From Curvularia clavata (Eukaryota), in NCBI GenBank assembly GCA_023920165.1, contig CP089280.1:1116001-1180000 (forward strand): a stretch of DNA of 64,000 bases. The letters run 5' to 3'. Below are positions 1 through 64,000 of this stretch, piece by piece. Position 1 is the stretch's first letter; each line of letters opens with the position of its first letter. The notes under the pieces were generated by a model. That model had not been told where the DNA came from. It saw only the letters and a program-made list of their open reading frames with translations, and made no database searches. Both the position numbers and the translations under genes were made by a program.

Positions 1-3000
1 GAAGATCTTCTCTTCCGCCCTGCCCTCCATCAAGCACGCTAGCGCCTGCCCCACCTCCTCCAACACCTCCTCCGCAACCCCAATCCACTCCTGGAAGGTT
101 ACAATCTCAATTCCCAACTTCTTTCCTCCTTCCTTAACAAACGCCTGACACTTCCACTCCCGCAGTGGCTCACCGTGCGGATACAGCGTCTCAAACTTCG
201 CCTCGACCCCATTTCCAAACGGCAACTCCTCAACCCACGCCGGCGCCTGATGTACCACCGTATCGAACCAGCGCGTCTTCTCCGGGTCCCAATCCGTGCA
301 ATTCCGCATAATCTCGTCGAAGCCCATGGACTCGTACGCCGCAGATGTGATGTGCTGATCCTGCACGTAGCGCAGGAGATCGAGATACGTCCATGAGGGT
401 GCCAGCGTCGCGCGGAAGGGAATGTACTGCCATGTGGGACCGAAGATGCGATCAGCATTGGGGGCACCCACGTTACGCCCGGATACAACTTCGCCGAAGA
501 CGAGATCGGTGAGGTTCAGGCGCCGCGCGAGAACGAGGGCCCATGCGGCTGTGGGCAGAGAGCCGATGGTGATGTTGGCTGGGCGTGAGGAAATGTCGAA
601 TTCTTTGTATACGTCTGCGGGGTCGCGGTGCGTGAGGGGGATGTTTGGTTTGAGGACGGTCATGGAAGAGCCAGAGAGCAGGTTCTTCCAGTAAGGAATG
701 GCCTTGGGGATGTTGTCGAGGACTACGTGGTTGACGTGCTTGCTGAAAGGAACAGTCTCGGGGACGGGGGTGCCGGCGTAGAGGGCGGAGAGCTGTGAGA
801 AGAGAAGGGGCAGGCAGATCTCGTCGTATTGGGCGTGAGAGATGCGGAATGCGAGAGTAGAGGCGCCAGTGGCGTCAGTGAAGAGGGTGAAGGAGACAAA
901 CGAAGATCCATAGGGCTTAGGTTCTTCAATGTCCTTTTGGACACTTGCTCGTGCGAAAGCATTGATTTCTTCACCTTCTGGGACTGCAACCTCAGAGTAC
1001 GGTACTTGCAGTGACGATATTACCACACCCAGAGTCAGATCGTCGTCTTTGACGAATACAGTGCGCAAAACCTCATTCCGGGCCACGAGTTCCTGGCATG
1101 CTTGTGCGAGCTTCTGTCGATCGATGGGCGTGACGAACTTGATCAGCTCGTAACGCAGCGAGTATCGTGGAAGGTCGACAGTGCCATCAACTGCGAGTTC
1201 CTGCAGTGGCCTCGTCGGGTAGATGTCTGTGATAAACCACTCCTGGTTCTGGAGATAGGCGCCAATGCGGTCGGGAGTATACAGTGAAGCGTCCTTGCCG
1301 AACGCAACGAATGGCGCATCGGTGTCTGCCTTGGGCTGTGACATAGCTGTCTGCTCAGATGTAGAAGCAAGTTCAGCAAGCGACTGGCTCTGGAAAACCT
1401 GTGCCACAGTAATCTTCAGTCCCTGCGCGCGAGCATCAGAGACTAGCCTCATCGCGCCGATGGAGTCGCCTCCCAACTCGAAGAAGCTGTCACTGCTCTT
1501 GATATCAGTCTTAGGCATACCGAGAATGCGACCGAGGATCTCTTTCAACTTGTCTTCCTGCTCATTGCTTGCAGAAGCTGCCAAATCGGATAATGTGCGA
1601 CTGGAAAAGACTTGGGCGACTGTGAAGTTGAGGCCCTGAGCACGAGCGTCAGAAACGAGACGCATGGCACCTATAGAATCTCCGCCTAGCTCGAAGAAGC
1701 TATCACTCGGCTTGATGTCAGTCTCCTTCAGGCCGAGAATGCGACTTAGTATGCTTCGCAGTTTCTCCTCATTTGGCGAGAGTGATTTCAGGCCGGCATC
1801 TCCAGATTCAGGACCGTCAACTGGCGACATGCCTAGCGCGCTATCGGTCATAACATCCTTTGGTCTCATAGCCTCAGCATCTTGGGCCTCTTCTGGATCC
1901 AGGACTGCGACATCGCCTAGTTTGCTTTCGGGGTTACCCAAGAATGCATGAACGATACGATCGAGCACAGCAAGCACCCTCTCCGTGGCTTCCTTGCTGA
2001 TACATTTCGAGTCGAAACTAGCCATGATCAAGAAGCCGTTCTCGTCCAGTGTACAGACAAGCATAAGCGCATAGGTATTGAACTTGAGCGCCTCACGAGC
2101 TGCCTCTGCGTCATCAGCGGGAAGGAATGTGTTTGCAGGAGCATGTTCCATATCAACCTGGCCCCAGTCTTCGTCTTCTTTGGGGTGTAGCACAAGACCG
2201 GTACGAAGATCGCATGCAACACGCGCGCCCTTGCTGAGACGGCGGATATTTTGGAGACCCAAATGCTCGTGGGGAATCTGCTTTACTGTTTGAGCATGCA
2301 CGCTTTGGAGGTATTCGGCAATGGGCCGGTCAAGGGCGAGGCGGACACGGATAGGTACTGTCGTGATCATTGGCCCCTCAATCTGCTCAATACCGTGGAC
2401 AGGGGCAGAGCGGCCGGTGAGGGTCTCGCCGAAGACAATATCCGGATGGCCCATGTAGAGTGATGACACGAGAGCCCATGCGCCGCGGATTATCGTCGCT
2501 AGGGTAAGCTTAGAATGCGCTGATGTAGGGACGGTGACGTAGTGCTCAAGCAGCGAGTCGGCTTGGGTAGTGTAGCCCTTCTGTGGCAGTGGAGGAAATT
2601 GATGAGGGCTTGTGCCTTCTAGACGCTCCTTCCAGTATTTCTGAGCATCGGCTGGGTCCAAGTTTATGAGATGCTTGATGAAGTGCTTGAAAGACGCTGG
2701 TCGCTCGGTGTGGATGCCATTGAAAGCACGATTGATGCGATCGAATACAAGAGGCATCGACCATCCATCATATACCGCGTGATGCATCGTAATGACAAAG
2801 TTTGTCTTGTCGCTTCCATTTTCTTTCACTAGGCCATAGCGGAAAAGTGCTGTTCCTAGATCCATGGGCTCTTTGCGATCTAGTTTGAGGTACTCTGCAG
2901 TATCAGTGCCATGCTCGCGTACTAGCTGTCCATCCTTGAGTACGACCTGGAATAGGCCACGGCCAGAGACGTTGATAATTCTCGTTCGCAGAATTGGCGA

Positions 3001-5902
3001 ACCTTCCACAGCGGTATCAAAGGCTTGTTTCAGGCGCAAGGCCACATCCGATGGAAGCGTTGCAACACGTTGGGCTACGTATGCATCCTGGAACTTGGCA
3101 GATAGGGCAATAAGACCTTCTTGAAGAGGCGTACAAGGATACACATCCTCTACATTTTCAGGCTCAACACCGCACAGTCTTGCGCTCTCCTCCCGAGCTG
3201 TGTTCATGTCCCAGTCCTTTCCAATCATAGAGAAATTGGGGACGTCGTTTGTTTCTTCTGCGGACACTGGCTTGGCCTTCTCGGCCATGGCGGACAGCGT
3301 TGGGTTGAGCATAATATCTGGCACACTCAGCACCAGGCCCTCTTCTCTAGCAGCAGCTACTAGTCTCATTGCTCTCAGTGAGTCGCCACCCATGCTGAAG
3401 AAGTTATCGTTGGCGCTGAAATCCGCATCGCCGCCGAGCAACTTCGCCCAGAGTGCTTGAAGCTTCAGCTCCATTTCCGTTGTAGCCTCTTTCTTCTCAG
3501 ATACAGCCGAATTGAAGCGACGGAGGTCTTGACGAGTAACCGAAGCACCGATCTCGCGCAGCCTCTTTCGATCCGTCTTGCACGAGACAAGTAAAGGCAT
3601 CTTCCAGAGGGGGATATAGGCGCTAGGTATCATGTAACTAGGGAGGTCGACGAAGAGCTGCTTCGTCATGTCTTGGAGGGCACTCTGAAACTTGTTTGTG
3701 AAGCTGCCGAAGACATTGCCGTCGAGGTGACGCATACCGTTCTTCTTCTGTTCGACGATAAAAGCAACCAATGTTTGCTCGCCGCCGCCGCTCGGTTTGA
3801 TGACCTCGGCTGCAAGCTGGGTATCAGGAGGTAGGTGCTTTTGCATGTTGAATTCGATTTCAGCCAATTCAATGCGCTGTCCGCGTAGCTTGATCTGCTG
3901 GTCCTGCCGACCGACGAAAATAGGCTCGCCATCGCCGTCTGGGTCAAAACGAACCAGATCACCCGTCTTGTAAATCCGGCCGTGCCTACCAGGATAACTC
4001 TTGCTTCCCTTGAGCAAGAACTCTGGGTCTTCGATGAAGACTTCTTTTGTCTTGGATGGGTTGTTCAGATAACCATTACCGACGATAGGACCCTCAATCA
4101 GCAACTCTCCAACCGCGCCAACTGGCACTAGCTTGTTGTGGTTGTCAGGTTCGGTGAGCCATAATGCACAACCTTTCCGCTTGCCCATGGTGATGTACGG
4201 TTTGGCAGCTACATTGTCGTTGATTGTGGCACCCACAGTAGCTTCGGATGGACCATAAGCATTCACGACCCTAGTCCTTTTACCCCACGACATGGCATCG
4301 CTTGTAGAAACACCTTCACCTCCTAGCGCAATAGACTCAAGGTGATCCAGGATGTCTACGTCCAGGGTTCGAGCGACTGAAGGAGTCATTCCAGCAAAGG
4401 TGACTCGCATGTCGCGCATCGCGCCACTCATGTCGTTCATGCGTCGCTCATCAGAAGGCGTGCAGAGTGTAGCACCATGCGCAAGTGTGCAAAGCATAGA
4501 GTCGATGCACACATCAAAAGCGTAACTGGCGAAGTCAAGTACGCGAGAATGAGGGAAGTATCCCACAGCTGCAGCGCGTGGTATCGCACCAGACGTATAC
4601 TGGCTGTGCGTGAGGATGCATCCTTTGGGAACGCCGGTACTTCCACTGGTAAACTGAATGTACAACGGCTGATCCGGAGAGACAGGTGGAAGCGCAGTCT
4701 TCGGTTGCTCAGATGCGTACGGAGCATATATTTTCTTAAACTTGGATTCAGATATTGGTATGATGGTGGCAGAGGGTGCCACACGTGCTGCAAGGGTCGA
4801 TTGTGCCGTGGAAGACAGAAACAGTTTGGCGTTTACTTGCTGTACCACAGCTCGCAGTCGGCCTTCTGGCTGAGCCGGATCAAGCAAAGCAAAGCATGCA
4901 CCGGCTTTCATAATGGCCAGCACTGCTACTGACGTCCATCGTGATTTTTCGAACAGCACTGGGATGATGCGGTCTGGCGAGTCGTCCAGCAGTCGCAAAA
5001 GCTGTGCCAGTTCGGTAGAATGTTCTTCCACCTGGCGATATGTCAAAGTGCCGTCCCAGGCATCTATCGCAATCTTATCTGGGTTCAGCGCGGCTTGCTC
5101 GGAAACCTTTTCGTGCATACAGAAGCGAAGTTCAGGCTGCAGAGGCGTATTCCAGCTCCACAGCTCATCGAGCTCATCTTCCGAGACAGTGCGGAAATCG
5201 GCAAGAGGATGATCAACATCTTGAAAAAGGGTATGAAGAATTGAAGCAAAAAAGTGCAGCTGTGAGACAGCTTGGTGCCGTGCCATGGTGTTTGTTTGCC
5301 ATCTTGAGGTGGCATACAAGTGGTCTTCTTGGAGATCAAGTGAGACTTCAAATGTCCACTAAATGTGATTAATGATATATTCGGAGTTTCTTTGTTGTGG
5401 TAAATACCTCTTCATTAGTGCCATCTCTAACGATAATGGTGGTTTCTCCGAACGTGAACTGGGGCGATTTGACGCTGCCAATCTTTGTCCTTAGACTAGC
5501 AGCCGTCTGGTGACTTGCCCAATCGAGTTCGGTGGCAGATATGCATTGTGTACTGTCTTCTCCTTGGTCTTTCAACCCCCAGGTAAATTGGTTGAAGACG
5601 TCTCGTTGGTAACGTTGTACGAGTATTGTCCAGGCTGTTAGAACTGTGTCCAGCACTGAGTTCCGGTCCGTGACGCTGGGTAGATGAACCCGAACCTCAT
5701 TTGCCTTGGCTATGTGCCCGTTAGTGTATGAGGCTCCATTCTGGTCCTCGGAATGTAAAGAATGCTCCTGATCGTCGAAAGCGCTGCTGTTCTGGACCTT
5801 CTTCGCAACATGCTCATCAGTAACGCCGCCAAAGCGTACTGTGTTTTCTCTGCCGTTGGGAAGATGCATCTTGCTCTGCAGACTAGAGTGTGATCTCTTC
5901 AT
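1..5902 (-). CDS. NPS6: Extracellular siderophore NRPS (NPS6/SidD family), architecture A-T-C-T-T-C; 3' end lies just outside the window
   Basis: Exon 1 is 5902-5408 (alternative ATG 5869), intron 5407-5359 (GT..AG), and exon 2 runs 5358-1. Exon 2 is in one frame at every segment I translated; it is missing from the ORF track, consistent with no stop in the window. A-domain motifs: YIQFTSGSTGVPKG (~4620-4665), NAYGPSE (~4245-4265), YKTGDL (~3955-3975). T1: FFSMGGDSL (~3375-3402). C1: MHHAVYDG (~2765-2788). T2 and T3: FFELGGDSIGAMRL (~1660-1700, ~1445-1487). Terminal C: SHAQYDE (~820-840). The last visible codons read LMEGRAEEKIF. Confidence 0.93.
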
Positions 5903-6342
5903 GTCCAAGTCGATATATGCGTTCCGCACGTCGGAGGATTGAATATAATGTTGATCCTCGAAGCGCACGGCTCAGAAATCCAAACTTTAGTAGACGGGTC
6001 AAACGCACACCACAAAGGCCACGCACCCTGTACGCCCTCTATTCAGCTTACATCCCGCAGTTAGGCCTAGCTCTCCACACACCGTCTTGGGGTGAAGCCC
6101 CGGCACACCCAACCACCAGTCCAGCCTGGGCTCTTGGTCGGACAGCAGTCGGCGTCATTTCTGCTGTTGCATTAAACACGAGGGCAAATTCTGCTCATCC
6201 GCACCGGGAAATTCCTAAAGTCGGCTACATTGCTCATGAGCTAACGTAAGTCCGCAGGGAAGGGCCCCATTCATAGCAATACCATGGTTTAGTCGTAATG
6301 AAAACTCGCCTCATGATGAATATTCACCCCCACATTTAGCGG

Positions 6343-6810
6343 ATCAGATAATCTTAGCGCCAAAGGGTGGCGTCATGGGCTTTCATCTGATAAATTTCGT
6401 GGGTGGCTGGCCATGCAAGCACGGAGCAGCCGCTCCGGGCAAGGCTCATGCAGGGTTACGCTGCCAAGGTTGCTCATCGGTTCCATCTGATAACGGCCGA
6501 CATTCGGAATCTTCAGGGCTACCAATCATGCGCCTTAGGCCTGTATTTTGTGCTGATCCATGGCGTTTGGTAGTCAAGGGTGCATGCTGCATCGCTTGAA
6601 AAATTATCTGCCGAATTCCGGGACTGACCTGGATGACGCAGCAGCTTGCAGGCTCAACAGCACGTCTTCTCAGTATCGATCGTAGCTCTTGACCTCACGC
6701 CATAGTTCTGATATTTTTCGACTTCCTATTCCATAACAGATTTTTGGCTGGTAAGGATCCGGGCCGGATCGATTAGTCCAGTAGGTCTTCGCTTAGAGCG
6801 GATCTGATAA
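6343..6810. promoter_or_regulatory. Four SreA/Sre1 GATA iron-repression boxes (ATCWGATAA) in the NRPS/GNAT divergent promoter
   Basis: ATCAGATAA 6343-6351; ATCTGATAA 6385-6393, 6485-6493 and 6802-6810. ATCWGATAA is the established SreA/Sre1 consensus in siderophore gene promoters. Confidence 0.85.
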
Positions 6811-7284
6811 CCATGATTTACACATAACCGAAGAGGAGTCACAGCAAGATGGGCAATGGAGTCTGAGTGGGGCTTTTTGCTTGTCACCCGCGGCGCAAAG
6901 AACCATCTCATTTAATCCAGCGGGCTTTTTACGCTAGTTTTGCGCGATTTCTAGTGCAGCGGAGCAGGTGATCAATTCGATGATCGGCAGGACTTGCTTG
7001 GGAACAAGGCCCACAATGCTCACCAGCTCGTGATCCCAACATTTCTAACCGATGTTCGATGGATCGTGAGCCTCGGCAATCTTTCTGTCACACTCAGTGT
7101 CTGTAGTCAATTATCGGTAACATGACTGTCGTCCCGTAACTTGGACGGAGCTGTTTACCAATTTGTCGAACTTCACCTGCCGTACCAATCATCCCCCCGC
7201 CTGCCCTGACGATTGTTTGGTGTATGGTTCCTCCCTACAACTCTTTTGACTGACAGCTTAATTTTTTTTGGCAAAACATCAGCC

Positions 7285-8061
7285 ATGGGGTTTGTGGTAA
7301 TTCCCGCTTTGACGCCAGACATCAGCGATGTGTACGATGTATACTTCGAGGCCTTCAAGAACAATGCAGTCACACGTGCCTTGTTTCCCTCAGCCACAGA
7401 ATCTGATTTGACCAATCCCAAATCTGAATTTCGGTATGTGTGCTGCAGATCTGCTTTGCATAGTTATATGCTGGTTCATGGTTGCAACATAGACTGATAT
7501 GATAAAAGTCAAGGCCATACGGGTCACGTTCAGGAGTGGTGGAAGACCAGTCAAACACAATATACACTAAAATGTGTTGACACCGACACAAACAAGATTG
7601 TCGGCATGGCACTGTTCGATATCTACATCACGCCGAGCGACTGGAAGCGGGGTGAGATCTCCTGGTTGCAGGGAAAGGAACGCGAGCAAGCTGAAGCACT
7701 CATCAGCCCGCTTTGGGAAGCAAGAGAGAAGCTTTGGTTGAACGAGCGGTACATTTACGGCCATGTCATAGCTGTACATCCCAATTACCAACGGAAAGGA
7801 GTTGGTGAGAAGATTTTCCAGTTTGGTACGACGATATCGTCGCAAACAGGATTGCCTATTTACATCGAAAGCTCGAAAGACGGCGTACGCTTCTACGAAA
7901 AGATGGGTTGTAAGAAATTGAAAGAAACTCTAAGACGGGCACCGGGAAGTATCATCTCAGGGGATGGTACCGAACTGAAAGCAGATGAAGACCTCCCGCT
8001 GTTTGTATGGTTACCAGAAGGCGCAGAGAAAAGGCTGCCAAAAGCTGTGGAGCTGGCGTAG
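7285..8061 (+). CDS. GNAT-family N-acetyltransferase (SidG-like; candidate siderophore N2-acetyltransferase), 233 aa
   Basis: Exons 7285-7433 and 7509-8061 (intron GTATGT..AAAG, frame checked). Acetyl-CoA binding motif VHPNYQRKGVG and the GNAT C-terminal YIESSKDGVRFYEKMG. Confidence 0.85.
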
Positions 8062-8098
8062 CATTGATTAGAATCTAAGATATTATACTATATAACTT

Positions 8099-11000
8099 TC
8101 ATCCCAACATTTGGTGAAGTGCATTGACGCGGTAGCTCTCGCTGCGTTGCACGAGCTCATCGTGTCGGCCCTGGTCTACAACTTTTCCTGCTTCGACCAG
8201 GAATATCACATCTGCCCTTGCAATTGTCCTGAGCCGGTGTGCAATAGCAATGACCGTAACCCCCTGGCCTTTGACAGCACGCTCAAGGCCGAGTTCGAGG
8301 GCCTTTTCACTCTCTGCATCAAGCGCACTTGTGCTTTCGTCCAAGAGAAGTAATTTAGGCTTCCGTACGAGTGCTCGAGCGATAGAAAGTCGTTGGCGTT
8401 GCCCGCCAGAAAGCTGGTTGCCGCTTGATCCACACTCGGTGTCGTATCCTTGAGGAAGGTCCATAATGGTGTCGTGGATGTTTGCCAACTTGCAAGCTTC
8501 ATGTATCTCTTCGTCTGTTGGGGTATGGCCTGGCCTCGCTCCTAATGCGATGTTAAACTTGATGCTTCCTTGGAAGAGCACATTCTCTTGTGGCACGTAG
8601 GCAATATCGTCCCGGAAGGAGGTGCCATGGTGACGTGAGATATCGGCCCCGTTGATGAAGATATTTCCCGAAGAAGGACGATAGAAGCGCTCCAAAAGAG
8701 CCAACACCGTGCTCTTTCCCGCTCCAGAAGGTCCTACTAACGCGCAGAATTGACCTGGCTGTATTGACAGAGACAAAGACGTAAGAACTGGGACCCCAGG
8801 ACGAGCGGGATAAGCAAAGCCCACGTTTCTGAAAACCACACTGGCACCACCTTGTGCCAATACAGGTGATGTAGACTCAACAGGTGCTTCGATGTCATTT
8901 CCCTTCTCCTCAAGGTCCTGGCCAGATGTTGCCTTTCCGTTTCTGACGCCGGATGCATCTGTACCTAGCTCGATAAGACCACAGATGCGTGAGACGGCAC
9001 TCTTCGCCTTCGCAATTTCGGGAGCGAGGGTGAACAGCTGACCCCAGAGCTGAGCAGAGACAAGCATAGCTATGAGGATGATGAAGAACTGGGTCTGCGT
9101 ATACCTCCCTTCGACGATATTCTTAGAACCCCACCAATAGGCAAAGGCGTAGATGAAGCTGCCGCAAGAGTTGGCGACAGCTAGCCATACGTTGGTCTTG
9201 AAACTCTGGCGTACCATTTCCCTCCTCGGAGCCTTGAGAGATCTGCGATACGTCTGTAAGATTTCATCCTCAATTGAGAGAGCATGCACAGTTTTGATGT
9301 TCGACACGGCTTCAATCGTGACACCGATAGAAGCCGAGAACGCCCCAGCGTGCTTGACCGCGAAACGCCCGATTGCGCGCAATTGCATGTATCCGGCCCC
9401 TAGAAGCAACGGTACAATAACCAGGCAAACGATCGCGATGCGCCACGCGATGATGTGGGACAGAACAATAGCCGCAACAAAATTGACAATCACAGAGAAC
9501 AAGGTTCCGATGATGGAGCCACTGAAACCTGCTAGTGAATTTCCGTCTTTGGTAATGTACTCCAGTAACATCGATGGGGTTCTTGACTCGGACTCATGCC
9601 ACTGCAGAGGTTGGTGCAATAGTGTCTGCAGCGATAGATTACGAACTTTGTAGATCAGTCGCTCCGAGAGAAGCCCAAATGCTGCCCAGCTGGTGAAATT
9701 TGCAAGGAAAGAGACGCAAGCCAGCATGAACCAAAGTCCCGAAAGTAGCTCGCCTCGCGATCTAATATAGTCTGGCTCATTGCAGGGAGACATGAGGCCC
9801 ATGATGTTGCCAAAGAGAAGACCGGAACCGCAATATTGACCACCGACTATCAACGCCGCGAAGAACGCCAATACGATGAGAAGTGCGTACGGACGAGTTA
9901 AGGGAAGCATTGTTTTGCGGATAGAGCCGGGAACAACGGCACCTTTAGTTGGTTCGGCGGGCTCCGGTGCATTCGGTTCGGGTCCGGTTGTGGCATCGGC
10001 TTCTTGTGCTTGCAGCATCTGCTTTTCGACTGAGATGGTGTCTGCATTATGCGATTCCAGGCTGGTCCTAGAGCTTGACGGCCCACCCTCGGCTTTGACA
10101 GTTTGAAGATTGATCATGTCTGCATATGATCCCTTCTTTTCCATGAGTTGATCGTGAGTTCCCTGTTCCACGATATCACCCTTCTTCATGACAATGATCT
10201 TGGAAGCAGCCTTGATCGTCGAGAGTCGATGAGCAATTGAGATGACTGTTCTTCCTTGAGAAGCGCGCTCAATGGCTGTCTGGATACGCTGTTCACTTGC
10301 CGAGTCCAGAGCTGCAGTTGCCTCATCCAGGATCAGGATCCTGGGGTCACGAACGAGGGCTCGAGCGAGGGCGATACGTTGCTTTTGTCCACCGCTGACC
10401 AGGCTACCACTGGAGCCGACGGTGGTTCCAAAACCAAACTCTAGCCGATCAATAAATCCAGCCACATCAGCAAGTTCAGCAGCGTGCTGCACAAGTTGGA
10501 CGATCTCCACAACCTGAACATGGTAAAATTAGTAAAACGGTCTCTGAAAACGGAAATCTCTCAGAATGCAGCGTACCTCTTTTCCGGCTTTTTCTGCCGC
10601 CTTGCTCAGTTGACATCCATTCCTGACATTCTCAGCAACCTGGGTGAGAACACCACCGAGCAAGGTCTTCTCTAGATGAGCATGAGGAGGGGAATTGACT
10701 AAGCCGAGAGCAATGTTTTCAAGGATGGAACGATCCAAGAGTGACGGCTCTTGTTGCACAAGACTGATAAAACCACGAAGGTTTCTGACATTGATGTCTT
10801 TGATATTGCGGCCATCAAGAAGCACTTCACCTGCTTGTGGGTCATAGAAACGGCTGATCAAACTCGCTACCGTCGATTTTCCACTTCCAGAAAGGCCAAC
10901 AATGGCGGTCAACTGGCCTGTAAGAGAAATTCAGTCAGCATGTTGCTAGATAGATTAATTTGTGGCAGCAAGGAAGAGAAGTCATTCGAGATGTGCTTTG

Positions 11001-12321
11001 CTCGAAGGATCTTCAAGAGGCTGGAGATATTTCGGGAATATTGACGGATAAGTAAGGTTTATGGATGGTGGGTCACACGTACCGGCTTCGCACTTCAATG
11101 AAATATTGTTCAACACAGGATGGTCAGGCCTGGACGTGTACGTAAAAGCGACGTTACGAAACTCGACCTCTCCTTCAACATTAGTAAGTTTCTCCGCAGA
11201 AGCCGAAGTGTTATCGATGGTGGGCTCGGTTTCGATATCTTTTCGCAAGCGCTCGAATGCAGCAATTGCACCTCCGAAAAGTGGTAACATAGGCGCAACT
11301 TGACTGAGAACGATAGCACCTAGATCATTCGCGTTAGTGTAAATATTTGAGGAATGATAGCATTTTTCATACCATCTAAAAGGATAAACACAACAGTATA
11401 TATCTCTCCAATGGTTGCATTTCCGTTGCCCTCGAGAGTATCTGCGACTCTGCGACTACCCTGCCAGTAACCTAAGGCACTAGCTGAGAAAGCGAAGAAG
11501 TAGAGCAGTCCAGCCTGGATGGCAGCGGCTGTGGCCTTCTTGGTGCCCTGCTCCCGGGCATTCTCCAGATGCCCCTTGAACTTTTCTTCGAGTCTGGTGT
11601 TGGCTCCAAGAGCATGCACCAGGCCCACGTGGCTAAGCGCTTCGGATGCGATGGCGCTGGCGGATCCAAAACTTTCACCCAGCTTAGCGCTGTACTTTCC
11701 TACAAAATGCCCACCAATAATCGCCATGAGCAGGAATGCAGGAATCAGGGATACAAGCATGCCTGCTAACTCAGCATTCTTGATGAAACCGACGATGTAC
11801 GCGGTGACACAGAAGGAGATGCATGTGAGAGCAACGCCGACCTTTTCACCAGTGCCACTTTCGATTGCCTGGATATCGCCGTTGAGGCGGGAAGACACTT
11901 CGCCAGCCTGGAGATTGTCGAAGAAGTTCATATCCTGCCGCAGCAGATTCCTCAGGTAGCGATCCCGGACACGCTGGGCTAGTCTTTGGGAGGCCAAGTT
12001 CCAACACACTAAATGTGTGTAAATGCAAACAAAGCTAGCGATGGCAATGTAGACCAGCAACAGAATCTTGGGCGTAATATTGGACTCCTCAGACCCTGTG
12101 GAGCTGCCAGTTCGGTTGTTGCAGGTGGCCGTGTTGATCTCGTCGACCAATTGTCCAAAGACGATTCCGATGAGTGGAAATGGCACGCCTGCCGCTATGG
12201 AGGCTATGCTGCCAACGAGAATGAGTATCTTGTCGAGCCATGTCGGATCCGCATAGAAGAGGAGGTGGAGGAAGCCGAAGAACGGCTTAATAGAGGCCCG
12301 CGAGGGCATGCTGATGGGCAT
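8099..12321 (-). CDS. Full-length ABCB/MDR-type ABC transporter (SitT-like siderophore-cluster exporter), 1313 aa
   Basis: Exons 12321-11373, 11319-11083, 10917-10577, 10513-8099. TMD-NBD-TMD-NBD layout with Walker A GLSGSGKS and GPSGAGKS, signatures VSGGQKQR and LSGGQRQR, Walker B ILILDE and LLLLDE. Confidence 0.93.
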
Positions 12322-12639
12322 TGAGCATACAAAGATTGCTCAGCTGCTTTCAAGGAGGTGTCTCTTGCCACACGCTGCTGTCATGAAGCTGTGCGAGAGC
12401 ACCTGCATAAGGACACCTGGGCGCCATGGCCGCACGGAGCTACGACGGCCAGGATCGACACGGGCCCTGGAAATTGCTCGCATCGCGTTCAGTGGAAACA
12501 ATGTCACGTGAAATTCATAGCGTACAGCAGTGCCAGTGTGGGCTGCTTGGAAGTGGAGAAGAGACGTGTGTTGTGTTACTTGGCACTGGGATGCGGTCTA
12601 CATTGGCTCCGTGCTCGGCCCTCGTCGATTAGTCAGAAG

Positions 12640-12648
12640 ATCAGATAA
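12640..12648. promoter_or_regulatory. SreA/Sre1 box upstream of the ABC transporter
   Basis: ATCAGATAA at 12640-12648, about 320 bp upstream of the ABC start codon (12321, minus strand). Confidence 0.7.
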
Positions 12649-12700
12649 AATTTCGCTAGCGCTACCCCGTTTTCGATACCGGCCATCCATGCCGTCCCGT

Positions 12701-14002
12701 CTACATCCTTGCCTGCACCTGTACCGGTGATGCAGCTCCATCCCCTACCTCCTTGGACCCTGCGGACGCCTGACGCACAATTTCTCCTGCCATTAGTGAA
12801 ATATCCTTGGCCAAGGTTCGCCCCCCGTCTGACTTTGAAGACACCAGCCAGAGCCGGCATCCTTGTGCAATAGCGCCGCGCTTGAATTGCACCTCTTCCA
12901 GGCTCTCTCCCTTGGGCCGGCAGCCTAGTATGATTGAGTCTATGCTCTGGAACAGCGCACTGTTCGAAAAGGGACTTGTCGCCGTGTCCCTAATGATCAA
13001 GTCGGAACGCGAGCAGGCTGCGGAGGCGTCTTTTCCGATAATGACATGCAGCCTAAACTCGCCCTTGGACTGGACTTGCTTCTCATATGCACGCATGTAA
13101 ATCGTCCGAATAGGCTCTGGTGCTTCGGTAACAGGTGGTATCTGGCAGCTGGTTGGCTTCGCCCAGATTGAGCACAATTGAGCCTGTGGGAGCTTTGCGT
13201 CGTCCAAAATCTTTAGTGACGCAAACGAATCATCCTCCGTCACCACTGTGATGTTACCCAGACGAGGGCACGATAGCAGGTCGTCCACTATCTCCACCGT
13301 CTTCTCGCCGGAACCGACCACTGCCACGTTCAGTCGAGGCTCGTTGTGACTTCGCAGTTCGTTCCTTCGTGTAGGATAGTCGTCCATGGAGATAATGCGC
13401 TGGCCTGCTAGGAAATCTGTCGCTGGTAATGGTTGTGCGGCGATTCCACTTGCTCTCGATGGCGACGGTGCTACGATACTTCGTGTTCGCACCATCCATG
13501 TTTTCCCAGTATTGTCCTTGATGGCCACCTTCCAACGCTGCACAACATCTCCCTCGGCCTCTGGGGCTACCCCAATAACTTCGTTACCATAGCGTACATC
13601 GTCCTTGAAGTGTTCGGCACACCACCTCATATAGTCGGCAAATTCCTCCCTCAAAGGATTGAGACGATCCGAGTTTGCAAACTCGATAAGACGCTTGCGA
13701 TTGAGTAGGTAGTTAACGTAACTGAAGGCTGTCCTCGGGTTTCGGAGCGTTGCTAAGTCGTACATAAACGGAGTTTCCATTCGAGTCCTTGACAAGTTGG
13801 AACTTGAGCCCCATGCAAACGAAGGCTTTTTTTCAACGAACAGCACTTTGGATGGTGTCCGAGATTCGCTATTCGCAATGGCTGTGGCTAACTGCGCAGC
13901 TCCGAAGCCAATGCAAACGAGATCATACCAGGGAGCGGGTTGCGCAAGCGGTGAATTCGGTGTTGCGTCCATAGCGCTGCTTGCTCCTTCAGCCGAAGTC
14001 AT
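12701..14002 (-). CDS. L-ornithine N5-monooxygenase (SidA/IucD family)-like protein with degenerate active site and PTS1-like C-terminus, 433 aa
   Basis: Intronless ORF from ATG 14002. The N-terminal half aligns by eye with SidA (DLVCIGFG, DLATLRNPR, EFADYMRWCA, VAVVGSG), but substrate and cofactor motifs are altered or missing. Ends in ARM. Confidence 0.85.
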   Translation of the reverse strand: MTSAEGASSAMDATPNSPLAQPAPWYDLVCIGFGAAQLATAIANSESRTPSKVLFVEKKPSFAWGSSSNLSRTRMETPFMYDLATLRNPRTAFSYVNYLLNRKRLIEFANSDRLNPLREEFADYMRWCAEHFKDDVRYGNEVIGVAPEAEGDVVQRWKVAIKDNTGKTWMVRTRSIVAPSPSRASGIAAQPLPATDFLAGQRIISMDDYPTRRNELRSHNEPRLNVAVVGSGEKTVEIVDDLLSCPRLGNITVVTEDDSFASLKILDDAKLPQAQLCSIWAKPTSCQIPPVTEAPEPIRTIYMRAYEKQVQSKGEFRLHVIIGKDASAACSRSDLIIRDTATSPFSNSALFQSIDSIILGCRPKGESLEEVQFKRGAIAQGCRLWLVSSKSDGGRTLAKDISLMAGEIVRQASAGSKEVGDGAASPVQVQARM

Positions 14003-14583
14003 CTTTTGTGAATTTTGGTAAACTAAGAGCAGGTTCGACTGCTGTTGTGATAAGAAATGGTGCGTCTGAAGGAATCTGATACGACACCAGTATTTTAATC
14101 TCTCCTCACAGCAACAATGCACAACTCAGTCACAAAATGAAAAAGGTCCGCGCTTTGGCTAGCCATGGCCAGACATACCGATATCCAGGCTCAAAACAAC
14201 GATGTCACCGAAAACTAGCGTCGCTGGCATGGATGCGCCACAAATGCAGGCCGCATACGAAAGCCTGCATGGGTGTGTAGAGGTGTCAGACCAAGACCCA
14301 CATGGTGTGATCAGCCATCCACTCGGTACATTCTCCATGGTACGACCACCCCACGCGAAGGCTAGCTTTTCTTTGCCCGTCGATGGGTAACATATCCGTC
14401 TAAGCCTACGTATTCCATGGCCCAAGCTATCCCTGATACTATATACAACCTCGGTTAGAGATCCACAGGGCCTGACCGTGCAAACTTGAATGTCTTCAAG
14501 CATCACGTCGCTGCTACCACAGGGTCGTATATACAATCTTCTTGGATCGCCTTCTCTTTCATCATTAACTCTAATCTCTCACA

Positions 14584-15959
14584 ATGGCACAACCAACAAA
14601 ACCATCTACGGCGCAGGAACCGTTTGTTCTCAAACTCCCTCACCCATACCTTACCACATACGCAATCACCAATGTCGCACCTGAAGGAAAACCCATCAGT
14701 TACAAGATCAGGCTATCCCCAGCAGACACCGCTGCTAAGGAAGTAGCACCGCCAGTTGTACTGCACAACGAAACTGTTTCGTTTAGTGATATTGGCTCTC
14801 TGAGCCAAGACACAGTGCCGCCTTTGGGGGACAACAGCTCTTGGGCTCGCGCTCGAAGATCACCCCATGTAACTGTCAGCTGGGACCAAGATAGACCTAC
14901 AGTTCCGCAGCTTTGGCTCATCGCTTATGCGCTGGTCTCGCTACATCCCTTGGTAGAGAATTTCCGCGTTGTCCTCTCCGGCAAGGATTCGCAGTCACTA
15001 GCCCATGATTTATATGTCACTGGCCTTTTCCACCCGCATCCTAAGCCTTCCCGAGCAGAAGCACCTCAAGATGGCCATCTTCTCTTCCGAGGCACATTTT
15101 GGCAGGGCGCTGCATCTCCATTTGGAACCCGCCCAGTGTGGGCACCACACCTCGATGCCTCAGGCAAACCAGCTAGCAGACAGTACCCCCCCTTCCCATT
15201 CCAGAATGCACCATCTACTCAGTTCCCAGCTGTGCCGCGGCATACTATGCATCCTGTTAGAGAGCCAAAGCCACAACCCGGATCAATCATCTACAGCCGA
15301 TGGATACCACATCTGAAGGAGCACTTCACCATGGTCGCCCTCGACTACAAGAATGATGAGCATCTCCGCTTATTCAACAAATGGCAGAACGACCCACGTG
15401 TTGCTGCTGGCTGGAATGAGACTGGCACCCTTGATCAGCATCGGGAATATCTTCGAAAGCTGCATGAAGACCCCCACGTTCTCACCATGTTCGCTGCATT
15501 CGACGACGTTCTGTTCGCTTATTTTGAAGTCTATTGGGCGATGGTAAGCTAATCTTTACCCTGGTTTTTTGCAATTACGTACTAACACTGACATAGGAGG
15601 ATCACATGGGTGCTCACTACCAGTCTTCGCCCTACGATCGCGGAAGGCATTCCCTGGTAGGTGATGTAAGATTCCGAGGGCCGTACCGTGTCTCTGCATG
15701 GTGGTCAGGCCTAATGCACTACATGTTCCTGGATGAACCGCGCACTTGGAATTTGGTTGGCGAGCCAGCAGCAACAAGCAGCACTGTGTTGGCTTACGAC
15801 TTTGCCCATGGTTTCCATGTCGAAAAGCTAATGGACCTTCCACATAAGCGAAGTGCACTCATGATGGTCAACAGGGAGAAATTCTTCACCCTGAGCCCGT
15901 TCACATGGGATGGAGAGAAGAAAGTAAGGCCAAGCCTCGACGCAGCCGCCAAATTGTAG
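14584..15959 (+). CDS. sidF: N5-hydroxyornithine:anhydromevalonyl-CoA acyltransferase (SidF/IucB-AlcB family), 440 aa
   Basis: Exons 14584-15543 and 15597-15959. Motifs FWQGA, HPVREPKP, WQNDPRV, FAYFEVYWA-ED, DRGRHSLVG, FLDEPRT, DLPHKRS. C-terminal PTS1 AKL. Confidence 0.9.
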
Positions 15960-16223
15960 TTCACCGCAAAGCGCCTTGATTTTGATACCTCACAATAGCT
16001 TGATCAATCAATTCACACAATAATACGAGATGTTATCCGCTTGACGACCACATGTGTCTTTTGCTAGTTGCTCACAAAGTTCACAATTTCTGGAACGTGC
16101 CTGGCATCGCCGGTTACCGAGAAGCCCACTCGTGCGACCCATTAGACAGCATTAGCATTACTGTCACGAAAAAATCTCGGCAGATGATACCTGGACCCGT
16201 TGCGCCCCACCAGCAGGCTGCGG

Positions 16224-16701
16224 ATCAGATATTTAACCGCAAAATTTTATCAGATCTGCCCTGTGCGTAGCGCCCCATGAACGTATACAGGCCAAGCAGA
16301 CTCGAGCCATCTGATTGCCCCAGCATTCACGCACTAAATGCAACTGACGAGTGTGAAGCAGTGTGGTGGATCATCACACGTAACGGCATTGCAGTCGGCC
16401 AACCCCAATGATGCAGCACTCCACTCCACGCTGCCAACTAGTCCATTGCTCCGCGAAAAAAATTTACTCGACGCGCCGACATGACGTGATAATGCCTGAT
16501 GAGGCAGGCCCATGGAGGTGATAACGCTCCAGGACGCATGCCCAGCCGCTAGGCCTCCACGTAATGTCTCTTGGAGGGCCTAGTTTTGATCTGATAAAAA
16601 TTTGATCTGATAAAATTTTACTCTGCTAATGCACGGCCACACACGGCATTCACCGACATCGCACTATAGGAGTACGTGAGCTATGAGTAATCTTATCAGA
16701 T
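16224..16701. promoter_or_regulatory. Cluster of SreA/Sre1 boxes upstream of sidI
   Basis: TTATCAGAT 16247-16255 and 16693-16701 (reverse orientation); ATCTGATAA 16589-16597 and 16605-16613; near-match ATCAGATAT 16224-16232. Confidence 0.85.
16585..16615 (+). repeat. Tandem 16-bp duplication TTTGATCTGATAAAA(A), each copy carrying a SreA box
   Basis: TTTGATCTGATAAAAA at 16585-16600 is immediately followed by TTTGATCTGATAAAA at 16601-16615. Confidence 0.9.
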
Positions 16702-17355
16702 GAGATGGAAGCCCGTCCCCTGTCGATTGAAGTGGCAAGGATGAGCATGCCGCTTGCTGTCATGGTGCACATCTGGCTATTCAAGGCGCGAGTATGACCA
16801 AGGACGATCATGCCTCCTGAGCTATAGTGTTCTGGTAATCACTCGATGACCCTTGTTTGGTCGTGTCATGGCGCTGCTAGTCGCGTTATGTCGGAAAGAG
16901 AAGGAGATAAGATGGTGGGTCATTGAAGTTAGTGATGCCATTTACTCGTACCCGGAGGAAGCATGGCCGGATCCAAGAAGTTTCCGGACCCTTTATGCCC
17001 CTAGGGAACCGAAAATGTACGCAAGCATTACTCGTCTCTCTCATGTGCTTAGATCCGAACAATCGGCGAAACCCTCTGGTCGCCGCTATCGTTGTTACCG
17101 CGGCCAATTCCAGCCAAACTAGGACTTTGAACGTCTTGCATTGAGTCCTGAATTGCTTGGAAGTGCCATCGTACTCGGAAGCATCTCAGTATCCCCATTG
17201 TTTTCTTTCGACTTCGTGTGCGCCCATTCCATAGAGGATATCCATCATAGCCACTGTTGAAGATCTGGCTTTCTATTGGCGTTTTTCTTTCCAGCATCTG
17301 GTAGACTACCAGGCAATCTGTCATAACAAGTGATCAGCCAAATCACCAAGTCATA

Positions 17356-19325
17356 ATGGCGGAACTGTATGATCAGTCTCGCAACGACGCTCTGCGGCGT
17401 CTCAACCAAACACTCCTCCAAATCGACCCTTACGATCTCCCGCCATACCCAAACCTCTCTATAGTCACAGGTCCACTCGATCCACCGCTTGTTCAATTAA
17501 CACTATCACAACTACTACAACAACAAGCCTCATGTTATCCCAACGAAGAAGCCGTCGTCATACCATGGACCAATGCGCGTTGGACGTACCAAAAGCTATG
17601 GGAAGAGTCGAGCCTGTTAGCAAGAGCACTTTTGAAAGAAGGAGTAAGACCAAGAGATAGGATAGGCATCATGAGTGGGAACTGTGAAAAGTACATTGCA
17701 TTGTTCTTTGCGTGCGCAAGAGTGGGGGCGATATGTGTTACACTCAATAATACATATACTGCAACTGAGATGGAGTATGCGTTGAAGCACACCAGTACGT
17801 TCTCAACTCGAAGTCAACTCTAGGCAGACGTTGGAAAACTAATGAAAGCAGAGTGCAGAATATTGTTTACTACGCCAAATATTGCCCGGTTCGACAACAT
17901 GCCGTTGCTCGAACGACTGAGTCAAAAGGACATAGTATCGGCTCTTCCAGATCTCAAGAGCGTATGTCTGATACGAGGTCAACATGGCTCATTCGTCCCG
18001 TACTCTTCTTTCATCGACAATGCACAATATATCCCTGAACATATCCTTGACATCTTTGACGGCATAATAAGTCCGCATGACGTTGCCAACCTCCAATTCA
18101 CAAGTGGTAGCACAGGAAAGCCAAAGGCAGCAATGCTAACGCATCAGTAAGCCTCTTTTTCTCTACCTTCTGACTTCCGCATATCGTGATAAGGTGATAG
18201 CTAACATACCCACTCCTAGCAACCTGATCAACAACTCACGCTTCATCGGCGACCGCATGCAGCTCACCCCCTCAGACACACTCTGCTGTCCACCTCCCCT
18301 CTTCCACTGTTTCGGCCTCACCCTCGGTGTCCTCGCCGTCTTGACTCACGGCTCCACCATCGTCTTCCCAGCCGAATCCTTCGACCCCGTCGCTTGCATG
18401 GAGGCCATAGCCGCCGAACAATGTACCGCTCTACACGGTGTTCCCGCAATGATGGAATCGATAATGGACGTTCCACGTCCAGATGGGTGGCAAAGCAAAC
18501 TCCGGACAGGCATCGTAGCAGGCAGCCCGGTGCCCAAATGGCTCATGGAGCGCATGGTCTCCGAACTAGGCATGACAGATTTCACGTCTTCGTATGGCCT
18601 CACCGAAGCAAGTCCTACCGTATTCAACGCGCATACTACTGACTCGCTGCATGCGCGCTTGACGACTGTTGGTACCGTGCTGCCGCATGCCAAAGTCAAG
18701 ATCGTGGATCGAAACGATCGCATTGTGCCAATTGGTATAAGAGGCGAGCTCTGCGTCGCGGGATACCAGGTTTGTCGCGGGTACTGGGAGAATCCCGAGA
18801 AGACTGCAGAGCTCATCGTCAACGATGAGTATGGAGAGCCTTGGCTCCATACGGGTGATGAGGCTGTGCTGGATGTAGATGGGTATTGCACTATCACTGG
18901 TCGGTTCAAGGATATCATCATCAGGGGTGAGTTATGTCTACGCAGCTTTTGATACTGCTTTATTCGTTTTTCGGTGCAGCGATACTAACATAGAGAAAAT
19001 AGGAGGCGAGAATATCTATCCCCTTGAAATCGAAGAACGACTCGTTGAGCACCCGTCCATTACGCGTGCCATCGTTGTCGGCGTGTCACATCCGCGCTAT
19101 GTAGAGGTTCCTGTTGCTTTCCTTCAACGCGAATCAAGCATGGACAAGCCTGATCTAGTAGAGGTACAGGCATGGGTAAGGAAAGTTTTGGGTAGACACA
19201 AGGCACCTGTGCACGTTTTCTGGCTGGGAGAGGACTGTGACGGCGAAGTGCCGCTTACGGGCAGTGGGAAAATTAAGAAGTTTGTGCTGCGAGATGTCGC
19301 AGAGAACTTGCTGAAGAAGGAGTAA
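17356..19325 (+). CDS. sidI: Acyl-CoA ligase, mevalonyl-CoA ligase SidI type, 587 aa
   Basis: Exons 17356-17794, 17852-18146, 18220-18926, 19003-19325. ANL motifs LQFTSGSTGKPK, PPLFHCFG, SYGLTE, LHTGD, GRFKDIIIRGGENIYP, LTGSGKI. N-terminal PTS2-like RLNQTLLQI. Located in the siderophore cluster. Confidence 0.88.
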
Positions 19326-20460
19326 ATGATAGCTTTGATATGGCGATATACAGTGGGTAAAATTATTACGGTTTTATATAGAGAGAGTTGAATTATGTTA
19401 TTGGATTAGAGTGAAGCAAGTTGTTCGCCAAAGACATCATAGCCAGCCATAGGTGCAATTTGGACAGGTTTCTGACGATGAGCGCTTTTTCTTTGCTCTA
19501 TGTCTTCGCCAGGTATCGCCCTCCTGGTCTTTTGGTTCCTGCCCTCAGAAATATAGTGAGGCAAAGTCAACAATGTAGATATTTAGTCATGCCCCATGTA
19601 GCTGTCAATACTTGTTGCCTGCTCACAAACAATGCGTGTTCCCAATCATCACATTTTGTCGTATCGAATAGCATCGAAAATACGGCTATGGAATTACTAC
19701 AAGTCCTGCTTGTATCACGATGCCCATTGCTTCATCGCCACCATCTTGATCACAAGTCCCTCCTCTGAGTGTAGTAAAATTACTCTGCTTGAGCACGTCG
19801 AGTGAGATTTACCTATTTCATGGCTTTGATTCAGGTAATTTTGCTGCATCATTTTCGCAGCTATCAAATAGCAGCCTGTGCAAAAGTGATGCAAAGACAT
19901 TAGAAAACCACATTTACAAATATAGTGGTGCTTCATATACTGAGGGGATGTAGCCGCTACTTCTTTTAATATACGTTACTCTATATCTAGTGATGTAGAA
20001 GTATTCACCCAAAAATGTGACTAGTACAGGAAAAGGTCGAAATTGTTAATTGAATCCCCGTGGAATTAATTCCGCTAAAGAATATGACCGATGCACATCA
20101 AAAAATAGATAAATGATGTCAATTTCAGAAGGCGGTTGGCTTTATGGTATCATCATCAGGCATCAAAGTGCCATCTCGCAGATATGCAGTATTGAGCTAT
20201 AACGAGACAACCAGCCAAGCAACAGCAGATCAGCCCTATTCAAAACAAAATGTAGATGATTTCACCAACGAGCTATTCACATGTCCAGAAAATGATCATG
20301 TACCGCCAACTCTCATCGACTCAAGCGTGCAAACGCAATTTGCCTCTCACCTCCACTTTCACCTTCACCTCCGCCCCATCACATCCAGCCAGATCAAAAA
20401 TATGTTTCCCCATCTCTCAATCAAAACTCACGGTCTCACAACACACTCCGTCCACCAACC

Positions 20461-21489
20461 ATGCTGCCCAAACTCATCCAACGCCCCTCCGACGCGCCAT
20501 CACTCGTGTCAGACACGACCTTCACCCCGACCCCCAAGCGACGCAAGCGCGGCACAACCGACTCCGATACAGCTTCAAATTCCTTTGAAGAAATCTCTCT
20601 TTCTCAGCAAACTCCCTCCAAGCCCCAACTCAAGCTCGAGCCTTACTACACCCTCGCACCAACCGTCCCCAGTCCCTTCTCCGGCACACTGGAAGCCAGC
20701 CTCGACGCCATCCTGATCTGGAGCCAGCGCATCTGCCCAGCCGTAACAAGTGTTCAACGCCTCGTCTCCGCATTACTCGAAGCCGTACATCCAGACACAA
20801 ACTGGCCCTCTCTCCTCGAGGCCATATACCTCACACCAACCATGCAACCAGAGTACGCACGGGACCTTGTTACCGAGCTCTTATTCCTGGTTACGCGTAC
20901 GCTTCTGCCGGAGCAAATAGCTGAGAATAGAGCGGCGTTGGAACGATTATACGAGACGAGGAAAACAACGGCAATTAGGTTCCTGCTGAGGTACGATATG
21001 CTAAGGGAGTGGGAGATGCAGCCAGGATCGCATCGTCGTGATCAGCCAGTCGCTGTTCCAGCCGTGGAGAGTGAGCGCGGTGTAGCGTCGTCGTTGTGGA
21101 TTCCAGCAGCGTATGCAGAGAAACACCCGTTTCGGAGGCCGCTGATGGTGAATGTTATTTCGACGTTGATTGCGGCCCCTCCCGGTGGTTATTCGACGTT
21201 GGGAATGCGTGAACGCATGAAGCACTATGTTACGGATCTAGATGCGTATCTGATGCTGCGGGATGAGGAGGTGGAGAAGTGGAGTACGGGTAGGCTGAAT
21301 GTCAAGACATGCTTTGCGCTGCTGCATTGGCAGTGGCTAAGGCAGAATAATGAAAGGCTGGAGGATATGGAGGTTCATGGATGGGAGGAATTAGAGGGAA
21401 AGGCGGAGGAGAACGAGTGGATAGCTGATGACACAAGGAAGAAAGCAACGGGAATCACTGCAAAACGGGAGATGAGAAAAGAAGAGTAG
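20461..21489 (+). CDS. Hypothetical protein, 342 aa
   Basis: Uninterrupted 1029-nt ORF with ACCATG context, a basic PTPKRRKRG patch and a helical-looking core. No family recognised. Confidence 0.7.
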   Translation: MLPKLIQRPSDAPSLVSDTTFTPTPKRRKRGTTDSDTASNSFEEISLSQQTPSKPQLKLEPYYTLAPTVPSPFSGTLEASLDAILIWSQRICPAVTSVQRLVSALLEAVHPDTNWPSLLEAIYLTPTMQPEYARDLVTELLFLVTRTLLPEQIAENRAALERLYETRKTTAIRFLLRYDMLREWEMQPGSHRRDQPVAVPAVESERGVASSLWIPAAYAEKHPFRRPLMVNVISTLIAAPPGGYSTLGMRERMKHYVTDLDAYLMLRDEEVEKWSTGRLNVKTCFALLHWQWLRQNNERLEDMEVHGWEELEGKAEENEWIADDTRKKATGITAKREMRKEE

Positions 21490-21590
21490 TACGGATTAAG
21501 TCTAGTTGGATTACGGGAGGCTTGGGGATATGTATGCGTAGGACTTCGTCGGGAAAGGCCAAGTCCGGAGGCATGGGGTATTGTAGCGCA

Positions 21591-23462
21591 CTACAATGCG
21601 TTGTGTCGGTGGACGCTGCTGTTCTTGCTCCAGCGGCGGAATGTCTTACCCTTCCACCAGAACAGGATACCAAAGAGGCACCAGAGTGTGATCAGCGCTG
21701 CGTTGGTCATGATGGGCGAAATGAAGCTAGTTTCTGTTAGCGGACGATAATCAAATATTAGATTGGCAAACTTACCCATCGCTGATAGTCCATGGGGTGA
21801 TGAACTTTCCAAGTCCATAGCCCCAGAGATTCTTGTTGACGGTGATAGCGACGAACAGCGATCCTGCTACGGGCTTGTAGGAGTCGACAGCGTAAGTGCT
21901 GACAATACCTGGCAGGGCAGCGACTTGGATACCGGCGCATGTATATCCGACGATAACGATGACCTCCCATGCCCACTTGCGCTCGTAGCCAACTGCCACG
22001 ACAATGTTTCCAATCAGCATAATTATAACATAGGGTATCATGGCCGGCAAACGCATCTCAGGCTCACGGATACCGTTGTTCTTCTTCGTGCTTCGTGCCG
22101 ACACCCAATCACTGAGTGGTCCGGCGGTGACGAGACCAATGAGACCGCCAACAACAACGGCGAAGTTGGTGAAACCAACTTTAACGGGCTTGAAGTTGTA
22201 TGGCGGGGCAGCCAGTACTTGACTTTGTGTGAGATTGATGGTGAGAAAACTTGAGCATGACCAGCTGACGACGAAAGCCGCAAATTCGACAATCGGGAAG
22301 GCAAACAGCTTCCATGGAACCCAGAGGTCAAGGAATATGGTACGGAAAGGATTCGCGTTGGGTTGGAATAGTTTCCACTGCCATTTGGACGGTTTGCCAC
22401 GGCCAAGGTATGGGTCACGCTGTGCGGTTTCGCTGTGGCCGAGTTCCTTGGTGTCCGCTGGAGTAGAAATTGCAGTGTTGACTTGCTGGATATCATTGGA
22501 AGCTTTGTCGGACTCTTGCTCGGCATCAGAGGCAATCATCTCTTTCTGAGTTGGTGTTACTGGCTTCTCTTCCACAGAAGCCGGTTTTGCCTGACCATCG
22601 TGCTCGGGCATAAGACGTTTATATCTCGTTTCTGGGAACATGAAGAAGCACATGACGAATGAAAGACCCAATAGGGCAGTGTTGAGCCACCAAAATTCGC
22701 GCCAACCGACTGTCTCAGTCATTGCGCCAGAAATGATAGGACCAACCATGATGGCGCCCATGTATACGATCCAGTACAAGGTATTCCACTTGCCTCGGTC
22801 GTGGAGGAAAAAGATGTCGGCAATGACTTCAGGCATGGTAGTCTCCGCAGGGCCTGCGCCAATACCGTTGACGATACATGCGCCCATGAATGAGCCGTAA
22901 GAGTTTGCTCTGGCGCGCCATATGGACGTTCCAAGGTTTATGAGTTGGGAAGCAAGATAGACTGGGCGACGTCCGAAGGAGGAACTGATGGGAACCCTGA
23001 CATAGTCGTGTTAGTCATCGTACAAGATTGAAGAGACCCGGGGAGCTCACCAAATAAAGTTGCTGAAACCCAAAATCAGAATGCACACTCCGGTAAACTG
23101 AACCGCACCGGCCAAGTCGGTATTAAAGTCTTTTATGAGAGCGGGAAACATGGGCGCAAGAGCCAATGGACCGAATCCTTGACTGAAGGTTGCCATGGCC
23201 GAAGCTGTGATGCAGGCAAACTTCCACCCGGCACTCCAGTTGAGGGGATCATTAGGATCGTCACTGGGCTGAGGTACCAAAACCTGCCGATGTGCGCCTT
23301 TGACAAAGTGATGGGAACCGACATCAGTCATAACCTCTGTACCGGGCAGAATCTCAGTGTGCAGCTCAGCTTCGAGCTGCCGCCGCTCCTAGGCCATGTC
23401 AGCGTTGTTCCCTAGCAGGATAAGCACACAAGTACCTCTTCAGTTGGGTCAATGGACGCCAT
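21591..23462 (-). CDS. MFS transporter (HOL1/DHA1-like), 573 aa
   Basis: Exons 23462-23436, 23388-23051, 22996-21776, 21726-21591 (frames checked). Motifs LVPQPSDDPNDPLNWS, FGRRPV, DIFFLHDRG, FPET, REPEMRL; multiple hydrophobic segments. Confidence 0.88.
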
Positions 23463-26400
23463 GGTCGCGTTGTGCGGAGGAGATGTCTCCACGACCAAGG
23501 TAGCAATAGAGTTCAGCGGACGATGTGATTGACCGGCAGCAGCGTTTCAGCTGTCTTGTTCTTCACAAATGACAAGGAATGCGGCCAAATGGATGCAAAT
23601 CTGTTGCTTCAAAGGGGGGATGTTCAACCGCACTTGTGCAGGTGTAGGTACAAATAGCCATCCATAAGCTGACGGACACTCGGGACCATCTGGCCGCGCC
23701 CAGGTCATGGCGAAACGGCGGCAATGATGCACGGATACGAATACATAGATATCAAAGACGAAAGGGACAACAAGTACGGAGCTAACTCCGCCAGTTCGTG
23801 GGTTTGATTGCTGTGAGTGGTCGGGCCATGCGGCTTATCCAATGTGGTGCATAGACAAGCACCAGCGGCTTTTTTCGCCACGGAGTCAAGCTTTTGGGAT
23901 GCTCGGTTGGCTGGGGCCCTGCTGCGCTACCCATGATGGCTGCGCTGGTCATTCCACGTTGGCCCGAACGGAGGACCGAGCGGATGTAATGTGGCGGCAC
24001 GGCAGATGCAAAGCCAGGCGCTTATTGGATCCTGGGGACGAAAGTGTCACGATGAGCTGGTCTGGAGGCTCTGAAAACCAGTATGGATCGAACGGCAGTT
24101 GGGAGGCGAAGGGCAGCTTGGTAGACTTCTCCGCAGTTGATGATTGCCGAATTGCACTAGCCGACTCTTGTCTGGGGCGCTGATGCGGGGAAAAATGGGG
24201 GCAGCCCTAAGTGCGGTCCAGAGTCTCTACGCCCGACTCAGCGTGGTCCGCTACATACACTACAGCCTGTCTGCACATGCGCTATCCTGTCAAATTTGCT
24301 TGGCCATCATCTCGCCTGCTGTAAGGAAGCAGAAGATGCAGACGCTGGTATGCGGCACAGCGGATGGCGACCAATATGGTAGGTCCCTGGACCTGGAGCC
24401 TGCGCATAGAATACCAGGCGCCGCTGGTTCTAGATGACAGGCAGCTAATTTGACGCAGGAAAACATGTGGCGCAGGGAATGGCCCCTAAAACATCCTTAT
24501 GGCCCGAGGAAGTTCATTTGGTATTAGCCGCGCCTCATGGGCGCATCACTAAGGCTTTGGATCGCATCCAACTCACATGCCTGGAAGTGTCAGCATCATA
24601 CTGGCCTTAACACTGCAAATATACATCACACCCTACCTTTGTGCATGTTTCAGTAGTGCCTTGCTATGTTTCAAGACCCTTCTTTCAACTATACCTCGAA
24701 ACAGCGTTTCCTCCATCCTGTCCAGCCCACCTGACTATCACCACCAAGCCCGGGCCGCAGCTGCCAACCTCCTACCTGCATCTTTGTACCAAGTACATAT
24801 GCAGTGACCGGCGTTGATGCCCTGACAAGCTAGCGCCATCATGCATCCCGTTCCCAGCATCCAGCTCTCAGGATGATGGCTTTCTTCCCCCGCCAATGAC
24901 ATGGCCCCTTTCAGAAGGTGCCAGCGAACCTACGGGACTCGGTTAAATTGTACACTATGAAACAATAAGACATCACATATTGAGGTGATCCGTGACTGAC
25001 TTGCATTTGAGTCGGTACATCTCAACAGAAATTTTTGCAAAGGACAAGAACACGAAAACGACATTGTGCGATAGACATTATTGCTTGGATTTGGAGAAGA
25101 TTTTGTTGCAATTCCGGGGCCCGATGCGGCCAAGAGTTGTACAGGAAATGAAATCGCTCATGGAGGATCCTGTAGCCTTGGAGAATCACATGTGAATGCG
25201 AGACATGTGCTGTGGGTAGTTACTCGGTCGACAGTTTCAAGGCTTTGGAAATTACGGAGTCGTGGCGAAGAACAAGATGCGTGCACGTGACTTTACATCC
25301 AATCTGGTATATGATGTGATCATCTGTACTTCCACTATGTGTTAATCACGTGGTATTTGACTAGTCCCCATCCGTCAGTGCTTTGTACTTCAATCATCTT
25401 GGAGATTGGTCAATCGATTTAAGGGTTTGTGGACTGACGATGTTGTCAACACACCGATGAAACACACGTCTTATTGTCTAGAGTGTATGAAACAATCAGC
25501 TCGAATCTTAACTCAATCATATCACAGAAGATACATCTAGTGGACATTTAAAAAGAGGATTTCAATATACTTCCACGAGTTAGATTGAACATGTCTTGAG
25601 AATAATAAAGTCTCTTGTGCGTTTGACAGCTTCAAGGGAGGGACAAAGGAAATAAGAACGCGATCCCTTATTATCCTCACTCTCACATGTAGGTATCAGT
25701 GTACGTACCTCGGTGTGTTCATGGACTGTCTGATATATATCTTTAAGCTTCCATACTTAAGGAGTACGCGCAAGCTGTCTTCTCAGCTTATGGGCACTAG
25801 GACTTTCCTGGGATCTAAATATGGTATAATACAGTCGCCGGTACGATGCAAAAGAACGTAAGGCTTTTGCTGTGTGTAAACTTTAACAAGACGCGTCATC
25901 CCAGCTCAAAGACAGGGTGTCAATTTGAGTGATTTTGAAGCTAAGCAGATACATAGAATTTCACTGAAGTAGATATTATTCCACTATCGTACGACTGATG
26001 AGGAAGCGCTCTGCACTGTGCTCCTATACCTGCTGCGGTACGTATGTCAGAGAAGCAGTTTCCAGCTTATGCAAGTATCGTCTCTGCTCGAGAATCCAAA
26101 GAGTCAGTTGTGTTGGCTCCATCACCTGCTCGACCAGTCTCCTGACTAAGGCCCGCGGGTAGCATCAAGCCCTCGTAGGGCTTAGTCGCTGATGTTATTG
26201 AGTTGAAAGATAAGCACGCCGCGGAAACATGTTTGGTCGAAAAGAAACAAGGTTTGGCGTGTCTGACAGACTGTCGTCAGCACTACCTTCGGTTGAGAAC
26301 GTGGTATGTGTAAGTACAACGCGAGTGATGTAGAAGGGAGTACCCTTGTCCGAAGTACCGCAATTGCAATCTTATTCCTCGCTGGATTGCGCAGTACTGT

Positions 26401-29070
26401 GACAGTCATGGATCACCCTCTAAATTTGCACCCGAACTTCTCATTGTGCTCAAACGGTTTGCGTTTTCCACCAACCAGAAAAGTTGGCAGACTGGAGATA
26501 TGAACGATTGCCCACGATATGGTGTGTGCGGCGGCTGCCCAGTGCGGTAGTAGTTTGATTCTGACAAGCCCACAGGAATGTGTGGGGATAATGGGGAAAC
26601 ATGTGAAGATCGCTACTACAGCCATCCAATGGCACGAGTATACGTCTACCGAGGCCAATAGCAGCCCCTTAATGAAGTCACTCGCAGGGCAGTAAGAACT
26701 CGACGTTGGTCAGCGCTGTCCGGATGTACGGAGTTCAACCAGTCGGCACATCGAGAATCGGTAGCTGTAACCAGTCCCCTAGTTCCCTGTGAGAGGTAGT
26801 ATGTAGGCAAGGTTTCTTGGAAAAAAGTCACCAATCCTTTAGCCAACATCACAAACGACGTTTCGTCGTGGCCGAAATGCGTTAGTGCCAATACAGGAGG
26901 TCTTTTGTCCTGCTCTTGTTGTCGCAAGATCGTAACATGTATACGGGCCTTCTCTTGTCGCAAAAAACCATACATGTGCATTGGTGCCCGACACCAGTTG
27001 CTTCTACTAGCATGGTTCATGGTGTTGAGTACCTTTGCGAGCCGTGTGGCCTTGCGGAATCCTGATTTCCGACCTTTCCCCGCAAAACCTTGTCCCAAGG
27101 GGGGCATACAATCGAAGCTGTGCCTGTAAGAAGAATGGTTTCATCGAGGTGTCGTTTTGGCAGGCTATTAGCCCAATGTACGTATCCGGGTTGGCGTTGC
27201 TTCACTTCGGCATCGGGAGGCTTGGGTTGAAGAGATCTTCAATGCCACGAGGCCATCTGGGTAGGTACAAGGGCATGCCCCACGAGGATGACAGATACTC
27301 ACGTGTTGCAGCTGACTGGTATCGAATCCACTTTTGATTGACGATAGGGCGAGCTGTCAAGACAGCGTAGTTCGCACGTTTTCGGGAGCTGTGCGACTCT
27401 TTTGGTGTGGGAACTTGCGGATCTTTCACGCGCGAGGCATGGTGTGCGGCAAGAAGAGACTAGCGCCTTGGCAACACCCTTGACCCCTATCGTAGAAGGT
27501 CGCCATGACCCTCTTTGCACGTGGTGCGATACACTGCAACGTAGACGATCTCAATATCAAGTCTGACATATGATAAACGCCTTGAGGCTAACCGTGGGGC
27601 TGGCATCCCATGGCGGTGAGAGAGGTAAGACGGGTTAATCATCCGATGTTTGCATGAAAAGTCCAGGCACACAGTTTGACAACACCACCACCAAAACCCT
27701 GAGACGGAAGTTAAAGAGTTGGCGGCCCGTCTGCAGAGCCAACCACGCCCGTGTATCGTAGAGACATGGCCAGGATAACCCGACTCGCGTGCCGTGCCTC
27801 TGCCGGTTGTTCCCAGCCAGTCACAGGGGTGGATTCAAGGAATAGGCAAAATGTTACCGAGCGCCTGGGATCGCCAGCATACCATACCTTTACTGTCTTC
27901 TCACGCAATCGACCGTTTCTATATCAATAATCTGGCAACATGGCGACTCATTACTATGGAATCCGGCAAGCACGTCAGTGCCATCTGGATCCGCAGTGGC
28001 CCAAGGCCGTGCGCCCTACATTGCATGATGTCGGACGCCTGGTGGCAAGACTGCCAACGCGGACCGGCGGATACCCACTAAGAGACCGGTCCGAGCCTCG
28101 ATTAGTCTTTGCTGTATACCTCTGCGTCCCGTGTATAATAATTTGACAGCATTATATGGCCATACGAGCTGGCAGCAGACTGGGGAAACCAGGAGGAAAC
28201 GGGCTCGATCCCCGAAATCCTCATCTGCGCCTTGTGCACGTCTAGTCGGCAAGATGGGTATTTTGCGTACCGCACCCTGCAGCTCGCTTACACGATCCAC
28301 GAATCGAATCAGCCATGCCCCAGTAGACATTTTCCCTGCGATCCGCCCGGTTCCACTACGTTCCTGCATACGTGTGTTCGCACTGTGCATACTTGCAGAT
28401 CGCTGTGGGCGCTGATTCGCCGACCACATCTGCTTAGAGGCTTGAAGAGGTAATATGTCCAATAGCCCAGCACCCCCTCCAAGTTATTGCACAGCAGCAT
28501 TAGGTCACTGTGCCGTACCAGCCGAAATACTCGTTCGGATCTGAAACAATTCATCCGTTGTACATGGATGGTGACACCATCTGGTTCAAGGACTCCCCTT
28601 TCACCTCACCCGCTCATAATGAAATTGACTTTATCCGCACCGCCGTGAGACTGTGTACCAGTACTTGGCATAGGAACGTCAACCCTCAGCCACGACGCTC
28701 ACGCTGTTTCATTTTTCTGTAGATCCCGGCAGCGGCCGGCATGTAACGCAAGGCGTGCAGAGGCCAGCATCTGTGACTGTCTCATAGTCCTCGCGACTGC
28801 CATAGTTCGAGTCATGAGCCCGCGGAAACTTTTTAGGCAAGGCTGCGATCTGTTGGGATCCCGGAACTATTGGCAGACGCTCCCGTGGAGTGGGTATTTG
28901 GAAAGCGGGGAACGTGCACAAGGGCGCTGGCGGAACATCCATCAACCATGCTCGCACGCCACCAATCGTGATTCAGGGATTTTGACGGCTGAGTGTGAAA
29001 TACTCCATGTCTTCCCCACAGTGTCTTGCAACCTCATCCTCCGGACGCCTCGTGGCCTCACCAGCACACC

Positions 29071-30538
29071 ATGACTGGACCATTATCTGAAAACCCGCGA
29101 GGGCGGGAAGCCGTCATCATCTCTTCCATCTTCACTGGTCTGGCTCTCATCATCGTCATCCTCCGACTTTACACACGGCTCTATATCATTCGAGCTGCTG
29201 GAATAGAAGATTTGGGCATCGCTCTGGCGATGGTGAGTCAATGGATATGTATACGAATGACTAGGCGCATCCACTGACCACTACCAGCTCTGTTCGATAG
29301 GTCTGACCATATGCATTGGCATTCGTACGTACTCTTCCTGTCCTCGCTCTTTGTCACTGTTAACCTAAACTAGAAGCCTGCTATGGAATGGGAAAACACA
29401 TCGCTGATGTTACTCCACGCGACATGACCATCTTCCTAAGGGTAAGAGTATCCCCGCATGCCTTCTTTGACCATACTGATTATTTGTTCTAGGCCTTCTG
29501 GTCCAGTCTAATGGTGTATTACCTGTCTCTTGGGTTGACCAAAGGATCCATGCTTCTCCAGTATCGACGAATCTTCCCACCCAGAGCCTTCCAAATAGCC
29601 AACTGGACTGTCATGGCCGTCGTCATCTGCTACACCTTCTGGACCGTCTTCTCTAGTATCTTTGCCTGCGTTCCTGTCAGAGCATTCTGGACCAAAGAGA
29701 AGGCCAATTGTATCAACCAGTTCGCCATGTGGTTTACCAACGCCGCCATCAACATCTTGACCGATTTCGCCATCATCCTTCTTCCCATACCCGTCATACG
29801 AAGCCTGAATCTGGGCAAAAGACAAAAGATTGGTCTCATCTCGATCTTCGCAGTCGGCGGCTTGTAAGTGGCTTCTCGTGGTTTCTTTTTCCAATATCCT
29901 TGTACGCCAAACGATCTCCTGGTTTCTGGGGTCAGGGGCTACAGTACACCTGCTCATCACATGCCGTGTCCTTTGCACGCTTTTCTCTGATCATTAAGTT
30001 CCTGAAGAAGCTCTGCTAACTGCTGTCTTACAGTGTTTGCATTGTGTCAATCCTACGCCTACAGTCTCTCGTCGCGATATCGAACTCTTCGGACCAAACC
30101 TACGACAACCCACCTGCAGCAACTTGGAGTTCCGTAGAGACCAATGTCGGCATTATTTGCGCTTGTCTCCCACTGCTCAGGCCTCTGTTGACGAAATACT
30201 TCCCCAGAGCGTTCCCTTCACGGCATCGCAGCAATTATTCGCGACCGAACTATGCAGCAACCTTTGGAAGCAAAGGAGGTAGCAAAGCACTGCGCTCGAA
30301 GCAGGGCTATGCACTGGATGTGACAAAGCGCTCACGCGACTCAACGGAGGACGGACGAGACATTCAAGTCGTCACCGACATACACGTACAAGTTGAAGGC
30401 GCCGAAGGCGTACAAATGACTGGATGGAAAACACCAACATCTCATCGACATTGGGACGATGCGTCATCAGCAAAAGACATAGAGACAGCGAGCACCGCCG
30501 AGATGCTCGTTGAGCAGAAGCCACGTACTTCGCGGTAA
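29071..30538 (+). CDS. PTH11-like (fungal rhodopsin-domain, non-CFEM) integral membrane protein, 380 aa
   Basis: Exons 29071-29232, 29288-29324, 29374-29441, 29493-29863, 30034-30538. Motifs LRLYTR, YGMGKH, KGSMLLQYRRIF, CVPVRAFW, NILTDFAIILLPIP, WSSVETNVGIICACLP. Confidence 0.9.
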
Positions 30539-30746
30539 TTTTATATGTTTGCGTTTGTTTACTTTTTTTCTCTTCAAAAGCGATACCATATACTTGTAAC
30601 GAGACCTCACGGCTTATATTAATAGAGCAACTGTACTCTTAATAATCCCGACTGAAAATGTCGAATCCTCGAATTAATTCTCTCAATTCACATGTCTCGA
30701 CAAACTTTGCCTGCCGATTAGATCGAACAGCCGTCCTTGACTCTCA

Positions 30747-30750
<4 letters not shown>

Positions 30751-30804
<54 letters not shown>
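30751..30804 (+). repeat. (AC)27 microsatellite
   Basis: Perfect AC dinucleotide run of 54 bp. Confidence 0.97.
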
Positions 30805-30806
<2 letters not shown>

Positions 30807-33800
30807 CGATGTGATACACGCCTACGACACCCACGCGTAGTCGTCTCCATTTGGGGATTCAAATCCGCGCCTATGATCCCTGTTTGTAACTAGTATGGTA
30901 TGGTACCGAGAACCGAACTAGCGAGCCTATCGGCCGACCTCTAAGATGAATGTCACCCAATCACGCCAATTCGTACGAGTTTTTCCTGCACGGCTTGCAC
31001 GTAATTTCTCGATGGTCCTTCGGCCTGTTGAACCGGGTCAAAGCCTTTGTCACCCTCATCGGCCGGTGGCCTGTCAACCACTGCCCCGGCCCGAGATTTT
31101 ATCCAGGATTGTCTCCCTTCCCTGCCCCTGATCGCTTCCCTCGTATGTAATCTGGGGAGCCGCCCGTGTAAATTCTCCCAAAATTACGTCAAAGCTCTTC
31201 TCCCTTCCAAGGCGCAAATTGCGAGATGAGAGAGCTTGATGTCAAGCCCGACTGGAATTTTGCAGACGGTTATTATCAGGCCACCAGGTGTTTTGCCAGG
31301 GATCCACCACCGCGATGTGAGCCTTACTTGCTACATCATCCGAACGCATAAAGTTTCGCCTCCAAGTCTCAAGTGGCTGTTTGCTAGTGCCCGCTAAACA
31401 AGTGCTCTATTACGGAAGGTATACTTACAAGTAGCTAGACCCCGAAATACTACGCTTTGTTTTTTTTTTTTTTAGGATAGACGGCAAGGGCTGCATATTT
31501 GGACTCAGGGACTCGTCATCACACACACACCTCTGGCAAATGACCTGACCAACAGATTTTGTTTTTCTCACATGTGATGGTTCTCGAATTCCCACCAGAC
31601 TGGTCCTAGCAGAGCTCCGCGGACGCATCTGTGGATCTCTTGCATAAGCTCAAAAATGTCTCAGCCGCAGTCTTTCGTTGCAGGACACCTTTACATCCGT
31701 CTCCACTACACCATGATATGAGCAGGTGGCGCGAAGGCGTCCATCGTCCCTCGTGCCTCTGATAGGGTGCGGCTACCACACCTCCATCAGTTTCCCTGAC
31801 ACTGACACACGTCGCGGGTGCGGGAGATCCGCTTTCGCTGCTCGGATCACGCACCCGCCGCCACCACGCTTTCGATACAGATCTTGTGCAGAGGGTGCGC
31901 GGATCTAATCTTGGTGTGTTTCGAGCTAAACGCCATGCTGCTGTTCCACAGTGCTACTTCCGGGGCGGCTTGGGAGTGGCTATGCCGCATAAAAGCCGCA
32001 ACATTCATCTCTATCTATTACTTGCTCATTGTAGCACAACAGGGTTCGCCGGATGTCTTCCGAGAAAACCAGCACAGCGGAATAGATGGATGTTGATTTT
32101 CTTGTGCAGTCTTTTCAAAAGGCATATTCAATTAAGGGGTGTGGGGAGGCAGAGCGATGACCAACCAGCCAGCCGAGGCACCGAGGAATGGTTCTGGTGT
32201 TTGGTAGATGGCGTTTTGACGATGTCGAGGCTTTGTGGGCCTTGGTTACACGGCCAATTGTGGGTGCTGTGATAACGTTCGTGCTGATTGGAGATGTTGA
32301 TATAGAGGTTCGTAATCAGAAATTGCCTCAGCTGTTCTGGAATTTTTCCTGAAACACCATACCCGATGGCTGAGTGCGGCTACGTTTTTATGATCTCATT
32401 GAGCATGACTACACCGGAATGAACGGACCATTAAACCATTATCTGGTCTCGATGCGTTTGATGGTACGGATTCCAACGTGGCTTTCGCATAACGAAACAC
32501 GCCTCCCGATATCTTCCCTATCTCAATGCGATAATCGCAGATCAGTTGCGAAAACATCGTAACTAGGGTATTCAACCCAGTCGAGACTCAGCAATCAGGT
32601 AGCGAGTGTGATAGAGAAAACAACTATCTGCAATCACAATGTATAATGAAATTACTTCGCATGATTTAGTTAGTTGTTGTGAGTCGTGCTCAATAATATC
32701 TTGCTCATATTCCTCGTACTGTCATTAATCCAAGATGTGAAATAGCAAACGCCCTTTCCTATTTGCTCACCGGGTTTCAAATCTCTAACTACAGACAGTG
32801 ACTTCGTGAATCGCGTATGTAAATGTGCAAAGATTCCGATATAGGCCTAGCTGTGACTGAGGCGATACCTGAAAAACCATAAAACTGTGTCCTAACTCGC
32901 ATGCAACGATTAGGGCTCTAGGTTACTTCTCTCTCATGCCAGGCCGGGAGCCATCAAACTCTACCACGGCCAAGGAATCCTGGCATATGTGACACGTCTC
33001 GTCACCGCCCATCAAAGCTGCGTCAAACTAAGATGGAGAGAAGAAGGTATATCGAAGCCTAGAAAAAATAGCGCCGTTACTAGGCGCGATGTGCCACGGT
33101 GGTGTGACGGAGTATTTGTTATAGTGAGGTTAAGCTTATCCGCACAGCTTGGCTCGAGACTGCTAACACTACTTTGTTCCTGTTGTTCTAAGGGGGTTGT
33201 GATTGAGATTTCTTTTGTTAGGCAACTAAGCCGCGTGTCGCCGGGCACAACGTAGGCCGGTTTCCCTGTACACTTACAGCGAATAGGTTCAAGGGACTAA
33301 CGAACTCTCAGGCAGTGTCGCAAGAACTCTTGTACGCATAACAGAGATTGTCGATAGTTCGATCTGCTCACCCCTTCCAAAGGGAGAGCACAATACACAT
33401 AGCAAGAGATGAATGGCTCATGAGCAGTCCTATATCTTGGCTTCAATCGATGTGAAATCAGCACTTCACTTTGAAGGACATGACACTCAGCAGTGGCATC
33501 ATCTATCGATTCGCGAGAAGGACCGACCCAGTAGCGATACGCATCTCAAACCGCTTCGATTTTAATCCGAAGATACCAGCTCCCACAGGCCACTCACAGA
33601 CTTCCAAACGGTCTGAACAACAAGAAACCACGGCCGATTCGAACATAATACTACGAGTACCATGTATCCCAGATTACGAGCCCTTCTCACCGAGTTTCCG
33701 CTGAGGTCTGCCTGGGAGCTCAAAATGGACAATGGGATGACGTGTAGCACCAGAGTTGGAACAAGGCTGTCAAAGTTTCAGGTGAAGGCATCGAGATCAT

Positions 33801-34788
33801 CGATCTAGTTATCTTCTCTGTCGCACACAGGTTCTTCGCTGTTCTCGTCATCGTTGAGTTTCATATCGTAAGAGGGAAATGCGAAATGTTGTTTTGTAAA
33901 AGGTTGGTAAAAGGGCAGGGAGCATTATGATTGAGAGAGGTTCGGATTTGTCAAGAATGTTTCCGCCAGTCGAACCAAACGTCTGTTTTCTCCAAATGGG
34001 TAATGTTCATCGTCGCATGATGTTTTCCCATGTCCCATCAAGAACTGTTTGCCGCGACTAAGTTTAATCGATCCGATCGAGATATCCCAAGCACAGCAGA
34101 GTTCAAGTGACAGAAAGGGAACCCCTAACATCTCCTGATGCACTGGTATCGTCAGATGCCACAAGCTCGGAGCTGTTTATCACCAGAGCACAAGGCGACT
34201 ATTTTTCACCAGAACCGGGAAATAATAAGTTCACCAAAGTTACACAAGGCAGCTTACCCACTGATCACCAGGGCTAACGCTACTGGTATGGAGACTTCGG
34301 CGGCCTTTAGACCGGCCTTGTCAACGCAGGCCGGCGCCCCACGGCCGTCGGCTCACCAGACATGCAGGTTGGACTGCAGCTGGCAGCTGGATCTGCATCT
34401 TGACCACTGAACAGCGAGCTTTTCACAGCCACGAGATCGGATGGCGGCCGGAGCGAGGCGGGCAAGCAAGTGCAAGAGAGTTGGGCTGAAACAGCAGCGT
34501 TTCAGTCGGTGCTGGCAGACGTTGGTGGGGCAGAAGCTCTATAGGTGCTTGCCCCTCACTCTCACCGCAGTCCCTCTTTCTCTCACTTGAAGGAAAGCAC
34601 TGCTATCTAATGTGAGTTTGCCGTCGCTCTGGCTATTTATACCTGCCTCTTGCTCTCACCTACTGACGATTGTTTCGCTAGCAGTTAATTAATCGCGACA
34701 AGCAAGCAGTTTTCAGCTTATAATCAGCTCTACTCAACAAGACCCATCCCAAACTACGTCAACGACTAAACGACAACACAACTCCACA

Positions 34789-35806
34789 ATGGTTGAGCGT
34801 GCGAACCGCCCTTCTGCGCTGAATGCGCCCGCTGCTACTGGACCCGCGCCCCAGGTCGACATTGTTGGTGAGGGTGGCAGCCAAAAGGTCATTGCTAGAC
34901 TGCCCTCTGGAGAGAGCGTCGAGGTCATGCTCTTTGGAGCTACTGTTACCAGCTGGAAGAGCAATGGCGGACAGACTGAGAACCTGTGGCTGAGCGAGGC
35001 TGCTGACTTGACCGGCAAGAAGCCAGTCAGGGGTGGTATTCCCGTTGTGTTCCCGGTAGGCATTGTCGATCTGGTAGATATGAGGCACACTCCCTAACAG
35101 CTATCGTCAGGTATTCGGCCCACCGCCCAAAGAAGGCCACCCAACCTCTACTCTTCCCCAGCACGGCTTCGCTCGCGCGTCACGATGGGAATTCATGGGC
35201 AAATCCACCGCGGAAGACGCTCTCGACTCCAACTCGGTCAAGCTCGATTTTGGTCTCGATCGCCAGGCACTCAGCGAGGAGTCGCGCAAGGCATGGCCAC
35301 TTGACTTTGGTCTTGTCTACAGTGTCACATTGAGCAAGGATAGCCTGCAGGCAGTGCTCACGGTTCGCAACGAGGGAGAGGAGAGCTTCGAGTTCCAGTT
35401 CCTGCTCCACACCTACTTCAAGATCCAGGACATTTCCAAGATTGCCATTACTGGCCTCTCGGGCACCGAGTACATCGACAAGGTTCTCAACGCCTCGATC
35501 CACACACAGAGCAATAACCAGCTCAAGATCACAGGCGAGGTCGACCGTGTTTACAAGGACATCAAGCAGGACACGACATCGATCGTTGAGGATGGCAAGC
35601 CCCGCTTCGACGTCATCCGCGACAACGTCAAGGACACGGTCACGTGGAACCCGTGGATCGAAAAGGCCAAGGCTATGGGCGACTTCTCGCCTGATGATGG
35701 CTACAAGAACATGGTGTGTGTAGAGGTCGGTGCTGTAGATGGCTGGCAAAAGCTGGAGAAGGGTGAGGTCTGGGAGGGTGGCATGCTGCTCAAGAGCCAT
35801 CTGTAA
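34789..35806 (+). CDS. Glucose-6-phosphate 1-epimerase (aldose epimerase family), 320 aa
   Basis: Exons 34789-35055 and 35111-35806. Motifs GATVTSWK, VRGGIPVVFPVFG, LPQHGFAR, LLHTYF, EVDRVY, WNPW, MVCVE. Ends in KSHL. Confidence 0.92.
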
Positions 35807-36419
35807 GGGGTTGTGTGCAGTGGAAATCTAGATAGAGAAGCGAACCAGGGATGGCGGATGTGCACCCTGCTGACCCTGCCGATAATCCGAAGAATATGCA
35901 TATACTGAAGAGTAACCATAACAAAACAATAAGCCCTTCCCGAGCAGCCCAGGGATTGTGATGTTGGTGGGCGGCCCAAGGACAGCGGTCCCAAGCCGTG
36001 GCTCGGAGGCTCTCTGGCTGGGAAGTCCCTTGCCCGTTCCACACTTGACCCCCACCCACCAAAACATGGGAGCCGTCCAAACAACACAACATGTCATGAC
36101 AACAATCAGCCCCAACCGGTCATGTCCAGCCTAGCCTCCGCTCACGAGGCCGTTCGCATCCTGCACTGGTACTCTCTGTTGCCGTTTGACTGACGCTCTG
36201 GCGCATAGCTACAGCAGTAGTGCCCTTCGCGCAGCTTCCCCGCATGAGAATAAAGTGGTGCGACGACGCATAATACTTTTTTCCGGTCAGGGCGATTACG
36301 TCGGTCTTCGATTTGCGTAGTGTCAGTAAGACGTGACTTCGCTGTATGTCCACGACCTTGCGTGCTGGAGACAAGACAAGACATACACCTGTCGACACAA
36401 CCCCGAGCTCCGCCAAAGC

Positions 36420-38566
36420 ATGTCGCTCATACCTTACGGTCCATCCGAGTCGCGGCAAATCGTCCTGTAGGCCATCCTCTCTGCTGAGCGATATGGCGCA
36501 TAGTACAGCAGACTGACATTGACCCCAGGCGCCACGGCTCTGCGGTCGTCGTGTACGACCAGCAGTCGAAGCAACTGTCCCTCCGCGACGCCTCCCATAC
36601 CACAGACATTGGCTCCACATCCTGTCCGTACTGTCACCGACCCTATCGCGAACCTTCGCCACACGGCAGCGATGACAGCGATGACCATGAACACACTGCG
36701 CCAGGTGTGCCCACCGACAATGGTTTCGTCAACCCTGCGTACTTCCAGATGCTCCGCCGGAGTCAGCCCACATCGGCTGAGCCATCTCGACCGTCCTCAC
36801 CGCATAAACAACTGGCTCCTGCGCCCATGCGCGTGAATGATTTCCGCCCACCTGATGGGTCGGAATTCTTGGGGAGCACGCCGGCTCCGCCGGGAAGGAG
36901 CCAAGGCATATCCGCGCGGGCCTTTAGTCCCAATTACTTCAAGGATTTCTTCATAGAGGAGCGCGAACTGGGTCGAGGGGGGAAGGGTGTTGTGTTGTTG
37001 GTGCAACACATACTCGACGGTGTAAAGCTCGGCAAGTTTGCGTGCAAGCGCGTGCCTGTGGGCGACGATCATGAGTGGCTTGAGAAAGTGCTGGTCGAAG
37101 TCCAGCTCCTACAGACCCTGTCGCACCAGAACTTAGTATCGTACCGTCATGTGTGGCTGGAGGACTACCAGATCTCCAGCTTTGGACCAAGCGTGCCGTG
37201 CGCTTTTATTTTGCAGCAGTACTGCAATGGTGGAGACCTCCACAGCTACATTCTCGACTCGACAAAGACATCGGTAACCAAGGAGCAAATGAAGGAACGG
37301 CTTAGAAGACGGTCGAAAGGCCAGATGGAGGAGCCGGAGAATATCAAGGGGCCGCGCAAGATGCCTTTTGAAGAGATTATTTCTTTTTTCAAGGATATTA
37401 CATCAGGACTTAGCCACCTCCATACAAATGGCTATATCCACCGAGACCTGAAACCGAGCAATTGTCTGCTTCACCACACTGGCCGTAAAGTACGAGTCTT
37501 GGTCAGTGATTTCGGCGAAGTCCAATCAACGAGCACGACGCGGAACTCGACGGGTGCTACTGGCACGATTTCATATTGTGCGCCCGAAGTCTTGCGTCAG
37601 GAACGTCCAGGCGGTGCATTTGGCAACTTTACCACCAAGTCGGATATTTTCTCGCTTGGCATGATTGTTTACTTTATGTGCTTTGCACGATTGCCGTATC
37701 GAAACGCCGATGGCATAGACGAGGACAGCGAGGATCTCGATCAGCTGAGAGCGGAAATTTCTACTTGGACTGGCATAGATGATGAGCAACGCGTGCGCTC
37801 CGACTTGCCTGAAAAGCTCTACAGATCGCTCAAACGTCTTCTTGCCATCGATCCCGACAACCGTCCCGGGGCTGAGGAAATCCTACATGTGCTCAAGTCG
37901 CCGCTGGTCTTCGATGAGTACAACACGTATGCTGGCCCATCCGGGGTCGACGAGTTCAGCCCTCGCATATCCCGCGCCGACACACCCAGCCCATCCCCTA
38001 CGCAAGCGAGCAAAAAGCGCACTTCAGTCAGTTATTCCCGCCCTGGGCGGTCAAACTTGAGCGCCAGTGTCATGGATCGCTCGCCCAGTCCACCCGATAC
38101 ACAGCCGATGAAAAGAGAGGCATCTGAGGATGGAGCTGTCATTTTGAGACGGAAGTTGGGTCTCCGACCTTCAACACCCACCCAGCAAACACCTTCATCG
38201 TCACCCCCACTCATGCTGCCTCCTCCACCGCCTAACGATATCGTCTCAAGGCTGCACCGAGTATCGGGACACCCTGCTGCACTTGGTCTCACAAAAGTAG
38301 CTCTGTTCTGTGCAAAAGCCTTCAGTCTTCTTTCGCCCTGCCAGCCTTTTTCAGCCAATGCTCGCGTGCTGTACCCGTTACTCTGTCTAGCATCGATTGA
38401 CTTTCTGCACATCAGCTGGGTCGGCAGGCTCATGGGCAGAGAGTTTAGTCTGGGCGGCCTAGGCGCCTCATTGGTACTTTTACTAATCCATATAGTAGTG
38501 TTGGGAACCACGTTGAAATGGGACAGACTTTGCGAGAGAAGAGGGATGGTTTGGGACACGATCTGA
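36420..38566 (+). CDS. IKS1: IKS1-family serine/threonine protein kinase, 694 aa
   Basis: Exons 36420-36466 and 36529-38566. N-terminus MSLIPY..IVLRHGSAVVVYD, CPYCHRP, YFQML; kinase motifs LGRGGKG, ACKRVPVGD, HRDLKPSN, SDFGE, YCAPE. Confidence 0.88.
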
Positions 38567-39114
38567 GAAGTACAGAGTGGGGCGTACTTTAGTGCATACT
38601 CCAAGTATATATATATATAGGCGGCCGTTTGATTTTGAGATACCTCTACGTTACTGTTTTGATAGCTGCAGGACGGACACCCGGCGGAAAGATGCCATGG
38701 ATTTCAGTCCATAATATGAATCGACTTCACTCCACACGTATCGTGCTCCATACTATATGGTGGTTGTTCCTCATGAGTCACGTGTCGACGCGAGCAGATG
38801 ACGAAGGCACGGTTTGCGAGGGGGCTGGACGGCCAATGGGTGTTGAGTGGTTGTGGGTGGGGCCAAGATTGCGTTAGCGTTGTTTTGGTAAACACGCCCT
38901 CCCGCTTCATTCTCGACAAAGCATTGCACCTTCCACACAAACACGCGCGCCCCCAAACTCGTCTCGTTCTCTTGGGCTGGCATTCTTTGGACACTACATT
39001 GTGTCGCTTTACTAGTCTTTACCGTGCATCTCTTCTTTTCCCTAGATTCGTGTTTACGACGCGCCACGACCATCCCCAGCAACAACGCTGCCGCCGCAGC
39101 TCACCACATTGGAT

Positions 39115-42100
39115 ATGCAGTCTTCTCCGCCCACGAGCGAAGGGAAGGCGCGTGCAATCCGTGAACTCTCACGCAGCCTCAGCCACAGCCCAAGAAACAT
39201 CGAGTCGCCATCTCCACCACCATCCGACTCTAATCCCACCCAACATTTGGGGTTTGGCACAGAAACAACGGACTTTTGGGATAACCCTGACATTGTCCAC
39301 TCGACACAACAAAACCTCATTGACGACACAAACACGCTGCCCAAATTCCCCCGCATCCGCTCAACAGCTAAGAAGCAGAGCGCCTGGGCGCCTTACCGCT
39401 CGGAGCAGATTCAGCCTGACACGTCCATGGTAAACAAAGAATTCCTCGACTTCGACCACAGCATATCCGACGAGGAAAGCATGGCCATCGAGCAACCGCG
39501 TGGTGGTAACCGCAGCAACCGCGGTACCCCGAGCAAAATCAGTTCTCAGTTCAACAGCCTCTACGATGTAACACCCCTGACGAACCGATCACGCAAATCA
39601 CATATGGCAGACACGAGCAGCCTCCGACGCGACGCGGCTATCCGACGCGCCTCCCGCAACGACCTCGACGTGGCGTCGCCACGACCTTCCAGCAAGCGCA
39701 ACTCACCAGCTGTGGCTAAAGAGGAACGCAAGCGTAATTCTCTTGCACAGCTACACGCAAAGCTCTCAGAAGACGAGTCATCCTTCATGGACCAGCGACC
39801 CCCAACAGTAACCATGGACTCAACCAAGAACTCGCGTTGGGGCAACCGTACCCGGCTGACGTCGCTCCAGACCGACGGCAACACCGATCTTTTGCAGAAC
39901 AAAGGAACACCTCGTTCAAGGCAAAACACAACACAGAACGCGACTGGACAGTCGTTTATCCTTCCAGATCTTCCTAACCTCACCGAGCTGGTCTCTGGTG
40001 TTTTTGACGACGGCACCCCAGTCTTCTCCAAGACCACGACTTCACGATCACGCTTTTCTGCTCCACCAAACGGTGGTCGCCGGCCATCATATTTGCCCGT
40101 GGAAGGTGCTCCGATCCCTAATGAGGAGAAGGCTATCTTTTCCGCACTTCAGCAATTGCAGGAGAAGCTTGCAGAGATGGAGCACGAGCGTGCAGAGCAA
40201 GAGAAGAAGATTGAAGAACAAGATCTCGAGTTGATTGAGCTGCGAGCCACACAGCAAGCCCAAGAAAAGCTGCGTCGAAGTGATAGTGCCCAAGATTCCG
40301 ATGCTGGAAAAAGTAGCTGGAAGGTGGAAAAGACGCGTAAGTTGACGCGGTGCCTCAGGATTTGGATTGAAATTGACCTTGCTTGTTTTAGGACTTGACG
40401 CCACAGTGCAGACTCTGCGAACAAGAATTGACCGCGCCGACCGAAAAGTTGCCGTTCTAGAAATCGAGAAGAAGAGGTTGAACACAGAGAAGGAGAGCAT
40501 GGCGAACCAGCTGGGGATTGCGTTCCAGACTTGTGAAGAGCTCAAGAATGAAAAAAGGGCTTTGAGCGAAGAGAACGAGGAGCTTCGCCAGGAAGTAGAG
40601 AGGCTTCGGGCAGAAAACGAGGATCTCCGAGACCAGCTGGATCACGACCAGTCCCAGCACCGAGAAGAGACTACCCAGCTCCGACGACAATTTGACCAAG
40701 CTGCCAACGCAACCGAGAAGGAAAACGCTAACCTCCACGCTGAACTGGCTCGCATCCGCGCTCAGAAAGACGAGAACACGCAGCAACTTAACCGCAAGGA
40801 TGCAGAATTACGGCGAGTACGCCAAGAGCAATCTGAACTTGCTCGCCTGAAGTCGGACCACGATTCACTCAGGGCTCAGCTCGCAGATCTCAAGGCTAAG
40901 CGGGAAGAAGACGCTAAGCGCTGGGCTCGTATGGAGGCTACTTTGCGCAGCCAAGTTGACCGACGTGACGAGACGATCCGACACTTCCAAGATACCACCC
41001 AAGAGCAAACAACTGAGGCCATGCGTCTGGACAATGAGAATCTCCGCATTGAGCTCCAGGAGCTTCAGGCCCAGCAGGACGAAGAATACGAACAGTGGGC
41101 AAGGAGGGAGGCAGAGCTACAACGCAAGATTCAGTCCCGTGAAAAGGTTCTCCGAAGGACCCGGGACCTGAACGACGAGCATTTCGATGAGACCACTGGT
41201 CCTACCTCGAGGAGTACGCTGCAAAGGAGGCCCAGCTATCGCCGAGAAGACACACGCACGCGCATCAAGAACCGCGTTCAAGAAGAAGTCCGCAACAGCA
41301 GGATTGCGACCGAATCCCAGCAGGAAGGTCCACGAAAATCATTCACTTCACACTCAAGGTTCTCAACGCGAAGCTTCTCTGCGCCCAATCCTACCGATAA
41401 GCATGCTCGTGCGGAAAGCGAGGTCGAGTCGACGACCGATTTGTCTCTAGCACCTCGTGCGTCTCTTCGCATCTCGCGAAGTGCTCACTCTGCTGGGCCA
41501 TCGTCAGTTATTCAGCCTCCTGCGGACCTCGATCTAACCGAGTTGAGCTACATCGACAAAGACCAGATCGCTCAACTTCGCCGTCGCCTCGAGGAAGAGC
41601 GGATCGCCAAGCGTGAATCTGGTTTGACAGAAGTTCCAACTCGTGAGGATACCGTCGCCTCCCAGCGCCAGACTCGCGAAGACACTGTTCGATCAGTAGC
41701 TTCAGCTAAGAGTGAACGTCGTCCGTCTCTGGTTCGCAAATCGTCGCTCAAGGATACCACGCAACGCACCAATAACACACAGTTTGAGGAAGACACTGGT
41801 AACTTTTCCAATCTGGATGCGGATGGCGAGGCTACACAGACGAAACAGTCTGCTTTCGACGCTTCTATGGCCAGCAATACGAGCCGAAGGCGCCGCAGTG
41901 CTGCTACTGAAATGACGTCAGCTTTCATTGTTCCCGACATCAAGCTCAGTGCATCGAAACAGCCTACTACGACTGTCAACACACAACGACCACTTCCCAA
42001 GGAGCACGACAATGACAACTGCACTTATTGCCGCCGCGAAGGATACACCACTACTACCGACGCTCTCCGTGTGCCCAGGCTTGTTCCGGCGTCTATCCGC

Positions 42101-42646
42101 GCTGCAGATGATGTAGATGCTACTCTTCGCCCTGCACAATCACCAAAGGAGGCTCTTGCACTTGTGGTCAAGTCAATGAACGATGAGCGGATTCATCTGC
42201 TCGCCGAGCTAGCCGTCCAGCGCGCCTTGCTGGAACAGCACGACCCCAGTCTCGGACAGCGCAAGCGCATCGCAATCAACGACGCCATCCAGGACCTTCT
42301 CCGCCGCATCGACTACCTAGACAAGCAGATCTATCGCCTCCACGATGTCCTCGAGGGCCAACAGGCCGACGACCTTACGCAACAAGACGTGGAGGAGCTC
42401 ACTGGCCAGATCCGTTTCGAGGACGAGAAGACAGGCCACAGTGAGAAGAAGGCGAAGAAAGTTACCATTCGCAGCTTTGTCGACGAAGACGAGAGCGTAG
42501 AAATTGGTAGGAGTCGCGCATCCAAGAAAAACCGTGTTCATGAGGAAGAGGACGATGACGAGACACATGAGTTGCCATGGGAAGGGTTCGCCAGTGACTC
42601 GGGACCTGAGGGTGATGCTAGCTTTTCGGCCATGGCGTTTGCGTAG
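39115..42646 (+). CDS. Ppc89/Cep57-like spindle pole body coiled-coil protein, 1158 aa
   Basis: Exons 39115-40336 and 40392-42646. QSFILPDLPNLTELVSG segment, long heptad coiled coil, EMTSAFIVPDI, and a C-terminal DATLRPAQSPKEALA..LHDVLEGQ region resembling the Cep57 microtubule-binding domain. Confidence 0.75.
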
Positions 42647-43181
42647 GTTCGATCTGCCAGTTGCTGTCTTCTTATGTCTTGGAAAAAAGATGTCTCAGAT
42701 ATTATTCTGATTAGGGATTGAAAACAAGGCGCTTTTTGGAGTCATTGTTACATATGGGTGTTCGGGATCACACAATTGGGATTGGGTCACTTTTGCATTT
42801 GAACAGGAATGGGGGGTTTATTGGCGTTGGCGTTTTTTTCTCTCTCTATCCCTCCATTGTTTTGGCCTTGGAGCCAGTGGGAGTCTTTTTCTTTTCTATG
42901 TCTTGTTTACCCAGTCTTTTCTCTCTCTCAGCGTGTCAAGCTTGCACAGCGTGCTCGCCTTCTTTCAGCCCGCTTACCCTTTTTCCCTATCTCCTTATCC
43001 TCTCCTTTTGCCTTGTTTTTTCGTCTCTCTAGGTGGCTTTGAGACGCCTCGACTCACTGCTGTCACTGCCGCCTTTTGGTGGCGGTGATGGTGGTTAGAG
43101 TTGGTGTCTCGGCGCCTGAGAAGTGAAGAGAAGGGAAGGAGGGTTGAAAAGGAATAGAGAGGGGGCAGCGAGGAAGATGGA

Positions 43182-43201
43182 TAGTGTAGTGTAGTGTAGT
43201 G
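43182..43201 (+). repeat. (TAGTG)4 pentanucleotide repeat
   Basis: TAGTGTAGTGTAGTGTAGTG within a low-complexity intergenic/3' region. Confidence 0.85.
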
Positions 43202-46200
43202 CAGCCGGCTGTTGAGTAAGTGAAGACGAAGCAAGATGAAATGTATACTATGTCTGCATTCTGAACACTTGTGCCTCGTCTCTGTATTGTCTGCTGTCTC
43301 TTGCATACATCCCTATCTACTTACCCACCTGGCTTCCGTGTCCTCGATGGTGACCAGGATCAACGTAGCAATCTGAGCCATGTCGCTGCCCGACGTCCCG
43401 AGACTGACTCACTGTATTTCAATAGTTTGTGTGCTATCGATCGTAGAGAGAACATGCATGGTGGTGCCATGCTGTCATGCAGCGCGGTGTAATGTCGGCC
43501 TACAACAGCATTTCGTGTACGCATCGCCTTTTGTGTTATTCTGCAGAGTGCATTGCGCTTTGAGTGTAACTTGTACCATGTATCTGTTGCTGAGCGTGTT
43601 TTCGTTGACTAAGGGCTAGAATACATCCTTTTTGTCAACATGAACGCAATCCGTATCAACATCCTTCCTCTGCATTATCGCTTCTACTACATCCACCTGA
43701 TAAGAACTACATGTGACACTCCCGCGATGCGCTGGTACTGCATTTCCGGGCCTTCTCCTAAAAAAAAGCGGCCGAAAGTCACACCAAATCTCTAACCCGC
43801 GTGCCGATTGTCTCACGTTTCCCAGATCGTGGCGTCCTGTCCTGCTGACACATGACTTCTTCCTTATCAAGGACATGCCCACCGCGATCAAGTGAAAACT
43901 TGCATTGCTGGAACAAAATGTGGCAAAGGACGTACACGTATACATGCAAATTGGAGTCGCGTGTGTGTGATGTTGAGGCCCTTGAGAACCAATCGGATCA
44001 AAAGGTCAACGGAAGCCGCACGAACTCGACGTGTTTGAGGTTTCCTTCGCTTCGAGGTAGGTGGGGCGAGACGAGAGTGGCGACTATCCCGCATCCCGAG
44101 AGGGAAGTTGGGCGGGAATGCGGTGTTCTTGACGGGCCATCGCGTTTGTCTATCCCGGGTTGTCGGGCGCAGGGCGACGAACCGACGGATAGTTATCGAA
44201 AGCTCCTGTTGGTTTATCGGACATCGTCGCTAGATGTATGTATGACACTCAGATCACAAGCGGGCCAGTACGCTCCGGGGCTGTTGGCGATTCGTTCGTG
44301 AGGATCAGATGCAGTCCGCGTGAGCATGTCTTGACATTGCATTGACGAGGCCATTGCATGTTGGGAGGCAAACATGGGCGTTTTCCGAGGTGCCTAGCGT
44401 ATGTAGGTATGTAGCTGATGCAGCTCTAAGATTTTCCTATTGATAATAACGTTGCAAGAGGGCCGGTTAGTGCATGTGGGGTTGAGTGTACCGCTGAAGT
44501 TGACATGGTCGTATGCCTGTTTATGGAAAACGTATCCAGGTAGTGTAGCAAGCGTCTTTTAGAAAGTGATGTTGTGTAGTTTCAAGTTTCGATAAACATG
44601 ATATGCGGTGTTTTGTGCTATAGTGTGGTGTTGAGGATGTTGCACTTTGTGGGTCCTGGATCCTTATCGCTTTCGGGCCCAGGGCAGTTGGACTGCCGTT
44701 ACGACATAGCCATCCGACTAAGATAGAAAATTCTTTTGCTCAATGACCCTGATCGTTTTGGGATATCTTCTAGGGCCTGGTTGTTGAACAACAGGAATAA
44801 GCAAAGGAGAGAGGCGGTCACACCCCTTCGATAGAGACTCACTGCAGGCGAAACAATCACATCTAGACACGACAGATGCGGTCCAAAGCCCCCTGCATAC
44901 TTCTTGGCAACAAACCCTGTGACAAAAGAAATGATGCACGGTTGATCGCATCAATTCGGTAAGTGCTGTCCAGAGTGCGACCAGAAGATAAGGGAGACAA
45001 GAAGCGCCAAGACCCGGCTGCTGCGAGGCGGAAAGCATAAAGAAGTTAGATGGGAATGCCCAGGGTATTATACGCAACCATCGATGCGGTATGTGTGCAC
45101 GTGGTAGTATTCGGCACTCATGATCGACTCTTCGACATGAAATTGTCAGAGAGCCGCACCGGTCTGTCGTTGGTGAGGCAGGGGGTTATCGGCAGCTAGC
45201 ATGAGCAAATGGTCTTGATTTGCCAACACCACACAGTAGGTCGCTTGTTCTAGCTAGTCAGATGCAGAAGAGTGACAATGGTAGTGGAGGCTATAAACTC
45301 TCCCCGGACTGCATGGCGTTCCTGTAGTTAGCCGGCTCAAGTAGGACCAGGTACTTGCAGGAATCCTCACTGCTCGCGTGCCCTTCATGTGGACCAGGCC
45401 AACGCGACGTCCCGAAGAGTGCATCGGGAGCGTGAGGGAGGCGTTTGGAGCAGCTGGGGGCTGTAGACCGGACGTGCCAGAGAAAACCAGGGTCGTCAGT
45501 GATGAACGAATGGGCGAGCAGGCCGGAGCATTGGCGCGCCAAGGTGACCCAACGTCAAGTCGCTTCCAGACTCTGGATGGGACTGCCCATATGCTCACAG
45601 TCCAAGTTTCTGCCATACCCTTGACCTCCCGTAAGGCACTGGAGGAGATCGACTAGCTCCGTCGTAGCCCTGCATGCGGATCCTGGTATACTGATCGTGT
45701 CAATCTCAACGTCTGTCGATGAGACCTCTCGATGCATGCCAGTTCCAATAGGGAAGCACAATCGCCAGGCATGTGCGCACACACACGGTTTCACTTCTTG
45801 CTGAAATCCGGTGGCGGAGAGTCCGGTAAGCTCTGACATGCAGCAATATGGACGGGTGATGCGCGGCCTGGTGAGGATTTCATCTTTCAAATTTGTAGCG
45901 GCACACAATGGCATCGCCAGCACAGACGGAACAGCCCTGCAGATCACATGGGAATCTCGCGGAGGAAGAGATGGAACAGGTCTCGTCCGGGCCTTTTTGG
46001 GGCGAGGGTTGAAGCGGTGAGGTGGCCGTAGCCCAGGGCCGCAACGGTGAAGTTGCCATGGCTGCAAGCAGACTAGCCCGATTTGTCACATTCAGCGTGG
46101 ATTGCGTCGGATTGCGTGACCAGAGCCAGTGCAAGTCACCACCCGCTTTTTTTGTACAAATTGCATCAGGCCTATGCCTTCCCCGCATAATACACGGTGC

Positions 46201-46386
46201 GCTCGCTCAGCCCTCGCCGCCTAGTCCGGGGCGTCGGCGTGCTCTCAGCTACTATAAAGCACCCTCGGCCCTCGCCCTTAGACAGACTGACCTGGACCTC
46301 TCTCCAGCTAAACCCTCTTGCTTGCCCACCTCCGTATTCAAGACAAGAGACTAAAAATTCTTTACATATAAATCTGCCACAAAAAT

Positions 46387-48331
46387 ATGGCTCCTAGTCT
46401 CTTGCTACCGGAGTCGCCTCCTTCTTCATACACTCATCCTGCTAAGCAGACACTTAGAGAGGCACACGGTCCAGTTGGCGGCGACGTTTCCTTTACTCCT
46501 GCTTCTGGCACAAATGTCAATGGCAATGGTCACATCAATGGTTCCAATGGCTTTTCCGCAGGCAATGGGTTGTCGAGTGGTCAGCAAGGTGGCCAGGATT
46601 TCCTTTCTGCTCAAACTCTACGTCAACAGTCTCAAAGCTATGCATCTCAGAGCCCTCGCGTCGGAGGCCAGAGGCGGCCAAATATCTTGTATATTATGGC
46701 CGATCAGATGGCTGCTCCGATGCTAAAGTTCAATGACCCAGACTCAGTTATCAAGACACCTCACCTGGACGAGCTTGCTCGGACTGGTGTCAACTTCTCA
46801 AGCGCTTACTGCAATTCACCTTTGTGTGCGCCTTCTAGGTTCACCATGTGTACTGGCCAGCTCCCCTCCAAGATTGGTGGATACGACAATGCTTCCATTC
46901 TAGGTCCAGAGGTCCCTACATACGCCCACTACCTTCGCCGAGAGGGCTATGAGACTGCACTGGCTGGCAAGATGCATTTCATTGGACCCGACCAACTGCA
47001 TGGGTTTGAACACCGACTCACCACGGACATCTATCCTGGAGATCTTGGCTGGTCGGTCAATTGGGACAAGCCCGAGGAGCGTCAAGAGTGGTACCACAAC
47101 ATGTCGTCGGTCATGCAGGCTGGCCCCTGTGTGCGCTCCAACCAGCTCGACTATGACGAGGATGTGATGCACAAGGTCAGTTATATCCCCGTGGAACAAA
47201 TACAGTGTACCATGTAGAGGAAAAACCAGCCCTGCTAACACGCCCACACAGGCCCAACAGTACCTGTACGACTACGTGCGATCAGATCCCGAGACTCGTC
47301 GACCGTTTGCTTTGACCATCTCTCTGACCCATCCACATGATCCCTATACTATGATCCAGGAATACTGGGACAGATACGAGGGCGTGGATATTCCGCTGCC
47401 CAAGGTTGAGATTGCTCAGGCCGATCAAGACACGCACTCGCAGCGACTCCTCAAGACTATCGACCTGTGGGACAACCCAGTCCCAGACGAGGCCAAGATC
47501 CGTGCTCGCCGTGCATACTTTGCTGCATGCAGCTTTGTCGACGACCAGGTTGGTAAGCTTGTCAAGCTGCTGAAAAACTGCAAGCTAGACAAAGACACCA
47601 TCGTTGTCTTCTCCGGAGACCACGGAGACATGCTGGGTGAGAGGAGCCTGTGGTACAAGATGAGTTGGTACGAGAACAGCGCCAGAGTACCCATGATCAT
47701 CAACGGACCCAACATTGCGCCCAAGACGGTTCAAGAGTCAGTGTCTACAATGGACCTGTTGCCAACCTTTGTCGATATGGCTGGAGCCAAGATTGATGAG
47801 CGTCTACCGCTTGACGGTGTTAGTCTCTATGAGTACCTGGTTTCTGACAAACCGGGCAAAGACGAAGTCTTTGGTGAATACATGGGCGAAGGCACTGTCA
47901 CTCCAACCTACATGATCCGCCGCCATCAGTGGAAGTTTACCTTTTCTCTCGCCGATGGTCCGCAACTCTACAACCTCGAAGAAGACCCTCAAGAACTCCG
48001 TGACCTTGCCAAATCGACAGAGCCTCACAACCAAAAGGTGCTGGCCAAGTTCGAGACCGAGGCTCGCGAGAAGTGGGACTTTACAAAGATCCACAACGAC
48101 GTTCTCCTCAGCCAGCGCATGCGTCAGCTTGCTTGCACTGCGCTAAAGATTGGTCGCAAGGAGTCGTGGGACTATGAGCCTCCATCCCACGACAAGGACC
48201 GCTTCATCCGCTCTCACATTCCGCTCGATGAGCTGGAGCGCCGAGCTCGCTTCCCAGTTGTGGACCATCTAGGCCGCGAGAAGTCAGCTGTCGCGACCCA
48301 TCACGGCGCTGCAGGCGCGGCTGGTGAGTAG
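46387..48331 (+). CDS. Choline sulfatase (BetC-like), 622 aa
   Basis: Exons 46387-47175 and 47252-48331. Motifs RPNILYIMADQ, formylglycine site CAPSR, AGKMHFIGPDQLHGFE, SLTHPHDPY, GDHGDMLGERSLWYKM. Confidence 0.93.
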
Positions 48332-48942
48332 GCACATGCCTTTTCAGACACGATTTTCCTTCTTTCTTTCGCATTTTCTACTTGGGTGTAAAACAGGGCC
48401 GGTTTCCTTGCAATTTAGCGATGGGCAGCATTAGTATTTCATGGCGCATGGCGGGCATGCTGGGTCTGGTGTTGTCTTTATTTATGATGGTCAGATTGAA
48501 ACAGAGTCCCGGAATGCATGATGTATTCAAATGAATGAGGATACAGGCGGTATGCATAGACGAACAATAGTATGGCTGCGAATTGCAAGCACTTGAAAAC
48601 AGCTGTGCCCCTGCTAGATATGTGACAAGTCGGTGAAATTAGATATGGTTGGCATGCCGAAGCAACGGCGAGTGTGTGCAGACGAAAGAGGAGGCGTGGA
48701 AGCGGGTCCCGCAACTGGTGCTCGCACGTGAGGTGGCGTTTGCCTCCACAATCGGGGGAACTAGCTGTGGAAGGTGCCAGCGACAAGTGCCCGACACTGC
48801 AACCATCGGTGCAACACAACAACGCCAATAGCAACAGCACAGAGTGAACACCAACCCCCCAAAGCCTTCTTAACCCCCTCACTTCTGTTTCCGCCTTACG
48901 TATCCTCCTTGATCCACACTCGGCCTGTTTGCATCCGTCATC

Positions 48943-49626
48943 ATGTCTACAGCAGCCCGCCGCCGCTTGATGCGCGACTTTAAGGTGCGTACCACTAACC
49001 CCCCTCTCCAAGGGCTGCTGGGAGCTCACACGACTCCTGGCTATGCATGGCACTTTGGACTGACAGAACGGAACAGCGCATGCAAACTGATCCTCCGGCC
49101 GGTGTATCTGCATCTCCGGTTGCTGATAATGTAATGACCTGGTACGGCTCACCGCAAACATTGAGCACACGACATGATGCTGTGCCCTTGGAGATACTTT
49201 GCCACTGACAGAATGCCAGGAACGCAGTCATAATAGGCCCTGCCGATACGCCTTTTGAAGATGGAACGTTCCGCCTGGTCATGCACTTCGAGGAAGCCTA
49301 TCCCAACAAGCCGCCTGGTGTCAAGTTCATTAGCCAGATGTTCCACCCCAACGTATACGGAACTGGGGAGCTGTGCTTGGACATTCTGCAGAACCGGTGG
49401 TCACCCACGTACGATGTTGCGGCCATCTTGACGAGTATTCAAAGGCAAGTTTGCACTGCAGTCGCCATGACATTGGAGCACAAGTACTGACAATCGGCTC
49501 AGTCTGCTAAATGACCCAAACACATCGTCACCAGCCAACGTCGAAGCGTCAAACCTGTACAAAGAGAACCGCAAGGAATACACTAAGCGCGTGCGCGAAA
49601 CGGTAGAGAAGAGCTGGGAAGACTAG
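48943..49626 (+). CDS. RAD6: Ubiquitin-conjugating enzyme E2 Rad6/Ubc2, 151 aa
   Basis: Exons 48943-48984, 49077-49141, 49220-49444, 49503-49626 (third intron GC-AG). [55 protein letters not shown]. Confidence 0.96.
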
Positions 49627-50509
49627 GGGTAGTAACACGGGACACGAAGTTCATGACATGATGGCATAGTATGGAGTTATGCGGTTTAAGGACAATATCA
49701 CATGTGTTAGACTGGCAGTTTGAGTGGCTCTTGCCTGATACCTGTTCCAGCGTGGCGTCTGGTTTGATTTCTGGGGGATTTGGTCGGCTTTGCTTAGGTA
49801 GTCGAATATACGTGACCCTTCTTCTTTGTCCCGTTCTTTTCTGTTGAACATGTCCTGTCTTTTGTTGACTTGGCTTGGCTGGCCGATGCAGGGTTCGGCG
49901 GATTTAGTGCAGCAGGCTCCCCAACACAGCAGCGGTGCATCAACCAAGAGGGAATACGACGCCTGTCCATAGGCGTATTACATATATGTCAGCTTGCACT
50001 GGAATGGCAGACGTGTGTGGCCCGCGACGGCGTGCTATGACCAGTCGAGAGAGGGCGGGACCTGCGTCAGGGCGCGGGGAGCAAGACAGGCCCGCTACAG
50101 GCTTGCAGGCCCTGGTCGCTGTGCACTACCACCCTACTGCAACCTCGACAAAGCCCGACATCAACAATCACACCAGCAGCAGCATAGCAGCCCGCCTGCT
50201 TGCAACGCCCCCTCTCCTCCGCCCTGCACGCCTGTCCGCCTTCTCTCCCTCTCTGCCTCCCACGCCGCTAGCCCACCTAGGATCCCTTGCCCCGCACGCA
50301 GGAATATCTTGGTGCCGTTTCATCCTCTCCCCTTAACCATAGTGGGGGACTGTGATTACCCACCGCCACGCGCCCACACACTGTGAGACGTGACGGTGTC
50401 ACAACAACACGACTTCACGTCGGGTCTGCACGCAATCACCTGCAGAAGAGCCCGAGAGGAGCCTATCGAGCGAGGCCGCTGGGCCGTTGCGCCATAGTAT
50501 CCAGCCATC

Positions 50510-53500
50510 ATGTCGTGAGTAGCACCTTCACCGACTCGACCGACGAGGGGTCACACATGGCTAACAAATCCACCACAGGGGCTCCAACAGCATCAAAGGT
50601 GCGCAAACACCCAGAGACACACATACACTGCTTGCCTAGATATGTCGTCCATGTGTACATTTGCTGACAGCGGCACTCTGCAGTCGTGGCGCGGTTCCGT
50701 CCGCAGAACAAGGTCGAGATAGCCAGCGGTGGAGAGCCTATAGTCGAGTTCAACTCCGAGGACACATGTACTATCCAGGTGCGCCCCAACAACCTCCCAG
50801 CATCATATCGTCTCCCAGAGACATCTGCTGACTGCCATGTGTACAGTCCAAAGAGGCCTCGGGGGCCTTCACCTTCGACCGCGTCTTCGACATGAACTCG
50901 CGGCAGGAGGACGTCTTCAATTACTCCATCCGCCCCACTGTCGACGATATTCTCAACGGATACAACGGTACCGTCTTTGCATATGGACAAACAGGAGCGG
51001 GAAAGTCCTACACCATGATGGGTAGCGACATGGACGATGAGGTGCACAAAGGTGTCATCCCACGTATCGTTCAACAGATTTTTGCCAGCATTCTGGCCTC
51101 GCCAAGCAATATTGAATACACTGTCCGCGTCAGCTACATGGAAATCTACATGGAGCGTATCCGAGATTTGCTGTGCCCACAAAACGACAACCTGCCAGTA
51201 CACGAGGAGAAGAGCAGAGGTGTCTATGTCAAAGGCCTCCTTGAGGTGTACGTCTCTAGCGAAGAGGAGGTCTACGAGGTCCTGAGACGAGGTGGATCGG
51301 CACGAGCGGTCTCAGCAACCAACATGAACCAGGAGTCTTCGCGATCACATTCCATCTTTGTCGTAACGGTAAACCAAAAGAACGTCGAGACAGGGTCGTT
51401 GAAGAGTGGTCAGTTGTTCCTTGTCGATCTGGCAGGTTCCGAGAAGGTTGGCAAGACTGGTGCAAGTGGACAAACCCTCGAAGAGGCCAAGAAGATCAAC
51501 AAGAGTTTGAGTGCCTTGGGTATGGTCATCAACTGTTTGACAGACAGCAAAGCGCAACACGTTCCCTACCGAGACTCCAAACTCACGCGTATTCTCCAAG
51601 AATCGCTCGGTGGTAACTCGCGGACGACACTGATCATCAACTGTTCCCCAAGTAGTTACAACGATGTCGAAACAGTCGGTACGCTTCGGTTCGGTATGCG
51701 AGCGAAGACGATCAAGAACAAGGCCAAGGTCAACGCTGAGCTGAGTCCGGCCGAGCTCAAGGCGATGCTCAAGAAAATCCAAGGCCAAGTCACATCGTTT
51801 GAAAACTACATTGGCCAGCTGGAGAGCGAAGTCACACAATGGCGTGGAGGAGAGACAGTGCCAAAGGAAAAATGGATACCGCCGCTTGAAACTAGTGCGG
51901 TTTCTCACAAGAAGTCGTCTTCAACAGCACGACCAGCGACGCCGTCAAGAGTCGAGTCGACAAGAAACTCAGAAACACCGCGACCCGACTCTAGATTGGA
52001 TCTCGACCGCGCAGGTACACCAAGCATACCACTGGACAAGGATGAGAAGGACGACTTCTTGCGAAGGGAAAACGAATTGCAAGACCAAGTTGCCGAGAAA
52101 GAGTCGCAGCTCGCAAAGGTTGAGGACCAGCTCAAGACTGTCAAGGATGAGCTGCAATACTACAAGGACCGGGATGCCAAGACCAACAAAGAGAATGAGC
52201 GAATCACAATCGAACTCAACGAGATGAAGATGCAGGTTGAGAAGATTCAGTTCGAGGGCAAGGAGGCCCAGATCACCATGGATGGACTCAAGGAGGCCAA
52301 CGCTGAGCTTACTGCTGAGCTCGACGATGTCAAGCAACAGCTCCTAGACGCAAAGATGAACGCCAAGGAGACGTCCGCTGCCATGGATGAGAAGAAGAGG
52401 AAGAAGGCCGAAGCCATGGCGCAGATGATGGCTGGCTTTGATCTTGGCGGTGAAGTCTTCAGCGACAATGAGCGAGCCATCCGAAAGATCATTGAACAAC
52501 TCGACCAGCTCCACGAGATGAGCTCAGCAGGCGAGGCAATTGCGCCAGATGCAATTCAAGACTTGCGCGAGAAGATTGTCGAGACCCAAGGTATCGTGCG
52601 ACAAGCAGAGCTTTCCCTCACTGCACGAAGTGAGGAGGACAGTGTACATGCTAAGCGCCGTGAGGCGTTGGAAGCACGTTGCGACACTCTGCAAGCTCAG
52701 TACGAGGAGCTGCTCGAAGGCAACCTTTCAGAGCAAGACAAGGAAGAGGTCAAGGCGCGACTTGCTGACGCATACGCCGCCCGCCAAGAGGGCAATCTCG
52801 AGCTTGTTGAGACCCTCAAGCAGGACACCGCACGGCTGGTTGAGGAGGCTAAGAAGCTCAAGACTGAGAATGAGAGCCTCCAACAGCGCATCAAGAGTGG
52901 TGCCATTGCTAACGGCGTTGCAAACGGCATCAACGGCAAGACAGTGCAGCAGCAGATTGCCGAGTTTGACAACATGAAGAAGAGCCTCATGCGTGACCTC
53001 CAGAACCGGTGCGAACGGGTATGTGCATTGACGTTCTGGCAAAGAATATGACACTGACATTTTATTAGGTTGTTGAGCTTGAGATCTCGTTGGACGAAAC
53101 ACGTGAGCAATATAACAATGTGCTCCGTACTTCAAACAACCGCGCCCAGCAGAAGAAGATGATGTTCCTCGAGCGCAACCTTGAGCAACTCACCGTTGTT
53201 CAGCGCCAGCTCGTCGAGCAGAACAGCTCCCTGAAGAAGGAAGTTGCCATTGCCGAGCGCAAACTCATTGCTCGCAACGAGCGGATACAGTCTCTCGAAA
53301 ATCTGTTGCAAGATTCACAAGAGAAGCTTACAGCAGCAAACCATCGGTATGTCGAGCATGTCCCTTTGCAGAGAGCATTGTCTAACCTCTCACAGCTTCG
53401 AAGCTCAACTCACAGCCGTCAAAGAGCGCCTCGAGGCCGCCAAAGCAGGCTCAACGCGCGGCCTTGGTGCCCCCGCCAACGGCGCTTCCTACGCTGGCTT

Positions 53501-53660
53501 CGGCGGCGTCGGTTCCCGCATCGCCAAACCCCTCCGCGGCGGCGGTGCCGCCGTTGCAGACGGCCCTGTTCTCCCAGTCATTGGCAACCTCCAGAAGTCG
53601 GACGGTGACAACGAGTCCAACAAGGGCAAGAGGACAAGTTGGTTCTTCAACCAGCGATAG
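50510..53660 (+). CDS. kinA: Conventional kinesin-1 heavy chain (KinA/Nkin), 944 aa
   Basis: Exons 50510-50514, 50579-50598, 50684-50778, 50847-53018, 53069-53346, 53396-53660. Spliced N-terminus MSGSNSIKVVARFRPQN; P-loop GQTGAGKS; SSRSH; DLAGSE; coiled stalk; tail RIAKPLRGGG. Confidence 0.96.
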
Positions 53661-54320
53661 ACTCGCGTGTCGGCTTCATTGACTGAAGACTATTGATCGG
53701 AAAGGACTTGAGATACGAGACTTCTAGGGTTATGACAAAGAAGGGTGTTTTGGGTGTTTCCACTTTTCCTGCTTTGACACGAGGGATGGGGTGGAATGAG
53801 ATGTGATGCGACGCCATATGACGAGAAGAGCAGTTGGAGCAAAGGAGGTGTGAGGAAAGTGGCTTGGGTCCCTCTTCTCTCATGGGACGTCTAACGCTGG
53901 CCCTCCATGAGGGAACCATGCAAAGGGAAAATGGAAAGGGTAAATGCCATACTGCGGGGCTTAGACGCCACATGCACGCCAAACACACCTGGGTCAGTAA
54001 GGTACGCACTTTTGGGAAAAGGTGGTGGTGGTGATGTTTTCTTGAACCGAAACTTTACTAGCATTTTCCTTCTTTTCGTTTCTCCCCTTTTGTCTTTATC
54101 CCTTTCCCCTTCTTGGCTCCTCTGTGGCTTTTGCTTCCACTATAGACTCTATACTATACCACACTATACTATAGCCATAGATGCATTTTGGATATCCATG
54201 ACAACTTTATCTTGCTATCTCTCTACCTCATTTTCGTACTCACTCTTCTGCTCTCCTGATGAAATCCTCACGCTCCACTCATCTCCTTTCGCAATCAAAT
54301 CCTCGACACACATTCGCTAT

Positions 54321-55730
54321 TCAGCCCAGCCGCTGCTCACACATCCTTACCGCTACATCTGCCGTCGCCCCGTCGAAGAAATCATTCAGCACCACCACGA
54401 CGCCCTCAGCCTCCATCAACTTCCCTCCCACATCTCCCCTCAGCAGCGGCAAGATCTTCGCGTCGCAAACAGGTTTCGTGGCGAGAATAGGACTCGTCGA
54501 GACATCGTTATCCAGCACCGTCGCGATAATCACATCTCTGATATTCGTAGCCGTAGCTTGGCACTGCAGGAGCGTAATAGGCTGATTTCCTCTGCCCTCA
54601 TCGCACATGGAGTGCAGTTTAGTCACCATCGAGTCACCCGTTAACGTTGCGTTTGCTTCATCGTCGTAATTAGATGCTTGCGGTGCATCTTTGAGGATAA
54701 TGAGACGTTTGTTTTCGGCACGAAGGTCGCGGATGGATTTATGAGCCATGTCGTCTTGGTTTCCTACTTGGAGGTCTTTGCCTTGTAGAATGGATGAGAG
54801 TTCAGAACCTAACTCCTCGTCATTGGGCCGCGGGCAGTCTCCTGGAACACCGTCCCAGCGATTGTGCACGACGATGATTTCGTCCCTGTGGTCGACTAGG
54901 AAACGCGTGATGTGATCTAGAAGCACCCTGTACCGCATCCCTGGAATAGCGCCGTGCTGGAAATACCAAGTATCCTCGATCGAAGACATGTTCTGTAGCT
55001 GGCGATGGCATTTGGCGGGGCGGAATTCAAAGTATCGAGCGCCGATTTTTAGAATCGAGTCTAGAGTGTCTTTTTGCGTTATGGCGAGCGCACGAATGAT
55101 GTCCGGGGCAATGCGGTGGACGGCTCCGTCGCCGAGTTTGTTGAAGATGGTGAGGGCGTGTGGGAGTTCGCGACCTAGGACTTCTTTGATGACACCTGTT
55201 CCCGCGTTTTGAATCAGCGCGAGGCTGGAGGCCATGTTGTTCATGCCGATGTCGTGAGCGGAGGGCAGGACCATTCTATGAAAGGGGCGGTTGGCTTTGT
55301 CTGAGTCCGGGGGAATGGTGTCGCGCATCCAGTTCTCGTAGTTATGCGTTACCGTTACGTAGCATTGGTGCTGCTTGGGTAGCTCTGCAATTCCTGGGCC
55401 AGCGTCGTAAAACCCATAGGTTATGACGAGGTCTTCTGGGAAGAGGGCAGGCGTCTGCTCCATGTTTCGCATTGTGCCGTCTTCTATCTTGCCTGTCATG
55501 CTGTTCACGGCAACCCATTGTTTGGTCAGCTCGCGGCCATCGCGGCGAACGATGAATTCAAAGTTTCCAGTAAATTTGAAATGGGGAAGATTCGATGACT
55601 CGATTTCCAGGTGATCGAAGAGGAATTCCCGTTGTGAGTTCCGCGTGACGCTTTGCTTTGGGACCGTGAACTCAATCTCGACTCCGTCGACTGCGATGTA
55701 CGCGAAGCACTTGATCCCCTTGGACGGCAT
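54321..55730 (-). CDS. PLC-like phosphodiesterase (PI-PLC X-box superfamily), 469 aa
   Basis: Intronless ORF with MVLPSAHDIGM, ITQKD, GARYFEFRP, FQHG and EIIVV segments typical of PI-PLC-like TIM barrels. Confidence 0.8.
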   Translation of the reverse strand: MPSKGIKCFAYIAVDGVEIEFTVPKQSVTRNSQREFLFDHLEIESSNLPHFKFTGNFEFIVRRDGRELTKQWVAVNSMTGKIEDGTMRNMEQTPALFPEDLVITYGFYDAGPGIAELPKQHQCYVTVTHNYENWMRDTIPPDSDKANRPFHRMVLPSAHDIGMNNMASSLALIQNAGTGVIKEVLGRELPHALTIFNKLGDGAVHRIAPDIIRALAITQKDTLDSILKIGARYFEFRPAKCHRQLQNMSSIEDTWYFQHGAIPGMRYRVLLDHITRFLVDHRDEIIVVHNRWDGVPGDCPRPNDEELGSELSSILQGKDLQVGNQDDMAHKSIRDLRAENKRLIILKDAPQASNYDDEANATLTGDSMVTKLHSMCDEGRGNQPITLLQCQATATNIRDVIIATVLDNDVSTSPILATKPVCDAKILPLLRGDVGGKLMEAEGVVVVLNDFFDGATADVAVRMCEQRLG

Positions 55731-56310
55731 TGTGAGGTGAGATCATTCGAACTTGTTCTTTGTTTGCACCTGTGGTTGTTTACGTTGATGTTAATACACG
55801 TCTTCGCGGTTCGTACAGCCGGGTGTCCAGTGGGGTAAGGAGTGGACGATGAAAACGAAGCTGGCGGTCATGGTGGGGTGCCATCCCATTATTAAAAAGA
55901 AAGTACTAGCGATATGATCCATGCCTCTTCAGCCCGTGTCTAGACACTGGGGTTTATTGGCGGTGGCTGAGCAGTGGTGTTGAAGTGGGGAACTCCGTTC
56001 AGCCACGCCAATGGGCTATCGATGTGCCGGACAATCACGCTAGTCGGGCCGGCAGGAATTCAGCCCTTTCTGTTCAAATGCCAGTAGTCACTCGCTGAAA
56101 TGGTGTCTTTAATTCTTGTGAGAGTTCCGGAGACATCAAGCGAGCTTTTGAATACTTCAAATAAGGTTCTGCGGTGTACTCTTGAGGCCCATTACATCAT
56201 CTGCTGGTTCGGTTAGATGAACAATCTGAGGTTTTGTGTTTAACATATGGCGTACCTGTTCAAGTCACTAATTTTTCATCTTTCCATCTTTTGCGACTGG
56301 CCCTATGCGG

Positions 56311-56837
56311 CTACCCGAAAGCAGGTGAAAGAGCATACCCAACAACCAGCTCTTCTCCTTGCTTGAAACAGCTCCAAAGGTTGCCAACGCCTTCATCTAG
56401 CCCAGGACTAAATACACTCCCGATATAGCAAAAGACGCTCTCGTGCTCCTTGACCCCCAGCCTTTTGCGTAAGAAACGCACTATAGTCGCAAAATTCTGA
56501 TTGGTGCTGAGCTTGAAGATGCGCTGAGTGAGATGCGGGGCGGACCCTATCGGTTGAAGACGGATTGTTACTGTAGAAGAAGTCTTAGTAGATTGTACAT
56601 TCCGATATAGAATGCGATTGTGTGTGATCATAGGACTGGGCAGCAGTGGATATCAAGGCACGTGGGGCCTGGAACGAGCTGGACTTTACCTTTCTGAACA
56701 TTAAGATTACCCGCTGTTTCGAGGGCTTTGGACGCATCTTTTGGGAGATCGCTCAGAACAACAGAAGCCGCCATGCTGAGAGGCGCTTCTGTTACTTCGT
56801 CTTCTTCGGGTATCCTTTCGGTGGGTGATTCAGACAT
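56311..56837 (-). CDS. ATG12: Ubiquitin-like autophagy protein Atg12, 135 aa
   Basis: Exons 56837-56690 and 56570-56311. PLSMAASVVL..KVTIRLQPIGSAP..FLRKRL..VFCYI.SVFSPGLDEGVGNLW..PAFG (terminal Gly). Confidence 0.95.
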
Positions 56838-57644
56838 GATGTAAGTCGGGTGGAGCCTTGTTGTGATTAGAGAGTGAGGCTTTCATAAATCGATTGACCA
56901 GAATAACGGGTGAAGACAGGACGAGGTGCAAGTAGTTGTTTTCAAGCGAGGCGCTGTCTGTACAAAGAACTAGAATGAGGAGAGTAGGTGTAGGCAAGCA
57001 CGATAGTCAGGTGGAAGGTATCGACATCAGCCTAGCCAATCAGCGCCCCACCACCACACTACCTCACTCGAAAGAACTAGCAGACGCAATATACACGATA
57101 TCACTCTTCATATTGATATCTAGCACGCTGCATATATCTACTACGATAGAGATAAAAAAACACAAGGCTTGAAAACTAATAATCCGCACGTTCATCCGTC
57201 GTCACATTCTCTCCTAGTATGACAATGTCCTTCAAACCACCATGGTAGCACCAACGCCTATTTTCAATCACACGCACAAGTACGCGAACCGCCAACAAAC
57301 CGGCTTGCAATTGCAACCACCGGCAAAAGGGACCACGAAGGTCATGATACAATAGGTATATACAAAGGAACGCGTGTATCGTTAGCCACCAGGGATCGAG
57401 ATCGTGGCCTATACTGAGTAAGGAAATGAGCAGGTTGTGCTAGGTCACCAAAGTTGGGTTAAGATTGCGCCGCAGAAATGCTATTGAAAAACGGGTATTT
57501 GCTCACAGATGAATGCTGTGAGCTGCAAAGGCGAGAAGTAAAAGGATGAGAAAGAAAGCCATTTTTCGTGGGTATTAGTGGAGTCATCCATTACGCCGTG
57601 ACAGATGCAATATTTGGCAGTTCAGTCTGCATGAGCCACGAGGC

Positions 57645-59546
57645 TCACCGACGATCAAGTTGGGCGAGGAGCTGATCAAGCTCAACCCAGTTATCATCAT
57701 TTGCCGCAAATTTGCGGTGTTTGCGGGAGACGACGTGCTATATGCTGTCAGCAATGTGTTCAAAAAAGGTACGATGACTATCCATACCTCGTCGAAGTCG
57801 TTGAACTTCTCCCTGCAATTCTCGCAGTAACCTGGTTTCAACTCCTTCTCAACAGTCTTGCGCCTGCGGAGGGCTGCTGCTTTACGAGCTTGTCGCTCCT
57901 CGTCTCCATCATCATGCATTCGGCCCATTGTCTCCTGAGCTTTGCGTTTGGCTGCTCGCATGGGCTGAGTATGCTCTTGGGCGAGCGCGGTCCTGACATC
58001 ATTTGTGACGGACGAATGGCCACTATTCGTGTTCGCCGACGGCATGCTGTTCTTCTCGAGGACTTTCCGCTTCAACTGATTGACTTCCTTGCTGTTACCG
58101 GCCCGAGGAGCAGCAGCAGTAGAGGAAATCATTTGGGAGCGGATGGCAGACGTCATGTTGGATTGATGCAAACCAGATGCGACTGGCTCACCAGCAATGC
58201 AACGAGGCATTGCTCGGATACTAGCCTGAGCACTGCCAAACAGGGGTGGCGAGCCATCGGCTGTACTGCAACGCTTGAGAGGAAGGGATTTCGGAGGGTC
58301 CAGTGGCTTCGCGTTGTCCGTATCTTCCTTTGTTATAGCGGCAGGGGCACTAGGGCGGCGGGCGACGTTGTTCTCGACGAGGGCGTTCTTCTCCTCCAGA
58401 GCAGAAGCTGCGCGTGTTCGCGGGGCCGCTGCTGCTTGTCTGCGACGCGCCTCTTGCTCCTCCTGCTGTCTGCGACCAAAATGAGGATCCTCCACGAACG
58501 GACACTTGCCGTTACCAGAAGCCCGGAACTGCGGCCACTTGCCCTTCTCTTTCTCGACCTTCTGGTATTCCCGGATCATGACTGGTCGTGTGACCTCATC
58601 CATGTCGTGGACGTAGACGTAGTATCCGCGGAGTGGAATCATATCCTGCGAAGCCATAACATAGTCACGGTCCATCTTCTCATTCTGTAGAAGCCTCTGC
58701 AAATCAGCAGGGCGGCCCTTCTGCTGCGAAGCCGTGGTCTGACGGGTAGGGTGAATGGAGACATCTTCGCCAGTCTCCTTGTTGAACATAGTGTCAATCA
58801 TTCGTTGCACTTTGTCGACAGACCATATCTTCATCCCCAAGCTCTTAGCCTTGTACAAAATATCACCACGGTCCGACTTCTCAAGGGCAGCGTCGAACAC
58901 AGACTTCTTGTTCTCGAGCTGGGCAGGGTTGACCGTTCCTTTGTGAGCCGAGGAGCTGTTGTCGATGTCGACGGGAATAGGGCGCGTGGTGATAACATGG
59001 GTAACTTCTCGAGAGAAAAATTTGACTTCGCGCTGTAAACTGTTAGCAACTGAGACATAGAGACTGGTGAAGCACGCATACCGAGCCGAGGATTCGGGCT
59101 CTGCTCATGAGCTTGTCTTTTTGCGGATCCGAGACGCTGTCAAAGTAGAAAGCAAATTGCGGGAAGAGCTTGCGGTAGTGACGCTGCCATTGGCGAATCG
59201 TCTCCAAGTCCTGTGCGGCTCGCTGTGCAGCTTGCTTGCTCGGAGCCTTGACTTCTCTTGCAGCTTCCAACTTCCGGGTCAAGGCGGTTGGCTGGGCCCC
59301 ACTACGACGAACGAGGCCATGACGACGAGCTTCAGCATCATCGACCTCGATTATCTGCTTCTTGGGTGGAGGCTGGCCATAGGTTACATCGCGTTGCTCG
59401 CTGGCATGGGAGCGTTGGCGCTTTCCTCCGATAGCTGGGGCGCGCATTGGGGAATTGGTGGCATTTTGGAGATTGGCGAGAGGGACGCGACGGCTCGACA
59501 TGACTGTAAGAACCTGAGGCGAGGGAGGGACAGCCACTGCTGCCAT
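57645..59546 (-). CDS. DBF4: Cdc7 kinase regulatory subunit Dbf4/Dfp1/NimO, 600 aa
   Basis: Exons 59546-59082, 59032-57788, 57737-57645. Motif N WQRHYRK..FYFD..FFSREVTHVITTR, motif M YVYVHDMDE.TRPVMIREY..WPQFR, and zinc finger GYCENC..H....H. Confidence 0.92.
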
Positions 59547-61865
59547 GCGTAGCTATCAGCAGCAGTGGGCGAACCTTGGGGGGAGTCGTGGTACAGGGAA
59601 AAGCTCGTGGGAGGGGCACGTGTGCGTGTGGTGGTGGCAGCTCACGACGCGACGAAACAGGCACGTCGATGGGATTTTCAGCAGCGTGTAGCAGCCATGC
59701 CGGCGCGATGCAGAGTACGGAAGACCAGGAGGGAGCTGTACGAGAGCGGATTGAGCGAGAGAAGAGCGCGTCTGCAGGCCAGGGTCTGATGTCTTTGACC
59801 AAGGAAAGAGAGAGTTTGTTGTGGAGGCTGGTATGATGATGGTTGCTCGCTGCCACGCTAGCCCGAAGCGGCGGTAGCGTCTCCGTGTCGCGCGAACCAC
59901 GCAAATAATCTGCCTGGCAACCAAACAACCGAACCCTTGTTGTCAACACGCCCATGCACGACATGCTACTGCAAATAGCCTAGCCCATTGCCGCCCGCTC
60001 CCTGTTCGTCTCCCCAGACGCCTGCTATGGACGATGCGATTGGCATGCCCTTTGCTGGCGGCATTTCCTGCTAATCTAGCCTACAGACCCCTTTCTCGTT
60101 CTTCCTCGAGCCGCAATTAAACATCTGGTTTGGGAGCGCCTTTGTCAGCATCCCTTGGCATCGGGGCTTTGTTTGGCCATCATCTGGCTCCATCGGACAG
60201 TTTCCTTTGGTCTGACACACTGACTGCTATGCGTCATCACTGTTCATGGCATTCGAGCCCGTGAGCCTGGCTCTCCACTGCCCGGTCACCACCGTGATCA
60301 TATCCGCTCCATGGGTCATATTGTGATCTGACACGTTCGGTGAACTACGTGGGGGAAAAAGCAAGAAAAACAGCCATTTAAACACAGGGCGTTGGCCTCC
60401 TCAAAACATCTGAATACTTCATGTCCATTGTTAAATGGAGAAGGGTTGATCGATGCATTCACTGGAGAGTATCCTGAAGGGACGCCTAGTAAAGCAATCC
60501 CTCTAGATGTATCCACTCACCATGTCCATGCATCTTGGATTTACCTCACATTGCCATTTCCCTCTGAGTACTGGCTGAACTATAAATGTTTGATCGTCAA
60601 TTGGACCTCACCTAGTTCTTGCTATCTTTATGATGACAACTTATCAACGATATCGAACGTAGTTGCTTGTATCAACTGATGGCTTAGGGCAGTATCACTT
60701 GGGACCATGCAGGAAAGGAGCATCCATTATAGCTTATATAGGCAGAGTTCAATGGCACTGAGGGAGTGTGCCCTGAACCACTACTGAGAACAATGGCGCT
60801 CTCATGATCCGTTTGCTGTTCGCCATTCAGTCATCGGACTGTCACAAGCTTACTGAGAATACGCGGCAGACGATAACACAGACAGACCGATTGTTACCGA
60901 ACTACAAAAGGCAAGATTGCAGCTCGCCCGATGAAGCAACGGAGACACCTTGGAGAATGTGTGTCCCAAGGTCCGCTTCCGGAGTTGTGGCGAATAGCTG
61001 CTGCAGTCATCATCTGGTTTGGCGCGAGATCACCGCACACCTACAACTACAGAGCGCAAGGTCAACACAGCGGAGCATACGACATTTTCAGGATGATCAC
61101 CCTATGGTATGCGACTCTCCTAACCTTCAGTATGTCCGGCTGGTTCATACACGGACAAGGGCATCTGAAGTAGTCTCAAACACATGATTCTCGTCGTTAG
61201 ATTTACGAGCGCTATTGAGTACCATACCTAAGCCTGCACATGCAAACTCCAAGGCACTCGTGTGTGACGTAGGTAAATGCATCAATACGAGAAGGGCTCT
61301 GAAGATAAGATTACGGAAAAGATCGGGTCAAAACCTGGATGCAGCGTCGGCTGTCATGTGAACTCGATTGCAAACATGGTCGAGCAGCGTATCAGAAAAC
61401 AATCCAAGAAAAAGAAAAGAAAGAAACTCGAGGATTCTAACGAAACGCCTAAGATCGGATACGAGCATTTATCAGAGTAGACTAAGTAGAAAAAGAAAGA
61501 ACATCGAACCTCGCACAATCGTTCTCCCACGTTCAAGTTCATTGGCGCTCGGGGTGCTCGGCGATCGGGATTGGACGACCCTGGCCACTGGCGTCGTTCC
61601 AACGGCGCGCTCAACACTTTCACATGCAAGCCGCCTCATCAAGCCTTGGGATTAAGATTTTGACAGATTCGGTATAATGCCGTCTCAGCGAAACAAGGAC
61701 AGCCGCCATGCTGCCGCGAAAACTCCAGATACTTCTTTCTTTTCTCTACCGTCCTCGCGTCTCATTTTACTCGACTTCTATTCGCACTCACCTATAATCA
61801 ACCGTGGGCGAAGGATCGCGCTCCGACAGTATTAGGAGCGCGCAGTGGGGTGAGAACACCATAAA

Positions 61866-62982
61866 ATGCTCGTGACTGAATCTACAGAGCCGTCTGTGAC
61901 TACTCTCGACTCCGTGTCTTCTGTGTCGATGGAAGAGAACAGTATCCGGCCCAGCATGCTTTACAGCGTACTTCCTACCGTGGTGTCGAGCCGCATACCT
62001 ACAATACCCTCCCTCCGCCAGTCGCTCGGCGATGCACGGGGTCGGACCTCATGCAGCAAGTCCGACACCGTGATCGAGTTGCCGCAGCCTGAGACACCGC
62101 CGCCAGGCTACTCTTCCATGCCCCCAAGCGGATCCATTACACCACACAGGCTTTCTGCCGCTTTAGGGGGAGCAGAACTCGACTTTGCAGATGATGAATC
62201 TGAAGGTCAAGCATCTTCGAGAGCCATGCCCCTGCAAACGCTTGGGGCTGAAGAGACGCATTCCGGCATTAGATGGAAATATGCTAGCCTAGGTATAGTG
62301 GTTGTACTTGTTAGGGGAAATATGGTTGCTTACACAATTCTTAGGGACAACACTACTAAATCAAGCATGCAGGGAGTCAAATGCATCGACTAGTAGTTCC
62401 GACGAGGCTTCCGCAACACTTACCCGACAATTGTACATCCACGGCATGACCTATCTGCTTCGAGGACTTCCGACAAAACTCACTCCAGAGGAGACGCTGA
62501 GTCTACAGGCAGCTCTCCCGCAAGACCTTGCGGAAGCTGTGAACGACCCGAATGCGGGTGCACTCGTACGTGCCTCGGACCAGAAACTCAGCCCTTCACA
62601 GAAGCCACCACAAAACCCTACCGTCCTACACCGCGTGACGGCGACGCTAGTCCTACAGCTGTTCCTTCTCATACAGTTTCTTCTGCCATACATTCGGCTT
62701 TTCCTTGCACATGCTTATCGGTTTGAAAGAAAGCACCAAATCACTAAGCGACTTGTCAACACAAGCGTGGCAACTGTAGATGACATCGGGCGGAGAACAC
62801 TGCGTTTCTCTCATACCGTGTGCCAGATGAACGACGGCATGGTTGGACAAGCCATCAACGACATGAGCATATGGTGGATAACAGGCGTGACTGGAGGGGT
62901 TCGGCAGGGTCTTGCAGAGGGACTGCGAACCATGAAAGTGGCGGAAGCCCAGCGACGTGAGGGGTCAGAGGTGACGAATTAG
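61866..62982 (+). CDS. Conserved-looking fungal hypothetical protein, 354 aa
   Basis: Exons 61866-62292 and 62345-62982. PPPGY motif, SGIRWKYA, RQLYIHGMTYLLRGLP, one hydrophobic segment. No function recognised. Confidence 0.75.
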
Positions 62983-63392
62983 AGAAGCATTTCTTTTCCT
63001 GTTTGCATTTGGGATGGCGCTTGAGCATTTCCATGGTTGCATAGGTCCATAGCGTTATGAATGACAATATCAAATGGGTTGATGAACGACTCTGTAATGG
63101 TGTTTTGCTTCTTTGGACCCTGGATGAGGTCTTGGCGGAGATGAAGATTCTTATCTTATCGGTGCGGGCAGCGGATTTCCTAGCAGGTGGTGGACTGTGC
63201 ACGTACCCGTCGAAAAAGTGAATGGCAAACTTTCTGGTCATCGACCGCCGCACACGTCTTTCTCTTGTTCCAAACCGCCTTCTTCATTGAGGCGCATAAC
63301 TCCGGATTTTCTATTCTTGTTTGTTTCATACATTCTAGATACCCGTACCATTCGTTTGGACTGCGTGCCGTTCCCACACACACCCACACACC

Positions 63393-64000
63393 ATGTTCGG
63401 CGCTGTAAGAAGATGCCCGTCGACCCTCTCGAGGAGTCTGGCAGCAATTTCAACCAGGACACTTCGCACCCCCCTCACACAGACTCCTGGCCTTCTCAGG
63501 ATACCGCTCCAGTCGTCGCGCCTCGCTAATGTCTCCGCCGCTGGCTTCCATCACAGCACAAAGTGGCAACAAATTGCAGCACAAGAGGCAGAGGAGAGTG
63601 TAGAGCAAGACGGGCCTGTTACAGAGTTCAAGGATCTTGCCACACGAGGACTTGTTCATCCCAATATTGTCAATACCATCACAAAGCAGATGAAACTCAC
63701 GACAATGACCGATGTTCAGACTAGAACCATAAACGAGGCTTTGAGCGGAGTAGACATGTAAGAAATCTTTCCCTACAACTGAAATAACCACCGACTGACA
63801 TTTCATAGCATTGCGCAAGCGAAGACCGGTACCGGCAAAACCCTCGGTTTCCTCATCCCCATCATACAGCGAATCATCCAAAACGACCCCAAACTTGGTG
63901 AGAAGGTTAGAGGTTACAAGCGCGCCAGGCCAGACGACATTAGGGCAATTGTCATCTCGCCCACTCGAGAACTTGCCGAACAAATTGCGGTTGAGGCAAG
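63393..64000 (+). CDS. MSS116: Mitochondrial DEAD-box RNA helicase MSS116/CYT-19-like (5' part; truncated by the window end)
   Basis: Exons 63393-63757 and 63809->64000. Arg/Ser-rich presequence-like N-terminus, Q motif MTDVQ, motif [11 protein letters not shown], motif Ia [10 protein letters not shown]. Confidence 0.85.

What the first reader, a model, noticed from the sequence alone, without database searches (positions are those of the whole stretch)
12701..14002. Intact but catalytically degenerate SidA-like protein with a PTS1-like tail: possible peroxisomal pseudo-enzyme partner of SidF
Seen, against A. fumigatus SidA motifs recalled from memory and aligned by eye: GFGPAS becomes GFGAAQ; AWHSGM becomes AWGSSS; MQISFIKDLA becomes METPFMYDLA (ornithine-binding Lys107 to Tyr, Gln102 to Glu); GSGQSAAE becomes GSGEKTVE. 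There is no recognisable FVNEIF (Asn293), TNYS (Asn323), ATGY or HGLSDSLLS (Ser469). Yet the 433-codon ORF has no stop or frameshift, keeps the DLATLRNPR..EFADYMRWCA scaffold, ends in ARM (fits PTS1 [SAC][KRH][LM]) and is head-to-head with peroxisomal sidF. Established: SidA is a homotetramer reported as cytosolic, SidF/SidI/SidH are peroxisomal, and peroxisomes import oligomers piggy-back. Inference: it is not an ornithine hydroxylase and may have been retained for another role. Options are co-importing an active SidA encoded elsewhere, binding or channelling N5-hydroxyornithine to SidF, or a new redox or tailoring reaction. I recall that a second sidA-like gene near NPS6 was noted in Cochliobolus (unverified), so any novelty is in function rather than presence.
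Basis: partly seen in the sequence, partly recalled or inferred. Interest (0 to 1): 0.8.

Follow-up and report, generated by a model that had tools for sequence, protein, structure and literature searches.

The report
Peroxisome-tagged, remodelled SidA paralogue in siderophore cluster
This is a conserved, expressed copy of the fungal ornithine hydroxylase SidA that sits in the secreted-siderophore gene cluster, carries a peroxisome-import tail and has swapped out every ornithine-binding residue, so it probably does a different, still unknown job in iron-chelator synthesis.

Summary
Window 12701-14002 (-) is an intact, intron-less 433-codon ORF. It ends in ARM and lies 581 bp head-to-head with a sidF homologue ending AKL.

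It is a family, not a local oddity:
- 120 listed orthologues (55-93% identical) come from Pleosporales-type Dothideomycetes, and 119 of 120 end A[RK][MIL].
- Gene order sidI<-sidF<-|->this->ABC->NRPS holds in every metagenome locus with enough flank.
- dN/dS is 0.06-0.12, like sidF exon 1.
- Contigs from 4 of 4 runs that hold spliced sidF also cover the ORF.

Profile and fold comparisons show the whole N-hydroxylase fold is retained. The FAD fingerprint is kept. All four ornithine contacts, the NADPH selector R/K279 (now E/D), FATGY and HGLSD are gone, and the replacements are themselves at least 93% conserved. A canonical SidA without a PTS1 coexists in nine named species.

Best reading: a neofunctionalised, probably peroxisomal flavoprotein of the NPS6 pathway. 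It is neither an ornithine hydroxylase nor a decaying pseudogene. Binding to SidF or SidA remains untested. Six full-text searches found no description of it.

The parts
12701..14002 (-). Single-exon CDS of the SidA-like paralogue (433 aa plus stop)
   Evidence: ORF list. PF13434 at 170 bits. Contigs of 4 runs cover it with no joint or indel. 120 listed orthologues.
12701..12712 (-). Codons for A-R-M plus the stop: a PTS1-type C-terminal tripeptide
   Evidence: Translation. Tails among 120 homologues: ARM 63, ARI 49, ARL 5, AKI 2, other 1. Residues 418-433 are modelled below pLDDT 50, i.e. as a flexible tail.
13892..13909 (-). FAD dinucleotide fingerprint GFGAAQ (residues 32-37)
   Evidence: Translation. 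Across 104 family rows: G32 in 104, G34 in 95 (Ser in 9), Q37 in 104.
13760..13777 (-). Pocket segment E76..Y81, the counterpart of SidA Q102..K107
   Evidence: Alignment to 4b63. Y in 102 and F in 2 of 104 rows at the K107 position; E in 83 and D in 16 at the Q102 position.
13235..13315 (-). Second Rossmann beta-alpha-beta: GSGEKTVE (230-237) to E256 at the end of strand 2
   Evidence: Across 104 rows: G230 in 104; G232 in 77 with Ser in 24; E237 in 104. The SidA R/K279 position is E in 97 and D in 4. Strands 226-229 and 251-255 and helix 233-243 appear in the model.
12806..12820 (-). R395..K399 in the C-terminal helix, the counterpart of SidA D465..S469
   Evidence: R in 99 of 104 rows; K in 100 and R in 3 of 104. 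Coordinates checked.
14003..14583 (.). Divergent promoter shared with sidF, with a conserved element GATGTCACC at 14201-14209
   Evidence: The 8-mer ATGTCACC occurs at the same relative place in 12 of 15 aligned promoters. No exact ATCWGATAA lies here in the window or in any locus.
14584..15959 (+). sidF-like N5-transacylase gene: two exons, intron about 15543-15595, product ends AKL
   Evidence: PF13523 on both exons. A 53-nt GT..AG joint 15542->15596 appears in contigs of 4 of 4 runs. The spliced product is 440 aa and matches the orthologue consensus.
17356..19325 (+). sidI-like acyl-CoA ligase gene (several exons) with an N-terminal RLNQTLLQI
   Evidence: AMP-binding domains. The same nonapeptide is listed as the PTS2 of the P. 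nodorum SidI in PMC3709128 (passage).
8099..12321 (-). ABC transporter gene directly downstream, on the same strand
   Evidence: ABC_membrane and ABC_tran domains. It follows the paralogue in all 15 loci with enough downstream flank. An ATCAGATAA motif lies at 12640-12648 in its upstream region.
1..5971 (-). NPS6/SidD-type NRPS gene (runs off the window)
   Evidence: AMP-binding, Condensation and three PP-binding matches. It lies downstream of the ABC gene in 10 loci.

Best explanation
The ORF encodes a neofunctionalised paralogue of the ornithine hydroxylase SidA. It belongs to the NPS6 (coprogen-type, secreted) siderophore cluster of Pleosporales-type fungi.

Shown here:
- It is a real, expressed, single-exon gene under purifying selection.
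- It is fixed in position, head-to-head with sidF.
- It keeps the complete two-Rossmann N-hydroxylase fold and the FAD-binding fingerprint.
- It carries a conserved C-terminal A-R-[M/I/L].
- Every SidA residue that holds ornithine is replaced or lost: K107 to Y, the N293 and N323 loops lost, S469 to K.
- The basic NADPH 2'-phosphate selector has become an acid (R/K279 to E/D), and the FATGY and HGLSD motifs are gone.
- A canonical SidA is present elsewhere in the same species.

Inferred:
- It is imported into peroxisomes through the PTS1 receptor, beside SidF (AKL) and SidI (PTS2).
- It still binds FAD. Because the substituted pocket residues are themselves almost invariant, it also binds a small ligand other than ornithine in the SidA pose.
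- The second Rossmann motif with an acid at the end of strand 2 fits NADH (abundant in peroxisomes) better than NADPH. Some lineages have weakened this motif.

My commitment: it is a ligand-binding flavoprotein serving the peroxisomal acyl-hydroxyornithine branch (SidI/SidH/SidF) through changed redox chemistry. It is not an ornithine N5-hydroxylase and not an inert relic. The substrate is not known.
For: Family and tail: 216 homologues at E <= 0.001, and the best 120 are all 55-93% identical. Of these 120, 119 end A[RK][MIL], against 3 of 119 canonical SidA hits.

Synteny: sidF lies divergently upstream in 18 of 18 loci with more than 480 nt of upstream flank. The ABC gene lies downstream in 15 of 15 loci with enough flank. 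Locus tags are adjacent in three named genomes.

Selection: 22 of 22 complete loci have intact ORFs ending ARM or ARI. NG86 dN/dS is 0.059-0.125 in 13 pairs. Controls from the same loci: sidF exon 1 0.067-0.086 and the ABC N-part 0.036-0.088.

Expression: in 4 of 4 laid runs a contig carries sidF with its 53-nt GT..AG intron removed, and contigs of the same runs cover the whole ORF without joints or indels.

Fold: hhalign probability 100 with E 3e-65 and E 1e-79. Foldseek to SidA gives E 4e-28, TM 0.65. VIA-align gives Z 25-28.8 with 335-354 residues aligned at rmsd 3.2-4.0, spanning model residues 21-420.

Residues, 104 family rows against 26 canonical:
- Kept: G46, E83 and D108 in 104; R144 in 103; W90 in 101.
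- Replaced: K107 by Y in 102; Q102 by E/D in 99; R/K279 by E/D in 101; D465 by R in 99; S469 by K/R in 103.
- FVNE, TNY and HGLS fall in gaps.

The roles of K107, N293, N323, S469 and R279, and the NADH preference of the R279E variant, come from passages of PMC7347517 and PMC10696468.

Canonical SidA with all motifs and no PTS1 is found in 9 species that also have the paralogue. In A. alternata a Lys/Orn monooxygenase gene lies beside nps2 (PMC7046739 passage).

Peroxisomal SidI, SidH and SidF, and the P. nodorum signals, are described in PMC3709128 (abstract in the listing; passages).
Against: - No localisation, cofactor or activity data exist. The PTS1 is inferred from the tripeptide alone, and M or I at the last position is less canonical than L.
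- The second Gly of the NAD(P)H motif is Ser, Asn or Thr in 27 of 104 rows. The S257 position varies (Q 66, K 18, R 10). The ATGY positions differ between lineages. A strictly conserved nucleotide site would not be expected to tolerate this, which favours a non-catalytic reading.
- The model is below pLDDT 50 exactly where SidA's active-site loops would lie (270-274, 282-284, 341-347, 391-396).
- The family evolves about four times faster than canonical SidA between the same genera: Alternaria-Pyrenophora path 0.40 against 0.09.
- The divergent promoter has no exact SreA-type ATCWGATAA, unlike the three other intergenic regions of the cluster.
- The runs' RNA status is a guess by the tool. In X1 and X3 one contig runs through the promoter, so DNA carry-over is not excluded.
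- The window's own genome could not be searched for a canonical sidA.
Confidence: 0.5

Rival explanations
1. It is still an N-hydroxylase of ornithine or a close amino-acid relative. The pocket is rebuilt, with Lys399/Arg395 taking over carboxylate binding from Lys107. It is re-tuned to NADH and makes N5-hydroxyornithine inside the peroxisome for SidF, while the canonical SidA feeds ferricrocin.
For: - Whole fold and FAD fingerprint are kept.
- Acid at the R279 position in 101 of 104 rows, and SidA R279E prefers NADH (PMC7347517 passage).
- New invariant basic residues at the D465 and S469 positions.
- Conserved PTS1-type tail and fixed pairing with sidF.
- The canonical gene sits beside nps2 in A. 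alternata, which would fit a division of labour.
Against: - All four ornithine contacts, invariant in 26 of 26 canonical rows, are gone.
- N323/Y324, which also position the nicotinamide ribose, have no counterpart.
- FATGY is lost and varies within the family, and G255 is lost in 27 of 104 rows.
- N5-hydroxyornithine is thought to pass the peroxisomal membrane freely (PMC3709128 passage), so the need is not obvious.
Confidence: 0.2
2. It is a non-catalytic pseudoenzyme. It either forms mixed oligomers with canonical SidA and carries it into peroxisomes by its own PTS1, or it binds SidF and hands over N5-hydroxyornithine.
For: - Catalytic and substrate residues are lost while purifying selection holds.
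- The NAD(P)H motif is weakened in part of the family.
- Canonical Pleosporales SidA proteins have no PTS1 (13 of 13 checked).
- The divergent promoter is shared with sidF.
Against: - SidF has its own PTS1: AKL here, and PTS1-like in 39 of 46 full-length homologues.
- The substituted pocket residues are nearly invariant, which a mere scaffold does not require.
- No evidence of any contact was obtained.
Confidence: 0.2
3. It is a decaying or functionless duplicate that merely persists in the cluster.
For: Long stem branch (2.02 changes per site) and evolution faster than canonical SidA. Loss of classical motifs.
Against: - 22 of 22 complete loci are intact.
- dN/dS is 0.06-0.12 in both halves, equal to sidF exon 1.
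- The tail is kept in 119 of 120 homologues.
- Spliced-RNA-bearing runs cover the ORF.
Confidence: 0.02
4. It is a tailoring flavoenzyme acting on the acyl side or on the finished siderophore, for example hydroxylation of the anhydromevalonyl group as in the hydroxycoprogens of Alternaria.
For: - Remodelled, conserved pocket with new basic residues.
- Cluster membership.
- A. alternata is reported to make coprogens and hydroxycoprogens (PMC10146468 passage).
Against: - The gene is present across the whole order, whereas I know hydroxycoprogens only from a few species (recalled, not checked).
- The class B monooxygenase motifs needed for oxygen transfer are degraded.
- Nothing links it to any particular product.
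Confidence: 0.08

Closest known systems
A. fumigatus SidA (L-ornithine N5-monooxygenase; PDB 4b63, 6x0h and others)
   Same: Same fold over the whole length: Z 25, 354 residues aligned to 4b63, rmsd 4.0; hhalign probability 100. It shares the FAD fingerprint, E83, W90, D108, R144 and the DLATLRNPR and EF.DY..WCA stretches. It serves the same pathway.
   Different: - Only 25-30% identical.
- K107, N293, N323 and S469 are replaced or lost, and R279 is replaced by Glu. FATGY and HGLSD are gone.
- About 70-100 residues shorter than canonical fungal SidA.
- Carries a PTS1-type tail.
- Forms its own clade on a stem of 2.02 changes per site.
- Clustered with sidF and NPS6 rather than with nps2.
Diamine N-hydroxylases such as SsDesB and DfoA
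   Same: They are members of the same fold that also lack the positively charged and H-bonding anchors for an amino-acid substrate (PMC10696468 passage). Z is 23.6-23.9 to the model.
   Different: They are bacterial and bind NADP+ in the solved entries (titles). The fungal family has an acid at the 2'-phosphate selector and new Lys and Arg residues in the pocket, so it is not a simple diamine-type pocket.
Peroxisomal siderophore module SidI/SidH/SidF (Gruendlinger et al. 2013, PMC3709128)
   Same: The neighbours here carry the same signals as that paper lists for P. nodorum: RLNQTLLQI on SidI and a PTS1 on SidF. This protein adds a fourth PTS-bearing product at the same locus.
   Different: The passages returned by my term search of that paper name three peroxisomal enzymes and no SidA-like protein, and they imply that N5-hydroxyornithine is imported. 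I did not read the whole text.
Second clade of SidA-like paralogues in Venturia, Aureobasidium, Rhizodiscina, Tothia, Microthyrium, Exophiala and Phaeomoniella
   Same: They also lack K107, N293, N323, S469 and H91, and coexist with a canonical SidA in at least three named species. Three of the eight rows examined end ARL.
   Different: It is a separate clade with 99% SH-aLRT support. ATGY is kept in 4 of 8 rows and the closing G-Y in 7 of 8. The substituted residues differ: Q, N, D, S or R at position 107, and no Lys at position 469. Their gene neighbourhood was not examined.

Membership tests
Flavin-dependent N-hydroxylating monooxygenases (Pfam PF13434, SidA/PvdA/IucD) | Sequence match above the family's gathering score | tested here: met
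   170.1 bits against a cut-off of 21.3, but over profile positions 3-228 of 339 only. Canonical controls score 325 and 360 bits over 2-337 and 2-338.
Flavin-dependent N-hydroxylating monooxygenases (Pfam PF13434, SidA/PvdA/IucD) | Whole two-domain fold | tested here: met
   Z 25-28.8 to EtcB, PvdA, KtzI and SidA, with model residues 21-420 aligned. hhalign probability 100 over residues 1-433.
Flavin-dependent N-hydroxylating monooxygenases (Pfam PF13434, SidA/PvdA/IucD) | FAD fingerprint (GxGxx plus an acid at the end of strand 2) | tested here: met
   G32 in 104 of 104 rows, G34 in 95 of 104, E57 in 104 of 104. Actual FAD binding was not testable.
Flavin-dependent N-hydroxylating monooxygenases (Pfam PF13434, SidA/PvdA/IucD) | NADPH site: GxGxxA, Ser257, and a basic residue at position 279 | tested here: not met
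   G255 is kept in 77 of 104 rows. S257 is replaced by Q, K or R. R/K279 is replaced by E in 97 and D in 4 of 104.
Flavin-dependent N-hydroxylating monooxygenases (Pfam PF13434, SidA/PvdA/IucD) | FATGY-type motif | tested here: not met
   ATGY (A, G and Y in 26 of 26 canonical rows; T in 22, S in 3, V in 1) aligns to D/E-T-x-x, which varies within the family.
L-ornithine N5-monooxygenase (SidA orthologue) | Ornithine contacts Lys107, Asn293, Asn323, Ser469 | tested here: not met
   Y81 at the K107 position; gaps at N293 and N323; K399 at the S469 position. The residues' roles come from passages of PMC7347517 and PMC10696468.
L-ornithine N5-monooxygenase (SidA orthologue) | Orthology to characterised SidA | tested here: not met
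   It forms a separate clade with 100% SH-aLRT support on a stem of 2.02. A true orthologue with all motifs is present in 9 of the same species.
L-ornithine N5-monooxygenase (SidA orthologue) | Ornithine hydroxylation activity | not testable with these tools
   Needs an enzyme assay.
PTS1-imported peroxisomal matrix proteins | C-terminal tripeptide of the type (S/A/C)(K/R/H)(L/M/I) on an accessible tail | tested here: met
   ARM here. 119 of 120 homologues end A[RK][MIL]. The tail is modelled as disordered. The consensus quoted in PMC8273606 ends in L only; M and I at the last position are variants I recall as functional.
PTS1-imported peroxisomal matrix proteins | Peroxisomal localisation dependent on the tail | not testable with these tools
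   Needs microscopy with and without ARM.
Pseudoenzymes | Catalytic or substrate residues lost while the protein stays under purifying selection | tested here: met
Pseudoenzymes | No catalytic activity of any kind | not testable with these tools
   The conserved replacement residues in the pocket argue for ligand binding but cannot decide the question of catalysis.

The most novel reading that the evidence does not exclude
Pleosporales-type fungi have added a fourth, previously unrecognised peroxisomal protein to hydroxamate siderophore synthesis. It is a SidA-derived flavoprotein whose pocket and nucleotide site were rebuilt for the peroxisomal milieu. It would either run on NADH, making or modifying the hydroxyornithine unit inside the organelle, or act as a PTS1-bearing carrier that draws cytosolic SidA in as a mixed tetramer. 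In both cases the whole acyl-hydroxyornithine branch, not only SidI/SidH/SidF, would be peroxisomal in these crop pathogens.
Probability: 0.2. Interest if true: 0.8.

Novelty: new variant of a known kind. Interest (0 to 1): 0.6.

Why it matters
- NPS6 siderophores are described as virulence and oxidative-stress determinants in Cochliobolus, Alternaria and Fusarium (passages of PMC9854754 and PMC10146468). An order-wide, selected and expressed gene at the centre of that cluster with no assigned role is a gap in a pathway often treated as complete.
- Public databases name the family 'L-ornithine N5-oxygenase'. The residue evidence says that label is probably wrong. Expression or knockout studies that pick 'SidA' by name in these fungi may be looking at the wrong paralogue.
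- It gives a clean natural case of an enzyme fold kept under selection after every substrate contact was exchanged, combined with a change of compartment.
- It makes two questions directly testable: how hydroxyornithine supply is organised between cytosol and peroxisome, and whether a class B flavoprotein can be re-tuned from NADPH to NADH.

Tried and rejected
- A search of the window's own genome for a canonical sidA was not possible: no genome is held. Coexistence therefore rests on nine other named species.
- Earlier findings of this scan, looked up by place and by sequence, returned nothing.
- The look-up of sequencing runs listed no holder on record as RNA. The runs were then laid directly.
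- In X9 and X11 the promoter 14078-14585 has little or no cover. This is not used as evidence of separate transcripts.
- Complex prediction on the P. tritici-repentis paralogue (P0013) with its SidF (P0409) scored 0.00 in both runs against a mark of 0.34, so the verdict was no answer. No statement on binding follows from this.
- Oide 2006 (PMC1626607) and Lee 2005 (PMC1087798), which might mention the gene beside NPS6, are not held.
- Six full-text searches found no description of this paralogue, and neither did the passages returned by term searches in PMC8273606, PMC7046739, PMC3709128, PMC11380514, PMC9854754 and PMC2644324. Supplements were not opened.
- NCBIfam gave only a far sub-threshold match: TIGR04439, 75.6 bits against a cut-off of 700.
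- The ESM Atlas returned only NMO clusters.
- By eye I first placed ATGY at 'LGCR'. The profile alignments put it at 'RDTA' instead.
Full report
**1. The observation.**
Window 12701..14002 on the minus strand is an ATG-started ORF of 433 codons with no stop or frameshift. Pfam finds the Lys/Orn N-oxygenase family PF13434 at 170 bits, but only for residues 26-263, which is profile positions 3-228 of 339. A phmmer search of solved structures finds A. fumigatus SidA (4b63) at E 1.4e-34, again only for residues 25-258.

- GFGPAS becomes GFGAAQ.
- AWHSGM becomes AWGSSS.
- MQISFIKDLA becomes METPFMYDLA, so K107 becomes Y81 and Q102 becomes E76.
- GSGQSAAE becomes GSGEKTVE.

The protein ends ARM. The next gene upstream starts 581 bp away on the other strand. 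It is a two-exon GNAT of the SidF/IucB type ending AKL.

**2. The neighbourhood is the secreted-siderophore cluster.**

| Window coordinates | Strand | Gene |
|---|---|---|
| 1-5971 | - | NPS6/SidD-type NRPS |
| 7498-8061 | + | small GNAT ORF |
| 8099-12321 | - | ABC transporter |
| 12701-14002 | - | this gene |
| 14584-15959 | + | sidF-like |
| 17356-19325 | + | sidI-like acyl-CoA ligase |
| 21772-23010 | - | MFS transporter |

The sidI-like N-terminus contains RLNQTLLQI. That is the same nonapeptide listed as the PTS2 of the P. nodorum SidI in Gruendlinger et al. 2013 (PMC3709128, passage).

The SreA-type motif ATCWGATAA (PMC2610380, passages) occurs 9 times in the window, against 0.94 expected. 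All nine lie in three intergenic regions of the cluster. None lies in the promoter shared by this gene and sidF.

**3. It is a family.**
The large protein collection holds 216 homologues at E <= 0.001. The best 120 are 349-500 aa long and 55-93% identical over essentially the whole length. Their source names come from Exserohilum, Alternaria, Pyrenophora, Plenodomus, Parastagonospora, Ascochyta, Massarina, Lophiostoma and others.

By my knowledge these genera are nearly all Pleosporales. Of three I looked up, two are Pleosporales and Lizonia is filed as Dothideomycetes incertae sedis.

In the library clustered at 50% identity only six representatives match the C-terminal half. All other hits (1123 in total at E <= 0.001) match residues of about 25-260 only.

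**4. The tail.**
Of the 120 homologues, 63 end ARM, 49 ARI, 5 ARL and 2 AKI. The one that ends otherwise carries the word 'partial' in its source name. Position -3 is Ala in 119 and position -2 is Arg in 117, while the 10-15 residues before the tail vary.

Among 119 canonical SidA hits only 3 end in a PTS1-like tripeptide. Among 46 full-length SidF homologues 39 do.

**5. Synteny, intactness, selection.**
One scan of metagenome contigs returned 27 loci. Some are near-duplicates (L003/L004, L005/L006, L016-L018).
- In all 18 loci with more than about 480 nt of upstream flank, sidF lies divergently upstream.
- In all 15 loci with enough downstream flank, the ABC transporter follows. The NRPS comes after it in 10.
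- Adjacent locus tags for the two proteins appear in Coniothyrium glycines, Plenodomus biglobosus and Pleosporales sp. CAS-2024a.
- All 22 loci whose match is complete encode uninterrupted ORFs of about 416-437 aa ending ARM or ARI. The other 5 are cut by contig ends.

Nei-Gojobori dN/dS was computed for the 13 pairs with dS between 0.03 and 1.2. All 13 lie among L001-L006, effectively four lineages.

| Gene or part | dN/dS |
|---|---|
| This gene, whole | 0.059-0.125 |
| This gene, N half | 0.047-0.074 |
| This gene, C half | 0.059-0.124 (one low-divergence pair 0.32) |
| sidF exon 1 | 0.067-0.086 |
| ABC transporter, N part | 0.036-0.088 |
| sidI, N part | 0.008-0.037 |
| sidF exon 2 | 0.004-0.013 |

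This excludes a decaying pseudogene.

**6. Expression.**
No run is on record as RNA. When four runs from four studies and three coded organisms were laid on 12300-16100, every run had a contig in which the 53-nt GT..AG intron of sidF is removed (joint 15542 to 15596). These runs therefore hold spliced RNA.

In the same runs, contigs cover the whole ORF of this gene with no joint and no indel:
- X1: 12566-15542 within one contig.
- X3: 12636-15542.
- X11: 12625-14058 in two contigs.
- X9: 12700-14131 in pieces.

Caveats: contigs give no strand, ends or level, and in X1 and X3 the contig also runs through the promoter.

**7. The whole fold is kept.**
- A profile of 32 family members aligns to a profile of 18 canonical enzymes with probability 100 and E 3.3e-65, over 17-419 against 10-459.
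- A second, global run with 104 against 26 rows gives E 1.3e-79 over 1-433 against 1-500.
- The AlphaFold2 model has mean pLDDT 77.4 and pTM 0.67.
- The model matches SidA by Foldseek (E 4e-28, TM 0.65).
- By VIA-align it matches EtcB, PvdA, KtzI and SidA at Z 25-28.8. Between 335 and 354 residues align at rmsd 3.2-4.0, spanning model residues 21-420.
- The model is below pLDDT 50 at 183-200, 270-274, 282-284, 341-347, 391-396 and 418-433. Most of these segments lie where SidA has its active-site loops, and the last is the tail.

**8. What was kept and what was exchanged.**
A. lentulus SidA (P0370, 501 aa, motif positions as in 4b63) served as the ruler. Counts are family rows out of 104. The canonical rows are invariant (26 of 26) at every position listed except 279, which is K in 14 and R in 12, and Thr405, which is T in 22.

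| SidA position | State in the family |
|---|---|
| G46 | G 104 |
| G48 | G 95, S 9 |
| E83 | E 104 |
| W90 | W 101 |
| M101 | M 98 |
| D108 | D 104 |
| R144 | R 103 |
| G253 | G 104 |
| E260 | E 104 |
| K107 | Y 102, F 2 |
| Q102 | E 83, D 16 |
| S51 | Q 104 |
| H91 | H 75, G 15, Y 9 |
| G255 | G 77, S 24, N 2, T 1 |
| S257 | Q 66, K 18, R 10 |
| R/K279 | E 97, D 4 |
| D465 | R 99 |
| S469 | K 100, R 3 |
| FVNE 291-294, TNY 322-324, HGLS 461-464 | gaps |
| ATGY 404-407 | D/E-T-x-x |

The literature passages I read say the following (PMC7347517; PMC10696468):
- K107A abolishes hydroxylation.
- N293A, N323A and S469A weaken ornithine binding.
- N323 also contacts the nicotinamide ribose.
- S257 positions NADP+.
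- R279 binds the 2'-phosphate, and R279E prefers NADH.

The pattern is therefore: FAD site kept; ornithine site exchanged for a different but conserved set of residues; NADPH selector inverted to the acid typical of NAD(H)-type Rossmann folds (the last point is textbook knowledge, not a call). The nucleotide motif is weakened in about a quarter of the family.

**9. A canonical SidA coexists.**
A search with a canonical Dothideomycete SidA (P0133) lists full-length SidA proteins of 514-537 aa from nine species that also appear in the paralogue list:
- Pyrenophora tritici-repentis
- Coniothyrium glycines
- Pleomassaria siparia
- Ophiobolus disseminans
- Ampelomyces quisqualis
- Massarina eburnea
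- Decorospora gaudefroyi
- Neocucurbitaria sp. VM-36
- Lizonia empirigonia

It also lists SidA from Bipolaris sorokiniana and Alternaria.

Thirteen Pleosporales-type canonical proteins were checked. All 13 have GFGPAS, F[ML]KD[ML], GNGQSAAE, ATGY and HGLSDTLLS, and 12 of 13 have FVNEIF and GTNY. None has a PTS1-like end. In A. alternata a Lys/Orn monooxygenase gene lies beside nps2, the ferricrocin synthetase gene (PMC7046739, passage). The window's own genome is not held, so coexistence in this very organism is inferred.

**10. Origin.**
In a quick maximum-likelihood tree of 55 rows the family is one clade with 100% SH-aLRT support, on a stem of 2.02 changes per site. It includes an unnamed 46%-identical member, P0122. 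It attaches near the base of the fungal SidA group, and the long branch makes the exact place unsafe.

Between the same genera it changes about four times faster than canonical SidA. The Alternaria-Pyrenophora path is 0.40 against 0.09.

A second, separate clade of SidA-like proteins also lacks the ornithine contacts. It comes from Venturia, Aureobasidium, Rhizodiscina, Tothia, Microthyrium, Exophiala and Phaeomoniella. ATGY is kept in 4 of its 8 rows, the closing G-Y in 7 of 8, and its substituted residues differ.

**11. How it most likely works.**
Shown:
- A selected, expressed, cluster-fixed SidA paralogue.
- An NMO fold with the FAD fingerprint.
- A conserved PTS1-type tail.
- An exchanged pocket.

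Inferred:
- Import into peroxisomes, where SidI, SidH and SidF work (PMC3709128; abstract in the listing, passages).
- Binding of FAD and of a ligand other than ornithine in the SidA pose.
- A link to NADH rather than NADPH.

I put 0.5 on this 'neofunctionalised peroxisomal flavoprotein of the acyl-hydroxyornithine branch'. The rivals are:
- 0.2: it is still an ornithine-type hydroxylase with a rebuilt pocket.
- 0.08: a tailoring enzyme. A. alternata is said to make hydroxycoprogens (PMC10146468, passage).
- 0.02: a relic.

The variable nucleotide motif and the lost FATGY are the main points against any catalytic reading. The near-invariant replacement residues are the main point against a mere scaffold.

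**12. Comparison and novelty.**
By homology and fold it belongs to the PF13434 superfamily. It fails the tests for an L-ornithine N5-monooxygenase (four of four contacts, and orthology) and for the NADPH and FATGY features of class B N-hydroxylases. Databases nevertheless call it L-ornithine N5-oxygenase.

Six full-text searches found no description of it, and neither did the passages returned by term searches in six papers. Two older Cochliobolus papers are not held, and supplements were not opened, so an earlier mention cannot be excluded.

I rate it a new variant of a known kind, with interest 0.6.

Noticed in passing
proteins P0128, P0138, P0140, P0144, P0145, P0147, P0154, P0158 (not in the window): A second, separate clade of SidA-like paralogues occurs in Venturia, Exophiala, Phaeomoniella, Rhizodiscina, Aureobasidium, Tothia and Microthyrium. 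It also lacks K107, H91, N293, N323 and S469. ATGY is kept in 4 of 8 rows and the closing G-Y in 7 of 8. Three of the eight end ARL. Canonical SidA coexists in Rhizodiscina, Phaeomoniella and Aureobasidium melanogenum.
   Followed up: partly
proteins P0272/P0130, P0342, P0349, P0352 (not in the window): Some fully canonical SidA proteins carry PTS1-like ends. The Histoplasma SID1 product ends ARL. Three of 119 canonical hits (Xylaria, Astrocystis) end AKL or AKI.
   Followed up: no
window 6343-6810, 12640-12648, 16247-16701: The SreA-type motif ATCWGATAA occurs 9 times against 0.94 expected. All nine lie in three intergenic regions of the cluster: before the NRPS and GNAT genes, before the ABC transporter, and before sidI. 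The same regions carry it in the related loci.
   Followed up: partly
window 14201-14209: A conserved element GATGTCACC lies about 200 bp upstream of the paralogue's ATG in the promoter shared with sidF. Its core 8-mer is at the same relative place in 12 of 15 promoters. This promoter has no exact ATCWGATAA in any locus, so it may be controlled differently from the rest of the cluster.
   Followed up: partly
window 7498-8061 (+): A GNAT acetyltransferase ORF (PF13508, PF00583) lies between the NRPS and the ABC transporter. It is a candidate N2-acetyltransferase of the coprogen pathway.
   Followed up: no
window 12566-15940: In runs X1 and X3 a single contig spans the paralogue, the 581-bp divergent promoter and spliced sidF. 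This could mean overlapping head-to-head transcripts or DNA carry-over.
   Followed up: no
window 20296-21489 (+): A 397-codon open frame between sidI and the MFS transporter has no Pfam match.
   Followed up: no
proteins P0122 and P0493 (not in the window): The only distant family member (46% identical, 399 aa) and a 62%-identical SidF homologue both come from a Logan contig of 10,599 bases. The pairing may therefore extend beyond the main family.
   Followed up: no
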